Shown here: positions 1 through 64,000 of the stretch, piece after piece
Layout of the letters: every line of letters begins with the position of its first letter
Numbering within the stretch: position 1 is the first letter of the stretch
Assembly: GCA_036001625.1 (NCBI GenBank)
Contig: DASYUD010000006.1
Coordinates: 4,841 to 68,840 of the forward strand
Source: Gaiellaceae bacterium
GTDB lineage: Bacteria; Actinomycetota; Thermoleophilia; Gaiellales; Gaiellaceae
Direction: 5' to 3'
DNA length: 64,000 nucleotides
Position numbers and translations under genes: made by a program
The notes under the pieces: generated by a model
What the model was told of the DNA's origin: nothing
The model's input: only the letters and a program-made list of their open reading frames with translations
The model's database searches: none

Positions 1-452
1 TCACGCGGGAACACCGTCCGGTGCACGAGGAACCGCTCGTACGCCGACTCGCCTTCCGGGTACCGGTACGCAAAGGTCTCGAGCGCGCGCGCCCGCTTGC
101 CGCGCGCGTCCCCGATCGCGGCCAGGAACAGCGACTGCATCACCCACGGGCTTGCGCGGTCGAGCAGGTAGGCGCAGGTAACGAGGACGGCGTCCTCCGA
201 CGGCGGCCCCGCGGGCAGCTCCCACGCCTTCGGGAAGAGGACGGCCGGCCCGTACTGCATCGAGCCGATCACGGCGCCGTCGTCGTCTCGGTAGACGGCG
301 CCCCAGGCGCCCCAATCGCTCTCGGCTTTCTCGATCCAGCGGCGCTTGTCGATCGAGCGATTGCCTTTCGACTGCCACCAGATGCACTCGTGACAGACGG
401 TCGGAGCCTCCTGGAGCGTTAGGCCGGTCAACCCGGCGACCCTTGTGCTCAC
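1..452 (-). CDS. conserved hypothetical protein, partial (3' end off window); possibly GNAT-like acetyltransferase (tentative)
   Basis: Own minus-strand translation from GTG at 452: VSTRVAGLTGLTLQEAPTVCHECIWWQSKGNRSIDKRRW...AYERFLVHRTVFPR, open to position 1. Composition is protein-like, unlike R-rich shadow ORFs 1..387(-) and 21..422(+). GTGA overlap with the upstream stop at 449-452. Confidence 0.5.
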   Translation of the reverse strand, partial: MSTRVAGLTGLTLQEAPTVCHECIWWQSKGNRSIDKRRWIEKAESDWGAWGAVYRDDDGAVIGSMQYGPAVLFPKAWELPAGPPSEDAVLVTCAYLLDRASPWVMQSLFLAAIGDARGKRARALETFAYRYPEGESAYERFLVHRTVFPR

Positions 453-1264
453 GAACCCAATTCTACGAGCCGGAGCTCCGTCGCCTCCGGCCGGGCGAAG
501 AAGCGGAAGGGGACGAAGGTCGTCCCGAGCCCCGTCGAGACGTGGAGGACCCCGCCCGGCCGGCGGTAGAGCCCCTCCGCGTACGTCCAGCGCAGGTGCG
601 CCAGCCGCAGCTTGCCGCGCCCGTACGGGATGCAGATCTGGCCTCCGTGCAGGTGGCCGGCGAGGACGAGGTCGAAGACCCCGGCGGGCACCTTGTCGAT
701 CACGTTCGGGAAATGGCAGAGGAGGATGCGGAGGTCGGCCTCGGCATCGGCCAGCCGCTCGGGCCTCGCCGTCCGCCGCCAGTACGAGCGCGGGTCGACG
801 CCGACGATCTGCACGCGCCGGCCGCGCAGCTCGACGGTTCGCGAGTCATCGCCCAGGACTGTCGTGGCGCCGAGGTCGAGGACCGCGCTCGGCTTCGAGA
901 ACGGGTCGCGCGTGACGGCGAAGTCGTGGTTGCCGAGGACGGCGAACGAGCTCGGCAGCCGCGCGAGGAGCGCGCGCAGCCTCGGCTCAGCCCGCGGGCG
1001 CGAGAGGAGGTCGCCGCTGATCAGCACGAGATCGGGCCGCCGCGCGACCGCCCAGTCGACGGCGCGCTCGACGGCCCGGGCGCCTCGAGAGGGGAAGCCG
1101 AGGTGAAAGTCCGAGAGATGGACGACGCGAAGCCCGTCGAGCTCCGCCGGGAGCCGCGACAGGGGCACCTCGAGCGTCCGGAAACGCACCCAGCCCGCTT
1201 CGAAGTGGCCCCAGGCGGCGGCAGCAGCCCCGACCGCTCCGAGCGTAACGATGGCTCCCTTCAC
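449..1264 (-). CDS. membrane-anchored metallophosphoesterase (calcineurin-like)
   Basis: ORF 449..1384(-). Motifs VVHLSDFHLG, ISGDL, GNHDF, GHLHGG. N-terminal hydrophobic segment. Start set to in-frame GTG at 1264 (VKGAIVTLGAVGAAAAAW); the upstream part is R-rich. Confidence 0.8.
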   Translation of the reverse strand: MKGAIVTLGAVGAAAAAWGHFEAGWVRFRTLEVPLSRLPAELDGLRVVHLSDFHLGFPSRGARAVERAVDWAVARRPDLVLISGDLLSRPRAEPRLRALLARLPSSFAVLGNHDFAVTRDPFSKPSAVLDLGATTVLGDDSRTVELRGRRVQIVGVDPRSYWRRTARPERLADAEADLRILLCHFPNVIDKVPAGVFDLVLAGHLHGGQICIPYGRGKLRLAHLRWTYAEGLYRRPGGVLHVSTGLGTTFVPFRFFARPEATELRLVELGS

Positions 1265-1278
1265 GAGACCGCATTCTC

Positions 1279-1618
1279 GTGCCTGGCGCGCACCTGGACC
1301 TCGAGCGGATCGACCTCTTCGGCCACTCGGCCGGCGGCTTCGTGTCGATGGTCTACGCCTCGGCCTACCCGCACCGAGTTGCACGGCTCGTGCTCTGCGG
1401 CACCTTCACTCGGTTCACGGACGACTGGCGTCGCCGGTTCGAGCGGTTCCTCGGCGAGCGGGACGAAGACCCTCGGTTCGCGGACGCGGTCGCCGCCCGG
1501 CGCGCGCGGGAGCAGAACCCCCCGGACGACGAAGAAGATCCTGCCCGGCGTCGGCCACATGCCGTGGGTCGAGGATCCCGACGCATTCCGCCGGGAGCTG
1601 CTCGCCTTCCTGGCGTGA
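1279..1618 (+). pseudogene. alpha/beta-hydrolase remnant (5'-truncated, frameshifted, internally shortened)
   Basis: Frame 1 has the nucleophile elbow region LDLERIDLFGHSAGGFVSMVYASAYPHRVARLVLCG. The catalytic-His C-terminus KILPGVGHMPWVEDPDAFRRELLAFLA* is in frame 2 (tail of ORF 443..1618). About 90 N-terminal residues are missing. Confidence 0.7.
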
Positions 1619-1629
1619 TGTCTGGAACG

Positions 1630-2511
1630 TCAGACTTCGAGCTTGTCCAGCACCGGCTGCACGGAGACGACGTGCCGCTTGAACTTGAGCTCGGAGTCCT
1701 CGAGCCCCGCCGCCACCCCGATCAGCTGCGACAGGTGGAGGATCGGGAGCCGGAAGTCGCGGCCCGTCGATGCGCACAGCTTCGACTGCCAGGCGTCGAG
1801 CGAGAGGTGGCACAGCGGGCACGGCGTCACCATGGCGTCGGCGCCGGCCTCCACGGCCTGCTCGATCGGCTGGAGGAGCTCGCCGAGCGCCGTCGCCTCG
1901 CGCGCCTGGATGATCGGAAAGCCGCAGCACTTGATCTTCGCCGGGTAGTCGACCGGCTCGCCGCCGCAGGCCTCGATGATCGCCTCGAGCGACCAGGGCC
2001 GGTCGGGGTCCTCGAAGCCGAGGATCTTCGACGGCCGGAGAATCTGGCAGCCGTAGAACGGCGCCACGCGCAGCCCCTTCAGCCCCTTGTGCGCCACCGC
2101 CTTCAGCCGCTCGAAGCCGTCGCCCTCGGCGATCAGCCAGAGCAAGTGCTTCACCTCGATGTTCCCGCCGTAGGGCGGCACGCCGACCGTCTCCAGGTTG
2201 CGATTCACACGCTCGCGTAGCTCGTCGTCATTCTTGAGCTGCCAGCTTGCCTGCCGCAGGTTGAGCGTGCACACGTTGCAGATCGTCATCAGCGTGTCGG
2301 CGCCGGTTTGCTCGCCGTAGGCAAGGATGCGCGCGTTCAGGTGGAGGTAGTAGTCGGGCTCGGCCTCGTGGATGTCGCCGGCTCCGCAGCAGGTGACCGA
2401 TTCGAGCTCCTCGAGCTCGAGCCCGAGCTTCGGCGCGAGCGCCTGCGTCGAGGAGTCGAGCTCCTTCGCCGAGAGCGAAGCAAGGCAGCCCTTGTAGTAG
2501 GCGACCTTCAA
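1630..2511 (-). CDS. CCG-domain (HdrB/SdhE-like) subunit of succinate dehydrogenase/fumarate reductase
   Basis: ORF 1630..2745(-). Two CCG motifs (SVTCCGAGDIHE; KIKCCGFPIIQ). TTG start at 2511 preceded by GGGAGGA. Lies downstream of sdhB. Confidence 0.8.
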   Translation of the reverse strand: MKVAYYKGCLASLSAKELDSSTQALAPKLGLELEELESVTCCGAGDIHEAEPDYYLHLNARILAYGEQTGADTLMTICNVCTLNLRQASWQLKNDDELRERVNRNLETVGVPPYGGNIEVKHLLWLIAEGDGFERLKAVAHKGLKGLRVAPFYGCQILRPSKILGFEDPDRPWSLEAIIEACGGEPVDYPAKIKCCGFPIIQAREATALGELLQPIEQAVEAGADAMVTPCPLCHLSLDAWQSKLCASTGRDFRLPILHLSQLIGVAAGLEDSELKFKRHVVSVQPVLDKLEV

Positions 2512-2577
2512 TGATCCTCCCGGTAACGCTGATGGATGCCCGGTTCGCGAGCACCAAGCGATGCAAGGACGCAGGGA

Positions 2578-2603
2578 GCGCCCGTACTGGACAGTACGGG
2601 CGC
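2578..2603. other. perfect 26-nt palindrome in the sdhB to CCG-subunit spacer
   Basis: gcgcccgtactg-ga-cagtacgggcgc read directly, within the 160-nt intergenic gap 2512..2671. Confidence 0.7.
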
Positions 2604-2671
2604 GACGGAGGACGCCGCAGCGCGCCGCGTGATCGCGGGCCGGGCGCCACCAAGTGTTGCCGGGAGGATCA

Positions 2672-3742
2672 TCAGCTCTCCGCCTCCGGCTGCTCTTCTG
2701 CCTTGACGTGCTCGATGCGGGCGAGGCCCCGCTCGCCCTGGACAATGCCCGCGGCGCCGTCGCGTCCCTGCTGCTTGACCAGGTCGTAGAGAGCGCGCGC
2801 CTCGTCGACCTCGGCCGCGACGTGGATCGGCCCCGGCGGCGGCACCTTGCCGCGGCGGGCGAGGCTCAGCGCGAAGCGCGTCTCCTTGAGCGCGCCGAGG
2901 ATGCCCTGCGTCTTCGGGACGAGCTCGGTCTCGCGCAGCCAGCCGCTCGTCTTCGACGAGATGACGAACCACTTCGCGTGCTTCGCCCCCATGTCGTGGT
3001 CTATCCCTTGCTTGATCGACTCCGCGCCGAGCTTCGCGATCGCGTCGCGCGGGTCGACCCCCTTCGGGCAGCGCTCGTTGCAGAAATAGCACCGCGTGCA
3101 GTCCCAGATGCCGTGCTCGCCGTTCAGGTCGTTCAGCCGCTCGACGTCCGCCTCGTCGCGCGGGTCGCCGACGAAGCGCATCCCCTTGGCGAGCGCGGCC
3201 GGGCCGAGGAAGTCCGGGTCGGCCTCCATCGCGTTGCACTCGGAGACGCAGCAGCCGCACATGATGCAGAGCGACTCCTTGTGGATGACGTTCATCGCCT
3301 TCTGCGAGATGACGCGCTCGCGCTCGGCGACCTCGTCGTAGCCGGGGTCGAGCCAGGGCTTGACGGCGCGGATCTTGTCCCAGAACGGATCCATGTTGAC
3401 GACGAGGTCCTTCACGATCGGCAGGTTCCCCATCGCCGAGATGACCGGGACGTGGCCAGCCTCGACGATCGGCTTCATCCGCTCCTTGCAGGCGAGGATC
3501 GCCCGGCCGTCCATGCGCATCCCGCAGGAGCCGCAGATCATCATCCGGCAGCTCTTGCGGTAGGCGAGCGTCCCGTCGTGGCGGTCCTTGATGATGTCGA
3601 GGACGTCGAGCAGGCACGCCCACTCGGGCGCCTCGACCTCGTAGGTGCGCAGCTCGCGCTCGCCCGTCTCGCCGTCGACGCGCCAGATCTTGAGCGCGAC
3701 GTCCATCGTCCGGTCCCCGGTGTGGACCGCGGCCTCGGTCAC
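2672..3742 (-). CDS. sdhB: succinate dehydrogenase/fumarate reductase iron-sulfur subunit with C-terminal extension
   Basis: Motifs CRMMICGSCGMRMDG, CIMCGCCVSEC, CTRCYFCNERCP. 356 aa versus ~250 typical. GTGA overlap with the upstream lipoprotein gene. Confidence 0.9.
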   Translation of the reverse strand: MTEAAVHTGDRTMDVALKIWRVDGETGERELRTYEVEAPEWACLLDVLDIIKDRHDGTLAYRKSCRMMICGSCGMRMDGRAILACKERMKPIVEAGHVPVISAMGNLPIVKDLVVNMDPFWDKIRAVKPWLDPGYDEVAERERVISQKAMNVIHKESLCIMCGCCVSECNAMEADPDFLGPAALAKGMRFVGDPRDEADVERLNDLNGEHGIWDCTRCYFCNERCPKGVDPRDAIAKLGAESIKQGIDHDMGAKHAKWFVISSKTSGWLRETELVPKTQGILGALKETRFALSLARRGKVPPPGPIHVAAEVDEARALYDLVKQQGRDGAAGIVQGERGLARIEHVKAEEQPEAES

Positions 3743-4626
3743 TGCCCCTGCTCGATTAGCTTCATCAGGTCGAGCACCTGGCGTGCCGGGGGAAGCTGGA
3801 TCTCTACGGCCGCACCGAAGTCGTAGAGCTCCATCGCCATGTCCATCTCCATCGGCCGACGCTCACCGGTGTTCGCGTCCAGAACTCGCATCTCGTAGCC
3901 GAACGTCATCCTGCGGACAATCTGGTCGTCGCCGATCCAGACGTCGGCCGGGACCGTCTTCACGCCCGCGAGCTCGATCAGGCGGTCGATCGTCTTCCTC
4001 ATCGCCGGCCGCTTGCCTGGGGCCACGAGATCCGGATACTTCTCGAAGTCGATCGTCGCGTGATAGTGCGTCGTCTCGACTCCGCGGACCGTCTCGCGAC
4101 CCTTCTTCTCCACTTTGCCACTGGCTGCGCGGAGGTAATCGACGGCCTGAGCAGGATTGCCCTGACCGAGCTGCATGAACTGTTGAAAGTCGATTCCCAT
4201 TTGCCGGCCGAGCTTCTGAAAGTCGAGCTTGATCCAGGGCTTCGCCGTATGAAGCGCGCGCGTCATGGCCGGGACCCGCATATAGGTGACGAGCCGGCCG
4301 TTCGAGAAGTCGATTACCTGCTCGCCGCGCCAGGCTTCGGGGCCACCCAGGGCGCCGTTGCTTGCGTCTGCAAGCTCCGACATGTCCATCGTGATCCGCC
4401 CGCGTTTTGCGCGGTTGTCCATGATTCCCGAGGAAGTGCTCGTCGCGCCTCCCGGAAGATCGGGGGAACGCGTCGTGATCGTCATGTCGATCCGGACGCT
4501 GGATACTTTCGCCGTCTCGGTCGCAGCGTTCGCCACCGGATCCAGCGAAACGGTGTCGCCGGTGCCGCAAGCGGCCAGCGCAAGTGCCGCGAGAATCGAG
4601 CCCGCGAAACAGATGAGCCGCGTCAC
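3739..4626 (-). CDS. lipoprotein, paralog 3 of 3 (LolA/LppX-like fold is a guess)
   Basis: MTRLICFAGSILAALALAAC lipobox. C-terminal half resembles the two upstream paralogs. GTGA overlaps at both ends. Confidence 0.8.
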   Translation of the reverse strand: MTRLICFAGSILAALALAACGTGDTVSLDPVANAATETAKVSSVRIDMTITTRSPDLPGGATSTSSGIMDNRAKRGRITMDMSELADASNGALGGPEAWRGEQVIDFSNGRLVTYMRVPAMTRALHTAKPWIKLDFQKLGRQMGIDFQQFMQLGQGNPAQAVDYLRAASGKVEKKGRETVRGVETTHYHATIDFEKYPDLVAPGKRPAMRKTIDRLIELAGVKTVPADVWIGDDQIVRRMTFGYEMRVLDANTGERRPMEMDMAMELYDFGAAVEIQLPPARQVLDLMKLIEQGQ

Positions 4627-5504
4627 GGCTGTGTCGTCACCCCCGTTTCCGTCTTCAGCTCGCTCTCGGCGCCCACGCAGAGCTGCAGCCCGCCTTCACC
4701 GTTCTCCTTCTCGTTCTGAAGGCGCGTTGGCGGGTTGCACTCGCCGACGAGCAGCTGAGTGAACTCGTCCTCCGTGATGACCTGATCGGCCGGCGGGGGC
4801 TTTACGTCGACCGCGACCCCGTAGTCGAAGACGTCGAGGGTGAGCTCGCTCGACGGACCCTGGCCCTCGGGAATCTCGATCTGCACGCGCCGCAGGCGCC
4901 CCTCGCCGTCGATCCAGAGATCGAACGGAACTTGCTTCTGGTCGACCCAGTACGCACTGAACATCTCGCGAACGTCCTCGCGATCCTTCTTGGGCACCGC
5001 ATCAACGGCGCGATCGAGGTCGAGCCTGGCGCGATAGTGCAACGCTTCCACGCCGCGAACCTCCCCGGAGTCGACCTTCTCGACCTCGCTCGCAGCGCGC
5101 AGGAAGCGGAGGAGATCGGCTGGGGTACTCGCAAAGGGCGGAAAGAGCTCGCCTTCGCCCCTTGAAGACTTGAGCCAGCGCTTCCCCGTCTTGGTATGGA
5201 AGGCGCCGAGATTCATGTACGACGCATCCTCCGTGTAGAGAACCTGGATCGAGCCCTCGTCTTCGCCCTCTTTGGCTCCGCTCGTGCTGGCGAACCGGCC
5301 GACCGAGCGCTCGTAGTCATAGACGCCGCCGAATCGGTCTGCGGGTTCGTTCTCTTGACGCACCACGAGCTCGAGGCGCGACGACCTCGCGGCACTCGTC
5401 TTGTCCGCCGAATCCGCGACTGCGTTGCTCGAAGACCGCGCGCCGCAGCCTGCGAGCGCAAATGCGGCGAGAAGCGAGCCCGAGACCCAGCCGAGACGGC
5501 TCAT
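4623..5504 (-). CDS. lipoprotein, paralog 2 of 3
   Basis: MSRLGWVSGSLLAAFALAGC lipobox. Shares ...VDVKPPPADQVITEDE...ELKTETGVTTQP with paralog 1. ATGA overlap at 5501-5504. Confidence 0.8.
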   Translation of the reverse strand: MSRLGWVSGSLLAAFALAGCGARSSSNAVADSADKTSAARSSRLELVVRQENEPADRFGGVYDYERSVGRFASTSGAKEGEDEGSIQVLYTEDASYMNLGAFHTKTGKRWLKSSRGEGELFPPFASTPADLLRFLRAASEVEKVDSGEVRGVEALHYRARLDLDRAVDAVPKKDREDVREMFSAYWVDQKQVPFDLWIDGEGRLRRVQIEIPEGQGPSSELTLDVFDYGVAVDVKPPPADQVITEDEFTQLLVGECNPPTRLQNEKENGEGGLQLCVGAESELKTETGVTTQP

Positions 5505-6289
5505 GGCGTCGTCGTCACCCCCGTTCCTGTCTTCAGCTCGCCCTCCACCACGTCGCCCCCAATGATGCGATCCAACTCGTCCTCCGTGATGACCTCGGCG
5601 GCCGGCGGTGGTTCGACGTCGACCTTCACTCCGAAGTCGAAGAAGTCGAAGGTAATCGCCCCGGGCCCCTCTCCGTAGTCGGGCATGCGAAGCCTGCGGA
5701 CGAGACCCTCGCCATCGATCCAGGCATCGACGATGACATCTCTCTCCTTGCCGGCGGGGGCATAGTCGGTCGCGCTGTCACCGAGCTTCTTCTCGTCCAG
5801 GTGGGCGCGGTAGTGCTTCGCGGCGACGCCTCGGACGTCGTCCTTGCCGAGGACCTCGACCTCCTTGCTCGACTTCAGCAGCAGCCCCAAGACGCGATCC
5901 GGATTCGTCCCGCCCGGCACGGGTACCAGCGCCTCGACGGCGTCCTCGGGGTCGTAACCCTCCTCCTTCGTCCAGCGCATCTTCCCTTTGAGCATCCACC
6001 CCGAATAGATGGTCCGGCCGATGAAGCGCACCTCGAGCTCATCGCCAAAGGGATCAAAGTCCTCCGTCTCGCTCTCCGCCTGCATGACGAGCTTCCCTCG
6101 ATCGCGTTCGTAGTCGAAGACACCGGCGGCCGTGAAGAGGGTCTTCTCCCCGGCCGTCACCGTCATCTCCACGCGCGAGCTGCCCGCGTCCGCCATCGCG
6201 CTGGACGCATCGTCGAGCGCTCCGCCCTTCTGGGCGCCGCAGCCGGCGACGAGCGGTAGGACGAGCGCAAGTAGGAATACACGCCGCAT
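5501..6289 (-). CDS. lipoprotein, paralog 1 of 3
   Basis: Start at Met193 of ORF 5501..6865(-): [17 protein letters not shown] lipobox. Its ATG shares one base with the sdhA TGA (TGATG at 6289). Confidence 0.8.
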   Translation of the reverse strand: MRRVFLLALVLPLVAGCGAQKGGALDDASSAMADAGSSRVEMTVTAGEKTLFTAAGVFDYERDRGKLVMQAESETEDFDPFGDELEVRFIGRTIYSGWMLKGKMRWTKEEGYDPEDAVEALVPVPGGTNPDRVLGLLLKSSKEVEVLGKDDVRGVAAKHYRAHLDEKKLGDSATDYAPAGKERDVIVDAWIDGEGLVRRLRMPDYGEGPGAITFDFFDFGVKVDVEPPPAAEVITEDELDRIIGGDVVEGELKTGTGVTTTP

Positions 6290-7953
6290 CAGTACGTCCG
6301 TTCCTCGGGCTGCCATTTCGTAAGCGTTACCGGCTTCCAGTCCAGGACCGCACGGTCGGCGATCCAGCGCACGATCGTGTGCTTCAGGTAGTTCTCGTCG
6401 TCGCGTTCGGGGAAGTCGTGCGGGCGCGCGTGGGCGCCGCGGCTCTCCTTCCGGCCGAGACCCGAGACGACCATGCAGTCCGCGAGCTCGAGCGCCTGCG
6501 TCAGGTCGTTGTTGAAGACCTCGCCCTTGTCGTCGACGACGACGTTCTCGTAGCGCTCGCGCAGGTAGCCGACGATGCGTCCCTGCTCCTCCATCTCCTT
6601 CTCGCGCCGGAAGACACCGAAGTTCTCGTGCATCGTCTGCGCAAGCTCGTCCCGGATCTTCCACGGCCGCTCGCCCTCGCGCCGGTCGAGGAGCGTCTTC
6701 AGCTCGCGCTCGGCGTCGGCCTCGACCGAGGGCGGAACGGCCACGGTCGTGTGCGTCAGCGCCCAGTCGGCCGCCGCCCGCCCGGATCGCTTGCCGAACG
6801 TGATCGTCTCCATCAGCGCGTTTCCGCCCAGGCGGTTCGCGCCGTGGACGGAGACGCAGGCGCACTCGCCGGCCGCGTAGAGCCCATCGAGCTCCGTCTT
6901 CCCGTCGATATCCGTGTCCACACCGCCCATGTGGTAGTGGGCGCCGGGACGGACGGGGATCGGCTCGTGGATCGGGTCGACGCCGGCGAAGACCATCGAC
7001 AGCTCGCGCGTCCCGTGCAGGCGTTCCAGGATCTTCTCCGCCCCGAGGTGGCGCAGGTCGAGGAGGACGTTGCCGTCGATGCCGCGGCCCTCGTCGATCT
7101 CGGTCTGCTCCGCGCGCGAGATCACGTCGCGGCTCGCTAGCTCCATCGCGTTCGGCGCGTAGCGCTTGAGGAAGCGATCGTCCTCGGAGTTGAGGAGGTA
7201 CGCGCCCTCGCCGCGGCAGCCCTCGGTGATGAGCACTCCAGTCGGAGCGAGCGTTGTCGGGTGGAACTGCATCATCTCCATGTCCTCCAAGGGCACGCCC
7301 ACCCGGAGGGCCATGGCCATCCCGTCGCCCGTGCAGGCATAGGCGTTCGTCGTCCCCGCGTAGAGCCTGCCCGCGCCGCCCGTGGCGAGGATCACGGTCT
7401 TGGCGCCGATCGTCTTCAGCCCGCCGTTCAGGAGATCCCAGGCGATCACGCCCTGGCAGCGGTCGTCGTCGACGACGAGCTTCCAGGCGAAGAACTCCTC
7501 GTAGACCTGGAGATCGCGCTTCATCACCTGCTCGTAGAGGACGTGGATGAGAACGTGGCCGGTGATATCGGCCGCGTAGGCCGTGCGCGGCTCGCCGGCG
7601 GCGCCGAACGGGCGCTGCGCGATGCGGCCGTCCTCGGTTCGCGAGAAGACGGCGCCCCAGTGCTCGAGCTGGTAGACGTCGTCGGGCGCCTCGTCGCAGA
7701 GCACCTGGATCGCGTCCTGGTCGCCCAGGTAGTCGGAGCCCTTGACCGTGTCGTAGGCGTGCTTCTCGGGGTCGTCCTCGGACGCGTTGCCGAGGGCCGC
7801 GTTGATCCCGCCCTCGGCCGCGCCCGAGTGGCTGCGGACCGGGTGGATCTTCGAGATCAACGCGACGTCGGCGCCCTGATCGTGGGCTTCGATGGCTGCG
7901 CGCATGCCGGCCAGCCCGGCGCCGACAACAAGCAGGTCGTGCGTCGCTTCCAC
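6289..7953 (-). CDS. sdhA: succinate dehydrogenase/fumarate reductase flavoprotein subunit
   Basis: [18 protein letters not shown] fold, [14 protein letters not shown], 554 aa. No Tat/Sec signal visible. Confidence 0.95.
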
Positions 7954-8092
7954 GCTACGCGTCCAAGTTACATGGTGGTGCCATACAAGTCCGGTGCGTT
8001 ATCTCGCGTGCCCACGACGCTATCGAAAGAGCAGAGCCCGACGGCTTGTGACAACGGGGGCAATGGCCCGGAGGAACCCGGTTCGGAGCGGG

Positions 8093-8123
8093 CGAAGGGG
8101 CGGCGCGGTTGCCCGCCCCTTCG
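8093..8123 (-). terminator. 11-bp GC-rich hairpin downstream of the RTX-like gene (no U-tract)
   Basis: cgaaggggcgg-cgcggttgc-ccgccccttcg, 20 nt past the stop at 8143. Confidence 0.45.
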
Positions 8124-8142
8124 GTTCCAGGATCAAGCCCGG

Positions 8143-9150
8143 TCAGGGACAGCTCCGATTCCGCTCGCCGCCGTAGCAGCGGTCGCGGCCGGGGCCGCCG
8201 TTCAGCCGATCGCGGCCGGGCCCACCGTCGAGCCGGTCGGCGCCTGCGCCGCCGGACACCACGTCGTTCCCCTGCTCGCCGCGGAGCAGGTCGGGCCCGC
8301 CGCCGCCGACGACGACGTCTGCTCCTCCGTGGCCGTTCAGCGAGTTCGGCCCCGCATCGCCGGTCAGGTGGTCTGAGTAGTGCGAGCCGAGGACGTTCTC
8401 GATGCCGACGAGGCTGTCGGAGCCCCAGCCGACGGCGGTGCCGCGGGCCAGGTTGACGTTCACCCCGGCCGGCGCCCAGCAGTAGCAACCGATGTCGCGT
8501 CCCGGGCCTCCGTCGAGGACGTCGTTCCCCGCGTCGCCGTCGAGGAAGTCGTCTCCCTCGCCGGCCGTGAGGCGGTCGTCGCCCGGCTGTCCGTCGAAGT
8601 AGTTGTCGTTGGCGTCACCCTCGAGCGTATCTGCGAAGGGCGAGCCGACGAGAGCTTCGACGTTGACGAGCGTGTCGGTGCCGAAGCCCGTGGCCGTACC
8701 GGTCGCAACGCTCGCCTGAACGGGGCCAGGCGCGTCGAGGAAGAAGACGATGTCGAGGTCGTCGTCCGAGCCGTCGAGCCTGTCGTCGCCGGCGTCCGCG
8801 ACGAGCCCGTCCATGTCCGGTCCTCCGTCGACGGTGTCGTTGCCCTCGCCGCCGCAGATGAGGTCGATGCCGTCGAGACCGTAGATCGTGTCGTTCCCCG
8901 TCAGGCCGACGATCACGTCGTCGTCGGATGTCCCGACGATCGTGTCGTCGCCCGGCGTCCCGACGATTGTCGGGGCCTCGTCCAGGCACTTCAGCACCTG
9001 ACTCGCCGATGCGCCCGACGTCGCGAGCGCAGCGGCCGCCAGGACGGCGAGGAAGAGCACGACCTTGCCGGCTAGCAGTGCCCGGTGAGGCACTGGGATG
9101 GATGTTCCCTGCATGACCTGCCTCCTTTGAGTTGGGGATTCGGTGGTCAT
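8143..9150 (-). CDS. secreted calcium-binding protein with hemolysin-type (RTX-like GGxGxD) repeats
   Basis: Signal-like N-terminus (LLAGKVVLFLAVLAAAALATSGASA). Many repeats: GDDTIVG, GNDTIYG, GEGNDTVDGG, GDDFLDGDAGNDVLDGGPG. Confidence 0.85.
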   Translation of the reverse strand: MTTESPTQRRQVMQGTSIPVPHRALLAGKVVLFLAVLAAAALATSGASASQVLKCLDEAPTIVGTPGDDTIVGTSDDDVIVGLTGNDTIYGLDGIDLICGGEGNDTVDGGPDMDGLVADAGDDRLDGSDDDLDIVFFLDAPGPVQASVATGTATGFGTDTLVNVEALVGSPFADTLEGDANDNYFDGQPGDDRLTAGEGDDFLDGDAGNDVLDGGPGRDIGCYCWAPAGVNVNLARGTAVGWGSDSLVGIENVLGSHYSDHLTGDAGPNSLNGHGGADVVVGGGGPDLLRGEQGNDVVSGGAGADRLDGGPGRDRLNGGPGRDRCYGGERNRSCP

Positions 9151-9220
9151 GCCTCCACGCTAGGTCCCGTGGAGCCCTCCTCGCGTCGGGCGGATCCCCC
9201 GGTCGCTTAGGGGATCTCCC
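9151..9220 (-). promoter_or_regulatory. ~70-nt leader, copy A (upstream of the RTX-like gene)
   Basis: Shares a 19-nt identical core GGGATCCGCCCGACGCGAG (minus strand) and the GGAGGCATG start context with copy B at 9374..9443. Confidence 0.5.
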
Positions 9221-9373
9221 TCAGGTCTCGGACGCCCAGCGCGGCTCGCACCCTTCGAGCCGAAACAGCTCGACGGCGAGGAGGTAGCGCTCGACCTCAC
9301 GGAGGAGCGTCTGAATCTCGGCGCTCGGCAGCGCTGATCCGCGCTGCGGGGAGATGTGGGAAACGCTTTGCAT
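9221..9373 (-). CDS. 50-aa conserved small ORF, copy 1
   Basis: MQSVSHISPQRGSALPSAEIQTLLREVERYLLAVELFRLEGCEPRWASET*. About 91% nt identity to copy 2, and the homology runs essentially from start to stop codon. Confidence 0.55.
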   Translation of the reverse strand: MQSVSHISPQRGSALPSAEIQTLLREVERYLLAVELFRLEGCEPRWASET

Positions 9374-9443
9374 GCCTCCGACGCTAAGGGGCTTCGCGAG
9401 CCCTCGCGTCGGGCGGATCCCTCGCGCGTTTCGGGGAGATCCC
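9374..9443 (-). promoter_or_regulatory. ~70-nt leader, copy B (upstream of small ORF copy 1)
   Basis: See copy A. Lies in the divergent region between small ORF 1 and the LuxR-LAL gene. Confidence 0.5.
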
Positions 9444-9492
9444 TTGCGGCGATCGTGACAAATGTTGCCGAACGGCCTAGATTTGCGCTTCC

Positions 9493-12288
9493 ATGAGCTC
9501 GCTGGGACACAACCTGCAATCCGTCGACCTCGTCGGCCGCGAGGCGGAATGCGGCCGCATCGATGCGCTGCTCGAAGCCGCGCACGCCGAGCAGAGCGGC
9601 GCCCTCCTCGTCCGCGGCGAGGTGGGAATCGGCAAGACCGCGCTGCTGCGCTACGCGCTCGAGCAGGCAGGCTCGATGACAGTGCTACGCGCCCGCGGCA
9701 TTGAGTCCGAGTCCGAGCTCGCCTTCGCCGCTCTCGGTGACTTCTTCCGCCCCGCAGTCGATCGTCTGAAAGCGATTCCCGAGCCGCAGGCGGCCGCGCT
9801 CGCCGGTGCGCTCGCACTCGGTCCGCCGGCTCCCAGCGACCGCTTCACAGTCTGCGCCGCCACCCTCAGCCTCCTCGCCGCCGTCGCCGAGGACGCGCCG
9901 GTGTTGGGCGTCATCGACGACGCGCAATGGCTCGACAGATCCTCGGCGGAGGCGCTCCTGTTCGCGGCTCGGCGGCTGGACTCGGAGGGCGTGGCGCTCG
10001 TCTTCGGCCTCCGAGAGGGCGAGGCGGGCCCGTTCGGCGCGAGTGATCTGGGCGAGCTGGTACTGGCCGGCCTCGACAACGATGACGCCCTCGAGCTGCT
10101 CTCGCGGCGCCTTGGCTACGAGCCGCCGCCGGCCGTTGCCGACCGTCTCGTCCGAGCGACCGAGGGAAACCCGCTCGCGCTCGTCGAGATTCCCACACTC
10201 CTCAGCGAACGCCAGCTGACCGGCGCGGAGCCGATGGAGGAGCCTCTGCCGGCTGCTCCGACCATCGAGCGCGCCTTTCTTCACCAGATCGAGGTGCTGG
10301 CGGCGGATACGCGGAAGGCGTTGCTCGTCGCGGCCGCGAGCGAGTCTGGGCGCCTCGACGAGATCGCTACGTCGCTCAGAGCGCTCGGCGTCGATCCTCA
10401 GGCTCTCGACCCGGCCCAGGATGCACGCCTCGTCTTCGTCGAGGAAGGAGTGCTGGAGTTCCGGCACCCGCTCCTCCGGGCGGCCGTGTACCACGAGGCC
10501 CCGGCGGGGGCGCGTCAGGCCGCCCACGAGGCGCTCGCCGAAGCCTCGGCGGAGGAGCGAACCGACCGGCGCGCATGGCATCTCGCCGCGGCTGCGACGG
10601 CCCTCGACGAGGAGGTCGCCACGGCACTCGAAGGGGCTGCGCTCGAGGCGCGCGGGCGCGGCGGCCACGCCGAGGCGGCTCTTGCGCTCGAGCGCGCTGC
10701 GCGGCTCACCGGCAACGAGGACGAGCGGGCCCGACGGCTGTTCGAGGCGGCCGGCGACGCCCGGATCGCGGGCCGAGCCGACCGAGCCCTCGAGCTTCTC
10801 GACGAGGCCCTCGCCGCGACCCGGGAGCCGCTCGCCCGCGCGAGGATCGAGCACCTGCGAGGAGCCGTCGAGATGTGGTTCGGCACCCCGATGAGCGCAC
10901 ACGAGTTGCTCGTCGAGGAGGCGGGGCGGATCGCGGAGCTCGATCCAGGCAAAGCGGCGCGGATGCTCGCCGACGCTTCGTTCGCCTGCTTCATGGCCGC
11001 CAAGATCGGAGCCGGTCTCGAGACGGCGGAGCGGGCGCAGGCGATTGCCGCGAAAGCCGACGAGACGACCCAGGCTCACGCCGCAGGCGTCCTCGGCGTC
11101 GCGCTTCTCCTCAGCGGACGAATGGGCGAGGCGCTCCCGCTTCTCGAGCGCTTCGAGCCCCACCTCGAGGCGATCGACTTCGAACGGCCCCGCCAGCTCG
11201 TCACCCCTGCCCAGGTCCTCACCTGGCTCGAGGAGTACGAGCGGGCCCGGAAGTTCTTCACGCGCATGGTCGAGGCCGCGCGGGGTCAGAGCGCGCTCGC
11301 CTTCCTCTCCTACCCTCTCGCCGGCCTCTCCGAGCTCGATTTCCGCACCGGCAACTGGCCCGCGGCCTACGCGGGAGCCGCCGAAGCGGTCCGAATCGCG
11401 GACGAGACAGGCCAGCACGCGACGCTTGCCTTCAGCCTCGTCTGCCTGGCCCGAGTGGAAGCGGCGCAGGGGCGTGAGGAGGACTGCCGGGCCCACATCG
11501 ACCGCGCGCTCGAGATCGCGCCGCTGCGGATCGGCGCGGTCGTCGCCTACGCGGTCACGACGCTGGGCTTGCTGGAGCTCGGGCTCGGTCGGAGCGAGGA
11601 GGCGATCGGCCTCTTCGAGGGGCTCGCCCCTCAGGTCGAGGAGCGTGGGCTCGGGGAGCCCGCGGTCATCCAGTGGCAGCCCGACCTGATCGAGGCGTAC
11701 GCGCGCGCCGGCCGCATCGAGGACGCCCGGCGCGAGCTCGACGTCTTCGAGCGCCGGGCGCAGAGCACCGAACGCAACTGGGCGCTCGCGGCCGCGGCGC
11801 GCTGCCGGGGCCTGCTCGCCTCGGACGAGGAGTTCGAGCAGCACTTCACTCGAGCCCTCGAGCTGCACGGGCGCACGCCCACCCCGTTCGAGCTAGCGCG
11901 CACGGAGCTCTGCCTCGGCGAGCGGCTGCGGCGCACGCGGCGCCGGTCCGACGCACGCGAGCCGCTCCGCTCGGCGCTCGAGGCCTTCGAGCGACTCGGC
12001 GCCGACCCGTGGGCCGAGCGCGCGCGGATCGAGCTGGGCGCGAGCGGCGAGACCGCGCGCCGCCGTGACCCGTCCGCTTCCGATCAGCTCACGCCGCAAG
12101 AGCTCCAGGTCGCGCTCGTCGTGGGCCAGGGAGCGACAAACCGGGAAGCGGGCGCCGCGCTCTTCCTCAGCCCGAAGACGATCGAGGCTCACCTCGGCCG
12201 CATCTACCGGAAGCTCGACGTGCGCTCGCGCACCGAGCTCGCGCGCATGCTCGCCAGCGAGGGAGCGCTGGCCGAGACGGCTGCCTAG
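9493..12288 (+). CDS. large ATP-binding LuxR-family regulator (LAL/MalT-like STAND: P-loop NTPase + TPR-like + C-terminal HTH)
   Basis: Walker A GEVGIGKT. C-terminal LTPQELQVALVVGQGATNREAGAALFLSPKTIEAHLGRIYRKLDV. 931 aa. Confidence 0.9.
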   Translation: MSSLGHNLQSVDLVGREAECGRIDALLEAAHAEQSGALLVRGEVGIGKTALLRYALEQAGSMTVLRARGIESESELAFAALGDFFRPAVDRLKAIPEPQAAALAGALALGPPAPSDRFTVCAATLSLLAAVAEDAPVLGVIDDAQWLDRSSAEALLFAARRLDSEGVALVFGLREGEAGPFGASDLGELVLAGLDNDDALELLSRRLGYEPPPAVADRLVRATEGNPLALVEIPTLLSERQLTGAEPMEEPLPAAPTIERAFLHQIEVLAADTRKALLVAAASESGRLDEIATSLRALGVDPQALDPAQDARLVFVEEGVLEFRHPLLRAAVYHEAPAGARQAAHEALAEASAEERTDRRAWHLAAAATALDEEVATALEGAALEARGRGGHAEAALALERAARLTGNEDERARRLFEAAGDARIAGRADRALELLDEALAATREPLARARIEHLRGAVEMWFGTPMSAHELLVEEAGRIAELDPGKAARMLADASFACFMAAKIGAGLETAERAQAIAAKADETTQAHAAGVLGVALLLSGRMGEALPLLERFEPHLEAIDFERPRQLVTPAQVLTWLEEYERARKFFTRMVEAARGQSALAFLSYPLAGLSELDFRTGNWPAAYAGAAEAVRIADETGQHATLAFSLVCLARVEAAQGREEDCRAHIDRALEIAPLRIGAVVAYAVTTLGLLELGLGRSEEAIGLFEGLAPQVEERGLGEPAVIQWQPDLIEAYARAGRIEDARRELDVFERRAQSTERNWALAAAARCRGLLASDEEFEQHFTRALELHGRTPTPFELARTELCLGERLRRTRRRSDAREPLRSALEAFERLGADPWAERARIELGASGETARRRDPSASDQLTPQELQVALVVGQGATNREAGAALFLSPKTIEAHLGRIYRKLDVRSRTELARMLASEGALAETAA

Positions 12289-12305
12289 CCTGAATGGGGG
12301 TCCGC

Positions 12306-12458
12306 TCAGGTCTCGGGCGCCCAGCGCGGCTCGCAGCCTTCGAGCCGGAACTGCTCGACGGCGACGAGGTAGCGCTCGATCTCACTGAGGAGCGTCTGAA
12401 TCTCGGCGCTCTGCAGCATTGATCCGTGCTGCGGGGAAGTGTGGGAAACGCTTTGCAT
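12306..12458 (-). CDS. 50-aa conserved small ORF, copy 2
   Basis: MQSVSHTSPQHGSMLQSAEIQTLLSEIERYLVAVEQFRLEGCEPRWAPET* (own translation). Convergent with the LuxR-LAL stop, 17 nt away. Confidence 0.5.
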   Translation of the reverse strand: MQSVSHTSPQHGSMLQSAEIQTLLSEIERYLVAVEQFRLEGCEPRWAPET

Positions 12459-12463
12459 GGAGA

Positions 12464-12539
12464 CAGGCTCGAGCAGAAGGGCAACGGGGAGGTCACGGCC
12501 GGCTCATGGATCGCTAACGGCCCCTTTCTCTGCGTACCG
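12464..12539. repeat. 76-bp dispersed repeat, copy 1
   Basis: caggctcgagcagaagggcaacggggaggtcacggccggctcatggatcgctaacggcccctttctctgcgtaccg. 73/76 identical to 17281..17356. Confidence 0.9.
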
Positions 12540-12956
12540 CTTGACTCGCATCGAGGGCTTGCGAGTGACCTTTCCAGTCGCGCACGGAGCCTTCCGGATG
12601 CTTGCCTTGGCGTCAGCGAGCTTCTTGCCGCGAACGTTCGGCACCTTGCAGGGCGGAGGCGCCGCAAGGTAGCGGACGACAGCGAAGTCGTTCGGACCCG
12701 CGCCGCCGGCTGGCCCCTGAGACCCGGGACCACGATCTTTCCATCCGGCGCGAGCATTTTCCGGCGACGACCGCCTTTCCGTCGGCCTGAACGGCAACGC
12801 TGTACGCCAGATCGCTCGATCTGCCCGCGAAGTCGGTGAGCACCTTGCCGTCGCCGTCGAAGCTCGTGTCGAGATCGCCGGCCGCAGCCGAAAGACCAGT
12901 CGCGAATGGAGCGCCAGGACAGTTGCGGCGACAATGAAGCGTCGTGCCTTGCTCAT
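12504..12956 (-). pseudogene. decayed secreted delta-60-repeat / PASTA-like protein gene (at least 3 frameshifts, 3' end replaced by the 76-bp repeat)
   Basis: Signal peptide MSKARRFIVAATVLALHS (frame A, AAGAGG upstream). GDLDTSFDGDGKVLTDFAGRSSDLAYSVAVQADGKAVVAG (frame B). LAPDGKIVVPG (frame C). NDFAVVRYL...CKVPNVRGKKLADAKASIRKAPCATGKVTRK (frame A). Confidence 0.7.
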
Positions 12957-13032
12957 TCCGACCTCTTGGTATGGACGCGAGCGGCCCTTGAGAGGCGGAG
13001 CGTGAACCGCCTCGATGAGGCCCTCGAGCGCT

Positions 13033-13179
13033 CGGTTCGAGCCGCCAGTGCGGCTCGTAGCCTTCGGCACGGAAGAGCTCGACGGCGGCGAGATAGCGCT
13101 CGGCCTCCGTGATGAGGTCCGCTGGTCGTGTGTGCTGCTTGGCGTGAGGTTGCTGTGCACCCTTACGCGGCGCTAACAC
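13033..13179 (-). other. diverged third copy of the small ORF family (no stop at the equivalent position)
   Basis: Within ORF 12613..13266(-): ...HTRPADLITEAERYLAAVELFRAEGYEPHWRLEPS. It reads on into the decayed gene. Divergent from the SARP-cyclase gene. Confidence 0.35.
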
Positions 13180-13232
13180 GCGCCTCACACGCAGGTTAGG
13201 AGCGCGCGCTTGACAGTGGTAGAACGGGGACG

Positions 13233-16200
13233 GTGCAAGAAGTCGAGTTCCGCGTCCTAGGCCCATTCGAGGTACGGGTGGAGGGGCGGCCGCTCGAGCT
13301 GAACAGGCGAAAGCAGCGCTCCCTCCTGGCGTTGCTGTTGCTTCACGCAGGCGAGGTCGTCTCCACCGACCGGCTCGTTGAGGAGCTCTGGGCGGGGAGG
13401 CCTCCGAAGACCGCCGTCAGCTCGCTTGGGAACCTCCTTTCCGCTCTTCGAAAGGAGCTCGGGCCGCAGGCCGTGCTCACTCGTCCGCCCGGCTACATGC
13501 TCGACGTCGATCCCGACCGGGTAGATCTGCACCGATTCGAGCGGCTGGTCGCCCAGGCGGCGGAGGGTGGGGACGCCGGGAGGCGCGCAAGCCTCCTGCA
13601 CGAGGCGCTCGGGCTCTGGCATGGCCCGCCCTTGGCCGACCTGGCCTTCGAGCCTTTCGCCCACGTCGAGATCGCCCGCCTGGAGGAGCTCCGCACCGCC
13701 GCCCGCGAGGAGCTGTTCCAGGCAGAGCTCGAGCTCGGCCGCCACTCGAAGCTCGTCGGGGAGATCGATGCTCTCGTCGCCGAGCACCCCTTGCGGGAGC
13801 GGTTGCGCGGCCAGCTCATGCTCGCGCTCTACCGCTCGGGCAGGCAGGCGGAGGCGCTCGACGCCTACCGGCGGGCCCGCGAGACGCTCGTCGGGGAGCT
13901 CGGCATCGAGCCTTCGCCCGAGCTGCAGCGCCTGGAGCAGTCGATCCTTAGACACGATCGCGAGATCGACCTCCCCAAGAGGGCGATCGCCGAAGCCACT
14001 TCCGGAGAGGAGCGGCGGAAGACGGTGACGATCCTCTTCACCGACATCGTCGACTCCGCGAGCTTCGGCGCCGCGCTCGACCCAGAAGTCTTGCGCATGG
14101 TGATGCGGCGCTATTTCGACACTGTTCGCACGGTCGTCGAGCGCCACGGCGGCACCCTCGAGAAGTTCATCGGCGACACCGCGATGGCGGTCTTCGGGGT
14201 CCCGCAGATGCACGAGGACGACGCGCTCCGGGCGGTGCGCGCGGCGAACGAGCTCCGCGAGGCGCTCATCGGCCTGAACGCCGACCTCGAGCGAGACCAC
14301 GGGCTCGCGATCCAGATCCGGACCGGCATCAACACGGGAGAGGTGCTCGCGGGAGACGCCGCTTCGGGCCAGCCGTTTGCGACCGGGGCCGCCGTCACGG
14401 TCGCGATGCGGCTCCAGCAGGCCGCGCTTCCCGGCGAGACTCTGCTCGGCGACACGACGCGAACCGTTCTCCGCGAGGCTGCGATGTCGGAGCCGGTCGA
14501 GCCGATCGACGCCGGCGGCTCGCTCGGCTCGGTTCAGGCGTTCCGCCTCCTGGCGCTAGGCGAGAGCACCGGCCTGCGTCCCCCGACAGGCGCCCCTCTC
14601 GTCGGTAGGCAGGAAGAGCTCGCCCGCTTGGATAGCGCCTTCGAGTCCGTCCTGGACAAGCGTCGCAGCCGGGTCGTCGTCATCCTCGGCGAGGCGGGGA
14701 TCGGCAAGACACGGCTGACCTCGGAGTTCGTCTCCTCGCTCGGTGCGGAGGCGACGGCGCTCGTCGGACGGTGCGTCTCCTACGGAGAGGGGGCCACGTA
14801 CCTGCCTCTGGCCGAGATCGTGCGACAAGCTGCGCCGACACGGCCTCAGGCGACGATCGCAGCCCTCCTCGAGGGCGACGAGCATGCGGCGCTCATCGCC
14901 GAGCGAATGTCCGAGCTCACGGGCCAGGCCGAGGGACTCGCACCGACGGGTGAGCTGTTCTGGGCGGTCCGGCGCTTCTTCGAGGCGCTCGCGGCAAGGC
15001 GGCCGCTCGTCGTAGTCCTCGAGGACGTCCACTGGGCGGAGCCGACGCTGCTCGACCTGGTCGAGTACCTCGGGGCCTGGACCTCGGACGCGCAGGCCCT
15101 CGTCCTTTGCATCGCACGGCCGGAGCTTCTCGAGAAGCGTCCCGGTTGGGAGTCGAGCACCGAGACGATCACACTCGACCCGCTCTCCGGAGCCGAGACG
15201 GGCACCCTCCTCGCCGAGCTTGCCGGGGAGACGGAGCTCTCAGAGAAGACGCGCGCTCGAATCGTCGCGGTCGCCGAGGGAAACGCGCTGTTCGTCGAGC
15301 AGCTGCTCGCCTACATCACGGATGATGTCGGGCCGGACGCACTCGAAGAAGCCGTCCCCGCTTCGATCGAGGCGCTGCTGGCCAGCCGTCTGGACAGCCT
15401 CGAGCCGGAGGATCGCGCCGTCCTCGAACGGGCAGCCGTGGTCGGGAAGGACTTCGCGCGCAGCGCGGTCCGCCACCTTTCGCCCCCGGAGACGCTGGCG
15501 ACCGTCGACGGCCGCCTCGTCACGCTCGAGCGAAGGGGACTGATCCACGCGCGGCGCTCCCGTGTGTCACCCGAGGATGAGTTCCGCTTCCACCACGTTC
15601 TCATCCGAGATGTCGCGTATGCCGGCATCACAAAGGAGCACAGGTTCGATCTCCACGAGCGGCACGCCTCTTGGCTCCAGCAAAGGAACGAGGCCGACGA
15701 GCTCATTGGATACCACGCCGAGCAAGCGCATCGCTATCGCGGCGAGCTTCGCCCCGGTGATCCGGAGCTCGCGCGGCTTGCTGGGTGGGCGGGCGACCAC
15801 CTTGCAGCAGCGGGGATTCGTGCGTGGAAGCGTGCCGATACCCCGGCGGCGGTTAACCTCCTCGGCCGGGCGTCCGCGCTCCTACCCCCGGGGATCGCGC
15901 GCGGCGAGGCTCTTTGCGAGCTCGCGATCGCACTGAGGACCGCAGGTCATATCGATAAGGCCGAGGCTGCGCTGCAGCAGGCGATTACAGAGTCCGTCGG
16001 ACATGACCGGCGGCTCGAGCTGCGCGCCAGGGTCGAGCTTGCGCAGGTCGGGCTCCTCGTCGATCCGGAAGGACAGTCCGCAGAGCTCCTTGATCTTGCG
16101 GCGAGTTCTATCCCGCTCTTCGAAGAGCTCGGGGACGACCGCGCTCTGGGTCGAACATGGCTTCGGGTGGCTTACGTGGTCGGAGGCGTCCAAGGCGACA

Positions 16201-17024
16201 ACAAGGCCAGGCAGGACGCAGCCGAGCGCGCCCTCGTTCATTACCGCCGCTCGGGCTGGTCTCCGGCGACATGCCTGGGCGAGCTCGGAGCCGCGCTCTA
16301 CTTCGGGCCGACCCCTGCTGCGGAGGCCATCCGGCGCTGCGAGGAGCTCCTCGAGGATGCCGTCAGCGACCGAGCGTGCGAGGCCAACCTGCTCGTGTTC
16401 ATGGGAGGGCTCGAGGCGATGCGTGGGGAGTTCGATCAAGCCCGGGAGCTTGTCGCGGGCGCGCGGAGCACCTTCGAGGAAATCGGATTGACGGCGGCTA
16501 TCGCAAACTTCTGCGGGGCGATAGGCGGCGCGATCGAGATGGCGAACGAGGACTACGCAGCCGCGGCGGTCATCCTCCGCGAGAGTTGCGACAGCCTCGC
16601 GCAGATGCATGAGCGCGCCTTGCTCGCGAGCCGAGCCGCAGAGCTGGCTGAAGCTCTTTGTGCGCTCCGGCGCTTCGAGGAAGCTGACCAGTGGGCTCGT
16701 CTGTCGGAAGAGCACGCAGCGGGCGACGACATGGACGCGCAGATGGCCTGGCGCGCAGCCGGCGCCGAAGTCAAGGCCGGGACCGGCGTTCTCTTGCAAG
16801 CGGAAGAGCTGGCCCGGGATGCGGTGCTGCTCGCCGGAAAAACAGACATGCTCAACCGTCGAGGGAGGACGTTGCTCGTACTCGCGGAGGTTCTCAGGCT
16901 CCAGGGCCGTGACGAGGAGGCTGCGCAACAAGTTGGGGACGCGAGGCGTGTCTTCGAGCGGAAGGGCAACGTCGTGGCTGCGAGTAGGGCACGCGCACTG
17001 CTGGACGAGCTAGTCCTGCCCTAG
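13233..17024 (+). CDS. SARP (OmpR-type wHTH + BTAD) fused to class III adenylate/guanylate cyclase, P-loop NTPase and TPR-like domains
   Basis: FRVLGPFEVRVEGRPLEL. BTAD: ALYRSGRQAEALDAYRRARETLVGELGIEPSPEL. Cyclase: VTILFTDIVDS, FIGDTAMAVFG, IRTGINTGEV. Walker A GEAGIGKT. 1263 aa. Confidence 0.9.
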   Translation: MQEVEFRVLGPFEVRVEGRPLELNRRKQRSLLALLLLHAGEVVSTDRLVEELWAGRPPKTAVSSLGNLLSALRKELGPQAVLTRPPGYMLDVDPDRVDLHRFERLVAQAAEGGDAGRRASLLHEALGLWHGPPLADLAFEPFAHVEIARLEELRTAAREELFQAELELGRHSKLVGEIDALVAEHPLRERLRGQLMLALYRSGRQAEALDAYRRARETLVGELGIEPSPELQRLEQSILRHDREIDLPKRAIAEATSGEERRKTVTILFTDIVDSASFGAALDPEVLRMVMRRYFDTVRTVVERHGGTLEKFIGDTAMAVFGVPQMHEDDALRAVRAANELREALIGLNADLERDHGLAIQIRTGINTGEVLAGDAASGQPFATGAAVTVAMRLQQAALPGETLLGDTTRTVLREAAMSEPVEPIDAGGSLGSVQAFRLLALGESTGLRPPTGAPLVGRQEELARLDSAFESVLDKRRSRVVVILGEAGIGKTRLTSEFVSSLGAEATALVGRCVSYGEGATYLPLAEIVRQAAPTRPQATIAALLEGDEHAALIAERMSELTGQAEGLAPTGELFWAVRRFFEALAARRPLVVVLEDVHWAEPTLLDLVEYLGAWTSDAQALVLCIARPELLEKRPGWESSTETITLDPLSGAETGTLLAELAGETELSEKTRARIVAVAEGNALFVEQLLAYITDDVGPDALEEAVPASIEALLASRLDSLEPEDRAVLERAAVVGKDFARSAVRHLSPPETLATVDGRLVTLERRGLIHARRSRVSPEDEFRFHHVLIRDVAYAGITKEHRFDLHERHASWLQQRNEADELIGYHAEQAHRYRGELRPGDPELARLAGWAGDHLAAAGIRAWKRADTPAAVNLLGRASALLPPGIARGEALCELAIALRTAGHIDKAEAALQQAITESVGHDRRLELRARVELAQVGLLVDPEGQSAELLDLAASSIPLFEELGDDRALGRTWLRVAYVVGGVQGDNKARQDAAERALVHYRRSGWSPATCLGELGAALYFGPTPAAEAIRRCEELLEDAVSDRACEANLLVFMGGLEAMRGEFDQARELVAGARSTFEEIGLTAAIANFCGAIGGAIEMANEDYAAAAVILRESCDSLAQMHERALLASRAAELAEALCALRRFEEADQWARLSEEHAAGDDMDAQMAWRAAGAEVKAGTGVLLQAEELARDAVLLAGKTDMLNRRGRTLLVLAEVLRLQGRDEEAAQQVGDARRVFERKGNVVAASRARALLDELVLP

Positions 17025-17038
17025 CCATGTCCAAACAC

Positions 17039-17063
17039 GGAAAGCCCCGCATTGGGGCCTTCC
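17039..17063. terminator. hairpin shared by two convergent genes
   Basis: ggaaagcccc-gcatt-ggggccttcc, between the stop at 17024(+) and the stop at 17109(-). The minus-strand transcript is followed by TTTCCGTGTTTGG. Confidence 0.55.
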
Positions 17064-17108
17064 GTAGTTCATCTGATGGGAAGGCCGACCGGCCCTCAAC
17101 GAAATGGG

Positions 17109-17258
17109 TCAGGGTCCGCCGCCGCCGCCGTCGTTGCTCAGCGGCTGGCTCTGGCCAGGCGCCGGCATCGCGTCCGCGTGACCCGACTGGACCGGCGAGG
17201 CGAGAGCGACGAGCGCCGCCGTCATGGCCGCGATCGAGATGAGAATCTTCTTGCCCAT
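17109..17258 (-). CDS. 49-aa secreted peptide with Gly5 C-terminus
   Basis: Own translation: MGKKILISIAAMTAALVALASPVQSGHADAMPAPGQSQPLSNDGGGGGP*. AAGGAGGTG lies 5 nt before the ATG. Terminator hairpin downstream. Confidence 0.65.
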   Translation of the reverse strand: MGKKILISIAAMTAALVALASPVQSGHADAMPAPGQSQPLSNDGGGGGP

Positions 17259-17280
17259 TGCGCACCTCCTTTCTCGAGGC

Positions 17281-17356
17281 CAGGCTCGAGCGGAGGGGCA
17301 ACGGGGAGGTCACGGCCGGCTCATGGATCGCTAACGGCCCGTTTCTCTGCGTACCG
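17281..17356. repeat. 76-bp dispersed repeat, copy 2
   Basis: 73/76 identical to 12464..12539. Lies between the divergent peptide gene and pckA. Confidence 0.9.
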
Positions 17357-17401
17357 GTAAGATTCCGCGTCGCCGCCCGTTTCCCGAAGGAGCACGCCGC
17401 A

Positions 17402-18940
17402 GTGGCAAAGATGCTGTTCAGGCTGCCGAAGGCGGCCAACGTCGTCGAGAACCCGAGCCCCGACGAGGTCAAGGGACTCGCGGCGGAGATGCCGAACGCA
17501 CGGCCGACGCGGTACGGGAACCTCAACGTCCAGACCAAGGTCGCCTCGCGCTCGAAGCGCTCGACCTACCTCGTCACCGACGAGCCCGACGGGCAGAACC
17601 AGTCGATCACGCGCGAGGAGGGGCTGCGCTGGGCGGAGGCGCAGGACGCCTACATCGCCGAGCAGGAGATGGTGCAGATCGACGGCTACATCGGCAACGA
17701 CCTGGACTTCCGCACCCCGGCGCGGCTGTTCGTCGAGGCCGCGAATGCGAACATCGCTGCCATGCAGCAGCAGCTCTACTTCGACCCGGACGGCGAGGCC
17801 CACGAGCCCGAGTTGACCGTCGTCTACACACCGAACCTAGACGCCGAGGGCTACCCGGACGATCGTTTGATCGCGGTCGATCTGGAGCAAGGCGTGACGC
17901 GGGTCTTCAACTCGGACTACTTCGGCGAGTCGAAGAAGGGCGGCCTGCGCATGTGGAACAAGCTCGTCTATGACCGGGGTGGGCTGCCGCTGCACGCGGG
18001 CTGCAAGATCATCCCGACGCGCCGCGGCCGACGGGTCGGCTTGATCGTCGGCCTCTCGGGGACGGGCAAGACGACGACGACGTTCACGCGCCAGAACGGC
18101 TCGCTCCCCGTCCAGGACGACTTCGTCGGCTGGATGCCCGACGGCCGGATCATGGCGACCGAGAACGGCTGCTTCGCCAAGACGTTCGGCCTCAATCCGG
18201 ACGACGAGCCGACGATCTACGGCGCCGTCACTCAGCCCGACTCGTACCTCGAGAACGTCTCCCAACACGGGGACGAGGTCGACTTCTTCGACACGAGCTA
18301 CACGCCGAACGGCCGTGCGACCTTCCCGTTCCGCGTGATCGAGTCGGGCGTGGACGAGGAGATCGAAGAGGCGCACTTCCTGCTGATCCTGAACAAGAAC
18401 GAGAACATCATCCCCGCCGTCGCGAAGCTCGAGGGGCCGCAGGCCGCGGCCTTCTTCATGCTCGGGGAGACGCAGGGGACGAGCGCGGGCGGGGCCGACG
18501 AGGCCGGCAAGTTCCTGCGCGTGCCCGGGACGAACCCGTTCTTCCCGATGCCGCACGACCTCCAGGGCAACCGCTTCCTCGAGCTGCTCGAGGAGCACCC
18601 GCTCGAGGTCTACCTCATGAACACGGGGCGGGTCGGCGGGTCGGAGGACGACCCTCGCTCGAAGAAGGTGAAGATCAGGCACTCGTCGGCGATCGTGAAG
18701 GGGATCGCCGAGGGGACGATCGAGTGGGAGCGCGACCCCGACTTCGGGTACCTCGTGGCGAGCCGCGTCCCGGGGATCGACGACGAGGATCTCGACATTC
18801 TCCAGCCGCAGCGTCTGTACGAGGCGACGGGACGCAAGGAGGAGTGCGACGCGGGCATCGAGCGGCTGAAGGACGCCCGCGCCGAGTTCCTCTCGAAGTA
18901 CCCGAGCCTCTCCGAAGAGATCGTGGACTCGGTTCACTAG
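17402..18940 (+). CDS. pckA: phosphoenolpyruvate carboxykinase (ATP-type)
   Basis: GLSGTGKTT kinase motif and PckA-like length. Start at GTG 17402 (GAAGGAG 9 nt upstream) or ATG 17411. The TTG 17258 extension covers the repeat and was rejected. Confidence 0.85.
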   Translation: MAKMLFRLPKAANVVENPSPDEVKGLAAEMPNARPTRYGNLNVQTKVASRSKRSTYLVTDEPDGQNQSITREEGLRWAEAQDAYIAEQEMVQIDGYIGNDLDFRTPARLFVEAANANIAAMQQQLYFDPDGEAHEPELTVVYTPNLDAEGYPDDRLIAVDLEQGVTRVFNSDYFGESKKGGLRMWNKLVYDRGGLPLHAGCKIIPTRRGRRVGLIVGLSGTGKTTTTFTRQNGSLPVQDDFVGWMPDGRIMATENGCFAKTFGLNPDDEPTIYGAVTQPDSYLENVSQHGDEVDFFDTSYTPNGRATFPFRVIESGVDEEIEEAHFLLILNKNENIIPAVAKLEGPQAAAFFMLGETQGTSAGGADEAGKFLRVPGTNPFFPMPHDLQGNRFLELLEEHPLEVYLMNTGRVGGSEDDPRSKKVKIRHSSAIVKGIAEGTIEWERDPDFGYLVASRVPGIDDEDLDILQPQRLYEATGRKEECDAGIERLKDARAEFLSKYPSLSEEIVDSVH

Positions 18941-18973
18941 AGGGAGCGCCACGGCGGGCGCGAATCCCGCTCC

Positions 18974-19819
18974 GTGTCAACCCGCGCAATCGAACGGTTC
19001 CTGGAGAGCCCCGCCCTCGCCGACGCGACACGGCGCGCGTACCGCGTCGACGTCCAGGAGTTCGCGGCCTGGCTGCGGGTGCGCGGAGCGCGGCTCGACG
19101 AGGTGGACGCTGCAACGCTCGCCGCCTACGCCGCCGAGCTCGGCGCAGCCCGGCCGGGCCGCCGGCCCCGCAAGCTTGCGCGCGCGACGATCGCCCGCAA
19201 GCTGGCGGCGGTTCGCGCGCTCCTTCGCTTTGCGCTCGGCCCGGGGAGGGTGACCGACGCCCAGCTCGGGCCGAGGCGCGCGCGCAGGCTTCCCGAGGTG
19301 CCGAACCGCGACGAGGTGGACGCCCTTCTCGAGCGGCTCTCGGGCGACGACCCGCTGGCCCTTCGCAACCGCGCCCTCCTCGAGCTCGTCTACTCGGCCG
19401 GGCTCCGGAGCCGGGAGGCGGTCGACCTCGAGCTGGGCGACGTCGACTTCGAGCAGGAGGCGGTTCGCGTCAAGGGCAAAGGCGGCAAGGAGCGCGCCGT
19501 GCCGCTCGGGGAAGAGGCCGCGTACCGCCTTCGCCGCTACCTCGAGGATGGGCGGCCGCACCTGGCGCGCGGCGCCGAGAACGCCCTCTTCCTCTCCGCC
19601 CGCGGGCGCCGGCTCGACACGAGCACCCTGCGCCGCCTCCTTCCCCACCCCCACCGCCTGCGGCACGCGTTCGCGACCCACTTGCTCGAGGGCGGAGCCG
19701 ACCTCCGCGTCATCCAGGAGCTGCTCGGACACAGCTCGCTCTCGACGACGCAGGTCTACAGCCACGTGGACGGCCGCCGCCTGCGCAAGGTGTATGACAG
19801 AGCCCATCCCCGATCCTGA
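18974..19819 (+). CDS. tyrosine recombinase, XerC/XerD family (first of tandem pair)
   Basis: LRHAFATHLLEGGADLRVIQELLGHSSLSTTQVYSHV. N-terminal SAM-like core-binding region. Confidence 0.85.
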   Translation: MSTRAIERFLESPALADATRRAYRVDVQEFAAWLRVRGARLDEVDAATLAAYAAELGAARPGRRPRKLARATIARKLAAVRALLRFALGPGRVTDAQLGPRRARRLPEVPNRDEVDALLERLSGDDPLALRNRALLELVYSAGLRSREAVDLELGDVDFEQEAVRVKGKGGKERAVPLGEEAAYRLRRYLEDGRPHLARGAENALFLSARGRRLDTSTLRRLLPHPHRLRHAFATHLLEGGADLRVIQELLGHSSLSTTQVYSHVDGRRLRKVYDRAHPRS

Positions 19820-20741
19820 GCTCGAGGGCTTTCTCGCCGTCGCGGCGGCGAGGCTCGCACCGCGGACGGTCGACTCGTACCGGCGCGACCTCGTCGCCGT
19901 CTCCAAGTGGCTTGGCCGCTCGCCGGCCTCAGCAACGCGCGAGGAGCTCGAGCGCTACCTGGCCGAGCTGCGCGCTGCGGGCCTCACCGCCTCGACGATC
20001 GCCCGCCGTCTGGCCGCTGTCCGCGCGCTCTTCCGCCACCAGCTGCTCCTCGGCGCGCGCGCTGACAACCCGGCGGCCGAGATCGACTTGCCGAGACGAG
20101 TACGCCGCCTCCCCCGGACGCTCTCGGCCGGCGAGGCCGAGCGGCTCGTCGAGGCGGCCGCCGGGACGAGCCCGCGCGCGCTCCGTGACCGGGCGCTCGT
20201 CGAGCTCCTCTACGGCGCGGGGCTTCGCGTGAGCGAGGCGGTCGGCCTCGAGCGGGGCGGGGTCGACCTCGACGAGCGCCTCGTCCGCTCGGTCGGCAAG
20301 GGAGACAAGGAACGTGTGGTCCCGATCGGAAGGCAGGCGGCCGACGCGCTGCGCCGCTACCTCGCCCAGGGGCGGCCGTTCCTCGACCGGCGGCACCGCG
20401 CGGAGCTCTTTCTGAACGCGCAGGGCGGGCCGCTCACGCGCGCAGGCGCCTTCTTCATCCTCCGCCGGCTCGCGGAGAAGGCCGGTCTCGAGCCAGGCCG
20501 TGTCCATCCCCACCTCCTGCGCCATTCCTTTGCGTCCCACCTGCTCGAGGGCGGCGCCGATCTCCGCAGCGTGCAGGAGATGCTCGGCCACGCCGACCTC
20601 GCCACGACCGAGCTCTACACGCACGTGACAGACCGCCGCCGGCGCGAGGCCTACTTCGCGGCTCATCCTCATGCGCGTCGAAAGCTCAAGGTTTCCGGCC
20701 GCGCGCCGATGCCTAGACCGACCCAGGATGGCTCAACTTGA
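19794..20741 (+). CDS. tyrosine recombinase, XerC/XerD family (second of tandem pair)
   Basis: Met83 of ORF 19548..20741. LLRHSFASHLLEGGADLRSVQEMLGHADLATTELYTHV. Overlaps the first gene by 26 nt. Confidence 0.85.
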   Translation: MTEPIPDPELEGFLAVAAARLAPRTVDSYRRDLVAVSKWLGRSPASATREELERYLAELRAAGLTASTIARRLAAVRALFRHQLLLGARADNPAAEIDLPRRVRRLPRTLSAGEAERLVEAAAGTSPRALRDRALVELLYGAGLRVSEAVGLERGGVDLDERLVRSVGKGDKERVVPIGRQAADALRRYLAQGRPFLDRRHRAELFLNAQGGPLTRAGAFFILRRLAEKAGLEPGRVHPHLLRHSFASHLLEGGADLRSVQEMLGHADLATTELYTHVTDRRRREAYFAAHPHARRKLKVSGRAPMPRPTQDGST

Positions 20742-20883
20742 CCCTCAGTTCGCCGTACTTTTCGCCCTCACGAGCAGCGTGGGCTATCTGATGGTGATGA
20801 GCGGCGTCGGCAAGAGCCTCCTCGAGTGGAAACGCCGCCGCTCTTGTCCCGCCTGCGGCCGCCATCCGTGCGGCTGCAACTGA
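20728..20883 (+). CDS. 51-aa single-TM protein with Cys-rich tail
   Basis: MAQLDPQFAVLFALTSSVGYLMVMSGVGKSLLEWKRRRSCPACGRHPCGCN. Overlaps the recombinase 3' end by 14 nt. Confidence 0.4.
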   Translation: MAQLDPQFAVLFALTSSVGYLMVMSGVGKSLLEWKRRRSCPACGRHPCGCN

Positions 20884-20888
20884 GCGCG

Positions 20889-21389
20889 CTAGCGCCTCGT
20901 CGCCTCTCTCTTCCGTAGCACCTCCGCGATCTTTCGCGCGGCCGCTCGCAGCTCGCGATCCTGCTCGTCGTCGTCCGCGAGTGAGCTCAGGAGCACGATC
21001 GTCTCCCGCTGAGGCGAGCCGTTCTTCAGGCAGAGCACTGCGAGCCGGCGGACCGCCTGGTTGTCGTCGTGGGCGGCCAGCTCCTGGAGGAGCGGCCGCA
21101 CGGTGTTGACGAGGCCCGGATGCTCTCGGGAGAGAAGCTCGAGCGACATGAGCGCCGAGCCGCGGCAGGCAGGGCTCTCGTCCTCGATCCCCCGCCGGAG
21201 GAGCTCGGTCTTCTGGCGGAAGCGGAACTGCCCGATCGCGCGATACGCCACGATCCGATCGCGGTAGTCGCGCGATCGAGCGGCCGACTCGAGCTCATCG
21301 GCCCACGTGGAGCGCAGGCCGGCGAGCTCGCGCTCCTTGCCCTCCTCGGCGAGGGCCTGAGCCTGCGCCGCTGCCTCCTGGAGCGTCAG
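20889..21389 (-). CDS. HEAT-repeat-like protein; start unresolved (possible CTG)
   Basis: ...VAYRAIGQFRFRQKTELLRRGIEDESPACRGSALMSLELL...DDNQAVRRLAVLCLKNG. The protein-like sequence begins at LTLQEAAAQ; that CTG overlaps the citrate synthase TGA (CTGA). The next canonical start (ATG 21512) adds R-rich junk. Confidence 0.5.
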   Translation of the reverse strand: MTLQEAAAQAQALAEEGKERELAGLRSTWADELESAARSRDYRDRIVAYRAIGQFRFRQKTELLRRGIEDESPACRGSALMSLELLSREHPGLVNTVRPLLQELAAHDDNQAVRRLAVLCLKNGSPQRETIVLLSSLADDDEQDRELRAAARKIAEVLRKREATRR

Positions 21390-22477
21390 CTCGCCGAGGC
21401 GCCGTTGAGTGAGCGGGGCGCCGGACCGACGTACTGCGCGGACGGCCGGAACAGCCGCCCGGTCCTCTTCTGCTCCAGGATGTGTGCCGACCAGCCGGCC
21501 ACCCGGGAGCATGCGAACATCGCGGGGGCCAGCGCGGGCGGGATGTTGGCGACATCGAGCACGACGGCCGAGTAGTACTCGACGTTGGTCGCAAGAACCC
21601 GCTCGGGATGACGCTCCTGTAGAGCTGCCAACGCCACGCCCTCGAGCTTCTCCGCAATTTCGACGTGCGGCGAGCCGAGCTCTTTCGCGACTCGCTTGAG
21701 GAGCCGGGAGCGAGGATCCTCGGCGCGATAGATGCGGTGCCCGAAGCCCATGATCCGCTTGCCGCTTTCGAGCGTCTCGCGGACCCAACGCTCGGCGTCG
21801 CCCGTCGCCGCCACCTCTTCCAGCATCGGGATCACATAGGCAGGCGCTCCCCCGTGCAACGGGCCGGAGAGCGCACCGACCGCCGCCGAGAGCGCAGCGC
21901 CGCAGTCGGCGCCGGTCGAAGCGACAATCCGAGCAGTGAAGGTCGACGCGTTCAGCCCGTGCTCGGCCGTGCAGATCCAGTACGTATCGATCGCCTTCAC
22001 GTGCGGCGGATCCGCCTCGCCGCGCCAGCGGAGCAAGAACTTCTCCGCGGCGGTCTTCCCGCGCGCGACGACGTCGTCCGGCACCTGGTCGGTGTAGCCG
22101 TCGGCGACGCGCGCCGAGCGGGCGACGATCGACATCATCTGCGCCGACAGCCGGCCCAGGTCCTCTCGCGCCTGCTCATCCGAGATCTCGTTCAACTTGC
22201 CGAGCTTCCACTCGCCCGCAAGCCGGGCAGTCTCGGCCTGAAGGTCGGCCGTCGCGCTCCCCGTCAGCGCCGGCGGCTCGTAGGGCTCCGGCTGCGGCAT
22301 GGCGGAGCTGACGTCGTTGTCGACAAGCAGCCCCCAGACGCATTCGTAGGGGTAGTGACCGACGAGCTCCTCGATGTCCACGCCCCGATAGCGGAGCGAG
22401 CCGCCCTCACGGTCGGGCTCGGCGATCTCCGTCTCGACCGCGACGACGCCTTCGAGCCCTGGCTTGAAGTCGCTCAT
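21386..22477 (-). CDS. gltA: citrate synthase
   Basis: HGLNASTFTARIVASTGAD, LSGPLHGGA, GFGHRIY. Start at Met15 (MSDFKPGLEGV); the GTG at 22519 would overlap the icd start. Confidence 0.9.
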   Translation of the reverse strand: MSDFKPGLEGVVAVETEIAEPDREGGSLRYRGVDIEELVGHYPYECVWGLLVDNDVSSAMPQPEPYEPPALTGSATADLQAETARLAGEWKLGKLNEISDEQAREDLGRLSAQMMSIVARSARVADGYTDQVPDDVVARGKTAAEKFLLRWRGEADPPHVKAIDTYWICTAEHGLNASTFTARIVASTGADCGAALSAAVGALSGPLHGGAPAYVIPMLEEVAATGDAERWVRETLESGKRIMGFGHRIYRAEDPRSRLLKRVAKELGSPHVEIAEKLEGVALAALQERHPERVLATNVEYYSAVVLDVANIPPALAPAMFACSRVAGWSAHILEQKRTGRLFRPSAQYVGPAPRSLNGASAS

Positions 22478-22510
22478 CCGGGGGAAATCTACAGGTAGAG
22501 TCGCCGCGGC

Positions 22511-23599
22511 ATGGCTCACCGGGTCACGCTCATTCCCGGGGACGGCACCGGCCCCGAGCTAGCCGAAGCGACCCGGCGCGTGCTCGAGGCGACCGGTGTC
22601 GAGCTCGACTGGGACGTCCAGCGCGCCGGCAGCGACGTCATGGAGGAGTACGGCGGAAACCCGCTTCCCGACCACGTCCTCGAGGCGATCAGGGCCAGCG
22701 GAGTAGCCCTCAAAGGACCGATCACTACACCGGTGGGCGGCGGCTTTCGGTCGGTCAACGTCGCGCTGCGCAGGGGGCTCGACCTCTATGGGCAGGTGAG
22801 GCCCTGCAAGAGCTACCGCGGCGTGCGCTCGCGCTACGAGGGCGTCGACCTCGTCATCGTTCGCGAGGCGACCGAGGACCTGTACGCGGGCATCGAGTAC
22901 GAGGCCGGCTCCGAGGACGCGCGCGAGCTGACGGAGTGGATCCGCGAGCGCGGCGGCAAGCTCCGGGACGACGCGGGCATCTCGATCAAGCCGATCTCGC
23001 TCGAGGGGACGCGCCGAATCCTCGAGTTCGCCTTCGACTACGCGCGCCGGCTCGGCCGCCGCAAGGTGACGACCGTGCACAAGGCGAACATCATGAAGTT
23101 CTCGGACGGGCTCTGGCTCCAGGTCTCGCGCGAGGTCGCCGAGCAGAACTCGGACGTCGAGTTCGAGGACCGGATCGTGGACAACCTCTGCATGCAGCTC
23201 GTGCAGCGCCCCGAGGAATACGACGTCCTCGTCCTCCCGAACCTCTACGGCGACATCGTCTCCGACCTGGCCGCCGGGCTCGTCGGCGGGCTCGGGCTCG
23301 CGCCGGGGGCGAACTTCGGCACCGAGGCGGCTGTCTTCGAGCCGACGCACGGCTCGGCGCCCAAGTACACCGGCCAGAACAAGGTGAACCCGATGGCGAT
23401 GATGCTCTCGGGCGTCCTCATGCTGCGCCATCTCGAGGAGGACGACGCCGCAGACCGCCTCGAGCAGGCGATCGCCGAGGTGATCGCCGAGGGACGCAGC
23501 GTCACCTACGACATGAAGCCGACACGTGATGACCCGACTGCCGTCGGCACGCGCGAGGTCGCGGACGCGGTGATCGAGAAGCTGGGGGTGCGCGTGTGA
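22511..23599 (+). CDS. icd: isocitrate dehydrogenase (isocitrate/isopropylmalate DH family, probably NAD-type)
   Basis: [46 protein letters not shown]. Lies between gltA and mdh. Confidence 0.8.
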
Positions 23600-24525
23600 G
23601 CGAGCGGCGCAAGGTCACGGTCGTGGGTGCCGGAAACGTCGGCGCCACGTGCGCGCAGGAGCTCGCGCGCCGCGACTACGCCGACGTCGTCCTCGTCGAC
23701 ATCAAGGAAGGGCTTCCCGAGGGCAAGGCGCTGGACGTCAACCAGGCGGGCGCAGTGCTCGGCTACGAGCCGAACATCAGGGGCTCGACGGTCTACGAGC
23801 CGACCGCCGGCTCGGACGTCGTCGTCGTCACCGCCGGCCTCCCGCGGCAGCCGGGGATGAGCCGGGACGACCTGGTGGCGACGAACGAGAAGATCGTCGG
23901 CTCGGTCACCGAGCAGGTGGTCGCCCAGTCGCCCGATGCCGTCCTGGTCGTCGTCTCGAACCCGCTCGATGCGATGTGCCACGTCGCGAAGAGCGTCTCC
24001 GGCTTTCCCAAGCAACGCGTCTTCGGACAGGCCGGGATCCTCGACACTGCGCGCTTCTCGACCTTCATCGCGTGGGAGACCGGCACCTCCGTCAAGGACG
24101 TGAGCGCGATGGTGCTGGGCGGACACGGCGACCAGATGGTCTCGGTCGTCTCGGCGACCACCGTCGGCGGCATCCCGTTGCGGAAGCTCCTTTCGGAGGA
24201 CAAGATCGCCGAGCTCGTCGAGCGCACCGCGAAGGGCGGCGGTGAGATCGTCGACTACCTCGGCACGTCGGCCTGGTACGCGCCCGGCGCGGCCGCCGCG
24301 CAGATGGTCGACGCGGTCATGCTCGACGAGAAGCGGGTCCTTCCCTGCACCGCCTACCTCGAGGGCGAGTACGGGATCGACGGGCTCTACATGGGCGTGC
24401 CGGTGAAGCTCGGGGCCGGCGGGATCGAGGAGGTCGTCGAGCTCGAGCTGACCGACGAGGAGCAGGCCGCGCTCGAGGCTTCGGCAGCGGCGGTCCGCGA
24501 GGTCGTCGGCGTCCTAAGCTCTTGA
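23596..24525 (+). CDS. mdh: malate dehydrogenase (LDH-like)
   Basis: [40 protein letters not shown] overlap with icd. Confidence 0.9.
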
Positions 24526-24536
24526 GGGTGGCCTAG

Positions 24537-25280
24537 GTGGACCTCGGACTTCGCGCCCGCACCGCAATCGTCTGCGGCGCGTCGTCCGGCATGGGGCTCG
24601 CCGTCTCGGAGGCCCTCGCCGAAGAGGGGGCGAACGTCGCCATGTTCGCCCGCCGCCGAGAACCGCTCGACCGCGAGGCGGAGCGCATCGGCGCGCTCGC
24701 CGTCCGCGGCGACCTGACGAATCCGCTCGATCTGAAGCGGCTCGTCGAGCGCACGGTCGAGGCCTTTGGCGGGATCGACATCCTCGTCAACAACGGCGGC
24801 GGCCCACCGCGAACGAGCGCGGAGGCAATCGACGACCATGCCCTGGAGGCAGCGGTCGACCTCCTCCTCCTGTCTGCGATTCGCCTGACGAACCTCTGTC
24901 TCGGCCACCTGCGCCGGAGCGAGCGGGGGCGAATCATCAACATCACCTCCAGCTCGGTCCGCGAGCCGATCGACAACCTCGCCCTGTCGAACGCGGTCCG
25001 GCCGGGAGTGATCGGCTGGGCCAAGACGCTCGCGCGGGAGGTCGGACCGGACGGCGTGACGGTCAACTCGATCGCACCGGGGCGGATCGACACGCCGCGC
25101 CTAGCCGAGGTCTACGTCGGACGCTCCCGCGCGGACGACCTCGCCGCGATACCCGTGCGCCGCTTCGGCCGGCCACGCGAGGTAGCTGACGTCGTCTGCT
25201 TCCTTGCCTCCGAGCGGTCGTCCTACGTCACGGGGGCGGTCATCCCCGTCGACGGCGGGCTCACACGAGGGCTTCTGTAG
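24537..25280 (+). CDS. short-chain dehydrogenase/reductase (SDR)
   Basis: AIVCGASSGMGLAV, LVNNGGGP, C-terminal YVTGAVIPVDGG. Confidence 0.85.
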   Translation: MDLGLRARTAIVCGASSGMGLAVSEALAEEGANVAMFARRREPLDREAERIGALAVRGDLTNPLDLKRLVERTVEAFGGIDILVNNGGGPPRTSAEAIDDHALEAAVDLLLLSAIRLTNLCLGHLRRSERGRIINITSSSVREPIDNLALSNAVRPGVIGWAKTLAREVGPDGVTVNSIAPGRIDTPRLAEVYVGRSRADDLAAIPVRRFGRPREVADVVCFLASERSSYVTGAVIPVDGGLTRGLL

Positions 25281-25325
25281 AGGGATTTTCGAACCGCACG
25301 AAGCGGCTCGCCGTATCCTGAGACA

Positions 25326-26357
25326 GTGGCGCGTCTCTTCTCCCCCGTCCGCCTTGTGGCAGCGGGCCTCGTTCTCCTCGCCGTCGCGGCAGTTCTCTAC
25401 ATCGCTCCCTCGGACGAGTACATCTTCCTTCCCGACCGCGCGCTCCCGGTCGCCCCGTTCGTCACGGTCAAGGGCGAGCGACGGGACCGCGACGGCGGCG
25501 GCATCTACTACGTCGCGGTCGACGTGCGGAAAGCGAGCCTCCTCGAGAAGCTCTTCCACGGTTTGCACGAGGGATCGACGCTCGTCCCCTCGTCCGAGGT
25601 TCGCGCTCCTGGGGAGAGCGAGAAGGCGCGGCGGCAGGGGGAGCTGCACCAGATGGCGCAATCACAAGAAGTCGCCTCCGCAGTGGCCCTCCGGGCGCTC
25701 GGCCGGCACGTCGTCGTTCGTTCGCGGGGGACGACGCTTGCCGCAGTCGCCCTCGACGGCCCTTCGGCGGGCAAGCTCGAGCCGAACGACATCGTGGTCA
25801 GCGTGGACGGCCGGCGCGCAGCGTTCCCCGCCGACCTTCGCAGGCTCATCCAGAAGCACCAGCCCGGGGAGACTGTGCAGTTGACCATTCGCCGGGGGGA
25901 TCACCTGCGGAAGGTGGCCGTGCAGACAATCGCTGATCCTGCCGATCGCCGGCGGCCGATCATCGGCGTCTTCCCCGACTGCGCTCTTCAGAACTCCGCC
26001 CAGATCGATCTTCCGCTGCCCGTGCACATCGACCTGGGCCAGGTCGGTGGGCCTTCGGCCGGGCTCGCCTTTGCGCTCGACCTCGTCGAAGAGCTGGGCC
26101 GTGACGTCGACCATGGGCACAAGGTCGCCGCGACCGGCGAGCTCTGCCTCGACGGCACTGTCGGCCCGGTCGGAGGTCTCAAGCAGAAGACGATCGGCGC
26201 CAAGCGGGCAGGAGTCGACGTCTTCCTCGTCCCGGCTGGGGAAAACGCGGACGAGGCTCGACGCTACGCGGGCGGCATGCGCGTCGTCCCTGTGGAGAGT
26301 TTTCGACAGGCGTTGCGCGTTCTGGCGACATTGCCGCCGAAAGGACAAGAAACGTAG
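25326..26357 (+). CDS. PDZ-domain Lon-like S16 peptidase (YlbL/SdrC-like)
   Basis: N-terminal TM, PDZ-like middle, and a Lon proteolytic domain: GGPSAGLAFALDLVEEL...ATGELCLDGTVGPVGGLKQK. Confidence 0.8.
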   Translation: MARLFSPVRLVAAGLVLLAVAAVLYIAPSDEYIFLPDRALPVAPFVTVKGERRDRDGGGIYYVAVDVRKASLLEKLFHGLHEGSTLVPSSEVRAPGESEKARRQGELHQMAQSQEVASAVALRALGRHVVVRSRGTTLAAVALDGPSAGKLEPNDIVVSVDGRRAAFPADLRRLIQKHQPGETVQLTIRRGDHLRKVAVQTIADPADRRRPIIGVFPDCALQNSAQIDLPLPVHIDLGQVGGPSAGLAFALDLVEELGRDVDHGHKVAATGELCLDGTVGPVGGLKQKTIGAKRAGVDVFLVPAGENADEARRYAGGMRVVPVESFRQALRVLATLPPKGQET

Positions 26358-26413
26358 GTTTTCGGCAGGTTCAGCGCAACCGGAAATTCCTCAGTTTTCG
26401 TTCCTGGCAACCC

Positions 26414-26441
26414 TTGCAACCAGCGGCGACGGGCCTATGAT
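26414..26441 (+). promoter_or_regulatory. near-consensus sigma-70-type promoter candidate
   Basis: TTGCAA, 16 nt spacer, TATGAT. Lies 45 nt upstream of the small Cys-rich ORF. Confidence 0.45.
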
Positions 26442-26485
26442 CGCCTCCTGTTCCAAGGACGGCCCCTAGGAGAGCAAACGACTGA

Positions 26486-26665
26486 ATGAGCAAGAAAAAT
26501 AAAGCAACCTGCGAACTTTGCTACTTCCGTCAGGCGGGCCTGTGCGCCCTCCCCGAGTCTCCCTGCCCGACGTATCGTCCAGCGGGTAGCGGCTCCCTCT
26601 CTCCCCCGCGGCAGGCCCGCCTGATTCCACGCCCCCTTCCCGCTCTCGCGCCTCAGGTCGCCTAA
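26486..26665 (+). CDS. 59-aa Cys-rich small protein (below the ORF-track cutoff)
   Basis: Own translation: MSKKNKATCELCYFRQAGLCALPESPCPTYRPAGSGSLSPPRQARLIPRPLPALAPQVA*. AGGAGAG upstream. 7-bp hairpin ggccgcg...cgcggcc follows the stop. Confidence 0.45.
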   Translation: MSKKNKATCELCYFRQAGLCALPESPCPTYRPAGSGSLSPPRQARLIPRPLPALAPQVA

Positions 26666-26738
26666 GAGAGGCCGCGGCTTCGTATCGCCGGCGCGGCCTG
26701 ACGGTCGGCGTCGCAGGCGAGCGCCTTAGACTCCCTCA

Positions 26739-27029
26739 ATGCGCCTTTTCCGCAGGCGCCCGGCGCGCGGCGAGCTCGAGCAATGGCAGCCGCGGCTGTA
26801 CGCGGCGCTGCTCGGTCTCGTCCTCATCGCCGCGTACGTGATCGCGTTCATCGTCAAGAACGACGTTCAGGTCTCCATCGACTTCGTCCTCTTCACGGCG
26901 CACGCGTCCCTGATCTGGCTGATCATCCTGCTGCTCGCGATCGGCGTGCTCGGAGGCGTGCTTCTCTCGCAGCTGTACCGCCGCCGGCGATCAGGCCGCG
27001 CGCCGGAGAACGCCGGCGCGGATCGCTGA
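26739..27029 (+). CDS. LapA/DUF1049-like small membrane protein
   Basis: Two TM segments. VQVSIDFVLFTAHASLIWLIILLLAIGVLGGVLLSQLYRRRR. Confidence 0.7.
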   Translation: MRLFRRRPARGELEQWQPRLYAALLGLVLIAAYVIAFIVKNDVQVSIDFVLFTAHASLIWLIILLLAIGVLGGVLLSQLYRRRRSGRAPENAGADR

Positions 27030-27068
27030 ACCGGACCCGGCTCGCGCTCCCGCCGCCGGGCCGGCTGC

Positions 27069-27509
27069 ATGCGGCGCACCCTAGAATCCGCAGTGGGTGA
27101 GCCATTGAGGGGTCGAGTCGTCTTCGCCTGCGCCGCTGCGGCGCTCGCCCTGCCGGCCTCTGCGGCCGCCGCTCTCGAGGTGCGGCTGAGGGTCGTGCCG
27201 GCCTCGCCGAAGGCGGGCGCGCGAGCGGTCGTTCAGCTGAGGCCCTACTGGACGTATCTCAGACCCGACGGCACCTGCTGCCGGCTCGAGCCTGCGGACG
27301 TGAGCTACCCATTCCGGGTCGAGGCCGTCTCGCCGAGCGGGCGCGTCCACCGGATTCGGGTCCACAGGACGAGCAACCGTTACGTCCGGGCCGGCGCGTT
27401 CGTGTTCCGCCGCCCCGGGCGGTGGATCGTGCGGGACCCGCAGTGGGGCCCCGGCTACAGCACTCGCGCGGGCGGCCGCCCGCGCATTCGGGTCGCAGTC
27501 AAGCCGTGA
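27069..27509 (+). CDS. secreted hypothetical protein
   Basis: Signal-like VVFACAAAALALPASAAAA. No recognisable domain. Confidence 0.5.
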   Translation: MRRTLESAVGEPLRGRVVFACAAAALALPASAAAALEVRLRVVPASPKAGARAVVQLRPYWTYLRPDGTCCRLEPADVSYPFRVEAVSPSGRVHRIRVHRTSNRYVRAGAFVFRRPGRWIVRDPQWGPGYSTRAGGRPRIRVAVKP

Positions 27510-27743
27510 AGCGTCATCACGAGCGAGGAAGAGCCGAACCCGCGACCGCGCATGCCCTCGTCGCATCGAGCCTCGCGCTCGCTGTGCTCGCCCTGACCTA
27601 GGAGAAGCGCGAACACACGAACGTCCGGAGCCCGGCGAGCCGCCGCGGCGAGTGCGCTGAGTCGTCACATTCGCGGCACGGTCTCGTGACGAAGAGTCCG
27701 CTAGAACTTCCTCTGTCGTCAAAACTGACAACGGAGGGAGCCG

Positions 27744-29126
27744 ATGAAACGGAAATGGCGTTCGCCTCTCGCGGGATTCATCACGGGAGGCCTCGTGGGG
27801 ATGACGCTCCTCACGGTGAACGTGATCGGAGCGTTCGTCGGAAATAGCGGGACGCCACCAGCGGCCGCCGAACGATCGTCCTTCGAGATCCTGCACACGC
27901 CGCCTCTGCTCGTCTCACCCGGCGAGAAAGTCGACTTGACCTACGAGGTCGTGTGCCCGCCCGAGGGGGACGACCCGCGCTCGGAGGCCTGCGTGCCGCA
28001 GGGATCGGTCTACGTTCGCCAGGTCGGCGAGCCCAGCTTCGCTGAGATCCCGCTCGCCGGGGATCGGAACGGACGGCTATCCGCCTCTGTTCCTCCTCTC
28101 TTCACGAGCGGCGCGGGATTCGACTACTACGTGGAGATCGAGGATGGCCGCGGCGAGTCCGCGGCGCTTCCGCAGGGAGGCGCAGTAGCCCCCGAGCACA
28201 CGTGGGCCGTCTCGAGCTGGACGACGGTCGATCTCGGCACGCACACATTCGGTGTGGCGCGCCCGCCCGACGCGACGCTCGCAACGGCCGGCTGGGGAAG
28301 CGGGGACGGCGACCTGGGGCTCGACAGCGGCCCGGAGCAGTCGAGGATCGGTCCCTCTGCGTTCGACGTCGGACCGGACGGCTCGATCGTCGTGCTCGAC
28401 CAGGTCAATAGCCGGCTCGCCGTCTATCGGCCGGATGGCCCGACCGCGTCTCAGAAGCTCCCGATCGACTTCGTGGGAGCCGAGGGCGATCTCGCCGTCG
28501 CGGGCGACGGAACGACCTACGTCCTCGACGACGGCGGGACCGCGAGCCCGATGCCGATCGTCCGGGCTCTCGACGCGGCCGGCTGGCTTGTGGCGAGCAC
28601 GCCGCTCGCCGAGCCGGTTGCGGACATGGTGCGGATCGGGCCAGAGGGACCAATCGTCCACGCGTACCCGTCCGAGCAGTGGCTTCCGACAGGGCCGGGA
28701 CGGCCTCCGCTCGACCCGGCGGAGCAGATAGCCCGGGCGCGAACGGGCCGCGCCGTCTCCGGAGGAGTCGAGGTCGTCGTGCGGGCGTCGCCGACCGAGG
28801 CGCGGTTCGCCCTCGTCGGGGGTGACCGCGTGATCCGGAGCTGGCGGGTGACGAGCTCAACGAGCCTCGGCGAGGTGCAGCTGGCCGAGCCCTACGGAGA
28901 CGGCCTGGTCGCCGTGGTACGGCTCTGGACCGAGAAGGAGGCCGAGTTCCGGGTCCTCCGGCTGGCGCCGGAAGGGCTCGCGGGGAGCTTCGCCGTCGAT
29001 CGCGCCGAGTGGGCCGAGACGGCCGCGCTCAGCCGCTTCCGGCTACACGGCGGCTCGCTGTACCAGCTGCGGTCGGCTCCCTCGGGAATCGAGGTCGTCG
29101 CGTTCGAGATCGGAGGTGCGAGATGA
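27744..29126 (+). CDS. N-terminally anchored extracytoplasmic protein with NHL/beta-propeller-like segments
   Basis: MKRKWRSPLAGFITGGLVGMTLLTVNVIGAFVG, then FDVGPDGSIVVLDQVNSRLAVY and GDGTTYVLDDGG. ACGGAGGGAG upstream. Confidence 0.7.
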   Translation: MKRKWRSPLAGFITGGLVGMTLLTVNVIGAFVGNSGTPPAAAERSSFEILHTPPLLVSPGEKVDLTYEVVCPPEGDDPRSEACVPQGSVYVRQVGEPSFAEIPLAGDRNGRLSASVPPLFTSGAGFDYYVEIEDGRGESAALPQGGAVAPEHTWAVSSWTTVDLGTHTFGVARPPDATLATAGWGSGDGDLGLDSGPEQSRIGPSAFDVGPDGSIVVLDQVNSRLAVYRPDGPTASQKLPIDFVGAEGDLAVAGDGTTYVLDDGGTASPMPIVRALDAAGWLVASTPLAEPVADMVRIGPEGPIVHAYPSEQWLPTGPGRPPLDPAEQIARARTGRAVSGGVEVVVRASPTEARFALVGGDRVIRSWRVTSSTSLGEVQLAEPYGDGLVAVVRLWTEKEAEFRVLRLAPEGLAGSFAVDRAEWAETAALSRFRLHGGSLYQLRSAPSGIEVVAFEIGGAR

Positions 29127-29761
29127 CGAGACGGGGCAGGATGTCCGGCTTTCTCGCCGGACTGATCGGCGGCTTGACGCTGATGGTCCTGGCGCTCGGC
29201 ACGCCGGCCGGCGCCTACCACACGAATTTCCAGGCGTATTGCAACAACGCGTTCTGGAACACCAGCGGAGTCACCCGCTGGATCGCCCGCGACTACGCGT
29301 ACACGGCAGCCGCGGAGGGATACCAGTGGGGCGGCGGGTGCTGGAACGAGGACAACATCGACAATTCCCCCGGAGACCCGCCGGGCGATCCGAACACGAG
29401 AGGGGAAGGCCCCGACTGCTCGGGCTTCACGTTCAAGTCCTGGCACGAGCGAGCCGAGTGGAACGACCCCGGCCAGCGCTATCACTCGAAGATGCAGAAC
29501 GTCCACGGCCCTTACGACTCAGCGGCGTTCAAGTATGGCCAAGGTGCGCCCAACTCGACCGTCGCCAAATCAAGCACGGTCTACATGGACGCTTTCGCCG
29601 CCAGCTACCACATCGGCATGATCTATTGGGCGAACACGGCCTACAACCAGGACCGGATCATCGAGGCGAAGTGCGAGGCGTGTGGAGCCGGCACCTGGCC
29701 CCGGACGTACCGCGGTAACCCCGACTACAGCGGGGTGAGGAGGATCGGCTGGTCCGCGTAG
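29123..29761 (+). CDS. membrane-anchored NlpC/P60-like cysteine peptidase (divergent)
   Basis: Met39 of ORF 29009..29761. GGAGGTG RBS. ATGA overlap with the upstream stop. GPDCSGFTFKSW ... YHIGMIYW (Cys/His pair). Confidence 0.65.
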   Translation: MTRRGRMSGFLAGLIGGLTLMVLALGTPAGAYHTNFQAYCNNAFWNTSGVTRWIARDYAYTAAAEGYQWGGGCWNEDNIDNSPGDPPGDPNTRGEGPDCSGFTFKSWHERAEWNDPGQRYHSKMQNVHGPYDSAAFKYGQGAPNSTVAKSSTVYMDAFAASYHIGMIYWANTAYNQDRIIEAKCEACGAGTWPRTYRGNPDYSGVRRIGWSA

Positions 29762-30450
29762 GCACCCCCCGAACGGCAGGGACCGCGACGGCCATCGCCT
29801 TCCTGGCCGTCGCGGCCGGCTGCCACGGGAGTGGCATCTCGACGAAGCGAATGCCTGCTACAGCGCCGCCCGTTCCTCGCACGCTCGCCGACGGAAGCGA
29901 GCCCGCGGTGCTGCCCGCTGCACTGCGCCGTTTTCGCGGACGTCCTGTGGTCGGAGCGAAGGAGCTTTTGCGACGGGCCCGCGCAGCGCGCTCCTGTGCC
30001 CCCGATCCCGGCCTGCAAATCAAGAGTATGGGCCGAGCCTGGCTCTCCACCGACGGTCTCTCGGTCGAATACCTCGTCGAGGGCTCGCCGCCGCTCGTCG
30101 CCTGCGGCGCGGTCCGGCGCAAGGGGCGCTGGGCCTCGTGCGCGTTCGGCGTCGCGCGTTCCCGCGATGCCCGACGCATCGAGTTGGCCGGAGGCGGCCT
30201 CGACATCCTCTGCTCGCGTCCCGGGAAGCCACTTGCGTTCATGTGGATCGCGGTTCCGCGGAAAGCACCGTGGGCTCTCGTCGATCACCGCAGTTTCTGG
30301 GTGGCGTATCGGTCTCGTGAGAGCCGCCGCATCCACATCACCGCAACCCATGGGATCGTCGGCAGCAGTCTCAGCGTACGGGTCGCGTTCCTCGACGGGC
30401 GCGGCCGCGAGCTCGCGGAGAAGACGGCCACCGGGTACGTGGCCGGCTGA
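29749..30450 (+). CDS. putative lipoprotein; start unresolved (no ATG/GTG/TTG before the lipobox)
   Basis: Same frame as ORF 29851..30450. Upstream in frame: (CTG)VRVGTPRTAGTATAIAFLAVAAGCHGSG. The first canonical start (29851) lies after the lipobox. Confidence 0.4.
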   Translation: MVRVGTPRTAGTATAIAFLAVAAGCHGSGISTKRMPATAPPVPRTLADGSEPAVLPAALRRFRGRPVVGAKELLRRARAARSCAPDPGLQIKSMGRAWLSTDGLSVEYLVEGSPPLVACGAVRRKGRWASCAFGVARSRDARRIELAGGGLDILCSRPGKPLAFMWIAVPRKAPWALVDHRSFWVAYRSRESRRIHITATHGIVGSSLSVRVAFLDGRGRELAEKTATGYVAG

Positions 30451-30459
30451 GCGAGGAGC

Positions 30460-31338
30460 CTAGGCCCGGGCGCCGGCCGTCTCGGCCGCGAGCTCGGCTA
30501 CTTCGGTCGGGGTCGTCCCTACTCGCACGCCGCAGGCCTCGAGCGCTTCCTTCTTCGCCTGCGCCGTCCCGGACGAGCCGGAGATGATGGCGCCGGCGTG
30601 GCCCATCGTCTTGCCTGGGGGCGCGGTGAAGCCTGCGATGTAGGCGAGCACGGGCTTCGACACCTTCGCCTCGATGAAGCGCGCTGCCTTCTCCTCCTCG
30701 TCGCCGCCGATCTCGCCGACCATGACGATCACGTCGGTCTCCTCGTCGGCCTCGAACAGCGCGAGCACGTCGATGAACGAGGCGCCGACGACAGGATCGC
30801 CGCCGATGCCGACGATCGTCGAGTTGCCGAGCCCGAGCTGGGTCAGCTCGTGCCCGATCTGATACGTGAGCGTGCCCGAGCGGCTGACGAGCCCAATCCG
30901 GCCCTCGCGGAAGATCTCCGCCGGGATGATCCCCACGTTCGCCTTGCCCGGCGACAGGGCACCGGGGCAGTTCGGACCGAGCATCGTGATCCCCCGAGGG
31001 CGAACGTAGTTGTAGATCCGCAGCATCTCGTGGGCGGGAAGGCCCTCAGCTATGCAGATAACCGTGCCGATCCCTGCGTCCACCGCCTCGTAGATCGCAT
31101 CGGCCGCGAAGCGCGCCGGGACGAAGACCATCGTCGTGTTCGCTCCCGTCTCCGCGACGGCCTGGGCGACCGTGTCGAAGACGGGAATGCCGCTGACGTC
31201 CTGTCCACCCTTGCCGGGAGTGACACCCGCGACGACCTGCGTCCCGTAGTCACGGTTCCGGACGCCGTGGAAAGAGCCCTCGCTGCCCGTCAGCCCCTGA
31301 ACGACGAGGCGCGTCTCACGATCGACGACGATCGCCAC
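30460..31338 (-). CDS. sucD: succinyl-CoA synthetase alpha subunit
   Basis: GTG at residue 226 of ORF 30460..32013: [24 protein letters not shown]...[14 protein letters not shown] overlap with the upstream gene. Confidence 0.9.
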
Positions 31339-31982
31339 TAGCCCTTCCTTCCTCTGATCACGATCGCCTCGCTCTCGACGAGCCCATCCTCGGTGCGATC
31401 GGCGAGCAGTTCGCGCACGCGCGCAGCGTCGTCGGGCGGCGTCTCTGCCCGCTCGAGCCAGGGCTCGAGCGGCAGCCGTCGGCGCATGACCTCGAGCGCG
31501 TCGACCTCCAGCCCCGCCGCCGCGAAGAACGAGCGCCACTCGTCCTCGCTGTAGCAGCGGACGTGACTCGGATCGTGCAGGCGCTCCGCCTCTTCGACCT
31601 GCTCGCTCTGAAAGAGGTTGTCCTGCACGACCATGCGGTTGCGCGCCACCCGGGCCATCTCCTGGACCGCGACAGCGACGTCTTCGAAGTGGTGCGCGGC
31701 AATGCGGCAGGCTACGACGTCGAACGAGCCGTCCGCGAAGGGAAGGTCCTCGGCGCGACAGATCACGTCGGGCTGCATGCCGGGAGCAGGGTCCGCGCTC
31801 ACCACGTTGCAGCCGGCCTCGCGCAGGCGCCGCGCGACGTGGCCGCCCCCCGTGGCGACGTCCAGTGCGGTCACACCCGGTCCCGGCTCGCACAGCTCGA
31901 CGACGAGGTCGAGATCGGGGCCTTCGCGGTGAGTTGGGCTCTCGCGCATCGCCTGCGCGCGCTGCGACCAGAGATCGCTCAT
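31338..31982 (-). CDS. class I SAM-dependent methyltransferase
   Basis: VTALDVATGGGHVARRL (motif I), FDVVACRIAAHHFEDV. ATGA overlap with the sucC stop, TAGTG with the sucD start. Confidence 0.8.
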   Translation of the reverse strand: MSDLWSQRAQAMRESPTHREGPDLDLVVELCEPGPGVTALDVATGGGHVARRLREAGCNVVSADPAPGMQPDVICRAEDLPFADGSFDVVACRIAAHHFEDVAVAVQEMARVARNRMVVQDNLFQSEQVEEAERLHDPSHVRCYSEDEWRSFFAAAGLEVDALEVMRRRLPLEPWLERAETPPDDAARVRELLADRTEDGLVESEAIVIRGRKG

Positions 31983-33121
31983 GCCGCGAGCTCCACCGCG
32001 CGCCGAGCCGCATCGAGCATCGTCGGCTCGACGTACAGGTTCGGCGGCGCCGCCTGCGTCAGGAGGTCCCGGCCCTCCTCGGCGTTCGTCCCGTCGAACC
32101 GGACGACGATCGGATGCTCGATCTTCGTCTGCCCGAGCGCCTGGAGGATCCCTCGCGCGACCACGTCGCAGCGCGTGATCCCGGCGAAGATGTTGAAGAG
32201 GATCGAGCGCACCTGCGGGTCGGCGGTGATCACCTCGAGCGCGTCGGCCACGCCCTGCGCGTCGCCGCCGCCGCCGAGATCGCAGAAGTTCGCCGGCCGC
32301 CCACCGGCGAGCGCGATCACGTCGAGCGTCGACATGACGAGCCCGGCCCCGTTGCCGAGGATCCCGACCTCGCCGTCGAGCTTCACGTAGGTGACGCCCT
32401 TCGCGCGCGCGGCGCGCTCCTCCGGCGGGTAGGCCTCGAGGTCCCGCATCTCGGCGATGTCGGGATGCTTGTAGAGCGCGTTGTCGTCGACCGTGAACTT
32501 CGAGTCGAGCGCCTTCACCTCCCCCTCGGGCGTGACGATCAGCGGGTTGATCTCGCAGAGCATCGCGTCGGCGCCGACGAAGGTCTCGTAGAGACGCCCG
32601 ACGATCGTAAGGATCTGCTTCTGCTCGTCGCGGTCGTCGATCCCGGCTCCGTAGATCAGCCGCCGCGCCTGGTAGGGCTGGAAGCCCTCGAGCGGGTCGA
32701 CGTGCAGGCGCGCAAGCGCGTCGAGCCGCTTCGCCGCCACCTCCTCGATGTCGATCCCGCCTTCCTTCGTCAGCATGAACAGCGCCTTCTTCTCACCCCG
32801 GTCGAAGGTGGCGGAGAGGTAGTACTCCTTCGCGATCTCGGACGCCTTCTCGATCCAGAGCTTGCGGACGACGTGCCCGCGGATGTCCATGCCGAGAATC
32901 GCCTCGGCGTGCTGAGCAGCCTCCTCGGGCGAATCGGCCAGCTTGATCCCGCCGGCCTTTCCGCGCCCGCCGGTCAGCACCTGCGCCTTGACGGCGACCC
33001 GGCCGTCCAGCTCCTCCGCGGCCGCGCGCGCCTCGTCGGCGCTTGTCGCGAGGCGGCCCTCCGAGGTGGGAATGCCGAAGCGGCGGAAGAGCTCTTTGCC
33101 CTGGTACTCGTAGAGGTCCAC
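31979..33121 (-). CDS. sucC: succinyl-CoA synthetase beta subunit
   Basis: MDLYEYQGKELFRRFGIPT, VKAQVLTGGRGKAGGIK, 380 aa. Confidence 0.95.
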   Translation of the reverse strand: MDLYEYQGKELFRRFGIPTSEGRLATSADEARAAAEELDGRVAVKAQVLTGGRGKAGGIKLADSPEEAAQHAEAILGMDIRGHVVRKLWIEKASEIAKEYYLSATFDRGEKKALFMLTKEGGIDIEEVAAKRLDALARLHVDPLEGFQPYQARRLIYGAGIDDRDEQKQILTIVGRLYETFVGADAMLCEINPLIVTPEGEVKALDSKFTVDDNALYKHPDIAEMRDLEAYPPEERAARAKGVTYVKLDGEVGILGNGAGLVMSTLDVIALAGGRPANFCDLGGGGDAQGVADALEVITADPQVRSILFNIFAGITRCDVVARGILQALGQTKIEHPIVVRFDGTNAEEGRDLLTQAAPPNLYVEPTMLDAARRAVELAA

Positions 33122-33152
33122 CCGGCGGCGACTCTAGCGGAGGGCGGCCTCC

Positions 33153-34836
33153 CTACTTCAGCGCGAGGAGGTTGTACGGCGGCGACTCGTAGATCGGCTG
33201 GTAGACGAAGCTGCTTGTGTCGACGCTGTCGCTGAAGAAGAAATGCCCTCGCCGGCTGGCCCCAGGCCGCCCACGGCGCCTCCTTGGTGACGAGATCGTG
33301 CTCGAGCTTCTCGTACGCGCGGATGCGGGCGGCGCCGATCAGCCGCGCCGCGCGCTCCATCCTGTTGTCGTAGGCGGGGTTGTTGAAGTAGGCGACGTTG
33401 TTGTTGTTCTCCTCCCGGATGCTGCGGCCGTAGAGGAGTATGTTGATGAAGTCGTACGGATCCGGGTAGTCCTGGCACCAGCCGGACGTCGCGAACGCGT
33501 GCGGGGAGCTCCGCCGTCCGGCCGGATCGCCCCAGTAGCCGCGGGAGCCTTGCGGGTCGATCTCGATCCCGATCAGCCGGAGCTGCGCGGGGACGAGCTC
33601 CATCCGCGCCGGGCCGGGGCCGTACAGGCTGTAGTAATAGACCCACGGGCCGCCGCTCGGAACGTGACCGCGGGCGAGCTCCTGCGCCTTGCGGAGGTTC
33701 GGAGTGAACGGGTAGGCGTCGATGTTCTTGAAGCCCGGAAACCCAATTGGCAGGTACTGGTCGGTCGGCAGCGCGGCGTATTCGCCGGAGAGCTCGACCA
33801 TCGCCTCGCGGTCGATCACGTAGTTGACCGCCCGGCGCAGCTGCGGGTTGTCGTGGAAGAGCCGGTTGTTCGAGTTCAGCGCGATGTAGCTGATGCAGTT
33901 CGACGGCCTGACGCGGAACCGGCCGTGGAGGCCGAACTCCTCTTCCAGTTGCTCTGCGACGTCAGGCGGGAGGCTGTACGCGTAGTCGGCGTGGCTGGCC
34001 CGGAGCTCTTGGTAGCTCGTAGCCGCGTTGGCCTGCGTCTTGATGTCGATCGTCGAGAGGCGGCTGGGCCGCCGCCGGTACTCACGGCTCACGTTCTTCG
34101 CATAGAAGGGGTTCCGGGAGAGCGTCACGCGCCTGTTCGGCTCGCGCCAGGAGACGTAGTACGGACCCGCCGAGGGAAGCAAATGTTCGGTGTCGACCGT
34201 GTTGACCTTCCGGTCGCGCGGGAGGCTCAGGGGCAGCGCCTGGAAGAACGGCATCGAGAGCTTCGAGAGGAAGGTTCCGTCCGGCTTCTCGAGGCGAACG
34301 ATTAGCCTGTTGCCGCGCGCGCGGACGCCACTTGCCGTCGAGGTCCTTCCCTCGCGGACGTCCTGAGAGCCGATGATCGTCACAGCCGTTGGGTCGGCCA
34401 TGAACTGGAATCCCGGCGACTGGAGATCACGGTCGAAGGCCCGGTTCAGCGCGAACGCGTAGTTCTGTGCGGTCACCGGCTCGCCGTTGCTGAACTGGAA
34501 GCCCTTGCGGATCGTGGACGTGTACTTCGTGCCGTCCTGCGAGACCCTGAAGCTCGACGCGCCCTCGGGAACGAGCCGCGAGCCTCTCGGGCCCGGCGCG
34601 TCCGGATAGTTGAGGAGCTTCAGGGCCGTCGAGTATTCGATGTGCCACGTGGCGGTGCCGTAGGCGAGTGACGGGTCGATGTCGTCGATGTCGCTCCCGG
34701 GCAAGTTCACGCGCAGCGTGCCGCCCTGCCTGAACGCCGTCGTGGCCGAGTCGCTGCCGGCGGGGGTCGCCGCGACGAGAAGGCTCGCGCCGACCGCGAA
34801 CGTGCAAGCGGCGAGCCACAGTCGTCCCGGCACCAC
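33153..34836 (-). pseudogene. family-5 ABC substrate-binding protein with a 1-nt frameshift near the 3' end (or a sequencing error)
   Basis: Signal VVPGRLWLAACTFAVGASLLVAATPAGS after GGGAGG. SBP_bac_5-like body. Native C-terminus FFFSDSVDTSSFVYQPIYESPPYNLLALK* is in the +1 frame (stop 33153-33155). The shift is in the run TTTCTTCTTC (33234..33243). Confidence 0.65.
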
Positions 34837-34950
34837 ATTGCCTCCCGTCGTCCCGCTGACTGCTATGAGCGGGAGCCGAACCGGATTGTTAGCGAAGGGA
34901 CCGCAAGCGCGGTGCCTTAGAGTCGCCCTAACCCGACCCAAGGAGGACGG

Positions 34951-35148
<198 letters not shown>

Positions 35149-35149
35149 G

Positions 35150-36313
35150 AGCGCGCTCGCGCTCTGCATCGAACCGGTCGAGCGCGAGCGTTTCCTCGAC
35201 GAGCATTGGGAGCGAAAGCCCCTCCTCGTCCCCCGCGACGAGGAGGGGCGCTTCGACGACCTGCTCTCGGCGGCGGAGCTCGAGCGGCTCGTCGCCTCAG
35301 GTGGGCTGCGTCATCCCGCCTTTCGGCTGGTGAAGGCCGGCGGGCGGCTCGCGGTCGGCGACTACGCAGAGGACGTGCCCTGGCGGCCGAGCCCGTTCAC
35401 GGGCACAGCACGTGTCGAACGCGTCGCCGCCGAGTTCGAGCGCGGAGCGACGATCGTCCTCCAGGCGCTCCACCTCCACAATCTCCCGGTCGCGCGCTTC
35501 TGCCGCCGACTCGAGCGCGAGCTCGGCCACCCCGTCCAGGCGAACGCCTACTACACGCCGCGCGCCGCCCAGGGCCTCGCCGTCCATCACGACACCCACG
35601 ACGTCTTCTGTCTCCAGATCGCCGGCGAGAAGCACTGGCTCGTCTACCCCCCTGCGCTCGAGCTGCCGCTGCGCGATCAGCGCTACCGGCCCGAGCTCGC
35701 TGCCCACGGCGAGCCCGTGCTCGATGTCACGCTCACGTCCGGCGACACGCTCTACCTTCCGCGAGGCTGGCTCCACGAAGCGCTGACCTCGGAGACGGAC
35801 TCGTTGCACCTGACGGTCGGCGTCAACGTCCATACCTGGCTCGACGCGTTCAAGGCGGCGCTCGACGAGTGCGCCCGGGAGAACGTTGGGTTCCGGCGCA
35901 GCGTCCCTCCGGACGGCGCCGAGCCGACCGGGCTTGTCGAGGCGCTCGCCGCGCGCCTTTCGCCCGGCGCAGTTTCCGGGAGGATGCGAGAGCGATTCGT
36001 CCACACCCGTCGGCCGGTGCGAGAAGACCTCTTCGACCAGCTGCGGGCGCTCGAGCAGCTCGACCTCGAGACGCAGCTCGTGCGGCGTGACACCGTGATC
36101 GCCGAGCTCGCCGTCGGGGACGGAGAGGTTGCCCTCGTCTACGAAGGGCGCAAGCTGCGATTCCCGGGGCGGGTACGGGCCGAGATCGAGTTCGTCGTCA
36201 CGGCCGATGAGTTCCGCCTTTCTGACCTGCCGGGGCCGCTCGACGAGGAAGGGCGGCTCGTCCTCGCCCGGCGGCTCGTCCGAGAGGGCTTCCTCAGGGT
36301 CAGCTTCGACTAG
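35150..36313 (+). CDS. JmjC/cupin-4 family oxygenase (ribosomal-oxygenase-like); start codon unresolved
   Basis: HHDTHDVFCLQIAGEKHWLVY and GDTLYLPRGWLHEALTSETDSLHLTVGV. The conserved N-terminal ERFLDEHWERKPLLVPR lies upstream of the first canonical start (GTG 35330). The only candidate there is ATC at 35168. Confidence 0.7.
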   Translation, partial: SALALCIEPVERERFLDEHWERKPLLVPRDEEGRFDDLLSAAELERLVASGGLRHPAFRLVKAGGRLAVGDYAEDVPWRPSPFTGTARVERVAAEFERGATIVLQALHLHNLPVARFCRRLERELGHPVQANAYYTPRAAQGLAVHHDTHDVFCLQIAGEKHWLVYPPALELPLRDQRYRPELAAHGEPVLDVTLTSGDTLYLPRGWLHEALTSETDSLHLTVGVNVHTWLDAFKAALDECARENVGFRRSVPPDGAEPTGLVEALAARLSPGAVSGRMRERFVHTRRPVREDLFDQLRALEQLDLETQLVRRDTVIAELAVGDGEVALVYEGRKLRFPGRVRAEIEFVVTADEFRLSDLPGPLDEEGRLVLARRLVREGFLRVSFD

Positions 36314-37187
36314 GAACGTCCGAACGGTTCGACGCGACGAAGCGACGCGGCCGCTTCGGCGTCTGCGCGTTGCAGGTGAGGAGGGTCAGGTCGCCGAGCT
36401 CGCGTTCGATGGAACGAGCGTGCATCGCGCTGGCCGCCGTGAAGGACACGCGCCAGGCGCCGTTCCGCCGCTCGACCGCTTCGAGCGCGAGGTCGCCGAT
36501 TCCGGTCAGCCCGGTCTCCTCGCGGATGTCGCGCTCGGCCGCCTGCACCGGGAACGGGTAGCAGGACCGCCCCCGGTAGCGCTCGAGCTGGATCCGGCCG
36601 GCGAGGTGCTCGTCCAGGACCGAGACCGCCGCCTCCCGGCCCACCCGCCCGTAGTACAGCCCTTCCGGCAGGCAGACGAGATTTCCGGCGAACCGGTCGC
36701 CGCCGACATGCGTCGACTGCCAGACCCAGTCGGGATCGAGCTCGTCGCGGAGCGCCTCGTAGAGAGGCCGGCCGTGGCGCGCGCAGCAGGGGTCGTGCTT
36801 GCCGTGAGTGCAGACGAGGAAGAGGGGGTGACCGGCGGGCTCGCCGGCGCGAAGGTCCAGGCCACGGAGATCGTCGTACTCCTCGAACTCGAGCCGCGTC
36901 AGCCGCTCCTCGCCGGGCCGTGACGAGGCTGCGAATGCGAGGAGCTCGAGCCGCTGCCGCCGGTCAGGCCGACGGACGAAGAGGAGCCGGCCGTTCGGGA
37001 CGGCGGCGACCTGCCGGCGAAGTTCTCTCTTCACCTGGTCGGAGAGCCCGCAGCCGGGAAGCGCGTCGCGCGTCCAGAGGCCGCGATACTCGATGAGGAA
37101 CCAGTGGTCGATCCGGCTCGCCGTCGCGGCGAGCGGCTCGCCGTTGTCGCTCGAGAGCTCCGCGCAATAGGGCCCGCGCTCCGTCAA
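36300..37187 (-). CDS. sucrase/ferredoxin-like (thioredoxin-like [2Fe-2S]) family protein
   Basis: LFLVCTHGKHDPCCARHGRPLYEAL, WQSTHVGGDRFAGNLVCLPEGLYYGRV. TTG start overlaps the upstream TGA (TTGA). Confidence 0.75.
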   Translation of the reverse strand: MTERGPYCAELSSDNGEPLAATASRIDHWFLIEYRGLWTRDALPGCGLSDQVKRELRRQVAAVPNGRLLFVRRPDRRQRLELLAFAASSRPGEERLTRLEFEEYDDLRGLDLRAGEPAGHPLFLVCTHGKHDPCCARHGRPLYEALRDELDPDWVWQSTHVGGDRFAGNLVCLPEGLYYGRVGREAAVSVLDEHLAGRIQLERYRGRSCYPFPVQAAERDIREETGLTGIGDLALEAVERRNGAWRVSFTAASAMHARSIERELGDLTLLTCNAQTPKRPRRFVASNRSDVPSRS

Positions 37188-38950
37188 TCGGATTCCTGCG
37201 TGACGAGACAGATCACCTGGCCGGTCGAGACCGGCTGGCCCGCCTCGACCGAGAGCTCGGAGACGGTGCCGCCGCGCGCAGCGGTGATCTCGTTCTCCAT
37301 CTTCATCGCCTCGACGACGCACACGACCTGGCCCGGCTCGACCTCGTCGCCGTCGGCTACCTCGACCGCGAGCACTGTCCCCTGCATCGGGCTCACGATT
37401 GCGTCGCGGGCGGCGCCGCGATGCGCATGTCGGGCGTCGCGCTCCCGGCGGCGGCGCGCGAGCTCAGCGTGCGGCGGCTCCGGCGAGAGGACCTTGACCT
37501 CGAACCGGCGGCCGTCAACCTCCGCCACCACGACCCGCTCGCGCACCCTTCCGTCCGCCGCCGACACTATGCTTGTTGTCTCATGCGACAACTGATCCGC
37601 ACGCTCCGCGAGCTCCTCCGACTCGGTGATCCCGCGGCATGTCTCGCCCGCCACGAAACAGGGGTGTGCGAGCAGCGCCCGATGGAAGCCGATGAGAGTC
37701 GCCACGTCCTCGATCACGAACTCTTCGAGGGCGCGCAGCATCCGGCGGCGCGCGTGCTCGCGATCGATGCCGTGCACGCAGAGCTTGGCGATCAGCGGGT
37801 CGTACAGGCCGACCACCTCGCTTCCCGCGCGGACGCCCGAGTCCACTCGCACGCCCGGTCCTGCCGGCTCCCGGTAGCCCGTGATCCTCCCGGGAGCTGG
37901 CAGAAAGCCTTTCGACGGATCCTCCGCGTTGATGCGGCACTCGATTGCGTGCCCGTTTAGGCGGACGTCCTCCTGGCCCAGCCATAGCGGCTCACCGGCC
38001 GCGATCAGCACCTGCTCGCGCACGAGGTCGAGTCCTGTCACCAGCTCCGTGACGGTGTGCTCTACCTGGATGCGGGTATTCATCTCGAGGAAGAAGTACT
38101 CGCCCCGGGAGAGGAGACCCTCGATCGTGCCCGCAGAGCGGTAGCCGACGGCGCGAGCGGCCTCGACCGCGATCCGCCCGATCTCGGCTCGAAGCACGTC
38201 GTCGACGGCGGGCGAGGGCGTCTCCTCCACGATCTTCTGGTGGCGGCGCTGGATCGTGCAGTCCCGCTCCCCGAGGTGGATGACGTTCCCGTGCTCGTCC
38301 ACGAGCACCTGCACCTCGACGTGGCGGGGGTCGTCGAGATAGCGCTCGACGTAGACGGTCGGATCCGAGAAGTATCCCTGCCCCTCGCGGCGAGCGCCCT
38401 CGAAGGCGCGCTCGACCTCTGCCGGCGAGCCGGCCACCCTGAGGCCCTTGCCGCCTCCTCCTGCCGAGGCCTTGATTGCGAGCGGCCAACCGAGCTCCTC
38501 GCCGAGCCGGCGTACGTCATCGGGGGACTCGACCGGTTCGGTCGACCCCGGGATGATCGGCAACCCGGCCGCGCGCATCGTCTCGCGCGCGGCGGTCTTC
38601 GAGCCCATGAGCTCGATTGCCTCCGGCGGCGGCCCAATCCAGACGAGGCCGGCCCTGGTACACGCGCGGGCGAAGTCGGCGTTCTCGGCGAGGAACCCGT
38701 AGCCCGGATGGACAGCCTCGGCGCCCGCAACCCGAGCGACCTCGAGGATCCGCTCCTGGTTGAGGTAGCTCTCGGCCGGCAGCCCCGGCCCGAGCAGGTA
38801 GGCCTCGTCCGCGAGCACGACGTGCAGCGACGCACGGTCCGCCTCGGAGTAAACGGCGACGGGCGAGATGCCGAGCTCGCGGAGCGTACGGAAGATCCGG
38901 ATCGCGATCTCGCCGCGGTTCGCAACGAGAACCTTGGAGAAGGGCGCCAT
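37184..38950 (-). CDS. acetyl/propionyl-CoA carboxylase alpha subunit (biotin carboxylase + BCCP)
   Basis: KVLVANRGEIAIRIFRT. ATP-grasp region. EAMKMENEI biotinylation motif. 588 aa. Confidence 0.95.
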   Translation of the reverse strand: MAPFSKVLVANRGEIAIRIFRTLRELGISPVAVYSEADRASLHVVLADEAYLLGPGLPAESYLNQERILEVARVAGAEAVHPGYGFLAENADFARACTRAGLVWIGPPPEAIELMGSKTAARETMRAAGLPIIPGSTEPVESPDDVRRLGEELGWPLAIKASAGGGGKGLRVAGSPAEVERAFEGARREGQGYFSDPTVYVERYLDDPRHVEVQVLVDEHGNVIHLGERDCTIQRRHQKIVEETPSPAVDDVLRAEIGRIAVEAARAVGYRSAGTIEGLLSRGEYFFLEMNTRIQVEHTVTELVTGLDLVREQVLIAAGEPLWLGQEDVRLNGHAIECRINAEDPSKGFLPAPGRITGYREPAGPGVRVDSGVRAGSEVVGLYDPLIAKLCVHGIDREHARRRMLRALEEFVIEDVATLIGFHRALLAHPCFVAGETCRGITESEELAERADQLSHETTSIVSAADGRVRERVVVAEVDGRRFEVKVLSPEPPHAELARRRRERDARHAHRGAARDAIVSPMQGTVLAVEVADGDEVEPGQVVCVVEAMKMENEITAARGGTVSELSVEAGQPVSTGQVICLVTQESD

Positions 38951-38972
38951 CTCCCGCGTATTCTCTCCAGCC

Positions 38973-39587
38973 GTGACGTTCGCCGATCAGCTGACAGTCG
39001 CGCGCGCGGCCGCGGTGCCCTTGGTCGTCGTCCTCTACGTCTGGAGCTTCAGCGGCCACGACTACTGGGCAACCTCCATCTTCGCCTTCGCGATGGCAAC
39101 CGACTGGTTCGACGGTCGCCTCGCCCGCCGGAGCGGGCGCACCTCGGCGCTCGGCTCGCTCCTCGATCCGGTCGCAGACAAGCTCCTCGTGCTGACGGTG
39201 CTCGTCGTGCTCGTCGGGCGCGGCGTCTTCGCGGGCTGGATGGTGGCCGCGATCGTGGCCCGCGAGCTTCTCATCTCGGGGCTGAGACTCGCGGCGCTCG
39301 AACGCGGAGTCGTGCTCCAGGCGCGCGGGCTCGGGCGCCTGAAGACCTGGACGCAGGCGGTGGCGGCCGGTCTCGGTGGTCTCGCGGCCGCCGGAGCCTG
39401 GGACGATTCGGTCGCGCGCTGGGGGCTCGCCGTCGCGCTCGCGCTGACCTGGATCTCAGGCCTCGACTACGTCCGGCTCGCCCCGCGGCTGCTTCGAGGC
39501 GATCCCGCGCCGGGAGCTGCCGGTAGCTCTTCGCGCGCCGACTCGACGTTTTCGAGCAGCCCGGCGAGTCGCCAGACGCTGTTGTAA
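38973..39587 (+). CDS. pgsA: CDP-alcohol phosphatidyltransferase (PgsA-like)
   Basis: DWFDGRLARRSGRTSALGSLLDPVADK motif. GTG at 38973. The last ~35 aa look like read-through. Confidence 0.8.
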   Translation: MTFADQLTVARAAAVPLVVVLYVWSFSGHDYWATSIFAFAMATDWFDGRLARRSGRTSALGSLLDPVADKLLVLTVLVVLVGRGVFAGWMVAAIVARELLISGLRLAALERGVVLQARGLGRLKTWTQAVAAGLGGLAAAGAWDDSVARWGLAVALALTWISGLDYVRLAPRLLRGDPAPGAAGSSSRADSTFSSSPASRQTLL

Positions 39588-39682
39588 GGACCGGCCGGCG
39601 GCATGGATGCGATTGCCGCAAGGAGGGCTTTGCGTTCCTGGGGGGTCGGCTCGGGGGTGATCTCGTGCTCCACGACCCACAA
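39467..39682 (-). CDS. small protein, possibly an acyl-CoA carboxylase epsilon-subunit-like protein (tentative)
   Basis: VVEHEITPEPTPQERKALLAAIASMPPAGPYNSVWRLAG resembles the AccE pattern (VVRGNPTPEELAAL...W). The 3' end overlaps the pgsA tail convergently by 121 nt. Confidence 0.35.
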   Translation of the reverse strand: MWVVEHEITPEPTPQERKALLAAIASMPPAGPYNSVWRLAGLLENVESAREELPAAPGAGSPRSSRGASRT

Positions 39683-39708
39683 TCTAAAGGCCGGGGTCGA
39701 AGCCGACG

Positions 39709-40749
39709 ATGAGAAGATCGATGAGCCGCCTGCGCCTGCTTGCCCTGCTCGCTTGCCTCTTCGCGGCCCTCTCAGCGCCTCCCGCGGCCCCGGGGGCGCG
39801 ATCGGCGCGGTCCTGGGCGCAGCCCCAGATCCGGCTCGTCGTCAGCCGTGGCCTCATGGCTCGCAGCGTCGCTGCCTTCCGCCCGAACGACGCGCTGACC
39901 CAGGCCGAGCTTCGCGATCTGGTCGCCGGCCTCACGGAGCAACCACCGCAAACGGTCAGCGACCCCACAGCACAGGTGACGATGGCGCAGCTCGACGCCC
40001 GGCTCGTCCGCGCGTTGGGGCTCGGGGATGAAGCCTCGAGTTTCAGGGAGGCCATCGCGACGGCAGGCCTGCGCCCGCCGTCGCGGCTCGGCACGGAGGT
40101 CGTCGCCCGCCTGCTCGGGCTGCGCACGAACCATCCGGCGGCGCAGGACGACCTCGAGCGGCTTCCTTCGGATCCGGCGCCGCGCTCCGAGGCCGCGTAC
40201 TCGGCCGCGCAGATTCTCCGCTTCTCCGGCTTCGAACTGCAAAGCGTCGAGGACGCGGCCGCCTCCTTCGAGGTCCCGCTCCTGACCCCCTGGCAGCGCC
40301 GCGTGCTCACGACCGCCGTGCGCTTTGTCGGCTTCCCCTATGTCTGGGGCGGCGAGAGCGAGCGGCCGGAATCGCCGTTCGGCATCCAGGCGAGCGGGGG
40401 GTTCGACTGCTCGGGCTTCGCCTGGCGGGTCTACAAGCTCCAGCCGTATGCGGGCGCGCCGCTGCTCGCAGGCGTCCTGCGCGGCCGGACCGCCGCCGCG
40501 ATGGCCGGCGAGGTTCCGCGCCGCCTCCGCATCAAGGCCGAGAGGCTTGCTCCGGCCGACCTCGTCTTCTTCGGCCATGGCGGGCCGCGCGCGAAGCCCG
40601 CCCAGATCGACCACATGGGCATCTATCTGGGAAACGGGTGGATCGTCCACTCCTCGCGCTACGGGGTCGCGCTAACGCCCCTCGGCGGCTGGTACGAGGA
40701 GCGACTCGCCTGGGGCCGCCGTCCACTTGCCGAAGCCGGTCTCCTCTAA
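39709..40749 (+). CDS. secreted NlpC/P60 peptidoglycan endopeptidase
   Basis: Signal MRRSMSRLRLLALLACLFAALSA. VGFPYVWGGES, GGFDCSGFAWRVY, DHMGIYLGNGWIVHS. Confidence 0.85.
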   Translation: MRRSMSRLRLLALLACLFAALSAPPAAPGARSARSWAQPQIRLVVSRGLMARSVAAFRPNDALTQAELRDLVAGLTEQPPQTVSDPTAQVTMAQLDARLVRALGLGDEASSFREAIATAGLRPPSRLGTEVVARLLGLRTNHPAAQDDLERLPSDPAPRSEAAYSAAQILRFSGFELQSVEDAAASFEVPLLTPWQRRVLTTAVRFVGFPYVWGGESERPESPFGIQASGGFDCSGFAWRVYKLQPYAGAPLLAGVLRGRTAAAMAGEVPRRLRIKAERLAPADLVFFGHGGPRAKPAQIDHMGIYLGNGWIVHSSRYGVALTPLGGWYEERLAWGRRPLAEAGLL

Positions 40750-40767
40750 GGCACCGGCTGCGGTGCC
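40750..40767 (+). terminator. hairpin immediately after the NlpC/P60 stop
   Basis: ggcaccg-gctg-cggtgcc. A second weaker hairpin and ATTTTTCC follow. Confidence 0.45.
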
Positions 40768-40904
40768 GCCCCGGCTACGCCCCTTTTGGCCGTAGGGAAC
40801 AGGATTTTTCCGATTTGCACGTTCACCCAAACGGGTGATGGCCGCCGCGCCGAGGCACGCGACAATCGCGCTGTTGCAGTCATCGATCCTTGGGAGGAAA
40901 TCAA

Positions 40905-41048
40905 GTGCTTGAGTGGAGAGTCCGTCTGATCTGCCTCATCGTCGTGCTTGCCCTCGTCGGCGTCGCTTTCGCGGCCGGCTTCTCGGACAGCGAATACTCG
41001 GATGAGCCCGGCGTATCGGATATCAGTCCGCTGAACTGGGAGTGGTAA
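40905..41048 (+). CDS. 47-aa single-TM microprotein
   Basis: GGGAGGA lies 7 nt before the GTG. VLEWRVRLICLIVVLALVGVAFAAGFSDSEYSDEPGVSDISPLNWEW* (own translation). Confidence 0.55.
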   Translation: MLEWRVRLICLIVVLALVGVAFAAGFSDSEYSDEPGVSDISPLNWEW

Positions 41049-41076
41049 ACCCGCTGAGCTAAAGGAGGGGTGTGGT

Positions 41077-42888
41077 GTGATGTCGCAGCGTCTAGCGCCG
41101 ATCGTCGCCATCGTGTGCCTGTTCGGGCTGGGCTCCGTGATCGTTGCCGCCTTCGCGTTCGCGACTGAGGGTCACAACGCTTCCATGCTGTTCGGCGTTG
41201 CGGCGCTCCTCGCCGCGTCGACCCTCGCGAGCCGCTACCCCGTCCCGATCGAGGGGCCGAATAGCGGCGGCGTCTCGCTCTCGTTCGTCTTCGCCGCCAG
41301 CGCGATCGTGCTCTTCGGCTGGGCCGCGGGCGTGCTCGTCGCCTTTGCTGCGCCCGTCCTCATCCAGCTGCTCGAGCACCGCCCGTCGATTCGTATCGCC
41401 TACAACGGCTCGGTCTTCGCCTCCGCCGCGGCCGTCGGAGGATTCTTCGTCAGCCAAATCAGCGGGGAAGGCACCGACGCTCTCATCGCCAAGGTCGCGA
41501 TCTCGGCATCGACGCAGTACGGCATCAACCTCGTCCTCATCTCGCTCGTGGTGGCAGCTACCTCGCGGCGCCCCTTCCTCGAGCTGATCCACGCCAGCCT
41601 GCGCTGGACGATCATCATCTTCGGGCTGATGGCGTCGGCGGCGCTCGTGCTCGTCGTCCTCTGGCAGCGGTCGCCGCTCCTCTCTGCCGCGCTCGTAGGA
41701 CCGCTGCTCGCGATCGCTCTCTACCAGCGCTCGACGTATCGCGCCCTGCGCGCGATGGGGCTCGCGCTCACCGATCCTCTGACCGGTCTCGGAAATCACC
41801 GTCACTTCCACGAGCGACTCGAGCGCGAGCTGGTCGAGGCCGAGCGGGGCGGGCGCGACTTCAGTCTCTGCCTCATCGACGTCGACGACTTCAAGCGCGT
41901 GAACGACCTCTTCGGACATCCCGCCGGCGACCGCGTGCTCTCGCGGCTCGCCACGAGCCTGCGCCAGAACGGCGAGGCGTTCCGGCTCGGCGGCGACGAG
42001 TTCGCGCTCCTGCTGCCCGACTACGACGAGAGCGGGGCGGTCGAGACCGCCGACGCGATCGTCGACCGCATCGGGCAGCTCCGGCTCGACCACGTCGGCT
42101 CGGTAACGGTGAGCGCCGGCATCGCGACCTTCCCGCGCCAGGCTCCCGACCGCGGCGAGCTCATTCGCCTCGCCGACAGCGCCCTCTACTGGGCAAAGGA
42201 GAACGGCAAGAACCGCGTCCACGTCTACCGTCCGGACGTCGTCGAGCTCGCCGAGCTCAGGCGGCTCGTGCACGGCGCCGATCGCGCAGCCCGCTTCCGG
42301 GCCGCCGCGAGCCTCGCGAAGGCGGTCGACCTCCGCGACACGTACACCGGCAGCCACTCCGCACGGGTCGCCGAGCTCGCCGCCAGGGTCGCCTGCCGGC
42401 TCGGGCTCGACCAGGAACAGATCGAGCTCTCCCGGCTCGCGGGCAGCCTGCACGACCTCGGCAAGCTCGCCATTCCCGAGGAGATCCTCCGCAAACCCGG
42501 CCCGCTGACCGGCCCGGAACGCCTCGTGCTCGAGCGCCACCCGCAGATCGGCTTCCGGATGCTCGACAGCCTCGGCATCGACCCGGTCGCGGACTGGATC
42601 CTCCACCACCACGAGCGCTGGGACGGGACCGGCTACCCGGATCGCCTGCCCGGGGCGGAGATCCCCCTCGGGGCGCGAATCATCTTCGTCGTCGACGCGT
42701 ACGACGCGATGACCTCCGACCGGGTCTACCGCGGCCGGCTGACCCCGGAGGCGGCGCTCTCCGAGCTCGATCGCTGCGCCGGCACGCAGTTCGACCCGGC
42801 CGTCGTCGAGGCCCTCGCCGAGGAGCTCGAGATGGAGACCGAGGACGAGCTGTCGACGGGGCGGCGGGTCGCGGCACTCGCCTCCTAG
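41077..42888 (+). CDS. polytopic membrane GGDEF + HD-GYP protein (c-di-GMP synthesis/hydrolysis)
   Basis: AAAGGAGGGG RBS. ~6 TM. RLGGDEFALLL. HD-GYP: HSARVAEL...GSLHDLGKLAIP...HHERWDGTGYP. Confidence 0.9.
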   Translation: MMSQRLAPIVAIVCLFGLGSVIVAAFAFATEGHNASMLFGVAALLAASTLASRYPVPIEGPNSGGVSLSFVFAASAIVLFGWAAGVLVAFAAPVLIQLLEHRPSIRIAYNGSVFASAAAVGGFFVSQISGEGTDALIAKVAISASTQYGINLVLISLVVAATSRRPFLELIHASLRWTIIIFGLMASAALVLVVLWQRSPLLSAALVGPLLAIALYQRSTYRALRAMGLALTDPLTGLGNHRHFHERLERELVEAERGGRDFSLCLIDVDDFKRVNDLFGHPAGDRVLSRLATSLRQNGEAFRLGGDEFALLLPDYDESGAVETADAIVDRIGQLRLDHVGSVTVSAGIATFPRQAPDRGELIRLADSALYWAKENGKNRVHVYRPDVVELAELRRLVHGADRAARFRAAASLAKAVDLRDTYTGSHSARVAELAARVACRLGLDQEQIELSRLAGSLHDLGKLAIPEEILRKPGPLTGPERLVLERHPQIGFRMLDSLGIDPVADWILHHHERWDGTGYPDRLPGAEIPLGARIIFVVDAYDAMTSDRVYRGRLTPEAALSELDRCAGTQFDPAVVEALAEELEMETEDELSTGRRVAALAS

Positions 42889-42998
42889 CCGCCTCCGCAG
42901 CCGACACACTTTCGGCACGGTGCGGTGACCCACTCGTGAGGATTTCCCCGCTACGATTGCATTGGGGAGGAGGTCGGGGGTGCCACTTTTAAGGAGCG

Positions 42999-44564
<1,566 letters not shown>

Positions 44565-44869
44565 GGCGTCGGAGCCTAGCGGCCGGGTGGATACCAGGTT
44601 GCATCCTCGAACCGGGCTGTGCGGCCGATCGGCCCGTCGCCGATCACGAAGTCGCCGGAATAACAGCCCTCGTGCACCGTCCGCGAAGGCGCGTAGTCGA
44701 GCGCTTTGACGCTGAAGGCTGCCGAGATTCCCGACCATGAGTGCATCTCAGGAAGACGAAACACGACGAGCCATGCGTCGCGGCCTTTGCTGTTCGTGCA
44801 CGAAGGGCGCTCCCATCACCGCGACCCCGCGACGCACGTGACGATCTGACAGGCGGGTAGAGTCGCCGC

Positions 44870-45820
44870 GTGCAGCTGGACCGCTCGACGACCTGGCCTT
44901 ACGTGCGCGGCGAGCCCGGCGAGTTCTACTACCAGCGCTACGCGCACCCGACCGGCGTGGCGGCAGAGCGCGCGCTCGGCGAGCTCGACGGCGGCGAGGC
45001 GCTGCTCTTCTCGTCCGGAGCCGGGGCGACGACCGCGGTCGTGCTCGCGCTCCTCAACCCCGGCGACACGATCGCCCTCGCCGAAGGGTGCTACTACGGC
45101 ACCGGCGTCCTCTTCCGCGAGCTCGAGCGGTGGGGCCTGCGGCACGTCGAGTTCGACCAGACCGGGCCGCCGCCGGACGGAGCGCAGCTCGTCTGGCTCG
45201 AAGCGCCCTCGAACCCGTTCCTGACCATGCCCGACTTCGAGGCCGCAGCTGCCCACCCCGCGCCCGTCCTGGTCGATGCGACCGCGGCCACCCCGATCCA
45301 CCTGCGACCGCTCGAGCGCGGCGCCGATCTCGTCTTGCACAGTGCGACGAAGTACCTCGGCGGCCACGCGGACGTGCTGCTCGGGGCGGTCGTCTGCCGG
45401 GACCCGCAGACCGCCGAGCGGCTGCGCGAGTTCCGAGGCCGCTCGGGGATCGTCGCCGCACCTGATGCGGCGTGGCTCCTGCTCCGCGGGCTGAAGACGC
45501 TCGGGCTGCGCGTCCGCCGCCAGACCGAGACCGCGGCCGAGCTCGCCCGCCGCCTTGAGGCGCACCCGAAAGTCGAGACTGTTCGTTACGCCGGCTTCGG
45601 CGGCCTGCTCTCGTTCGACGTCGCCGGCGACGCGCGAAGGGTCGAAACCTCGACACGGTTGATCACGAACGCGACGAGCCTCGGCGGAGTCGAGTCGCTG
45701 ATCGAGACCCGCCACCGCTGGGAGGGCGACCGGGTCCCGGAGAACCTGCTCCGCCTCAGCGTCGGCCTGGAGGACGTCGAGGAGCTCTGGGCCGACCTCG
45801 AGCAGGCGCTTTCGGGCTGA
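44870..45820 (+). CDS. Cys/Met-metabolism PLP-dependent enzyme (cystathionine gamma-synthase/beta-lyase family), compact form
   Basis: YQRYAHPTG, LHSATKYLGGHADVLLG (PLP lysine), SLGGVESLIE, LLRLSVGLEDVEEL. 316 aa. Confidence 0.8.
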   Translation: MQLDRSTTWPYVRGEPGEFYYQRYAHPTGVAAERALGELDGGEALLFSSGAGATTAVVLALLNPGDTIALAEGCYYGTGVLFRELERWGLRHVEFDQTGPPPDGAQLVWLEAPSNPFLTMPDFEAAAAHPAPVLVDATAATPIHLRPLERGADLVLHSATKYLGGHADVLLGAVVCRDPQTAERLREFRGRSGIVAAPDAAWLLLRGLKTLGLRVRRQTETAAELARRLEAHPKVETVRYAGFGGLLSFDVAGDARRVETSTRLITNATSLGGVESLIETRHRWEGDRVPENLLRLSVGLEDVEELWADLEQALSG

Positions 45821-47393
45821 GCTCGACCACTCTCGTCACGCCGATTCGCTCGAGGAAGCGCCGGTCGTGCGTGACGACGAGAAGTGTTCCGCTGTAGACG
45901 CTGAGAGCGCGCTCGAGCTCCTCGACCGCGGGCAGGTCGAGGTGGTTCGTAGGCTCGTCGAGGACGAGGCAGCCGGCTCCGCGGGCGGCCTGGACCGCGA
46001 GCTCTGCGCGTGTCCGCTCCCCCGGCGACAGGCCGCCGGCCCGCCGCAAGAGGTGCGCCGCATAGAGGTCGAACTTCGCGAGCAGTGTCCGCGCCTCACC
46101 CTCCCGCAGCCCCGTTTCCGAGCAGAAGCACTTGAGCAGCGGCTCGTCGGGGGGGAAGAGCGTGCGCGCCTGCCCGATCTCGCCGAAGACGACGGAGGGG
46201 CCGGCGCGGCGCCGGCCGGCGGCGAGCGGAAGCCGCCCGAGGAGCGCGTCGAGCAGCGTCGTCTTTCCGCTCCCGTTCGGGCCGGCGATCGAGATGCGCT
46301 CGCCCCAGCCAACATGCACGTCGATGGGGCCGAGACGGAAGGAGCCGCGGACGAGCACGGCACCCTCGAGCGAGACAACGAGATCGCCCGAACGGTCTCG
46401 CGGCGCGAGATCGAGCTGGAGCTCCCACGGCTGCCAGGGTTTCTCGATCCGGTCGCGGTCGAGCAGCTCGACCCGGCGGGCAGCGGCGCGCGTCTTCGAC
46501 ATCAGCGCGTGCGTACCGCGGCGGCTGGCCTGCTTCCCGCCCGCGCGCGCCTGGTCGCGGCGCTCGTGGTGGAGCCGGGCGAACCGCCCCCGCTCCTCCG
46601 TCCAGCGAGCGTAGGCCTGCTCGTGCTCGGCGCGCGCCTCGGCCCGCGCCGCTTCGTACTCGCTCCAGCCGCCGGGGTACACGTGCATGCGCTGCGTGCC
46701 CGACTCGAGCTCGACGATCCGGTTCACCGTCCGATCGAGCAGGGCTCGATCGTGCGAGACCAACACGACGCCGCCCTCGATGCCCAGCAGGAAGCGCTCG
46801 AGCAGCTCGAGCCCGGCGAAGTCGAGATCGTTCGTCGGCTCGTCGAGGAGGAAGACGTCGAAGCGTGCGAGCAGGATCGAGGCGAGCGCCGCTCGACCCT
46901 TCTCGCCACCGGAGAGCTCGCCGGCCGGCCGGTCGAGGGACGCGTCGAGAGCGACCTCGGCAAGGACGCCGCGGGCCCGGGCCGCGAAGTCGGCGCCGCC
47001 GAGCGCGAGAAAGCGTTCGAGCGCCTCGGCATGCGCTCCCGCCAGGGACGCCTCGTGCTCGAGGGCCGACTCGAGTCGACCGAGCTCTGCCTCGGCGTCC
47101 GCGATCCCGGTACGGCGGGCGAGATACGAGTGGAGCGTCTCATCGGCCGTGAGGTCGCGCTCCTGCGGCAGATAGCCGACGCGCAGCGTCGGCGGGTTCC
47201 GCGAAACGGTGCCGCGGTCGAGCGGCTCCAGCCCGGCGAGTGCCCGCAGCAGCGTCGTCTTGCCCCGCCCGTTCGGCCCGACGACCCCGATGCGGCTGCC
47301 GGGAGTCACCGTCAGCGAGACGCGCTCGAGGATCGCGTCGGCACCGCGATGGATCGTGACGTCGTTTGCGGCGAGCGTGCCGCCGGAATGCAT
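45756..47393 (-). CDS. ABC-F family ATPase (two ABC domains, no TM domain)
   Basis: GPNGRGKTT and GPNGSGKTT Walker A. LSGGEKGR and LSPGERTR signatures. GGAGG RBS. Confidence 0.9.
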   Translation of the reverse strand: MHSGGTLAANDVTIHRGADAILERVSLTVTPGSRIGVVGPNGRGKTTLLRALAGLEPLDRGTVSRNPPTLRVGYLPQERDLTADETLHSYLARRTGIADAEAELGRLESALEHEASLAGAHAEALERFLALGGADFAARARGVLAEVALDASLDRPAGELSGGEKGRAALASILLARFDVFLLDEPTNDLDFAGLELLERFLLGIEGGVVLVSHDRALLDRTVNRIVELESGTQRMHVYPGGWSEYEAARAEARAEHEQAYARWTEERGRFARLHHERRDQARAGGKQASRRGTHALMSKTRAAARRVELLDRDRIEKPWQPWELQLDLAPRDRSGDLVVSLEGAVLVRGSFRLGPIDVHVGWGERISIAGPNGSGKTTLLDALLGRLPLAAGRRRAGPSVVFGEIGQARTLFPPDEPLLKCFCSETGLREGEARTLLAKFDLYAAHLLRRAGGLSPGERTRAELAVQAARGAGCLVLDEPTNHLDLPAVEELERALSVYSGTLLVVTHDRRFLERIGVTRVVELSPKAPARGRPRAPRRPPGRR

Positions 47394-47545
47394 CTGAGGA
47401 CCTCCTGACCGATTGGCAGAGCTTGCGGCTCTGCGCGGGGATTGCCTGTGTCGGTCAGCGATCCGTCATGAGACGGCGCCAGGAGGCGCCAGTCGGAATC
47501 GTAGCTTCTCCAGGAGAGTGTGTCCCAGAAATCCCGCTGGCCCGC

Positions 47546-48757
47546 TCAGCCGGCCTGCGTCTTGGCAGGTCCGTTGCCTCGAAGCTGGCGCGCAACCCCG
47601 TAGTCGCTCTGCTCGCGCTCAAGCCATTCGGCGAGGAACGGTTCGATGATGCAAAGGTCGCCCTCGCCGTTTCGTCCGACGATCTCCTTCTTGATGAGCG
47701 CGGATAGAGCAATCTGGAGCGTCGGATTACCTGGCAGCTCGCGACGCGAGTGGTATTCGGAGGCGTAGACGCCCGCCGTCGGCTCCTCGCCGAGCGCCAG
47801 CATCAGAAGCCGCTGCGAGTGCGGGGCGTCGTCCCAAAGCTGGGCGAAGTGATTGTGTTCGGATCGTAATACCCGCGTCAGCGCCTCGTTGACCTCAGCG
47901 GCGGTCACCTCTCCGCCAGCAGGTGCGAGCTCCCAGGCGAAGTAGGCGAGCTCCTGCGTCCCGTACGGGTGCCCGCCGGTCGCCACGAACAGGCGGTCGA
48001 GCGCGTCGTCGGTGATCTCCTTGCCGCTCCCCTTGAAGCGGGCCCGGATGAATCCGGCGAACTTCGCCGGGAGAATCATCCCCACCTCGAGCTGCTTGGC
48101 GCTTCGCCAGAACGGCTCGTTCTTGTCGTTGAAGATGCGCTCGAGGATGTGTCGCTTGCTGCCCAGGTAGACGTGGCTGACCTCAGGCTGGGCCTGGAAG
48201 ACAGCACGCATGAGATTTGGGAATTGCTTGTCGAGCGCCAGGATTTCCTGGAACTCGTCGAAGACGATGACCACTCTGCGCTTACGCTCGGCCGCCAGGT
48301 CGCCTAGTTTCTCCAGAAGCCTCTCGATTGTCTCGTCGATGTCCGTCTTCCGGCGACCAGCCTGAAAGCTGAATCGAAGCGTGCCATCGCTCGGGTCCAC
48401 CTCCATCGTCGGACGGACGCGAAGATCGCGGAAGAGCTCCGATGCCTTCTCGAACGCCTGCCCAACCGGTGAGGCGATGTCCGCGTAAATGCTCTTCGCG
48501 AGAGCGGCCGCGAACCGCTCCTTCGTGGGCGTCTTCATCAGGTCGACGTAGCCGACCAATGCCTTCTGGCCCATCGCCTCCTGTGCAGCCCTCAGGACAA
48601 GCGATGACTTGCCGTAGCGCCTTGGGGCGTAGACGAGGACGTTCTGCCCGTTGCGCATGTCTGAGGTTAGCTCGGCGACCTCGTCCTCTCGGTCAGTGAA
48701 GGCCTCGTCAAGTGCGAGGTCGCCGAAGGTGAAGGGGTTCGTCGGGATCTCATGCAT
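47546..48757 (-). CDS. AAA ATPase of the Arch_ATPase (PF01637-like) type with helical/wHTH-like C-terminus
   Basis: Met71 of ORF 47546..48967. FTDREDEVAELTSDMRNGQNVLVYAPRRYGKSSLV, VVIVFDEFQEI. GC visibly lower than the neighbours. Confidence 0.8.
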   Translation of the reverse strand: MHEIPTNPFTFGDLALDEAFTDREDEVAELTSDMRNGQNVLVYAPRRYGKSSLVLRAAQEAMGQKALVGYVDLMKTPTKERFAAALAKSIYADIASPVGQAFEKASELFRDLRVRPTMEVDPSDGTLRFSFQAGRRKTDIDETIERLLEKLGDLAAERKRRVVIVFDEFQEILALDKQFPNLMRAVFQAQPEVSHVYLGSKRHILERIFNDKNEPFWRSAKQLEVGMILPAKFAGFIRARFKGSGKEITDDALDRLFVATGGHPYGTQELAYFAWELAPAGGEVTAAEVNEALTRVLRSEHNHFAQLWDDAPHSQRLLMLALGEEPTAGVYASEYHSRRELPGNPTLQIALSALIKKEIVGRNGEGDLCIIEPFLAEWLEREQSDYGVARQLRGNGPAKTQAG

Positions 48758-48760
48758 CTC

Positions 48761-48864
48761 TACATAATGTATAAGTACATAAGAGCCGGCTTCCCCCCTC
48801 TCCTTTTGCAGAAAGGTGGGTGGCCAGTCCTGATGTATCGATACATAATGTACAGGTACATAAC
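48761..48864 (-). promoter_or_regulatory. AT-rich array of TACAT/ATGTA half-sites (two 23-nt direct repeats plus a 14-nt palindrome)
   Basis: tacataatgtataagtacataag (48761-48783). tacataatgtacaggtacataac (48842-48864). atgtatcgatacat (48833-48846). Ends 3 nt from the ATPase ATG. Confidence 0.6.
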
Positions 48865-48937
48865 GTCTCTCCCGCGACGACTGACACGATCGAGAGTCGG
48901 CCCCAATTACTGGGACTGACGCGTGGACACTCCCAGG

Positions 48938-49009
48938 AGCCGGAGGAGGGATTCGAACCCCCGACACGCGGCTTACAAAGCCGCTGCTCTACCCCTGAGC
49001 TACTCCGGC
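48938..49009 (-). tRNA. tRNA-Thr (anticodon UGU)
   Basis: Manual fold: acceptor GCCGGAG/CTCCGGC, D arm GCTC-AGGGGTA-GAGC, anticodon arm GCGGC-TTTGTAA-GCCGC, T arm GGGGG-TTCGAAT-CCCTC. CCA is not encoded. Confidence 0.85.
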
Positions 49010-49034
49010 GCTCGCCCCATCGTAGGCGAAAAGG

Positions 49035-49703
49035 CTAGTTCAGAACCTGGCGCGAGCGCTGGTGCGCGATGATCTTCCGCTTCACGCGCTGAAGGGCGTT
49101 GTCGATCGTCTTCGTGTCGCAAGCGAGCTCGTCGGCCATCTCCTCGTAGGACGAGCCCTCCAGGTACAGCCGGAGTGCATCCGCCTCGAGCTTCGACAAG
49201 CCCGTCCCGAGACAGAAGATGAGGCTCTGAAGCTCCTCGGTCGAGATCACGCAGGAGGAAGGGTCGTTGACGCTCGGCCCCGGCAGCGCGTCGCCCAAGG
49301 TGCAGTCGCCGTCCCCGTCCTGTCCGGCGGGGGTATGGCTGAACGAGACATAGGTGTTCAGCGGCGCGTGCTTGAAGCGCGTCGCCGTCTTGATCGCGGT
49401 GATGATCTGCCTCGTCACGCAGAGCTCGGCGAAGCTGCGGAACGACGTCTCCTTGTCGGAGCGGAAGTCGCGCATCGCCTTGTAGAGCCCGATCAGGCCC
49501 TCCTGCACGAGGTCCTCGGCGTCTCCGCCGGCGAGGAAGTACGAGCTTGCCTTCAGCCGGACGAACCCGGTGTAGCGGCGAATGAGCGCGTCGAGTGCGG
49601 CCTCGTCGCCGTTCCGCGCCCGCACGACGAGCTGAAGATCCTCGAGCTCTCGCTGCGCCTTGTGTGGGGCGCGAGGAGCAGCGGCTGGGCGGACGGCGGC
49701 CAT
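49035..49703 (-). CDS. sigH: RNA polymerase sigma factor of the Bacillus SigH (Spo0H) type
   Basis: FAELCVTRQIITAIKTATRFKHAPLN and TIDNALQRVKRKI match remembered B. subtilis SigH motifs (FAELCITRQIITAIKTATRQKH; IDNALQRVKRK). Position after rlmB-yacP is as in Bacillus. Confidence 0.8.
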   Translation of the reverse strand: MAAVRPAAAPRAPHKAQRELEDLQLVVRARNGDEAALDALIRRYTGFVRLKASSYFLAGGDAEDLVQEGLIGLYKAMRDFRSDKETSFRSFAELCVTRQIITAIKTATRFKHAPLNTYVSFSHTPAGQDGDGDCTLGDALPGPSVNDPSSCVISTEELQSLIFCLGTGLSKLEADALRLYLEGSSYEEMADELACDTKTIDNALQRVKRKIIAHQRSRQVLN

Positions 49704-49782
49704 ATGTCGAGAGAATCCGAGGGCGGAGCCGCGAGTCGAGTACAGCGGGGCCGACTTGCAATCTCACCCTTAACTTGAGGGC

Positions 49783-49811
49783 AAGATAGCAACTAATGCA
49801 AGAGATTACAA
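49783..49811 (-). promoter_or_regulatory. candidate promoter for sigH in an AT-rich spacer
   Basis: Minus strand: TTGTAA, 17 nt spacer, TATCTT. Confidence 0.3.
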
Positions 49812-49834
49812 GCGAACTGCAAAGGTCCCGTTTC

Positions 49835-50281
49835 TTATGGACCCTGCCAGGGCTCGCCCCGCCGTAGCCGCTCGAGCCGTTCGCGTGTCTCTGGGTCGAG
49901 CTTGTCCTCGACGCGCATCGGCCGCCCCTCCTTGTGGCCCACGAGCTCGAAGTCCCGGGCGAAGGTCGTCGAGGAGAGCTTCATCACCTCCTGGCCGGAC
50001 GTCCCGCGAACCGCCGAGTCAGACGAGACGAGGCAGACGCGCTCCCGGTCGCGGTGCTCGGCGGCGAGCCGCTCGAGGAGCGTGTCGGCGTTCTCCGCGA
50101 AGCGAACCTCGAGCGGCCCGTAGCTCACGTCCTCCCCGCTCCCGTCGAAGACGAGAACGCCACGGGCGCCGCGCTCCGCGACAAAGCTAGCCAGCTTGTC
50201 CACGAGCTCGCGCGAATCGTCGAAGCCGCTTGCGTGCAAGAGGTTGAACCCGTCGAATAGGTAGAGAGACGGCTCAGGCAC
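49835..50281 (-). CDS. yacP: NYN-domain ribonuclease (YacP/Rae1-like)
   Basis: LYLFDGFNLLHASG, GVLVFDG, 148 aa. Confidence 0.8.
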   Translation of the reverse strand: MPEPSLYLFDGFNLLHASGFDDSRELVDKLASFVAERGARGVLVFDGSGEDVSYGPLEVRFAENADTLLERLAAEHRDRERVCLVSSDSAVRGTSGQEVMKLSSTTFARDFELVGHKEGRPMRVEDKLDPETRERLERLRRGEPWQGP

Positions 50282-50974
50282 GCTGCCGCCTCGCCTCGTA
50301 CAACAACACCGCGGCGGCCACGCTCACGTTCAGAGACTCGACGCTTCCGACCAGCGGAATCGAGATTAGCTCGTCGCAGGTCCGCCGCACGAGGGGGCGC
50401 AGGCCCCTGCCCTCCGCACCGAAGACGAACGCGACCCCGCCCGAGAGATCGGTCTCCCACATCGGCTTCGCAGCCCCGCCGGCAGCGCCGTACACCCAGA
50501 GGTCGGCGCCCTTCACCTCGGTCAGGTACCGCGCGAGGTTCTGCACGACCGCAAGCCGGACGTGCTCGACCGCGCCGGCGGACGCGCGGCAGACCGCCGC
50601 CGTCACCCGGGCCGATCCGTGCGCCGGCACGACGACGCCGGTGGCGCCCGCCCCCTCCGCGCTCCGGCAGACCGCGCCGAGGTTGCGCGGGTCGGTGACG
50701 CGGTCGAGACAGACGAGCAGCGGCCGCTCGGCGGCGGCGAGCTCGTAGCCGTCGGCGTAGCGATACGGCTCGCAGTAGGCGAGGACACCCTGGTGATCCC
50801 GCGTCCCGGCCGCATCGGTCAAGTCACGCTCGGCCTTGACGTGGACGCGGGGGCCGCCGTCGCGAAGCCACGGCTCGGCCGCCAGCGCCCGCTCGCTCGC
50901 CCAGAGCTCGCGCACCGCGCGCCGGCCGCGCAGCGCCTCGCGCACCGCCCGCCGGCCGTAGACCTGGTCGGCGG

Positions 50975-50978
<4 letters not shown>
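50274..50978 (-). CDS. rlmB: 23S rRNA 2'-O-methyltransferase (SpoU/TrmH family, RlmB-like)
   Basis: VYGRRAVREAL, LVCLDRVTDPRNLGAVCRSAEGAG, IPLVGSVESLNVSVAAAVLLYE. Confidence 0.85.
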
Positions 50979-52250
<1,272 letters not shown>

Positions 52251-52264
<14 letters not shown>

Positions 52265-53237
52265 CGATCCTCCGCACGGCCTCGTCGCGGGGCAGCGCGG
52301 CGACGATCGCCCAGAGCTCGGGACCCCGCTCGCGCCCGGTCAGCGCAAGCCTGAGCGCCCGCAGGTCGCCGCCGACGGCCTTCAGTTCGCGCACGATCTC
52401 CTTCGGCTTGGCGCCGTTCGTTCGCAGCTCCTTGAAGCGCTCGAGCGTCGGGCGAGCGTCCTCTCCGAGTGAGACCGGCTCCGGCTCGAGCACCTGCCGC
52501 GCGTACTCGTGCGCCTCGGCCAGGTCGCGCGCACCCCGCAGAGCAGGGGCGAGCTCGACCGGTGCGCCGGCACGCTCCGCTAGCTCCTCGTCGGACATGG
52601 CCGCGATCGCCTCGATCGCAAGGCGGCGGATCCGCGCGAGGTCGTAGTGGACGTCGTGCCTGGGAATGCCCAGCTCCTCCAGGTACGTCCGCACCGCAGA
52701 GGCGGGGATCCCGGCCTCGCGCAATGAGGCGACCGTGGCGCCGAAGGCCCGCTTCGACAGCTTGCGGCCGTCCTCGCCGAGGATGAGGCCGTGGTGGACG
52801 TACTCGGGCGACTTCGCTCCGAGCGCCTCGGTTAGCTCGCGGTGCAACTGCTCGTTCGGACGGTGGTCGTTGCCGCGAACGACGTGCGTGATCCCGAACT
52901 CGACGTCGTCGACGACACTCGCAAGGTGGTACGTCGCCGTGCCGTCCTCTCGGATGAGCGTGATCTTCCCGAAGCGCTCGCCGCCGAGCCGCTCGGCCGC
53001 CGCCCGGTAGACGTTCTGCCGCTCGCTCTGCCGCACCGGCCCCTCGTCCCAGCTCACTCCGAGCCACTCGAGATCGCGCACGATCTCCTCCTCGCCGCCG
53101 GGGACGTTGCGCAGTGGATCAGTGTCGTCGATCCGGAGCAGCAGCCAGTCGCCGAGCCCCCGGTTGGCGACGGCGCTCAGCGCGTTGCCGACGTGCAGCG
53201 AGCCCGTCGGGCTAGGTGCGAAGCGGACGCGCGACAT
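52251..53237 (-). CDS. gltX: glutamyl-tRNA synthetase family protein, unusually short (328 aa)
   Basis: RFAPSPTGSLHVGNA, TYHLASVVDD, ITHVVRGNDH, RKLSKR. C-terminal LRLALTGRERGPELWAIVAAL. Confidence 0.75.
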
Positions 53238-53263
53238 TCTGCTCTGAATCTACACTCGACCTC

Positions 53264-53914
53264 ATGCGGATCGGTGTTCTCGGGACGGGCAATGTCGGAA
53301 AGGCGATCGCGACCAGGCTCGTCGGGCTCGGGAACGAGGTGACGATCGGCTCGCGGACGGCTGACAACGAGCGAGCGGCGGAGTGGGTCGCGGCGACGGG
53401 CGCCGGGGCGAGCCAGGGCACCTTCGCCGACGCGGCGGCCTTCGGCGAGCTCGTCTTCAACTGCACGGCAGGGATGGTCTCGCTTGAGGCCCTGAGCGCG
53501 GCCGGCGCGGAAAACCTTGCGGGAAAGATCCTGATCGACGTCTCCAACCCGTTCGACTTCTCCCAGGGCTTCCCGCCGACGCTCGGCATCTGCAACACCG
53601 ACAGCCTCGGCGAGCAGATCCAGGCCGCCTTCCCCGAGACGCGCGTCGTGAAGACGCTGAACACGATGAACCATTTGCTCATGGTCGAGCCGACCAGAGC
53701 TCCCGGCGAGCACGAGGTCTTCGTCGCCGGCAACGACGAGGAGGCGAAGGCCGAGGTGGGCGAGCTCCTCCGGGCCTTCGGGTGGGGGCCGGAGCGGATC
53801 ATCGATCTCGGGGACATCTCCGGGGCGCGCGGGGCCGAGATGTACACGGTTCTGTGGCTGCGGCTCATGCGCGCCGTCGACACGCTCGACTTCAACATCA
53901 AGGTCGTCCACTAA
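53264..53914 (+). CDS. NADP oxidoreductase, coenzyme F420-dependent family (NpdG-like)
   Basis: MRIGVLGTGNVGKAIATRL, Rossmann N-terminus, ~216 aa. Confidence 0.7.
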   Translation: MRIGVLGTGNVGKAIATRLVGLGNEVTIGSRTADNERAAEWVAATGAGASQGTFADAAAFGELVFNCTAGMVSLEALSAAGAENLAGKILIDVSNPFDFSQGFPPTLGICNTDSLGEQIQAAFPETRVVKTLNTMNHLLMVEPTRAPGEHEVFVAGNDEEAKAEVGELLRAFGWGPERIIDLGDISGARGAEMYTVLWLRLMRAVDTLDFNIKVVH

Positions 53915-54636
53915 TCGAACGCGAGCTTCTGGCCTGGTTCTCCGAGCACGGCCGCGACCTGCCGTGGCGGCGGACGGGCGACCCCTACGCGATCCTCGTC
54001 TCCGAGGTCATGCTCCAGCAGACCCAGGTGGCGCGGGTCGTCCCGCGCTACCGCGCCTTCCTCGCGCGTTGGCCGACCGTCGAGACGCTCGCAGCAGCGA
54101 GCCCGGGCGAGGTGATCCGCGAGTGGCAGGGCCTCGGCTACAACCGCCGAGCCCTCAACCTCCATCGCGCCGCCTGTCTCATCGCCGCCGACGGCTGGCC
54201 GGAAGACTTGACCGACCTGCCCGGTGTCGGGCGCTACACGGCGGACGCTGTCGCGCGGTTCGCCTTCGGGCGCGACGTGCTGCCCATCGACACGAATGTC
54301 ACGCGCGTTCTCGTGCGCACGGGCGGCAGCTTCAGCCCGGATTGCGCGCACGCGCTGATGGACCTCGGGGCGACGGTCTGCCTGGCGCGCGTGCCGCGCT
54401 GCGGCCTCTGCCCGCTTGCGGCAACCTGCCCCTCGCGCGGCCGGCGCTACGAGCCACAGCGTCGACAGTCGCGATTCGAGGGCTCGTTCCGGCAACGCCG
54501 TGCGCGCACGCTGCGCCGGGTCGCGGCCAGGCCGCGACGAGCTGCCGAGCTCGACGCCGAGGCCCTCTCCTCCCTCGCCGCCGACGGATTGGTGCAGGTT
54601 CGGAGAGGTTTCGCGGCCTTGCCCGACGACATGTAA
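53914..54636 (+). CDS. HhH-GPD adenine glycosylase (MutY-like, no NUDIX-like C-domain); start unresolved (ATC 53914 or GTG 53857)
   Basis: LLAWFSEHGRDLPWRRTGDPYAILVSEVMLQQTQV, GLGYNRRA, LPGVGRYTA. FCL cluster CLARVPRCGLCPLAATC. The TAATC junction overlaps the upstream stop. Confidence 0.75.
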   Translation: MERELLAWFSEHGRDLPWRRTGDPYAILVSEVMLQQTQVARVVPRYRAFLARWPTVETLAAASPGEVIREWQGLGYNRRALNLHRAACLIAADGWPEDLTDLPGVGRYTADAVARFAFGRDVLPIDTNVTRVLVRTGGSFSPDCAHALMDLGATVCLARVPRCGLCPLAATCPSRGRRYEPQRRQSRFEGSFRQRRARTLRRVAARPRRAAELDAEALSSLAADGLVQVRRGFAALPDDM

Positions 54637-54693
54637 CCGGCTGTTAAGCCCGGGGCGCGTAGCGTCGTCGGCAAGCCAATGAAAGGAGTAGAT

Positions 54694-55359
54694 ATGCGTC
54701 GCATCGCCCAGGGCGCGCTCCTCATGCTCGTTGGAGCCGCCTTGCTCATCCCCGCAGCCGAGGGCTCGGGCACGAGGGCGCGGAAGACGTGGCAGGTGAC
54801 GATCACGAACCTGACACCGGCGGGGTCCCAGCCCCTCTCGCCGCCGCTCCTCGTCGTCCATTCCAACCGAGCTGACGTCTGGAGCGTGGGTACGATCGCA
54901 ACACATCCGGTGGCGGCGATCGCCGAGGACGCCAACAACGCGCCCGCAGAATCTGCACTCACCGGATATCCAGGCGTGCTTAGCGTGCGGACCGGCGAAG
55001 GAGGCCCGATCCCTCCCGGAGCAACCCGCACGTTCACGATCCAGTCGCGAGGCAAGTTCAATCGTCTCACGATCCTCACGATGCTCGTGAACACGAACGA
55101 CGGGTTCACCGGCCTCGACTCGATGCACCTCCGCGGCCGGGGCTTCACGCGCTCCACCAACGCCTACGACGGGGGGAGCGAGCGCAACAACGAGCTCATC
55201 GCCTTCATCCCGGGCCCGTGCTGCAACCATCCGTTCGTGCGGGATCCGGAAGGAGCGGTAATCCGTATGCACGAAGGGATCACAGGTCGCGGCGACCTCA
55301 ACCCGGCCGTCTACGGCTGGACTGGGCTCGTCGCCCGCATCCAGGTCTCGCGCGGGTGA
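54694..55359 (+). CDS. secreted spondin_N-like domain protein
   Basis: AAGGAG lies 5 nt before the ATG. Signal MRRIAQGALLMLVGAALLIPAAEG. TITNLTPAGSQPLSPPLLVVH, AEDANN, MLVNTNDGFTGL. Confidence 0.65.
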   Translation: MRRIAQGALLMLVGAALLIPAAEGSGTRARKTWQVTITNLTPAGSQPLSPPLLVVHSNRADVWSVGTIATHPVAAIAEDANNAPAESALTGYPGVLSVRTGEGGPIPPGATRTFTIQSRGKFNRLTILTMLVNTNDGFTGLDSMHLRGRGFTRSTNAYDGGSERNNELIAFIPGPCCNHPFVRDPEGAVIRMHEGITGRGDLNPAVYGWTGLVARIQVSRG

Positions 55360-55445
55360 TCTTCACGGCACAGGGGCAGGCACCCTCCGCCCGCCCCTGT
55401 GCCGAATTCAGGCTCTCTTAACGCCTTCTGCACGAGAATGAGCGT

Positions 55446-56123
55446 ATGACCACGGTCCTCGTCGTTGACGACGAGCCGACGATCCGCGAGATCGTCGTCG
55501 GCTACCTCGCGCGCGAGGGATACCGCACGCTCGAGGCGGCGGACGGCGACCGCGCTCGCGAGCTGCTCGAGCGTGACCGCCCGGACCTCGTAGTCCTCGA
55601 CGTGATGCTGCCCGGTACGGACGGGCTCGAGCTCTGCCGCTGGATCCGTTCGAGCTCCCGCCTTCCCGTGATCATGCTGACTGCTCGCGGAGAGGAGTCC
55701 GACCGCATCGTCGGCCTCGAGCTCGGCGCCGACGATTACGTCACGAAGCCGTTCTCGCCGCGGGAGCTGGTCGCACGCGTTCGCACGGTGCTCCGCCGCG
55801 CCGAGCCGGAGGTCGGCACACAGGAGCGCCTCTCGTTCGACGGTCTCGAGATCGACTCCGCGACCCGCGAGGTGACGAGGGGCCACGAGCCGCTGCGCCT
55901 GACGGCGCGCGAGTTCGACCTGCTGTGGTTCCTCGCCAGCCACCCGCGCCGCGTCTTCTCGCGCGACCACCTCATGCGCCGCGTCTGGGGCTACTCGGCC
56001 GCGCTCGACACCGGTACCGTCACGGTCCACATGCGGCGGCTGCGCGAGAAGATTGAGGACGACCCCTCCCGCCCGCGCCGCCTGGAGACGGTCTGGGGCG
56101 TCGGCTACCGGTTCACGCCGTGA
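55446..56123 (+). CDS. OmpR/PhoB-family response regulator
   Basis: VLVVDDEPTIRE, LVVLDVMLPGTDG, GADDYVTKPF, VWGVGYRF. Confidence 0.95.
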   Translation: MTTVLVVDDEPTIREIVVGYLAREGYRTLEAADGDRARELLERDRPDLVVLDVMLPGTDGLELCRWIRSSSRLPVIMLTARGEESDRIVGLELGADDYVTKPFSPRELVARVRTVLRRAEPEVGTQERLSFDGLEIDSATREVTRGHEPLRLTAREFDLLWFLASHPRRVFSRDHLMRRVWGYSAALDTGTVTVHMRRLREKIEDDPSRPRRLETVWGVGYRFTP

Positions 56124-57193
56124 TCCTGCTCGCCCTCCTCGTGACGCTCGCGACGCTCTGCGTCGGCCTCACCGTCGCGCTCGGGCTGAGGCTGCTGCCA
56201 ACCGTGCGGCTCCAGCTCGCCGGGCTCGCATTTCTCGCGGTCGTCCTGCCGCTATCCGCCGTCCTCTTGTCCGGGTGGGTCATGTTCCACATGGGCGACG
56301 ACGTGAAGATCCTGGCCGTCGCGGCGGCGTCCGCATCGGCCGCAGTGATCGCGGCCCTCGTCCTCGCGCGCTCGATCGCACGGGGGATCGATCGGCTGCG
56401 GGCCTCATCCGCCGCGCTCGCCGCCGGCGACCTCGGCGCTCGAGCCTCCGAGCACGGCCCGGCCGAGCTGGCCGAGCTCGCTCGCTCGTTCAACGAGATG
56501 GCGGCGAACCTCGCACGACTCTTCGACGCACGGCGCGAGCTCGTCGCGTGGGCGAGCCACGACCTGCGGACGCCGATCGCGGCGCTCCAGGCGATGCTCG
56601 AGGCCGTCGAGGACGGGCTGGCCGAGCCCGCGCGGTACCTGCCCGCGATGCACGAGCAGGTACGGGTCCTGGGACGGCTCGTCGAAGACCTGTTCGAGCT
56701 CGCCCGCATCGACGCGGGCGTGTTGACGCTCGAGCTGCGCGAAGCGGAGCTCGCAGGGCTCGTCGAGTCGTGCGTCCGGGGCCTCGAGGCGGAGGCGCAG
56801 GCCCGTCACGTTCAGGTCGAAGCCCGGGTGGAGAACGGCGCCCGTGCGCGCTGCGAGCCCGAGAAGGTGGAGCGCGTCCTCTACAACCTGCTCACGAACG
56901 CCCTGCGACACACACCCTCGGACGGGTCGGTCGCCGTCCTGGTCGAACCGCGGCCGGACGAGGTACAGGTCACGGTCGAGGACAGCGGCGAGGGCCTTGC
57001 GCCGGAGGCGGCCTCCCGCATGTTCGAGCGCTTCTGGCGCGGGGATCCGGCGCGCACGAGCGGAGAGGCCGGTGCGGGACTCGGGCTCGCGATCGCGCGT
57101 GGTCTCGTGGAGGCGCACGGTGGCCGGATCTGGGCGGAGAGCCGGCCCGAGGGCGGCACCCGGGTCTCGTTCACGCTTCCGGCCGCCGCCTAA
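56120..57193 (+). CDS. sensor histidine kinase (2 TM, HAMP, HisKA, HATPase_c)
   Basis: WASHDLRTPIAAL, NLLTNALRHT, DSGEGL, GAGLGLAIARGLVEAHGG. GTGA overlap with the response regulator gene. Confidence 0.95.
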   Translation: MILLALLVTLATLCVGLTVALGLRLLPTVRLQLAGLAFLAVVLPLSAVLLSGWVMFHMGDDVKILAVAAASASAAVIAALVLARSIARGIDRLRASSAALAAGDLGARASEHGPAELAELARSFNEMAANLARLFDARRELVAWASHDLRTPIAALQAMLEAVEDGLAEPARYLPAMHEQVRVLGRLVEDLFELARIDAGVLTLELREAELAGLVESCVRGLEAEAQARHVQVEARVENGARARCEPEKVERVLYNLLTNALRHTPSDGSVAVLVEPRPDEVQVTVEDSGEGLAPEAASRMFERFWRGDPARTSGEAGAGLGLAIARGLVEAHGGRIWAESRPEGGTRVSFTLPAAA

Positions 57194-57912
57194 TCCAGGT
57201 CGTGCACCACCCAGACGTTCGGCTCGACGTGCCGGCCGATCCCGTTGCGAACGTCGACCGGAGCAAGGGCGCCGGGGATGACGTAGAGGCCGTCCTCGGG
57301 TAGGCGCATCCCCGTCCACTCCTCCCAGTCCGCGACCGGAGCCTCGATCGTCATCGACTCCGGAGCCGCGGCGAAGATCCGCCCGCCCACGCGCTCGTGG
57401 ATACGGAGCCACGGATCGAAGTGCGATCCGTCGTCGCGCCGCCAGTTCATGTAGCGCTCGATCGAGATCAGCGAGTACTGCGCCTTCAGCGTCGGGCGGA
57501 CGGGCGCGGCCAACCGGTCCAGGCCCGCCTGCCGGCCGGCGTCGCGCATCGCGTTGATCATCCGCGAGGAGAGCCGCGCCCCCTGCCGCTCGGGCAGGAC
57601 CGAGATCGCCAGCGCGAAGAGCGCAGTCGGCGCACGCCGGCTCTCGAATGCGCGCGGGAAGATGTCGTCCCAGCCGGGCGGGAGGTCGTCGAGGCTCCCG
57701 TCCCACGCCGCCGGCAGGGAGTGCAGCTCGGCGACGAGCTCATCGCCGTCCAGTAGCGCGAGCTGGAAGTCCGGGTACTTCTCGTAGAGGCGGCTCCAGT
57801 AGAGGGGTCCCGACTGGTTGTGATGCATGTACTCCGGGAAAGTTCGCTGCGATAGGCGGTCGTAGCGGATTTCCCGAAGGTCGGGTCGATCGGCGTAGCG
57901 AACGAGGTTCAT
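57190..57912 (-). CDS. conserved protein, possibly GNAT-fold acyltransferase (tentative)
   Basis: Met240 of ORF 57190..58629: MNLVRYADRPDLREI...DPWLRIHERVGG. ATGA overlap with the ispF stop. Confidence 0.6.
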   Translation of the reverse strand: MNLVRYADRPDLREIRYDRLSQRTFPEYMHHNQSGPLYWSRLYEKYPDFQLALLDGDELVAELHSLPAAWDGSLDDLPPGWDDIFPRAFESRRAPTALFALAISVLPERQGARLSSRMINAMRDAGRQAGLDRLAAPVRPTLKAQYSLISIERYMNWRRDDGSHFDPWLRIHERVGGRIFAAAPESMTIEAPVADWEEWTGMRLPEDGLYVIPGALAPVDVRNGIGRHVEPNVWVVHDLD

Positions 57913-58391
57913 GCCCGACGGAGGAGCGCGACAGCCAATGCGGCGAGGCCCTCGCCCCGGCCGGTGAAGCCGAGCTCGTCGGTCGTCGTCGCGCGGACGG
58001 TCACGCGGTCGATGTCGACGCCCATGGCGCCTGCGAGCCGGGCGCCCATGGCCACTCGCAGCTCGGCGATACGCGGCCGCTCGCCGATCAGGACGCAGTC
58101 CGCGTTGACGAGCTCGAAGCCGGCGGCCCGGACGACCTCGTACGTCCGCTGGAGCAGGCGAATCGAGGAGACGTCGCGCCACTGCGGGTCGACCGAGGGG
58201 AAGAGCTCGCCGATGTCGCCCTTTCCGGCCGCGCCGAGGATCGCATCGATCAGCGCGTGCGAGATGACGTCGCCGTCCGAGTGGCCCGCGAGGCCGGGCT
58301 CGCCCGGGAAGTCGACGCCGGCGAGAACGAGCGGTATCCCCTCGGCGAACCGGTGCGCGTCGACGCCGAGGCCGATGCGGAGATCGCTCAC
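57909..58391 (-). CDS. ispF: 2-C-methyl-D-erythritol 2,4-cyclodiphosphate synthase
   Basis: RIGLGVDAHRF, GHSDGDVISHALIDAILGA. GTGA overlap with the upstream stop. Confidence 0.9.
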   Translation of the reverse strand: MSDLRIGLGVDAHRFAEGIPLVLAGVDFPGEPGLAGHSDGDVISHALIDAILGAAGKGDIGELFPSVDPQWRDVSSIRLLQRTYEVVRAAGFELVNADCVLIGERPRIAELRVAMGARLAGAMGVDIDRVTVRATTTDELGFTGRGEGLAALAVALLRRA

Positions 58392-59182
58392 CCGAGCGGC
58401 TCCTGACGCTGCCTGCGCCAATCGAAGATGGTGACCGTCTCGTACCCCGCCGCCCGTGCGTGCGCGATCGCGCGATCGAGGTCGCGCCCGACGTTCTGCG
58501 GGACATGCGCGTCCGAGGCGAGCGTGATCGGGGTGCCGCGCGCGTACGCCGCCTCAAGCAGCGCCGTGTTGGGATAGAGCTTGCCGTGCCGCTTGTGCAG
58601 GCCCGCACTCGAGACCTCCAAGCACACACCGTCGAGGCTCCTAGCGACCGACTCCCAGTCCCACTCGATCTCCGGCCCGAACATCTTCACGAGGTCGGGG
58701 TGCCCAAGGGTGTCGAAGAGGCCGCTGCGCGCGGCGGCGGCGAGCTCGTCGTAGTAGCGACGCCAGGCCTCTTCGACGCCGACCCGGTGTACGAGCGAAG
58801 GCTCGCCGTCGATGCTAATGCCGTCGAGGAAGTGGATCGAGCCGATCAGGTAGTCCCAGGGATACGGCTGCAGAAGCTCATCGGTTTCGCGCTCGAGCTC
58901 GCGGTCGTAGTCGACCTCGAGCCCGAGCTTGACCGGGTAGCCGCGGCGCTTCGCCTCGACCACAGCGTCGACGTAGGAATCGAGGTCGTGCTTGCAGCGC
59001 TCGAGCTGGTACGGCAGCGACCAGAGCGAGCGTGTTTGCTCGAAGTAGTAGACGTGCTCGGTGAAGCCGATCTCGTCGACGCCGCGATCGGCGGCGGTCT
59101 CCACGTAGCGCTCGACCGCCTCGACCGTGTGCTCGATCGACTCGTCCGGCGCGCGAAGGTGCGTGTGGTAGTCGACGATCAC
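58388..59182 (-). CDS. PHP-family phosphatase (histidinol-phosphatase HisK-like)
   Basis: IVDYHTHLR, GFTEHVYYF, LASDAH. GTGA overlaps at both ends. Confidence 0.75.
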   Translation of the reverse strand: MIVDYHTHLRAPDESIEHTVEAVERYVETAADRGVDEIGFTEHVYYFEQTRSLWSLPYQLERCKHDLDSYVDAVVEAKRRGYPVKLGLEVDYDRELERETDELLQPYPWDYLIGSIHFLDGISIDGEPSLVHRVGVEEAWRRYYDELAAAARSGLFDTLGHPDLVKMFGPEIEWDWESVARSLDGVCLEVSSAGLHKRHGKLYPNTALLEAAYARGTPITLASDAHVPQNVGRDLDRAIAHARAAGYETVTIFDWRRQRQEPLG

Positions 59183-59844
59183 AGCCAGCCGGCGACGAGC
59201 TCGAGATCCGCCCGGCTCGTGATCTTGAGCAAGCGAGGATCGCCCTCGACGACCCGAACTCGGCCCCCTCGCGCCTCGACGAGGCTCGCGCAGTCGGCGG
59301 CGGCGGACACGTCGTCGGCGAGCGCGTCGCGAAGGACGGAAGCCACGAACGCCTGCGGCGTCTGCACGGCGACGAGCTGCGAGCGGTCGAGCGTCTCGGC
59401 GACCGTCTCACCCTCGACCCGTTTGATCGTGTCCGCGACCGACAGCGCCGGGACCGCGCCGTCCCAGCCGTCGGCAAGTGCGCCGACGACGCGCTCGATC
59501 ACCTCGTCGGTCAGCATCGGCCGGGCGGCGTCGTGGACGAGCACGACCGCCGCGTCGTCGGGAATCTCGCGGAGCGCAATCCGGACGGACTCGCTCCGGC
59601 TCTCACCGCCGGTGACGGTCGACGCGACCTTGCCGGCGCCGAGCTCCTCGGCGAGGAGGATGCAGGGCTCTTCCCACTCGGGCGGCGCCGCGACCACGAT
59701 GCCCTCGACCCAGTCGGAAGCATCGAGCCGCTCGAGACTCTCGGCGAGCAGCGGCCTGTCGCCGAGGCGCGCGAACGCCTTCGGCCGGTCGGCACCGAGC
59801 CGTTCGCCGCGCCCGGCTGCGGCCAACACAGCCCAGACGGACAC
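59179..59844 (-). CDS. ispD: 2-C-methyl-D-erythritol 4-phosphate cytidylyltransferase
   Basis: VLAAAGRGERLGADRPKAF, VLVHDAARP. Confidence 0.9.
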   Translation of the reverse strand: MSVWAVLAAAGRGERLGADRPKAFARLGDRPLLAESLERLDASDWVEGIVVAAPPEWEEPCILLAEELGAGKVASTVTGGESRSESVRIALREIPDDAAVVLVHDAARPMLTDEVIERVVGALADGWDGAVPALSVADTIKRVEGETVAETLDRSQLVAVQTPQAFVASVLRDALADDVSAAADCASLVEARGGRVRVVEGDPRLLKITSRADLELVAGWL

Positions 59845-59857
59845 GCGCGGAGACTAA

Positions 59858-60385
59858 CTACGCCTTGGCTGCGACCTTCGGCCTGCTGTTGCTGCGCTTC
59901 GTGCCGACGCCCGCGAGGATGTCGTCGAGCCACTCGGCGGCCTCTTCCTCGTCCATGCCCTTCGCGTACATGAGCTCACTGACGAGGATCTTCTTGGCCT
60001 TGACGAACATCTGCTTCTCGCCGGTGGAAAGGCCCTTCTCGTGGTCGCGCAGCGAGAGGTTCCGGACGACCTCGGCGAGCTCGAAGATGTCGCCCGTCTT
60101 CATCTTGTCGCGGTTGTGCTTGAAGCGGCGGTTCCAGTTCTTCGGCATCGTCGTGCCGCTCCCCCGGAGCGCCTTCAGCACGTGCTCGACGGTTGTGGCA
60201 TCGATTACCTTGCGGAGCCCAACGCGGTCGGCGTTCTCGGCCGGCACGTTCACCGTCATGTCGTTGTGCAGGATCTGGATCGTCAGGTACTCACGCTCCT
60301 CACCGAGCACCTTCCGCTTCTCCTTCTTGACCACGGTGCCTGCCCCGTGGTGCGGATACACGACCTTATCGCCGACCTTGTACAA
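59858..60385 (-). CDS. carD: CarD/CdnL-family RNA-polymerase-binding regulator
   Basis: YKVGDKVVYPHHGAGTVV. TTG start at 60385, 6 nt after AAGGGGAGG. Confidence 0.85.
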   Translation of the reverse strand: MYKVGDKVVYPHHGAGTVVKKEKRKVLGEEREYLTIQILHNDMTVNVPAENADRVGLRKVIDATTVEHVLKALRGSGTTMPKNWNRRFKHNRDKMKTGDIFELAEVVRNLSLRDHEKGLSTGEKQMFVKAKKILVSELMYAKGMDEEEAAEWLDDILAGVGTKRSNSRPKVAAKA

Positions 60386-60492
60386 GCCCGACCTCCCCTT
60401 TCTGTGCGACATCACCAAGCCGCCGGCGACTGAGCGACCGCCGGCGAACGGAAGCCAGTATATCGGAAGTTGGCCAAAAATGCCAGGTTTTC

Positions 60493-60527
60493 CAGGGTTT
60501 TTCTGAGACTCGTCCGAAAAAGCCCTG
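60493..60527. terminator. hairpin with A5/T5 arm ends between radA and carD
   Basis: cagggttttt-(14 nt)-aaaaagccctg (one bulge), 12 nt past the radA stop. Confidence 0.4.
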
Positions 60528-60538
60528 CTCAGACAGGA

Positions 60539-61885
60539 CTACGCCGCCTTGGGATCGGCCTTCTCCAGCGCCGCCGAGACGGCCTGGCGGAGCGTCTCGG
60601 CCCCGACGAGTGTGAGCTTCGCTCGCGCCTCCGTCCCCGCGGGCACGAGGACGGCCTCCAGCCCCAGCTTCGCGCACTCCTGAGCGCGCCTCTCGGCCTG
60701 GGTCGCCGGCCGAAGCCGGCCCGTGAGGCCGATCTCGCCGAAGGCCGCCGTGCCCGCCCGCACGGTCGCGCCGCGCGCCGCAGAGGCGATCGCGAGACCG
60801 ACGGCGAGATCGGCGCCCGGCTCGTCGATTCGCACGCCCCCGGCGACGTTGACGAAGACGTCGGCCTGGCCGAGGGCGAGCCCTGCGTGGCGGGAGAGGA
60901 CGGCGACGATCATCGCGAGCCGCTTCGGGTCGACGCCGGTAGCGACGCGCCTCGGCATCGCCAGGTCGGTGGGTGACACGAGCGCCTGGATCTCGAGGAG
61001 CAGAGGCCGCGTCCCCTCGAGCGCGCACGCGACGGCCGCGCCCACCTCGCCCGCGCTTCGCCCGAAGATCGCCGACGGGTCGGGAACGCCCTGGAGGCCT
61101 GAGCCCGTCATCTCGAAGACGCCGAGCTCGTTGGTCGAGCCGAAGCGATTCTTCGCCGCGCGGAGGATGCGGTGCGCGTGGTAGCGGTCGCCCTCGAACT
61201 GGAGGACGCAGTCGACGAGGTGCTCGAGGACGCGGGGGCCCGCGACCGAGCCGTCCTTCGTCACGTGGCCCACCAGGAAGAGTGCGACGCCCGCCTCCTT
61301 GCCCACGCGCAGCAGGCGGGCCGCGGCCTCGCGCACCTGCGCCACCGAGCCCGGCGCCGAGCCGATCTCCCCCGAGTAGAGCGTCTGCACTGAATCGATC
61401 ACGCAGACCGCGGGCCGCTCGCGCTCGAGCGTCGCGCAGATTGCCTGAAGGTCGGTCTCGGCAAGGATCTCGACGTTCTCCGCGCCGCCGAGCCGCGCGG
61501 CACGAAGCTTCACCTGCGCCGTCGACTCCTCGCCTGTGACGAGCAGCGCTCGCCGCTCGCGCGAGATCGCAGCGAGGGCCATGAGGAGGAGTGTCGACTT
61601 CCCGACGCCGGGCTCGCCCCCGACCAGGACGAGCGAGGCGGGGACGAGGCCTCCGCCGAGCACACGGTCGAGCTCGGGGACACCGGTCGATATGCGGGCG
61701 GCGTCCTCGACCTCGACCTCGGCGAGGCGCAGCAGCGGCTTCGCCTCGGCCTGACCGTTCGCCGCCGAGGGCGTCTGCTCGGTGAGCGTGCCGAAGCTGC
61801 CGCACCCCGGGCAGCGGCCGAGCCAGCGGCCGGTCGAGTAGCCGCACTCGGCGCAGGAGTAGTGGAGGGCAGCCACTTTCGCCAT
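60539..61885 (-). CDS. radA: DNA repair protein RadA
   Basis: YSCAECGYSTGRWLGRCPGCGSF zinc finger, GEPGVGKST, Lon-like C-domain. Confidence 0.95.
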   Translation of the reverse strand: MAKVAALHYSCAECGYSTGRWLGRCPGCGSFGTLTEQTPSAANGQAEAKPLLRLAEVEVEDAARISTGVPELDRVLGGGLVPASLVLVGGEPGVGKSTLLLMALAAISRERRALLVTGEESTAQVKLRAARLGGAENVEILAETDLQAICATLERERPAVCVIDSVQTLYSGEIGSAPGSVAQVREAAARLLRVGKEAGVALFLVGHVTKDGSVAGPRVLEHLVDCVLQFEGDRYHAHRILRAAKNRFGSTNELGVFEMTGSGLQGVPDPSAIFGRSAGEVGAAVACALEGTRPLLLEIQALVSPTDLAMPRRVATGVDPKRLAMIVAVLSRHAGLALGQADVFVNVAGGVRIDEPGADLAVGLAIASAARGATVRAGTAAFGEIGLTGRLRPATQAERRAQECAKLGLEAVLVPAGTEARAKLTLVGAETLRQAVSAALEKADPKAA

Positions 61886-62007
61886 GCCGTCGAGTCTACG
61901 AGGGCGGTCCGACGCCGACTGTGCCGGATCTGTGACTTAGGAGGGATTGGCGGAACGTCGCTCGTCGTCGGGGTTCGATGGTCGTTCCGAGGCAAGGACG
62001 CAGGGGA

Positions 62008-62034
62008 GCGCCGATAGCAGTTCGCTATCGGCGC
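62008..62034 (-). terminator. perfect 11-bp hairpin downstream of the EamA gene
   Basis: gcgccgatagc-agttc-gctatcggcgc. Confidence 0.45.
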
Positions 62035-62103
62035 GACGGAGGACGCCGCCTCGGGGCGAGCAGCGCGGCCCGACGGCACAGCGCTGCGTTTCGCCGAGCC
62101 CTC

Positions 62104-63027
62104 CTAATGCTCGGGAACTCCTTCGAAAGCGGGCTCGGCGCGCACTCGCGCGCGCCGGCTCACGGAGGCGATCAGGAGCCCGGCGAGGATCGCCGCCGCG
62201 CCGACGAGCTGGAGCGCCGATGGGCTCTCGTCGATCAGCAGCGCGGCGAAGACGACCGACGCCAGGGGCTGGAAGGTCAGCAGCACAGAGGTCAGCGCGG
62301 CCGGGAGCCTCGCCAGCGAGACGGTGATCAGCAACCAGCCGACGACCTGGGAGCTGAGTGCGAGCAGGACGAGCCAAGCGGTCGCCTCGAGCGAGGGCGA
62401 GAAGTCGAGTTCGCCGAGGAGGAGGCCCGCCGGGACGAGGAAGAGCGCGCTCGCGAGCGTCGCGTCGTAGAGCGGACCGGCGATCCGGCGTAGGTCGCTC
62501 GAGCCGTGCCGGAGCGCGAGCAGAAATCCCGAATAGGCGATCCCCGTGACGACGCCGTAGACGGCGCCGAGCGCGGGGTTGTCGCCGTACGCGCCCTTCT
62601 CGAACACGCCGGATATGAGGACGATGCCGAGCATCGCAACGGGGATTGCCAGCACCGAGCTTCTTGCCGGGCGCTCGCGGAAGATCAGCCAGGCCAGCAG
62701 TCCCACGAGGAGGACTTGCGTGTTGCCGAGCACGGTCGCGAGCCCGGCGCCGACCTCTTCGATCGAGTGGTGCCAGAGGATGAGGTCGGCTGCGAAGAAC
62801 GCTCCGGCAAGCCAGGCGGCTCGCCGGAGCGGCCACGGGCGGGGGCCGAGCTTGCGGTCCTCTCGGGCGGCGAGCAGCCAGAGAGGCGGGAGCGCGTAGA
62901 GGCAACGGAAAAAGGCGCCCGTCGAAGGCGAGACCTCGGCAAGCCGGTAGAGGATCCCCGAGAACGCGATTGCGAGCGCGCCCGCGAGCACGCCGAGCGC
63001 CGGGCGATCGGTGAGGGTTCGCCTCAC
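62104..63027 (-). CDS. EamA/DMT-family transporter
   Basis: About 10 hydrophobic segments, duplicated EamA-like halves, 307 aa. Confidence 0.8.
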   Translation of the reverse strand: MRRTLTDRPALGVLAGALAIAFSGILYRLAEVSPSTGAFFRCLYALPPLWLLAAREDRKLGPRPWPLRRAAWLAGAFFAADLILWHHSIEEVGAGLATVLGNTQVLLVGLLAWLIFRERPARSSVLAIPVAMLGIVLISGVFEKGAYGDNPALGAVYGVVTGIAYSGFLLALRHGSSDLRRIAGPLYDATLASALFLVPAGLLLGELDFSPSLEATAWLVLLALSSQVVGWLLITVSLARLPAALTSVLLTFQPLASVVFAALLIDESPSALQLVGAAAILAGLLIASVSRRARVRAEPAFEGVPEH

Positions 63028-63054
63028 CCCCGCAGCCTACGTAGAGTTTGTTGT

Positions 63055-63471
63055 ATGGCCGAGACAGTCGGCGGCAGCTGCCTCTGCGGGGGCGTCCGCT
63101 TCGAGGTGACGCTGCCCTTCACGCGCGCGATCCACTGCCACTGCTCGCGGTGCCGCAAGCACTCGGGCGCCTTCGGGCTCACGGTCGGGCACATCCCACG
63201 CGAGCAGTTCCGGCTCCTCGAGGGCGAGGAGCTGATCCGCGTCTATCGCCCCGAGGGCGGCCGCGTCAAGGCGTTCTGCTCGGAGTGCGGCTCGAGCCTC
63301 TTCGGCAACTGGTGGCCGGAGGGCGAGCACATCTCCGTGCGCCTGGGTGCACTCGACGGAGATCCGAAGATCCGGCCGGAGCGCCACTCGTACGTCGATT
63401 CCCGCGCGCCGTGGGACGAACTCCCGGACGACGGGCTGCCGCGTTACCCGGACGCGCCGCCGGCAGCCTAG
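63055..63471 (+). CDS. GFA/CENP-V family (Zn-Cys) protein
   Basis: GSCLCGGVRFEV, CHCSRCRKHSGA, FCSECGSSLF. 138 aa from the ATG at 63055. Confidence 0.8.
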   Translation: MAETVGGSCLCGGVRFEVTLPFTRAIHCHCSRCRKHSGAFGLTVGHIPREQFRLLEGEELIRVYRPEGGRVKAFCSECGSSLFGNWWPEGEHISVRLGALDGDPKIRPERHSYVDSRAPWDELPDDGLPRYPDAPPAA

Positions 63472-63481
63472 GATTTCCGTC

Positions 63482-63910
63482 ATGCCCGACTGGTTCGTCT
63501 GGACGATCGTCGCGGTCGCGCTCGCGGTCGGGGAGATCTTCACGCCCGGCCTGTTCTTCCTCGGGCCCGTTGCGCTCGCAGCGCTCCTCGCAGCGATCCT
63601 TGCTCTCGCCGGGATAGGCGTGGCCTTCCAGATGATCGCGTTCATCGCAGGTTCGATCGCCTCGCTCGCGCTTCTCCGCCCGATTGCGCGCCGGCATATC
63701 CACATGCCGGCGATGCTCCGCACCGGCACCGCGGCGCTCGTCGGATCGAAGGCGATCGTCCTGCAAAGAGTCGACGTGGACGGTGGTCGGGTCCGGATCG
63801 GGGGCGAGGAATGGTCTGCGCGCGCCTACGTGGAGGATCAGGTTCTCGAGCCGGGCGCGCGCGTCGAGGTCGTGAAGATCGAGGGCGCAACCGCGCTCGT
63901 CTACCAGTAG
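63482..63910 (+). CDS. NfeD-family membrane protein
   Basis: MPDWFVWTIVAVALAVGEIFTPG..., C-terminal OB-like RVRIGGEEWSARA...VEVVKIEGATALV. Confidence 0.8.
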   Translation: MPDWFVWTIVAVALAVGEIFTPGLFFLGPVALAALLAAILALAGIGVAFQMIAFIAGSIASLALLRPIARRHIHMPAMLRTGTAALVGSKAIVLQRVDVDGGRVRIGGEEWSARAYVEDQVLEPGARVEVVKIEGATALVYQ

Positions 63911-63920
63911 GAGGTCACCG

Positions 63921-64000
63921 ATGGCCGAGTTGATCGTGCTCCTGATCGTGGCGGGGTTCGTGCTCCTCGTGCTCGCGCGGACGATCCGGATCGTGCCGCA
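63921..64000 (+). CDS. SPFH/band-7 (stomatin-like) protein, 5' fragment at the window edge
   Basis: GGAGG RBS. MAELIVLLIVAGFVLLVLARTIRIVP. Classic NfeD-SPFH pairing. Confidence 0.6.
   Translation, partial: MAELIVLLIVAGFVLLVLARTIRIVP

Follow-up and report, generated by a model that had tools for sequence, protein, structure and literature searches.

Operon layout

The window analysed here, 64,000 nucleotides from a soil actinobacterium of the family Gaiellaceae (Thermoleophilia, Gaiellales), raises the question of why three genes for predicted exported lipoproteins lie between those for the flavoprotein and iron-sulfur subunits of SDH, and whether these lipoproteins have anything to do with the enzyme. 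Read directly from the window, the minus strand carries the following features in this order:

sdhA, 6289..7953, minus strand: flavoprotein subunit, 554 aa (Pfam FAD_binding_2 and Succ_DH_flav_C)
lipo1, 5501..6289, minus strand: LprG/LppX-like lipoprotein, 262 aa (NF053532, 94 bits)
lipo2, 4623..5504, minus strand: paralogous lipoprotein, 293 aa, lipobox LAGC (NF053532, 105 bits)
lipo3, 3739..4626, minus strand: paralogous lipoprotein, 295 aa, lipobox LAAC (NF053532, 129 bits)
sdhB, 2672..3742, minus strand: iron-sulfur subunit, 356 aa (Pfam Fer2_3 and Fer4_8)
sdhB-sdhE spacer, 2512..2671, minus strand: 160-nt imperfect palindrome, a hairpin by minimum free energy (MFE) folding
sdhE, 1630..2511, minus strand: HdrB-like subunit with two CCG domains, 293 aa, TTG start (Pfam CCG)

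An earlier note on this DNA had given these coordinates for sdhA, the lipoprotein genes and sdhB and had described a stop/start overlap at every junction, all of which held on direct reading: TGATG at 6289 between sdhA and lipo1 (1 nt shared), ATGA at 5501-5504 between lipo1 and lipo2, GTGA at 4623-4626 between lipo2 and lipo3, and GTGA at 3739-3742 between lipo3 and sdhB. For sdhB, a GTG start at 3742 is backed by a 12-residue N-terminal extension (TEAAVHTG..) that is conserved at the protein level among relatives. The lipo1/lipo2 and lipo2/lipo3 junctions are near-identical across approximately 40 nt. Further, a scan of the operon for internal promoters or terminators, which had been named as a possible objection, detected no signal above chance. 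We infer that sdhA, the lipoprotein genes and sdhB are carried on one mRNA and, from the overlaps alone, that they are co-translated.

Translational coupling of sdhB to sdhE was rejected because of the intervening spacer. The latter forms one long hairpin (MFE -99.4 kcal/mol, z = -6.6), the 5' arm of which begins at the sdhB stop codon, while the 3' arm pairs with the Shine-Dalgarno sequence (GGAGGA) and the TTG start of sdhE. This TTG at 2511, preceded by GGAGGA, was preferred as the start codon to the limit of the open reading frame at 2745, which was rejected. In most relatives the spacer is absent and sdhB overlaps sdhE by 1-4 nt instead. An Rfam search of the spacer returned no family match; a conserved 21-nt core of it was found on at least 120 metagenome contigs, never adjoining sdh genes. 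The spacer is a member of a family of dispersed elements.

A type-E SdhABE enzyme

By the sequence criteria that define type-E enzymes (PMC2754724, PMC2680327), the operon encodes an anchor-less, cytoplasm-facing SdhABE. SdhA scored 756 bits against TIGR01812 (cut-off 567) and matched Pfam FAD_binding_2 at 6.6e-113, and its RSHS motif includes the His for covalent FAD. It has neither a Tat nor a Sec signal, since no upstream extension of the sdhA reading frame is possible. SdhB scored 226 bits against TIGR00384 (cut-off 88), with PRK12577 and PRK12576 as the best full-length matches, and bears a long C-terminal extension like that of type-E-like SdhB. The cluster motifs read from its translation are CIMCGCCVSECN and CTRCYFCNERCP, and both are therefore of the form CxxCxxCxxxC. 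SdhE, which contains 10 Cys, matched Pfam CCG in two stretches (6.8e-27) and the NCBIfam profiles MFR_anch_SdhE (1.3e-60) and HdrB (6e-59), both below the equivalog cut-offs. SdhE, which would act as monotopic anchor and house the quinone site, showed no hydrophobic segment or transmembrane (TM) helix. Within 16 kb, no open reading frame had the two or more hydrophobic segments expected of a candidate SdhC or SdhD; in the six proteins, the only hydrophobic stretches are the three lipoprotein signal peptides. The type-E-like architecture proposed in the earlier note was thus borne out in each of its parts, namely the extra fourth Cys in the last SdhB motif, the two-CCG HdrB/SdhE-like subunit 3' of sdhB, the lack of an SdhC/SdhD anchor gene nearby and the unsignalled SdhA.

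The locus shares with type-E SQR (SdhABEF of Sulfolobus and Acidianus; sdhABE of cyanobacteria, Wolinella and Campylobacter) the gene order A-B-E, a third SdhB motif with a fourth Cys, predicting a second [4Fe-4S] cluster, a two-CCG SdhE without TM helix and the lack of a heme-b anchor. However, no SdhF was recognised here, and one to three lipoprotein genes come between sdhA and sdhB, whereas accounts of the characterised enzymes mention no such genes (PMC2754724, PMC2680327).

Family, predicted fold and signals of the lipoproteins

Identities among the three paralogs are 29-41% (lipo1 shares 40% with lipo2 and 29% with lipo3), and all three exceed the cut-off of NCBIfam NF053532, the SCO4651 family lipoprotein (94-129 bits vs. 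65), so that they are truly paralogous, as had been claimed. The family comprises 19,848 clusters at 50% identity. Pfam LppX_LprAFG was matched by 56 of 82 family members and, weakly, by lipo2 (22 bits, E = 1.7e-4), and the family profile detected LprG in the PDB over its full length (E = 1.4e-6). Structures were modelled for lipo3 and lipo1, whereas lipo2 was assigned by sequence. For the AF2 model of lipo3 (pLDDT 88.8, pTM 0.84), Foldseek placed LprG first (7e-11), followed by LprF, LppX and LolA; for that of lipo1 (pLDDT 82), LprG (2.7e-10) and LppX were on top. The models support an LprG/LppX-type fold, as in Mycobacterium tuberculosis, for lipo3 and lipo1. Since they resemble LprG and LppX, the previous guess of a LolA/LppX-like nature gains support, from models for lipo3 and lipo1 and from the sequence family for lipo2.

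With M. tuberculosis LprG (Rv1411c), LppX and LprF, which are LolA-like lipid carriers, the three proteins have the lipobox and the best Foldseek fold in common; as for LprG, their genes would be co-transcribed with that of a cytoplasmic-membrane machine, to judge from the overlaps. By contrast, identity is only 12-17%, the proteins here exceed their mycobacterial counterparts by approximately 60-90 residues and contain additional helical inserts, and the operon partner is a respiratory dehydrogenase instead of the MFS transporter Rv1410. Moreover, with a host that is most likely a non-mycolate monoderm, there would be no mycomembrane to supply, unlike in M. tuberculosis. SCO4651 of Streptomyces coelicolor, which represents the actinobacterial family common to all three proteins, is among the genes given for the sigma-E cell-envelope stress regulon in a paper that reports no link to SDH (PMC6767563); the genes described here, in contrast, lie inside an sdh operon.

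Signal peptides were assessed by pattern matching. Those of lipo2 (..FALAGC) and lipo3 (..LALAAC) end in a lipobox and that of lipo1 likewise ends at a lipobox Cys, in line with the lipobox predicted for each paralog. Of 37 orthologues examined that were complete and unbroken, 35 show the pattern, one has lost the Cys and one was ambiguous.

The N-terminus of lipo1 (MRRVFLL) is RRxFL-like and resembles a twin-arginine motif, and the family consensus begins with MRR. Together with the precedent of a periplasmic SdhABE, the MFR of Wolinella and Campylobacter (PMC2680327), this could suggest that the SDH module hitch-hikes on a lipoprotein signal for export. We regard this as scarcely credible. 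The approximately 40-residue Tat extension of SdhA that defines MFR is missing here, and SdhA retains the covalent-FAD His where epsilonproteobacterial MFR has Ala (PMC2680327); moreover, SdhA reached only 487 bits against the MFR equivalog (cut-off 1100). The lipoprotein signals, with 16-19 residues before the lipobox Cys, are typical of Sec/SPase II and short for Tat, those of lipo2 and lipo3 have a single Arg each, and species with no lipoprotein gene in the operon possess the same SdhABE.

Synteny in Gaiellales relatives

We surveyed 80 species-level genomes with an SdhB at least 75% identical. In 43 of them sdhA directly abuts sdhB, while one lipoprotein gene lies between the two in 34 and two such genes in 2 (one genome was not scorable); copy number thus ranges from 0 to 3, and the three copies in the window are the maximum seen. 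More sdh-linked copies were present on metagenome contigs. As the insertion site recurs in relatives, the objection that relatives would carry these paralogs only at unrelated loci fails for them, whereas the five family members looked up outside Gaiellales-type sdh loci were all at unrelated loci. A layout common to many relatives and missing in about as many makes the lipoproteins look like co-expressed passengers, and on these counts a fixed part of SDH is not supported.

The lipoproteins might nonetheless be functional partners of the type-E SDH, acting in the outer leaflet as menaquinone/lipid carriers or buffers, or as envelope acceptors linked to the quinone pool. Their position within the operon is kept in approximately 45% of related species, the overlaps couple them translationally to sdhA and sdhB, characterised relatives with the LprG-like fold have a hydrophobic ligand cavity (PMC10576003), and SdhABE has no integral-membrane subunit, so that lipid or quinone access might need help. 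We nevertheless consider a partnership unlikely, given that the same SdhABE functions in the 43 species without operon copies, copy number is unstable, and the family, with members at unrelated loci, is independent of SDH. The membrane would also lie between the lipoproteins, which are extracytoplasmic, and SdhABE, which lacks an export signal. The roles suggested in the earlier note, quinone carrier or partner on the envelope side, are pure speculation.

In the extracellular electron transfer locus of Listeria, a cytoplasm-facing respiratory dehydrogenase, Ndh2, is encoded together with an extracytoplasmic surface lipoprotein, PplA, and both are linked through the quinone pool. PplA, however, binds FMN and has a different fold, and genes for flavinylation or quinone biosynthesis are absent here; the likeness is an analogy only.

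Evolution of the lipoprotein genes

Presence in the operon is scattered over the SdhB tree (midpoint-rooted, no outgroup), with several sister pairs in which one species has one copy and the other has none. The lipoprotein tree mirrors the SdhB clades and contains three old paralog types; lipoprotein and SdhB distances were correlated (Mantel r = 0.81, a value that none of 2000 permutations reached). These results point to genes long established in the operon, inherited vertically and repeatedly lost from it. Parsimony on this tree, rooted as it is, favours one gain with later losses but does not prove it. At one related locus (L003), a piece of the sdhA 3' end persists between two lipoprotein genes, and two others (L004 and L005) have a 35-aa open reading frame at that place; with the like junctions in the window, these are, as far as sequence can tell, footprints of duplication.

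In the same close genome pairs, dN/dS was 0.20-0.51 for the lipoproteins vs. 0.06-0.17 for SdhB, and their non-synonymous rate was 3-18 times that of SdhB, which fits poorly with a tightly interacting partner. GC3 of the lipoprotein genes (0.81-0.84) is below that of the flanking genes (0.93-0.97), and long spurious reading frames abound in high-GC DNA, both of which could speak for decaying pseudogenes or chance reading frames. This explanation was refuted, and we give it practically no weight: all three proteins exceed a curated family cut-off, the lipo3 and lipo1 models are of high confidence, dN/dS is below 1, lipoboxes are conserved and the family is large. By these measures the genes are real, under purifying selection and quickly evolving.

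Signal peptide and position vary least, the mature domains averaging only about 36% identity, and in one orthologue (L012) the lipobox Cys is gone while the hydrophobic signal and an intact reading frame remain. The operon encodes no other membrane-targeted product, and sdhC and sdhD, which encode membrane proteins, would tether the mRNA of a classical operon. Co-translational export of the signal peptides could thus act in cis, holding the mRNA at the membrane so that SdhB and SdhE are made beside their assembly site. We deem this improbable, as the purifying selection on the mature domains and their confident fold indicate that the proteins themselves matter, and over half of the species manage without operon lipoproteins.

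Proposed explanation

We favour, as reasonably probable, that the lipoproteins are accessory, lipid-binding envelope proteins, co-expressed with SDH and long resident in its operon, and not SDH subunits. Re-initiation at each overlapping stop/start would translate the next cistron of the shared mRNA, so the lipoproteins would be made whenever SDH is made. The pre-lipoproteins would be exported by Sec, lipidated at the lipobox Cys and retained on the outside of the cytoplasmic membrane; LprG, which has a lipid pocket, likewise works from that side (PMC10576003). The LprG-like cavity of the three proteins may accommodate acylated lipids or different hydrophobic molecules of the envelope. The genes would have entered the operon before the sampled Gaiellaceae diverged and been duplicated in the lineage of the window, each of the three paralog types having orthologues in other species, with many deletions in other lineages. 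The near-identical junctions, which would hold the Shine-Dalgarno sequence for the next cistron, are plausible substrates for unequal recombination altering copy number.

That the exact site has been kept across much of an order is more than a random passenger needs and could mean a tie to SDH. The translation of sdhB downstream of three tightly coupled lipoprotein cistrons likewise goes beyond that need and could reflect such a functional tie.

Organization of the operon

The six genes of the operon lie in one direction on the minus strand of the window, as established from the ORF listing and from direct reading of the strand, with no further gene in the unit and a convergent gene after sdhE.

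Genes of the operon, in the order of transcription
6289..7953, minus strand: sdhA
5501..6289, minus strand: lipo1, first lipoprotein gene
4623..5504, minus strand: lipo2, second lipoprotein gene
3739..4626, minus strand: lipo3, third lipoprotein gene
2672..3742, minus strand: sdhB
1630..2511, minus strand: sdhE

Four stop/start overlaps between consecutive genes from sdhA to sdhB, described in an earlier note made from the sequence alone, were recovered when the strand was read directly: TGATG at 6289, ATGA at 5501-5504, GTGA at 4623-4626 and GTGA at 3739-3742. With its GTG start, sdhB gains 12 residues before the part of the protein that the family models cover; because relatives keep this extension (TEAAVHTG/W) as protein, the sdhB-lipo3 overlap is real. 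The same note had placed a CCG subunit after sdhB. The subunit is present, but sdhE starts with a TTG at 2511 preceded by GGAGGA, and a 160-nt spacer separates it from sdhB, with no coupling. Internal promoters or terminators, named in the earlier note as evidence that would speak against its reading, did not appear above chance in a promoter/terminator consensus scan, a weak test given that actinobacterial promoters fit the sigma-70 consensus poorly.

The enzyme is of type-E-like architecture

SdhA contains the FAD-binding and C-terminal domains, scores above the sdhA/frdA subfamily cut-off and retains the His of the RSHS motif, which is used for covalent FAD. Its ORF cannot be extended, as the first possible start is preceded by a stop codon, and SdhA is therefore without an export signal, which agrees with the earlier observation of neither a Tat nor a Sec signal. 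Two copies of CxxCxxCxxxC were found in SdhB, the second reading CTRCYFCNERCP in the SdhB translation. Type-E enzymes are defined by a fourth Cys in the third SdhB cluster motif (CxxCxxCxxxCP), where a second [4Fe-4S] replaces the [3Fe-4S] cluster (PMC2754724, PMC2680327), and CTRCYFCNERCP carries this fourth Cys, as first proposed from the sequence. SdhE shows two Pfam CCG stretches (E = 6.8e-27) and the CX(n)CCGX(m)CXXC motif twice (the 10-Cys criterion), has no hydrophobic segment, and resembles both HdrB and the SdhE of MFR, the periplasmic SdhABE 8-methylmenaquinol:fumarate reductase, so that its description as a two-CCG HdrB/SdhE-like subunit holds.

The absence of a nearby heme-b anchor was also borne out: within 16 kb there was no candidate ORF for an SdhC/SdhD-type anchor with at least two hydrophobic segments. 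Three ORFs were flagged in this search, two of them antisense and overlapping sdhA or its upstream region, and the third a large cytoplasmic regulator. Among the six operon products, the only hydrophobic stretches were the three signal peptides of the lipoproteins. With the fourth SdhB Cys, the two-CCG SdhE and no anchor within 16 kb, the enzyme thus matches type-E SQR by sequence criteria.

Two further readings were rejected. The first concerned a 54-aa ORF in the sdhB-sdhE spacer as a counterpart of SdhF, a second small subunit that occurs only in archaeal type-E enzymes and is absent from the epsilonproteobacterial ones; this ORF was discarded, the spacer being a copy of a dispersed palindromic element that is missing in most relatives. 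Likewise, a periplasmic MFR-like enzyme, or hitch-hiking through the Tat pathway, does not fit an SdhA lacking a Tat extension (the SdhA of MFR has a Tat signal of about 40 residues; PMC2680327), short lipoprotein signals, and MFR equivalog scores far under their cut-offs (MFR_Fp_SdhA, 487 vs. 1100; MFR_FeS_SdhB, 186 vs. 600; MFR_anch_SdhE, 205 vs. 500). As judged from these sequence features, the enzyme is a cytoplasm-facing, type-E-like SdhABE. Genes for citrate synthase, isocitrate dehydrogenase and PEPCK are present in the same window, and SdhABE probably serves the TCA cycle.

Genes flanking the operon

The gene convergent with sdhE (around 1279..1618, plus strand) encodes an alpha/beta-hydrolase that appears to be split over two frames, with the GHSAGG nucleophile motif in one and the C-terminus ..HMPWVEDPDAFRRELLAFLA in the other, which a frameshift or a truncation of the gene may explain; relatives have a short Abhydrolase gene of 171-192 aa at this position. 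Directly upstream of the operon (8143..9150, minus strand) lies a gene whose 335-aa product has a hydrophobic segment at its N-terminus and six stretches of RTX calcium-binding nonapeptide repeats (Pfam HemolysinCabind, 5e-40), an unusual neighbour for central-metabolism genes. Two large regulator genes follow on the plus strand. The first (9493..12288) encodes 931 aa, its counterpart in the related locus L002 having AAA_16 and GerE/LuxR domains, and the product of the second (13200..17024; 1274 aa) combines Trans_reg_C, BTAD, an adenylate/guanylate cyclase domain and AAA_16.

The PEPCK gene (17243..18940) is followed immediately by a gene for a XerC/D-type tyrosine recombinase (18941..19819), with the citrate synthase and isocitrate dehydrogenase genes within the next 4 kb (21386..23599). 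In another relative, L093, two integrase genes stand beside PEPCK, directly upstream of sdhA (1..3281). Given these recombinase and integrase genes at PEPCK, the PEPCK-sdhA region seems to be rearranged in the genome of the window.

The lipoproteins are remote relatives of LprG and LppX

Identity to lipo1 is 40% for lipo2 and 29% for lipo3. Each of the three proteins opens with a short, positively charged n-region followed by a hydrophobic core and a lipobox; in a pattern-based check the lipoboxes read VAGC (lipo1, Cys17), LAGC (lipo2, Cys20) and LAAC (lipo3, Cys20). Together with the conservation of the signal in orthologues, also assessed by pattern, this upholds the earlier assignment of the N-termini as lipoprotein signals.

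The three proteins scored 94.2 (lipo1), 105.5 (lipo2) and 129.4 bits (lipo3) against NCBIfam NF053532, 'SCO4651 family lipoprotein', with a curated cut-off of 65. The gathering score of 24 for Pfam PF07161 (LppX_LprAFG) was not reached, lipo2 giving 22.0 bits and lipo1 and lipo3 no match. A profile of 82 family members matched the PDB structure of M. tuberculosis LprG along the full length (E = 1.4e-6), and 56 of the 82 match PF07161 individually at E < 0.01, which therefore indicates remote homology to LppX/LprAFG rather than curated Pfam membership. In line with this, the AlphaFold2 models of lipo3 (pLDDT 88.8) and lipo1 (pLDDT 82.0) adopted a LolA-like half-barrel fold, for which the top Foldseek matches were LprG (7e-11 for lipo3 and 2.7e-10 for lipo1), LprF and LppX, then LolA and RseB, with TM-scores normalised to the target of 0.62-0.71. 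The initial guess that these proteins are LolA/LppX-like is thereby supported. The lipoproteins are thus members of NF053532 and, according to the family profile and the predicted structures, remote structural relatives of LprG and LppX.

Carriers of the LprG/LppX type hold acylated lipid in a hydrophobic cavity, and LprG works with an MFS transporter encoded in its operon. Here, in contrast, no transmembrane ORF fitting an MFS transporter was found within 16 kb; one relative, L089, has an MFS gene 1.9 kb downstream of sdhE. The family is large, with 19,848 clusters at 50% identity (E <= 1e-3), and the only mention of its namesake found in the literature assigns sco4651 to the sigma-E cell-envelope stress regulon in Streptomyces (PMC6767563).

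Distribution among related loci

The closest homologues of the lipoproteins come from Thermoleophilia metagenomes. A scan with SdhB, using one genome per species, gave 80 loci among the matches listed, all at least 75% identical, and those with an order- or family-level name were Gaiellaceae or Gaiellales. At each locus SdhA, SdhB, SdhE and the lipoprotein family were located, the latter with a profile built from the family alignment. This survey of sdhA-sdhB neighbourhoods, suggested in the earlier note, placed lipoprotein genes at the same site in 36 of the 80 loci. No such gene was present in 43, where the gap between sdhA and sdhB was at most 216 nt (below 60 nt in 37 of them), while one stood between the two genes in 34 loci and two in 2 loci; the remaining locus ended at a contig end and was left unscored.

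Among the 34 one-gene loci, 29 were scored as single copy, including two with a homopolymer frameshift (L038 and L083), and the other five comprised two genes split in two pieces by frameshifts, two divergent or short ones and one at a contig end. The frameshift breaks are probably assembly errors, because sdhA is also broken in most of those assemblies. Three copies were seen only in the window and in an identical read-archive contig; metagenome contigs provided further cases with one or two. Scanning flanks of up to 9 kb per side with the family profile gave lipoprotein genes at the sdhA-sdhB site and nowhere else. When SdhE was searched beyond Gaiellales, all 120 matches listed were at least 75% identical.

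Five family members not linked to sdh genes (31-38% identity) were looked up and lay at unrelated loci: that of a member of the Solirubrobacteraceae is near a toxin-antitoxin pair, others, among them one from a Thermoleophilaceae genome, are flanked by an ogt-like methyltransferase gene and a DUF480 gene, and one lies between groEL and a chlorite-dismutase-like gene. The lipoprotein family is therefore independent of SDH.

In over half of the related species the same SdhABE operates from a locus where sdhA directly adjoins sdhB, and the lipoproteins are predicted to be across the membrane from the enzyme. For these two reasons the proteins are best regarded, with somewhat better than even confidence, as co-expressed accessory envelope lipoproteins and not as SDH subunits. 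The same two points weigh against a functional tie of the lipoproteins to SDH through quinone or lipid handling, which we hold to be unlikely.

History and copy number

In an SdhB tree, midpoint-rooted with no outgroup, loci with and without a lipoprotein gene were interleaved, and several sister pairs consisted of one of each. Lipoprotein and SdhB distances were strongly correlated over 27 single-copy loci (Mantel r = 0.81, a value reached in 0 of 2000 permutations), and SdhB clades recur in the lipoprotein tree. The simplest history would be one old insertion, inherited in place and deleted many times.

The clade of the window contains three lipoprotein paralog types, each with orthologues in other species and in an order that varies by species; the triplet therefore represents old paralogs kept together, not a recent triplication. 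Between two lipoprotein genes of the related locus L003 (around 350..620) there is a leftover piece of the sdhA 3' end, the footprint of a tandem duplication of a unit made of the sdhA 3' end and a lipoprotein gene; L004 and L005, which are closely related to L003, show a 35-aa ORF in the matching position. In the window, the lipo1/lipo2 (5501..5545) and lipo2/lipo3 (4623..4665) junctions, on the minus strand, are nearly identical over about 40 nt, whereas the proteins are only 40% identical. This repeated gene end, GAGCTGAAGACrGrAACGGGGGTGACGAC..CCrTGA, codes for a common tail, ELKTxTGVTTxP, and provides the next cistron with an SD-like GGGGGTGA. Such repeats are a second trace of tandem duplication and a possible substrate for unequal recombination altering copy number, and the number of lipoprotein genes appears to change by recombination at these junctions.

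Selection on the lipoprotein genes

For the ten most similar genome pairs (SdhB identity of 87% or more), dN/dS was 0.20-0.51 for the lipoproteins and 0.06-0.17 for SdhB, with lipoprotein dN reaching 3-18 times the SdhB value. GC3 was 0.81-0.84 in the lipoprotein genes and 0.93-0.97 in sdhA, sdhB and sdhE together; the lower lipoprotein GC3 (3739..6289 in the window) is shared by relatives of the window's clade, and the gap is smaller in other clades. A lipobox was recognized by pattern in 35 of the 37 complete, unbroken orthologues examined. In the single orthologue of L012 (6046..6843), an intact 265-aa ORF with a hydrophobic signal, the lipobox Cys is replaced by Ser (..LLVIGSGS..), and the product may be a secreted or signal-anchored variant. 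The last of the 37, L014_1, falls outside the pattern and begins VALVVTLAALLAGCG; it probably has a lipobox as well.

A pseudogene or chance ORF was ruled out by the family scores, the fold, dN/dS and lipobox conservation. These data indicate that the lipoprotein genes are real, under purifying selection and fast-evolving, and surface proteins often evolve fast.

A dispersed palindromic element separates sdhB and sdhE

The sdhB-sdhE spacer (2512..2671, minus strand) is an imperfect palindrome of about 160 nt that folds into a single hairpin (MFE -99.4 kcal/mol, z = -6.6) and has been inserted at the precise junction of the sdhB stop and the sdhE start. In this hairpin the sdhB stop region is base-paired to the sdhE start codon and Shine-Dalgarno sequence, both sequestered by the 3' arm; the structure probably modulates sdhE translation in the window. 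Most relatives have no spacer, their sdhB and sdhE genes overlapping by 1-4 nt; a few scattered species have an insert of 157-160 nt with a conserved apex in common, and the element is found at this junction in L003-L005, L029, L050 and L063. The ~200-nt sdhA-sdhB gaps of three loci with no lipoprotein gene held no remnants of deleted lipoprotein genes; at this junction L051 and L080 have copies of the same family, and L041 has a related palindrome with similar arms.

The apex of the family reads ..GTCGCGCCCGTA..TACGGGCGCTCCCTGCGTCCTTG.. and its 21-nt core occurs in at least 120 metagenome contigs, from soil (L094-L213), none of them adjoining sdh genes. The 30 copies folded were imperfect palindromes of about 160-170 nt. 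Copies are nearly always intergenic, preferably just past the 3' end of a same-strand gene, and their termini carry GGAGG/CCTCC. No Rfam family matched the spacer, and the element has the look of a structured, ERIC- or MITE-like intergenic sequence from high-GC soil Actinomycetota.

Possible role and significance of the lipoprotein genes

For accessory envelope lipoproteins made together with SdhABE, the operon would give one transcript, on which re-initiation would translate each downstream cistron. The lipoproteins would then be exported by Sec, lipidated and displayed on the membrane's outer face, where they might bind lipid in the fashion of LprG, a lipid-binding protein (PMC10576003). A role in cis, with the lipoprotein cistrons tethering the mRNA to the membrane, strikes us as very improbable.

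A broader and rather doubtful proposal is that the LprG-like lipoproteins form a lineage-specific accessory module of the anchor-less type-E SDH, either by binding menaquinone or membrane lipid outside the cytoplasm and so tuning the quinone or lipid surroundings of the monotopic enzyme, or as cis-acting tethering cistrons that localise the synthesis of SdhB and SdhE. If true, complex II would gain an extracytoplasmic lipoprotein partner, or operon layout would gain a role in its assembly; to our knowledge, neither has been described for complex II.

Our literature search returned no report of lipoprotein genes inside an sdh operon, nor of Gaiellales or type-E SDH tied to lipoproteins. In the genome paper on Gaiella occulta, SDH is given as three consecutive locus tags, Gocc_1693-1695, and lipoproteins go unmentioned, which would fit an operon without a lipoprotein gene. 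The novelty is in the operon layout, the enzyme and the lipoprotein family each being of known type.

Type-E complex II has no membrane-spanning subunit, and its membrane attachment and quinone access are, as far as we know, still poorly understood. Here, a widespread soil lineage keeps genes for lipid-carrier-type lipoproteins translationally coupled between sdhA and sdhB, and the presence of 0, 1, 2 or 3 copies among close relatives constitutes a natural experiment on envelope lipoproteins and a cytoplasm-facing respiratory enzyme. If the lipoproteins have no influence on the enzyme, which we think likely, the operon would be a clear case of an unrelated gene long resident in an essential, translationally coupled operon.

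What the first reader, a model, noticed from the sequence alone, without database searches (positions are those of the whole stretch)
47546..48937. Single-gene, lower-GC islet at the 3' end of tRNA-Thr: Arch_ATPase-type STAND-like ATPase behind a TACAT/ATGTA operator array
The 403-aa ATPase (RRYGKSSL Walker A, DEFQE Walker B, helical/wHTH-like tail) is visibly less GC-rich than its neighbours. It lies immediately downstream of the 3' end of tRNA-Thr(UGU), a classic integration hotspot. Its upstream 110 bp is the most AT-rich stretch in the window. That stretch holds two 23-nt direct repeats (TACATAATGTAYARGTACATAA, 20/23 identical, 81 bp apart), each containing the inverted repeat TACAT-A-ATGTA, plus a perfect 14-nt palindrome ATGTATCGATACAT. 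The first repeat ends 3 nt from the ATG, so the mRNA is leaderless or the repeats lie in the 5' UTR. Autoregulation through the C-terminal wHTH is a reasonable guess. ATPases of this family are poorly characterised. I found no integrase and no convincing att duplicate.
Basis: partly seen in the sequence, partly recalled or inferred. Interest (0 to 1): 0.62.

Follow-up and report, generated by a model that had tools for sequence, protein, structure and literature searches.

The report
Inserted ORC-like ATPase gene with self-operators
A 1.4-kb single-gene cassette was inserted exactly at the end of a tRNA-Thr gene in this soil actinobacterium (near-identical strains lack it); it encodes an uncharacterised origin-recognition-like ATPase that most likely switches off its own leaderless promoter by binding two palindrome arrays, which gives a large orphan protein family a testable activity.

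Summary
The gene (47546-48757, minus strand, 403 aa) is a PF01637 AAA+ ATPase. Its model (pLDDT 88) has an ORC/Cdc6-like base, lid and C-terminal winged helix. Its best structural matches are SSO1545 and PABY2304, then archaeal Orc1/Cdc6.

The repeats are 34 nt long, 81 bp apart. Each is two overlapping 18-bp palindromes. The proximal copy covers a -10 box and the ATG, with no Shine-Dalgarno sequence.

The islet reading is supported.
- Five soil metagenomes and two assembled contigs from a ~98%-identical strain join 47509 directly to 48933. They skip 1,423 bp, with CCAGGAG present at both borders.
- Two other species also have an empty tRNA 3' slot, so the window carries an insertion.
- In further species the slot holds Imm1 or DoxX genes, so it is a hotspot.
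- No integrase is present.

Autoregulation is supported computationally.
- The architecture recurs in most of 74 Gaiellales homologues, in unrelated contexts and with no partner gene.
- Half-sites change compensatorily between clades.
- The protein columns that best track operator class cluster at the start of the winged-helix recognition helix.

The cellular role is unknown. It is not DUF234, STAND or a known defence system. I found no published description of the family's self-operators.

The parts
48936..49009 (-). tRNA-Thr(UGU). Its 3' end is the insertion point.
   Evidence: ARAGORN. Rfam tRNA 69.7 bits, E 1e-14.
48933..48939 (.). Border repeat CCAGGAG (CTCCTGG on the coding strand). It overlaps the last bases of the tRNA.
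   Evidence: Empty-site contigs join 47509 to 48933, with 7 letters that fit either side. Sequence checked.
47510..48932 (-). The 1,423-bp inserted cassette: leader, two operators, the ATPase gene and a 36-nt tail. GC is 0.618.
   Evidence: Absent from a ~98%-identical strain in runs X5, X6, X7, X9 and X11 and in contigs L136 and L137. The slot is also empty in outgroups L140 and L144. GC.
48864..48932 (-). Cassette leader between the tRNA end and the distal operator. Function unknown. It holds a CTGGGA...TCCCAG hairpin.
   Evidence: Homologues show no nucleotide homology here.
48830..48863 (-). Distal operator: TTATGTACCTGTACATTATGTATCGATACATCAG. It is two overlapping 18-bp palindromes with a 15-bp period.
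   Evidence: 28 of 74 homologue loci have a significant distal copy 47-121 nt upstream (27 of the 28 at 47-90 nt).
48783..48829 (-). Spacer between the operators, containing its own hairpin. Together with the operators it forms an imperfect inverted repeat with 51-nt arms.
   Evidence: I1. RNA fold z = -5.1.
48749..48782 (-). Proximal operator: TTATGTACTTATACATTATGTAGAGATGCATGAG. It spans -25 to +9 and includes the start codon and codons 2-3.
   Evidence: Palindrome arms co-vary across 44 homologues.
48764..48769 (-). Predicted -10 box, CATTAT (CATAAT in most homologues). Its last T lies 7 nt before the A of the ATG, which implies a leaderless mRNA. No Shine-Dalgarno sequence is present.
   Evidence: the geometry is conserved in about 45 homologues. 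Not mapped experimentally; no RNA runs were found.
47546..48757 (-). CDS for a 403-aa PF01637 (ATPase_2) AAA+ ATPase with ORC/Cdc6-like architecture.
   Evidence: Pfam 48.7 bits against a cut-off of 33.2. AF2 pLDDT 88, pTM 0.82. Foldseek: 2FNA 5e-14, 2QEN 1e-13, 2V1U 2e-10.
48602..48628 (-). Walker A, APRRYGKSS (residues 44-52).
   Evidence: P45, R46, R47, G49, K50 and S52 are invariant in 61 homologues.
48245..48274 (-). Walker B, VVIVFDEFQE (residues 162-171).
47636..47821 (-). C-terminal winged helix-turn-helix (residues 313-374). The recognition helix starts at N344 (47678-47728) and the wing covers residues 361-374.
   Evidence: secondary structure; full-length match to Orc1/Cdc6; residues 344-347 and 349 are among the columns that best track operator class.
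47510..47516 (.). Second copy of the border repeat CCAGGAG, at the far end of the cassette.
47394..47509 (-). Native leader and promoter region of the ABC-F gene. In sister strains and outgroup species it directly follows the tRNA.
   Evidence: the AGAAGCTACGAT... tract is conserved after the tRNA in L136, L137 and L140.

Best explanation
A 1,423-bp single-gene cassette (47510-48932) was inserted at the extreme 3' end of tRNA-Thr(UGU). This slot lies between a conserved cysS-rlmB-yacP-sigma block and an ABC-F gene. The slot is a recurrent insertion hotspot in Gaiellaceae.

The cassette carries no recombinase. It is bordered by a 7-bp direct repeat. It was therefore probably integrated in trans, or by microhomology-mediated recombination (inferred).

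Its only gene encodes a PF01637 AAA+ ATPase built like Orc1/Cdc6: an AAA+ base, a lid and a C-terminal winged helix (shown by model and fold search).

The gene brings its own promoter. A -10 box lies 7 nt before the ATG and there is no Shine-Dalgarno sequence, so the mRNA is probably leaderless (inferred from geometry conserved across homologues).

The two 34-nt arrays are operators. Each is two overlapping 18-bp dyads, TTATGTA-N4-TACATAA, 15 bp apart. The protein reads them, as dimers, with its winged helix. The proximal array covers the -10 box, the transcription start and codons 1-3, so occupancy blocks RNA polymerase and the gene represses itself. The distal array, 81 bp upstream, would add cooperativity or looping through ATP-dependent oligomerisation (inferred).

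The downstream role of the protein is unknown. An accessory, conflict-type function such as DNA surveillance or exclusion is the best guess, because the gene is strain-variable and sits in a slot that elsewhere holds immunity-type cargo.
For: Insertion:
- Contigs of a strain ~98% identical in the flanks join 47509 to 48933 in runs X5, X6, X7, X9 and X11, from five studies. Depth over the gene is about 0, against 18-45 in the flanks.
- Assembled contigs L136 and L137 (ABC-F 98% identical) read tRNA...GGCTCCTGG|AGAAGCTACGAT.
- Outgroups L140 (ABC-F 83%) and L144 (77%) also have the tRNA directly before the ABC-F leader.
- Other cargo sits in the same 3' slot: Imm1 in L138 and L139, DoxX in L143.
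- None of 79 homologue loci shares the window's neighbours.

Protein:
- Pfam ATPase_2 hit above its cut-off.
- AF2 model with pLDDT 88 and a wHTH at residues 313-374.
- Foldseek matches to 2FNA and 2QEN, then to Orc1/Cdc6 over the full length.

Operators:
- The motif is unique to this promoter in the window, with 0.00 copies expected.
- The same architecture, anchored on the start codon, appears in about 45 of 74 homologues.
- Half-sites differ by clade: TATG/CATA, TATAC/GTATA, TTACG/CGTAA, TTGCGAG/CTCGCAA, GGCAC/GTGCC.
- 40 cells show compensatory double changes, against 12.9 in shuffles (0 of 500 shuffles reached it). Slid controls score far lower.
- 28 of 74 loci have a significant distal copy.
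- No neighbouring gene family occurs in more than 8 of 74 loci, so the ATPase is the only protein that travels with the site.
- After residue 2, whose codon lies inside the operator, the columns that best track operator class are 345, 349, 347, 346 and 344. That is 5 of the 6 residues at the start of the recognition helix, within the top 30 of 380 columns.
- Non-Watson-Crick cells are not enriched for G-T: 11 of 64, which is about the chance level (counted). This fits a DNA site rather than an RNA stem.
Against: - Binding, repression and the transcription start were not measured, and no RNA runs were found.
- The operator classes follow the protein phylogeny. The number of independent changes is therefore small, and the column test controls for shared ancestry only partly.
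- Some close homologues (L012, L014, L021, L040) lack a clear distal copy.
A wider regulon, or a different reader protein encoded elsewhere, is not excluded.
- The -35 region is poor, and the consensus scan found a promoter only on the opposite strand.
- The 7-bp border repeat is too short to tell an att core from a target-site duplication or from microhomology.
- The putative terminal inverted repeats are no better than many chance pairs.
- A ~96-99% variant of the filled allele and a diverged empty allele co-occur in run X13. The population history is therefore not a simple single event.
Confidence: 0.66

Rival explanations
1. The arrays are read by a different host regulator encoded elsewhere, for example a global repressor or a stress regulator. 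On this reading the ATPase is only a regulon member and does not regulate itself.
For: The genome could not be scanned for further copies of the motif. AT-rich palindromes over -10 boxes are common operator designs for many repressor families.
Against: - The site changes sequence from clade to clade while keeping its architecture, and it moves with the gene into unrelated contexts.
- No partner gene co-occurs.
- The best class-predicting protein columns lie in the ATPase's own recognition helix.
- The motif occurs nowhere else in 64 kb.
Confidence: 0.12
2. The array works as RNA. The two copies and the spacer would fold into a long 5'-UTR hairpin that hides the start codon or ends tRNA read-through transcripts.
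For: As RNA, 48740-48935 folds to -81.2 kcal/mol with z = -5.1, and 0 of 200 shuffles fold as well. The region has 51-nt inverted-repeat arms.
Against: - Two copies of any palindromic site must pair with each other, so the fold follows from the DNA dyads.
- G-T is not enriched among mismatched cells.
- The distance between copies and the spacer sequence are not conserved; the distance ranges from 47 to 90 nt.
- The 5' arm of the proximal dyad lies upstream of the predicted transcription start.
- There is no Rfam match.
Confidence: 0.05
3. The cassette is, or derives from, a minimal replicon or selfish element. On this reading the ORC-like protein is an initiator or partition-type protein, and the arrays are origin or iteron-like (ORB-like) sites used for replication or for the element's own movement.
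For: - The fold matches Orc1/Cdc6 bound to origin DNA (2V1U, 2QBY).
- Repeated sites next to the initiator gene mirror archaeal oriC and plasmid rep-iteron layouts.
- The cassette is mobile, yet has no recombinase.
Against: - The family is rare on plasmids (13 of 72,556 records) and in phages (2 records).
- The spacer between the arrays is not an AT-rich unwinding element.
- Many copies are inherited vertically within clades in fixed contexts.
- No helicase or other partner gene is present.
Confidence: 0.07
4. The polymorphism is a deletion. On this reading the gene is ancestral at this tRNA, and sister strains lost it through recombination between the two 7-bp repeats.
For: A 7-bp microhomology is enough for slippage-type deletion. 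A diverged filled allele exists in runs X13 and X20, so the filled state is not very recent.
Against: - Outgroup species L140 and L144 have the tRNA directly followed by the conserved AGAAGCTACGAT leader.
- Other species hold unrelated cargo in the slot.
- No homologue elsewhere sits at tRNA-Thr/ABC-F.
- The gene has the lowest GC in the window.
Confidence: 0.08

Closest known systems
Archaeal ATPase_2 (PF01637) proteins SSO1545 (PDB 2FNA) and PABY2304 (PDB 2QEN)
   Same: They are the best structural matches over the full length: E 5e-14 and 1e-13, TM 0.61-0.70. They belong to the same Pfam family.
   Different: Sequence identity is only 17-19%, and there is no sequence-level PDB hit. They are structural-genomics targets. 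My searches found no function, DNA site or self-operator reported for them.
Orc1-2 of Sulfolobales, an Orc1/Cdc6 paralogue that acts as a sequence-specific transcription factor (PMC6061795, PMC9738581)
   Same: It is an ORC-like AAA+ protein with a winged helix that is used for promoter recognition rather than replication initiation. It is the best functional precedent.
   Different: Orc1-2 is an activator of a DNA-damage regulon through a short ANTTTC motif. The window's protein faces dyad arrays over its own -10 box and start codon, which implies self-repression. It is bacterial, is a mobile single gene, and belongs to a different sequence family.
Archaeal Orc1/Cdc6 initiators with ORB repeats next to their own gene (PDB 2V1U, 2QBY, 1FNN)
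   Same: The three-domain architecture is the same, and repeated recognition sites lie immediately upstream of the gene.
   Different: TM is only 0.44-0.46. There is no Cdc6_C Pfam hit. The sites are tandem dyads over a promoter and do not flank an AT-rich unwinding element. The host is a bacterium, and bacteria normally initiate replication with DnaA; dnaA itself was not looked for here.
Autoregulated repressors with paired operators that travel with mobile genes (restriction-modification controller C proteins with C-boxes; lambda CI with OR/OL)
   Different: Those are small HTH proteins without an ATPase.
tRNA-adjacent genomic islands and integrative elements
   Same: The insertion is at the 3' end of a tRNA gene, has a direct repeat at both borders, varies between strains, and occupies a slot reused by other cargo.
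   Different: The cassette is only 1.4 kb with one gene. No integrase lies in or beside it. The repeat is only 7 bp.
STAND/MalT-type regulators such as mycobacterial IniR (PMC5760070)
   Same: IniR's NTPase domain is modelled on SSO1545, and the protein is an ATP-dependent transcription regulator.
   Different: IniR is 818 aa, with a MalT-like sensor domain and a LuxR-type HTH. The window's protein has no sensor repeats, and its nSTAND1 score is below the cut-off.

Membership tests
Pfam ATPase_2 (PF01637, 'Arch_ATPase') | HMM match above the curated gathering score | tested here: met
   48.7 bits against a cut-off of 33.2, covering residues 20-265.
Pfam ATPase_2 (PF01637, 'Arch_ATPase') | Intact Walker A (GK[ST]) and Walker B (hhhhDE) motifs | tested here: met
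   APRRYGKSS at residues 44-52 and VVIVFDEFQE at 162-171. The motifs are invariant or nearly invariant in 61 homologues.
Pfam ATPase_2 (PF01637, 'Arch_ATPase') | Fold like the solved family members | tested here: met
   2FNA E 5e-14, TM 0.61/0.68. 2QEN E 1.2e-13, TM 0.62/0.70.
DUF234 (PF03008) C-terminal domain, classed as PD-(D/E)XK-like | HMM match in the C-terminal region | tested here: not met
   No Pfam hit for residues 293-403 even at E <= 10. The region is modelled as a wHTH. The classification of DUF234 is from PMC3424549.
Orc1/Cdc6 initiators | AAA+ base, lid and C-terminal winged-helix architecture | tested here: met
   Full-length Foldseek matches to 2V1U, 1FNN, 2QBY and 1W5S at E 2e-10 to 5e-9, but TM only 0.40-0.48.
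Orc1/Cdc6 initiators | Sequence-level family membership (Cdc6/Orc Pfam models) | tested here: not met
   Only ATPase_2 and generic AAA models were hit. There is no PDB sequence hit.
Orc1/Cdc6 initiators | Initiator-specific motif, and a function at a replication origin | not testable with these tools
   The ISM was not examined in the model. Origin activity needs an experiment.
   nSTAND1 scores 23.8 bits, below its 27.1 cut-off. The protein ends after the wHTH and has no repeat domain.
Known anti-phage defence systems (PADLOC-DB 2.0) | Match to a defence-system protein model | tested here: not met
   The only hits are a partial P-loop match to mad8 (E 9e-6, residues 23-182) and PDC-S01 at E 0.029. 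The PHROGs hit is only E 0.008.
tRNA-integrating genomic island | Insertion at the tRNA 3' end with presence/absence between strains | tested here: met
   Empty site in five runs and two contigs. The outgroup slot is empty.
tRNA-integrating genomic island | Direct repeat (att core) at both borders | tested here: inconclusive
   A 7-bp CCAGGAG repeat lies at both borders. It is too short to tell an att core from a target-site duplication or microhomology.
tRNA-integrating genomic island | Own integrase or recombinase | tested here: not met
   The cassette has one gene. Its neighbours are a sigma factor, YacP, RlmB, CysS and ABC-F.
Autoregulated transcription factor | Sequence-specific binding to its own promoter and repression | not testable with these tools
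   Only indirect evidence is available: co-travelling operators, arm covariation and recognition-helix covariation.

The most novel reading that the evidence does not exclude
The ATPase and its matched operator form a self-contained, widely spread single-gene conflict module of a new kind. It would be an 'addressed' ORC-like DNA-loading ATPase kept silent by binding its own lineage-specific dyads. On a trigger it would oligomerise on DNA to block replication or transcription of an invader or a competitor. It would spread as a recombinase-less cassette into tRNA-adjacent hotspots.
Probability: 0.15. Interest if true: 0.8.

Novelty: new variant of a known kind. Interest (0 to 1): 0.58.

Why it matters
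**Size of the family.** PF01637-type ATPases with this architecture form a large orphan family. A profile search found 1,791 clusters at 50% identity with E <= 1e-30 and 6,775 with E <= 1e-10. Databases label them only 'ATP-binding protein'.

**A testable activity.** The protein and its upstream dyads co-evolve, and the likely specificity residues can be pinned to one helical turn. That makes a concrete experiment possible: binding to a defined DNA site and self-repression from a leaderless promoter.

**A natural comparison.** The exact empty site in near-identical strains provides a presence/absence pair for asking what the gene does in soil Gaiellaceae. It also shows how a single gene with no recombinase can enter a tRNA-adjacent hotspot.

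**Status of the evidence.** The locus itself is one more example of a module that this scan has met several times. The fresh evidence here is the population-level insertion and the recognition-helix covariation. This is not a new kind of system.

Tried and rejected
I could not scan the whole genome for further operator copies, paralogues or an integrase.

**Analyses that led nowhere**
- A crude k-mer census and a self-versus-cross count of a 7-mer taken from codons 1-3 were too noisy in the GC-rich background. I replaced them with a start-anchored alignment.
- Sigma-factor relatives in JGI metagenomes (L080-L082) gave no clean empty site, because synteny breaks or the tRNA is inverted. The ABC-F route worked instead.
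- The closest copies are at most 80% identical and align only over the CDS and the proximal operator. Conserved cassette termini could therefore not be defined.
- No RNA runs hold the gene.
- The SSO1545 structure paper was not held in the library.

**Ideas rejected**
- Terminal inverted repeats: the 11-nt pair 47522-47532 / 48906-48916 and the AGTGT(GT)CC ends are no better than about 40 other chance pairs in 1.6 kb.
- A repeat of the tRNA end after the gene in other tRNA-adjacent homologues (L028, L042, L044, L049, L069): only chance-level 7-10-mers were found.
- tRNA adjacency of the family: 6 of 74 loci have a same-strand tRNA within 600 nt upstream, but four share one tRNA-Leu context. 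That leaves about three independent cases, which is suggestive only.
- A known RNA family in the intergenic region: none found.
- DUF234, STAND and PADLOC memberships were each tested and not met.
Full report
**1. What is there**

- The finding's interval holds one gene on the minus strand, 47546-48757, encoding 403 aa.
- tRNA-Thr(UGU) lies at 48936-49009 on the same strand, 178 nt upstream, with its 3' end facing the gene.
- Further upstream, on the same strand, are a SigH-like sigma factor, a YacP NYN protein, an RlmB-like methylase and CysS. Downstream is an ABC-F ATPase.
- The repeats are real and longer than reported. Two 34-nt copies sit at 48749-48782 and 48830-48863, 82% identical and 81 bp apart.
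- On the coding strand the distal copy reads TTATGTACCTGTACATTATGTATCGATACATCAG. The proximal copy reads TTATGTACTTATACATTATGTAGAGATGCATGAG.
- Each copy is two overlapping 18-bp dyads (TTATGTA-N4-TACATAA) with a 15-bp period. The last dyad of the proximal copy contains the start codon and codons 2-3.
- The core patterns occur nowhere else in the 64-kb window, and none is expected by chance.
- 48759-48868 is the most AT-rich 110-nt stretch of the window (GC 0.445).
- The gene has the lowest GC among the window's long ORFs (0.632 against 0.696 +/- 0.030). Its GC3 of 0.812 is only about 1 sd low.

**2. The cassette is a true insertion at a hotspot**

Laying public soil-metagenome contigs on the region gave the decisive result.

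- Run X1 holds an identical contig across the gene. X1 is probably the source sample.
- Runs X5, X6, X7, X9 and X11, from five different studies, hold a strain with 13-14 differences per 674 nt in the ABC-F flank.
- That strain's contig joins 47509 directly to 48933, skipping 1,423 bp. Seven letters fit either side.
- Its depth over the gene is about 0, against 18-45 in the flanks.
- The seven letters are CCAGGAG, at 47510-47516 and 48933-48939. The second copy overlaps the last bases of the tRNA.

Looking up ABC-F homologues gave assembled contexts.

| Locus | ABC-F identity | Region between sigma factor and ABC-F |
|---|---|---|
| L136, L137 | 98% | tRNA-Thr, then empty: ...GGCTCCTGG\|AGAAGCTACGATTCC |
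| L140 | 83% | Cargo (PDDEXK_5 gene) on the 5' side of the tRNA; 3' slot empty, AGAAGCTACGAT leader conserved |
| L144 | 77% | An 84-aa ORF on the 5' side of the tRNA; 3' slot empty |
| L138, L139 | 82% | tRNA-Thr, then an Imm1 (PF14430) gene in the 3' slot |
| L143 | 78% | tRNA-Thr, then a DoxX gene in the 3' slot |

L141 (ABC-F 82%) also has a DoxX gene just before ABC-F, but its contig ends before any tRNA.

- L136 and L137 keep the full order gltX-cysS-rlmB-yacP-sigma-tRNA-Thr-ABC-F.
- The empty state is therefore ancestral, the window carries an insertion, and the slot is reused by unrelated cargo.
- None of 79 loci that encode homologues of the ATPase shares the window's neighbours.
- A ~96-99% variant of the filled allele, and a diverged empty allele, occur at low depth in runs X13 and X20. 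The polymorphism has therefore segregated for some time.
- No recombinase lies in the cassette or beside it.
- Putative terminal inverted repeats are not better than chance.
- The closest copies elsewhere are at most 80% identical and align only over the CDS and the proximal operator, so conserved termini cannot be defined.

**3. The protein**

- It matches Pfam ATPase_2 (PF01637) above the cut-off, plus generic AAA models.
- It has no DUF234 domain, and the C-terminal 111 residues hit no Pfam model even at E <= 10.
- PADLOC gives only a weak partial P-loop match to mad8. NCBIfam and PHROGs give nothing meaningful.
- An AlphaFold2 model built on 61 homologues has pLDDT 88 and pTM 0.82.
- The model shows an AAA+ base, a helical lid and a C-terminal winged helix. 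The helices are at 313-324, 333-338 and 344-356, and the wing strands at 360-362 and 368-370.
- Foldseek against the PDB ranks SSO1545 (2FNA, 5e-14) and PABY2304 (2QEN, 1e-13) first. Archaeal Orc1/Cdc6, including DNA complexes, and eukaryotic ORC/Cdc6 follow over the full length.
- The family is large. A profile search found 1,791 clusters at 50% identity with E <= 1e-30.
- 241 relatives were found in GTDB species genomes. Nearly all of the best 79 are Gaiellales or Thermoleophilia MAGs.
- The family is rare on plasmids (13 records) and in phage records (2), where it is annotated only as 'ATP-binding protein'.

**4. The arrays as the protein's own operators**

I anchored the upstream regions of 74 homologues on their start codons.

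- About 45 share one architecture: yTATG-N8-CATAATG-N5-(A/G)TG-CATAa.
- It contains a -10-like CATAAT whose last T is 7 nt before the start codon, and no Shine-Dalgarno sequence.
- By contrast, the neighbouring ABC-F gene has GGAGG before its start. A leaderless mRNA is therefore the natural reading.
- The flanking half-sites are not promoter elements, and they change by clade:
  - TATG/CATA in the window's clade;
  - TATAC/GTATA;
  - TTACG/CGTAA;
  - TTGCGAG/CTCGCAA;
  - GGCAC/GTGCC.
- Homologues at 31-33% identity from an Omnitrophota bacterium and a Nitrosopumilaceae archaeon also have palindromes upstream.
- In 44 aligned promoters the nine dyad pairs are complementary in 85.9% of cells. 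Forty cells are changed on both sides, against 12.9 +/- 4.0 in shuffles (0 of 500 shuffles reached it). Slid controls score far lower.
- Among mismatched cells G-T is not enriched (11 of 64). This argues for a double-stranded DNA site and against an RNA stem.
- 28 of 74 loci have a significant second copy 47-121 nt upstream (27 of them at 47-90 nt). That copy resembles its own proximal copy more than the copies of other loci.
- No neighbouring gene family is present in more than 8 of 74 loci. The ATPase is therefore the only protein that always accompanies the site.
- I ranked alignment columns by how well they track operator class. Residue 2 came first, trivially, because its codon lies inside the operator.
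- Residues 345, 349, 347, 346 and 344 followed. These are 5 of the 6 residues at the start of the recognition helix (NPTLQI), within the top 30 of 380 columns.
- All columns share the same phylogeny, so this concentration is hard to explain unless that helix reads the half-site.

**5. Mechanism proposed**

- *Shown:* the cassette is inserted. The protein has an ORC-like fold with a wHTH. The operators travel and co-vary with the gene.
- *Inferred:*
  - Dimers bind the dyads through the winged helix.
  - The proximal array covers the -10 box, the transcription start and the first codons, which gives autorepression of a leaderless transcript.
  - The distal array adds cooperativity or looping through nucleotide-dependent oligomerisation.
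- *Unknown:* the output. The protein has no effector domain.
- The strain-variable state, and a slot that elsewhere holds Imm1 and PD-(D/E)XK-type genes, make an accessory conflict or DNA-surveillance role the best guess.

**6. Rivals**

- **Another regulator reads the sites.** This is unlikely given the covariation and portability, but the genome could not be scanned.
- **RNA structure.** The fold has z = -5.1. This follows from two copies of a dyad. The spacing is not conserved and wobble pairs are not enriched.
- **Origin or iteron-like function of a minimal replicon.** The fold resemblance and the lack of a recombinase allow it. There is no unwinding element, and the family is rare on plasmids.
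- **Deletion instead of insertion.** The outgroup species contradict it.

**7. Comparison with what is known**

- Structurally the protein belongs with SSO1545 and PABY2304 (PF01637).
- The best functional precedent is Orc1-2 of Sulfolobales, an ORC paralogue that binds a promoter motif and controls a regulon (PMC6061795; PMC9738581).
- The circuit logic resembles portable autoregulated repressors such as restriction-modification controller proteins.
- IniR shows that an SSO1545-like NTPase domain can serve an actinobacterial transcription regulator (PMC5760070).
- DUF234 is classed as PD-(D/E)XK-like (PMC3424549) and is absent here.
- My literature searches found no description of this bacterial family's self-operators.

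**8. Earlier notes of this scan**

- Earlier notes describe the same protein-plus-palindrome module in other genomes.
- I had already formed the autoregulation idea, before reading them. I treated them as leads only.
- This window adds two things: the exact empty site in natural strains together with the hotspot series, and the recognition-helix covariation.

**9. Verdict**

  - the protein is not STAND or DUF234;
  - a 7-bp border repeat exists;
  - composition is only mildly foreign.
- This is a new variant of a known kind, of moderate to good interest.
- The main limits are the lack of any binding or expression data and the closed whole-genome tools.

Noticed in passing
L138:3987-4500, L143:2853-3500, L140:2892-4305, L144:2804-3305 (the counterpart of window 47394-49034): The interval between the sigma factor and ABC-F is hypervariable across Gaiellaceae species. 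An Imm1 (PF14430) gene or a DoxX gene sits 3' of tRNA-Thr. A PDDEXK_5 gene or an 84-aa ORF sits 5' of it. The flanking gltX-cysS-rlmB-yacP-sigma and ABC-F-ACC-GGDEF blocks stay fixed.
   Followed up: partly
window 44816-45820: The 299-aa minus-strand ORF 44816-45715 has no Pfam hit and is probably a shadow. Homologous loci call a 316-aa Cys_Met_Meta_PP gene on the opposite strand (window 44870-45820, + strand). It converges on the 3' end of the ABC-F gene and overlaps it by about 65 nt.
   Followed up: partly
window 48740-48935: The two operators and the spacer form one large imperfect inverted repeat with 51-nt arms, 71% complementary. The spacer has its own 10-bp hairpin. As RNA the region folds with z = -5.1. 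Whether a cruciform or a transcript structure has any role is unknown.
   Followed up: partly
window 48821-48849 (+ strand): Because the operator is palindromic, a promoter-like site (TGGCCA-17-CATAAT, 9 of 12 matches) also reads on the opposite strand, pointing towards the tRNA. It was the only consensus promoter hit in the region.
   Followed up: no
L014:7227-7300: One homologue has a further operator-like element (GCTATGCGCGCTTACATTATGTCTTACTGCATAAGG) just after its stop codon. The gene may be bracketed by sites, or a second promoter may follow.
   Followed up: no
L078:3300-3380 and L079:5900-5990: Homologues at 31-33% identity from an Omnitrophota bacterium and a Nitrosopumilaceae archaeon also carry palindromes upstream: TTACATAATGTAA repeats and ACGCAAATTTGCGT. 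The protein-plus-dyad pairing may therefore extend across phyla and domains.
   Followed up: partly
L028, L042, L044, L069 (tRNA-Leu-UAA); L049 (tRNA-Gly-UCC): Six of 74 homologue loci, including the window, have a same-strand tRNA within 600 nt upstream, against roughly 0.5% expected. Four share one tRNA-Leu context, so there are only about three independent cases. No border repeats were found in them.
   Followed up: partly
L072, L075 (C-terminal third); L016, L036, L053, L068, L077 (start region): Several homologues lose the reading frame near the C-terminus or lack an in-frame start at the expected place. Some copies may be decaying, or the assemblies may contain errors.
   Followed up: no
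window 47468-47622 in runs X13 and X20: A ~96% variant of the filled allele has C>T at 47510, so its left border repeat is only 6 of 7. Run X13 also holds a diverged empty allele. Filled and empty alleles therefore both occur in more than one strain lineage.
   Followed up: partly
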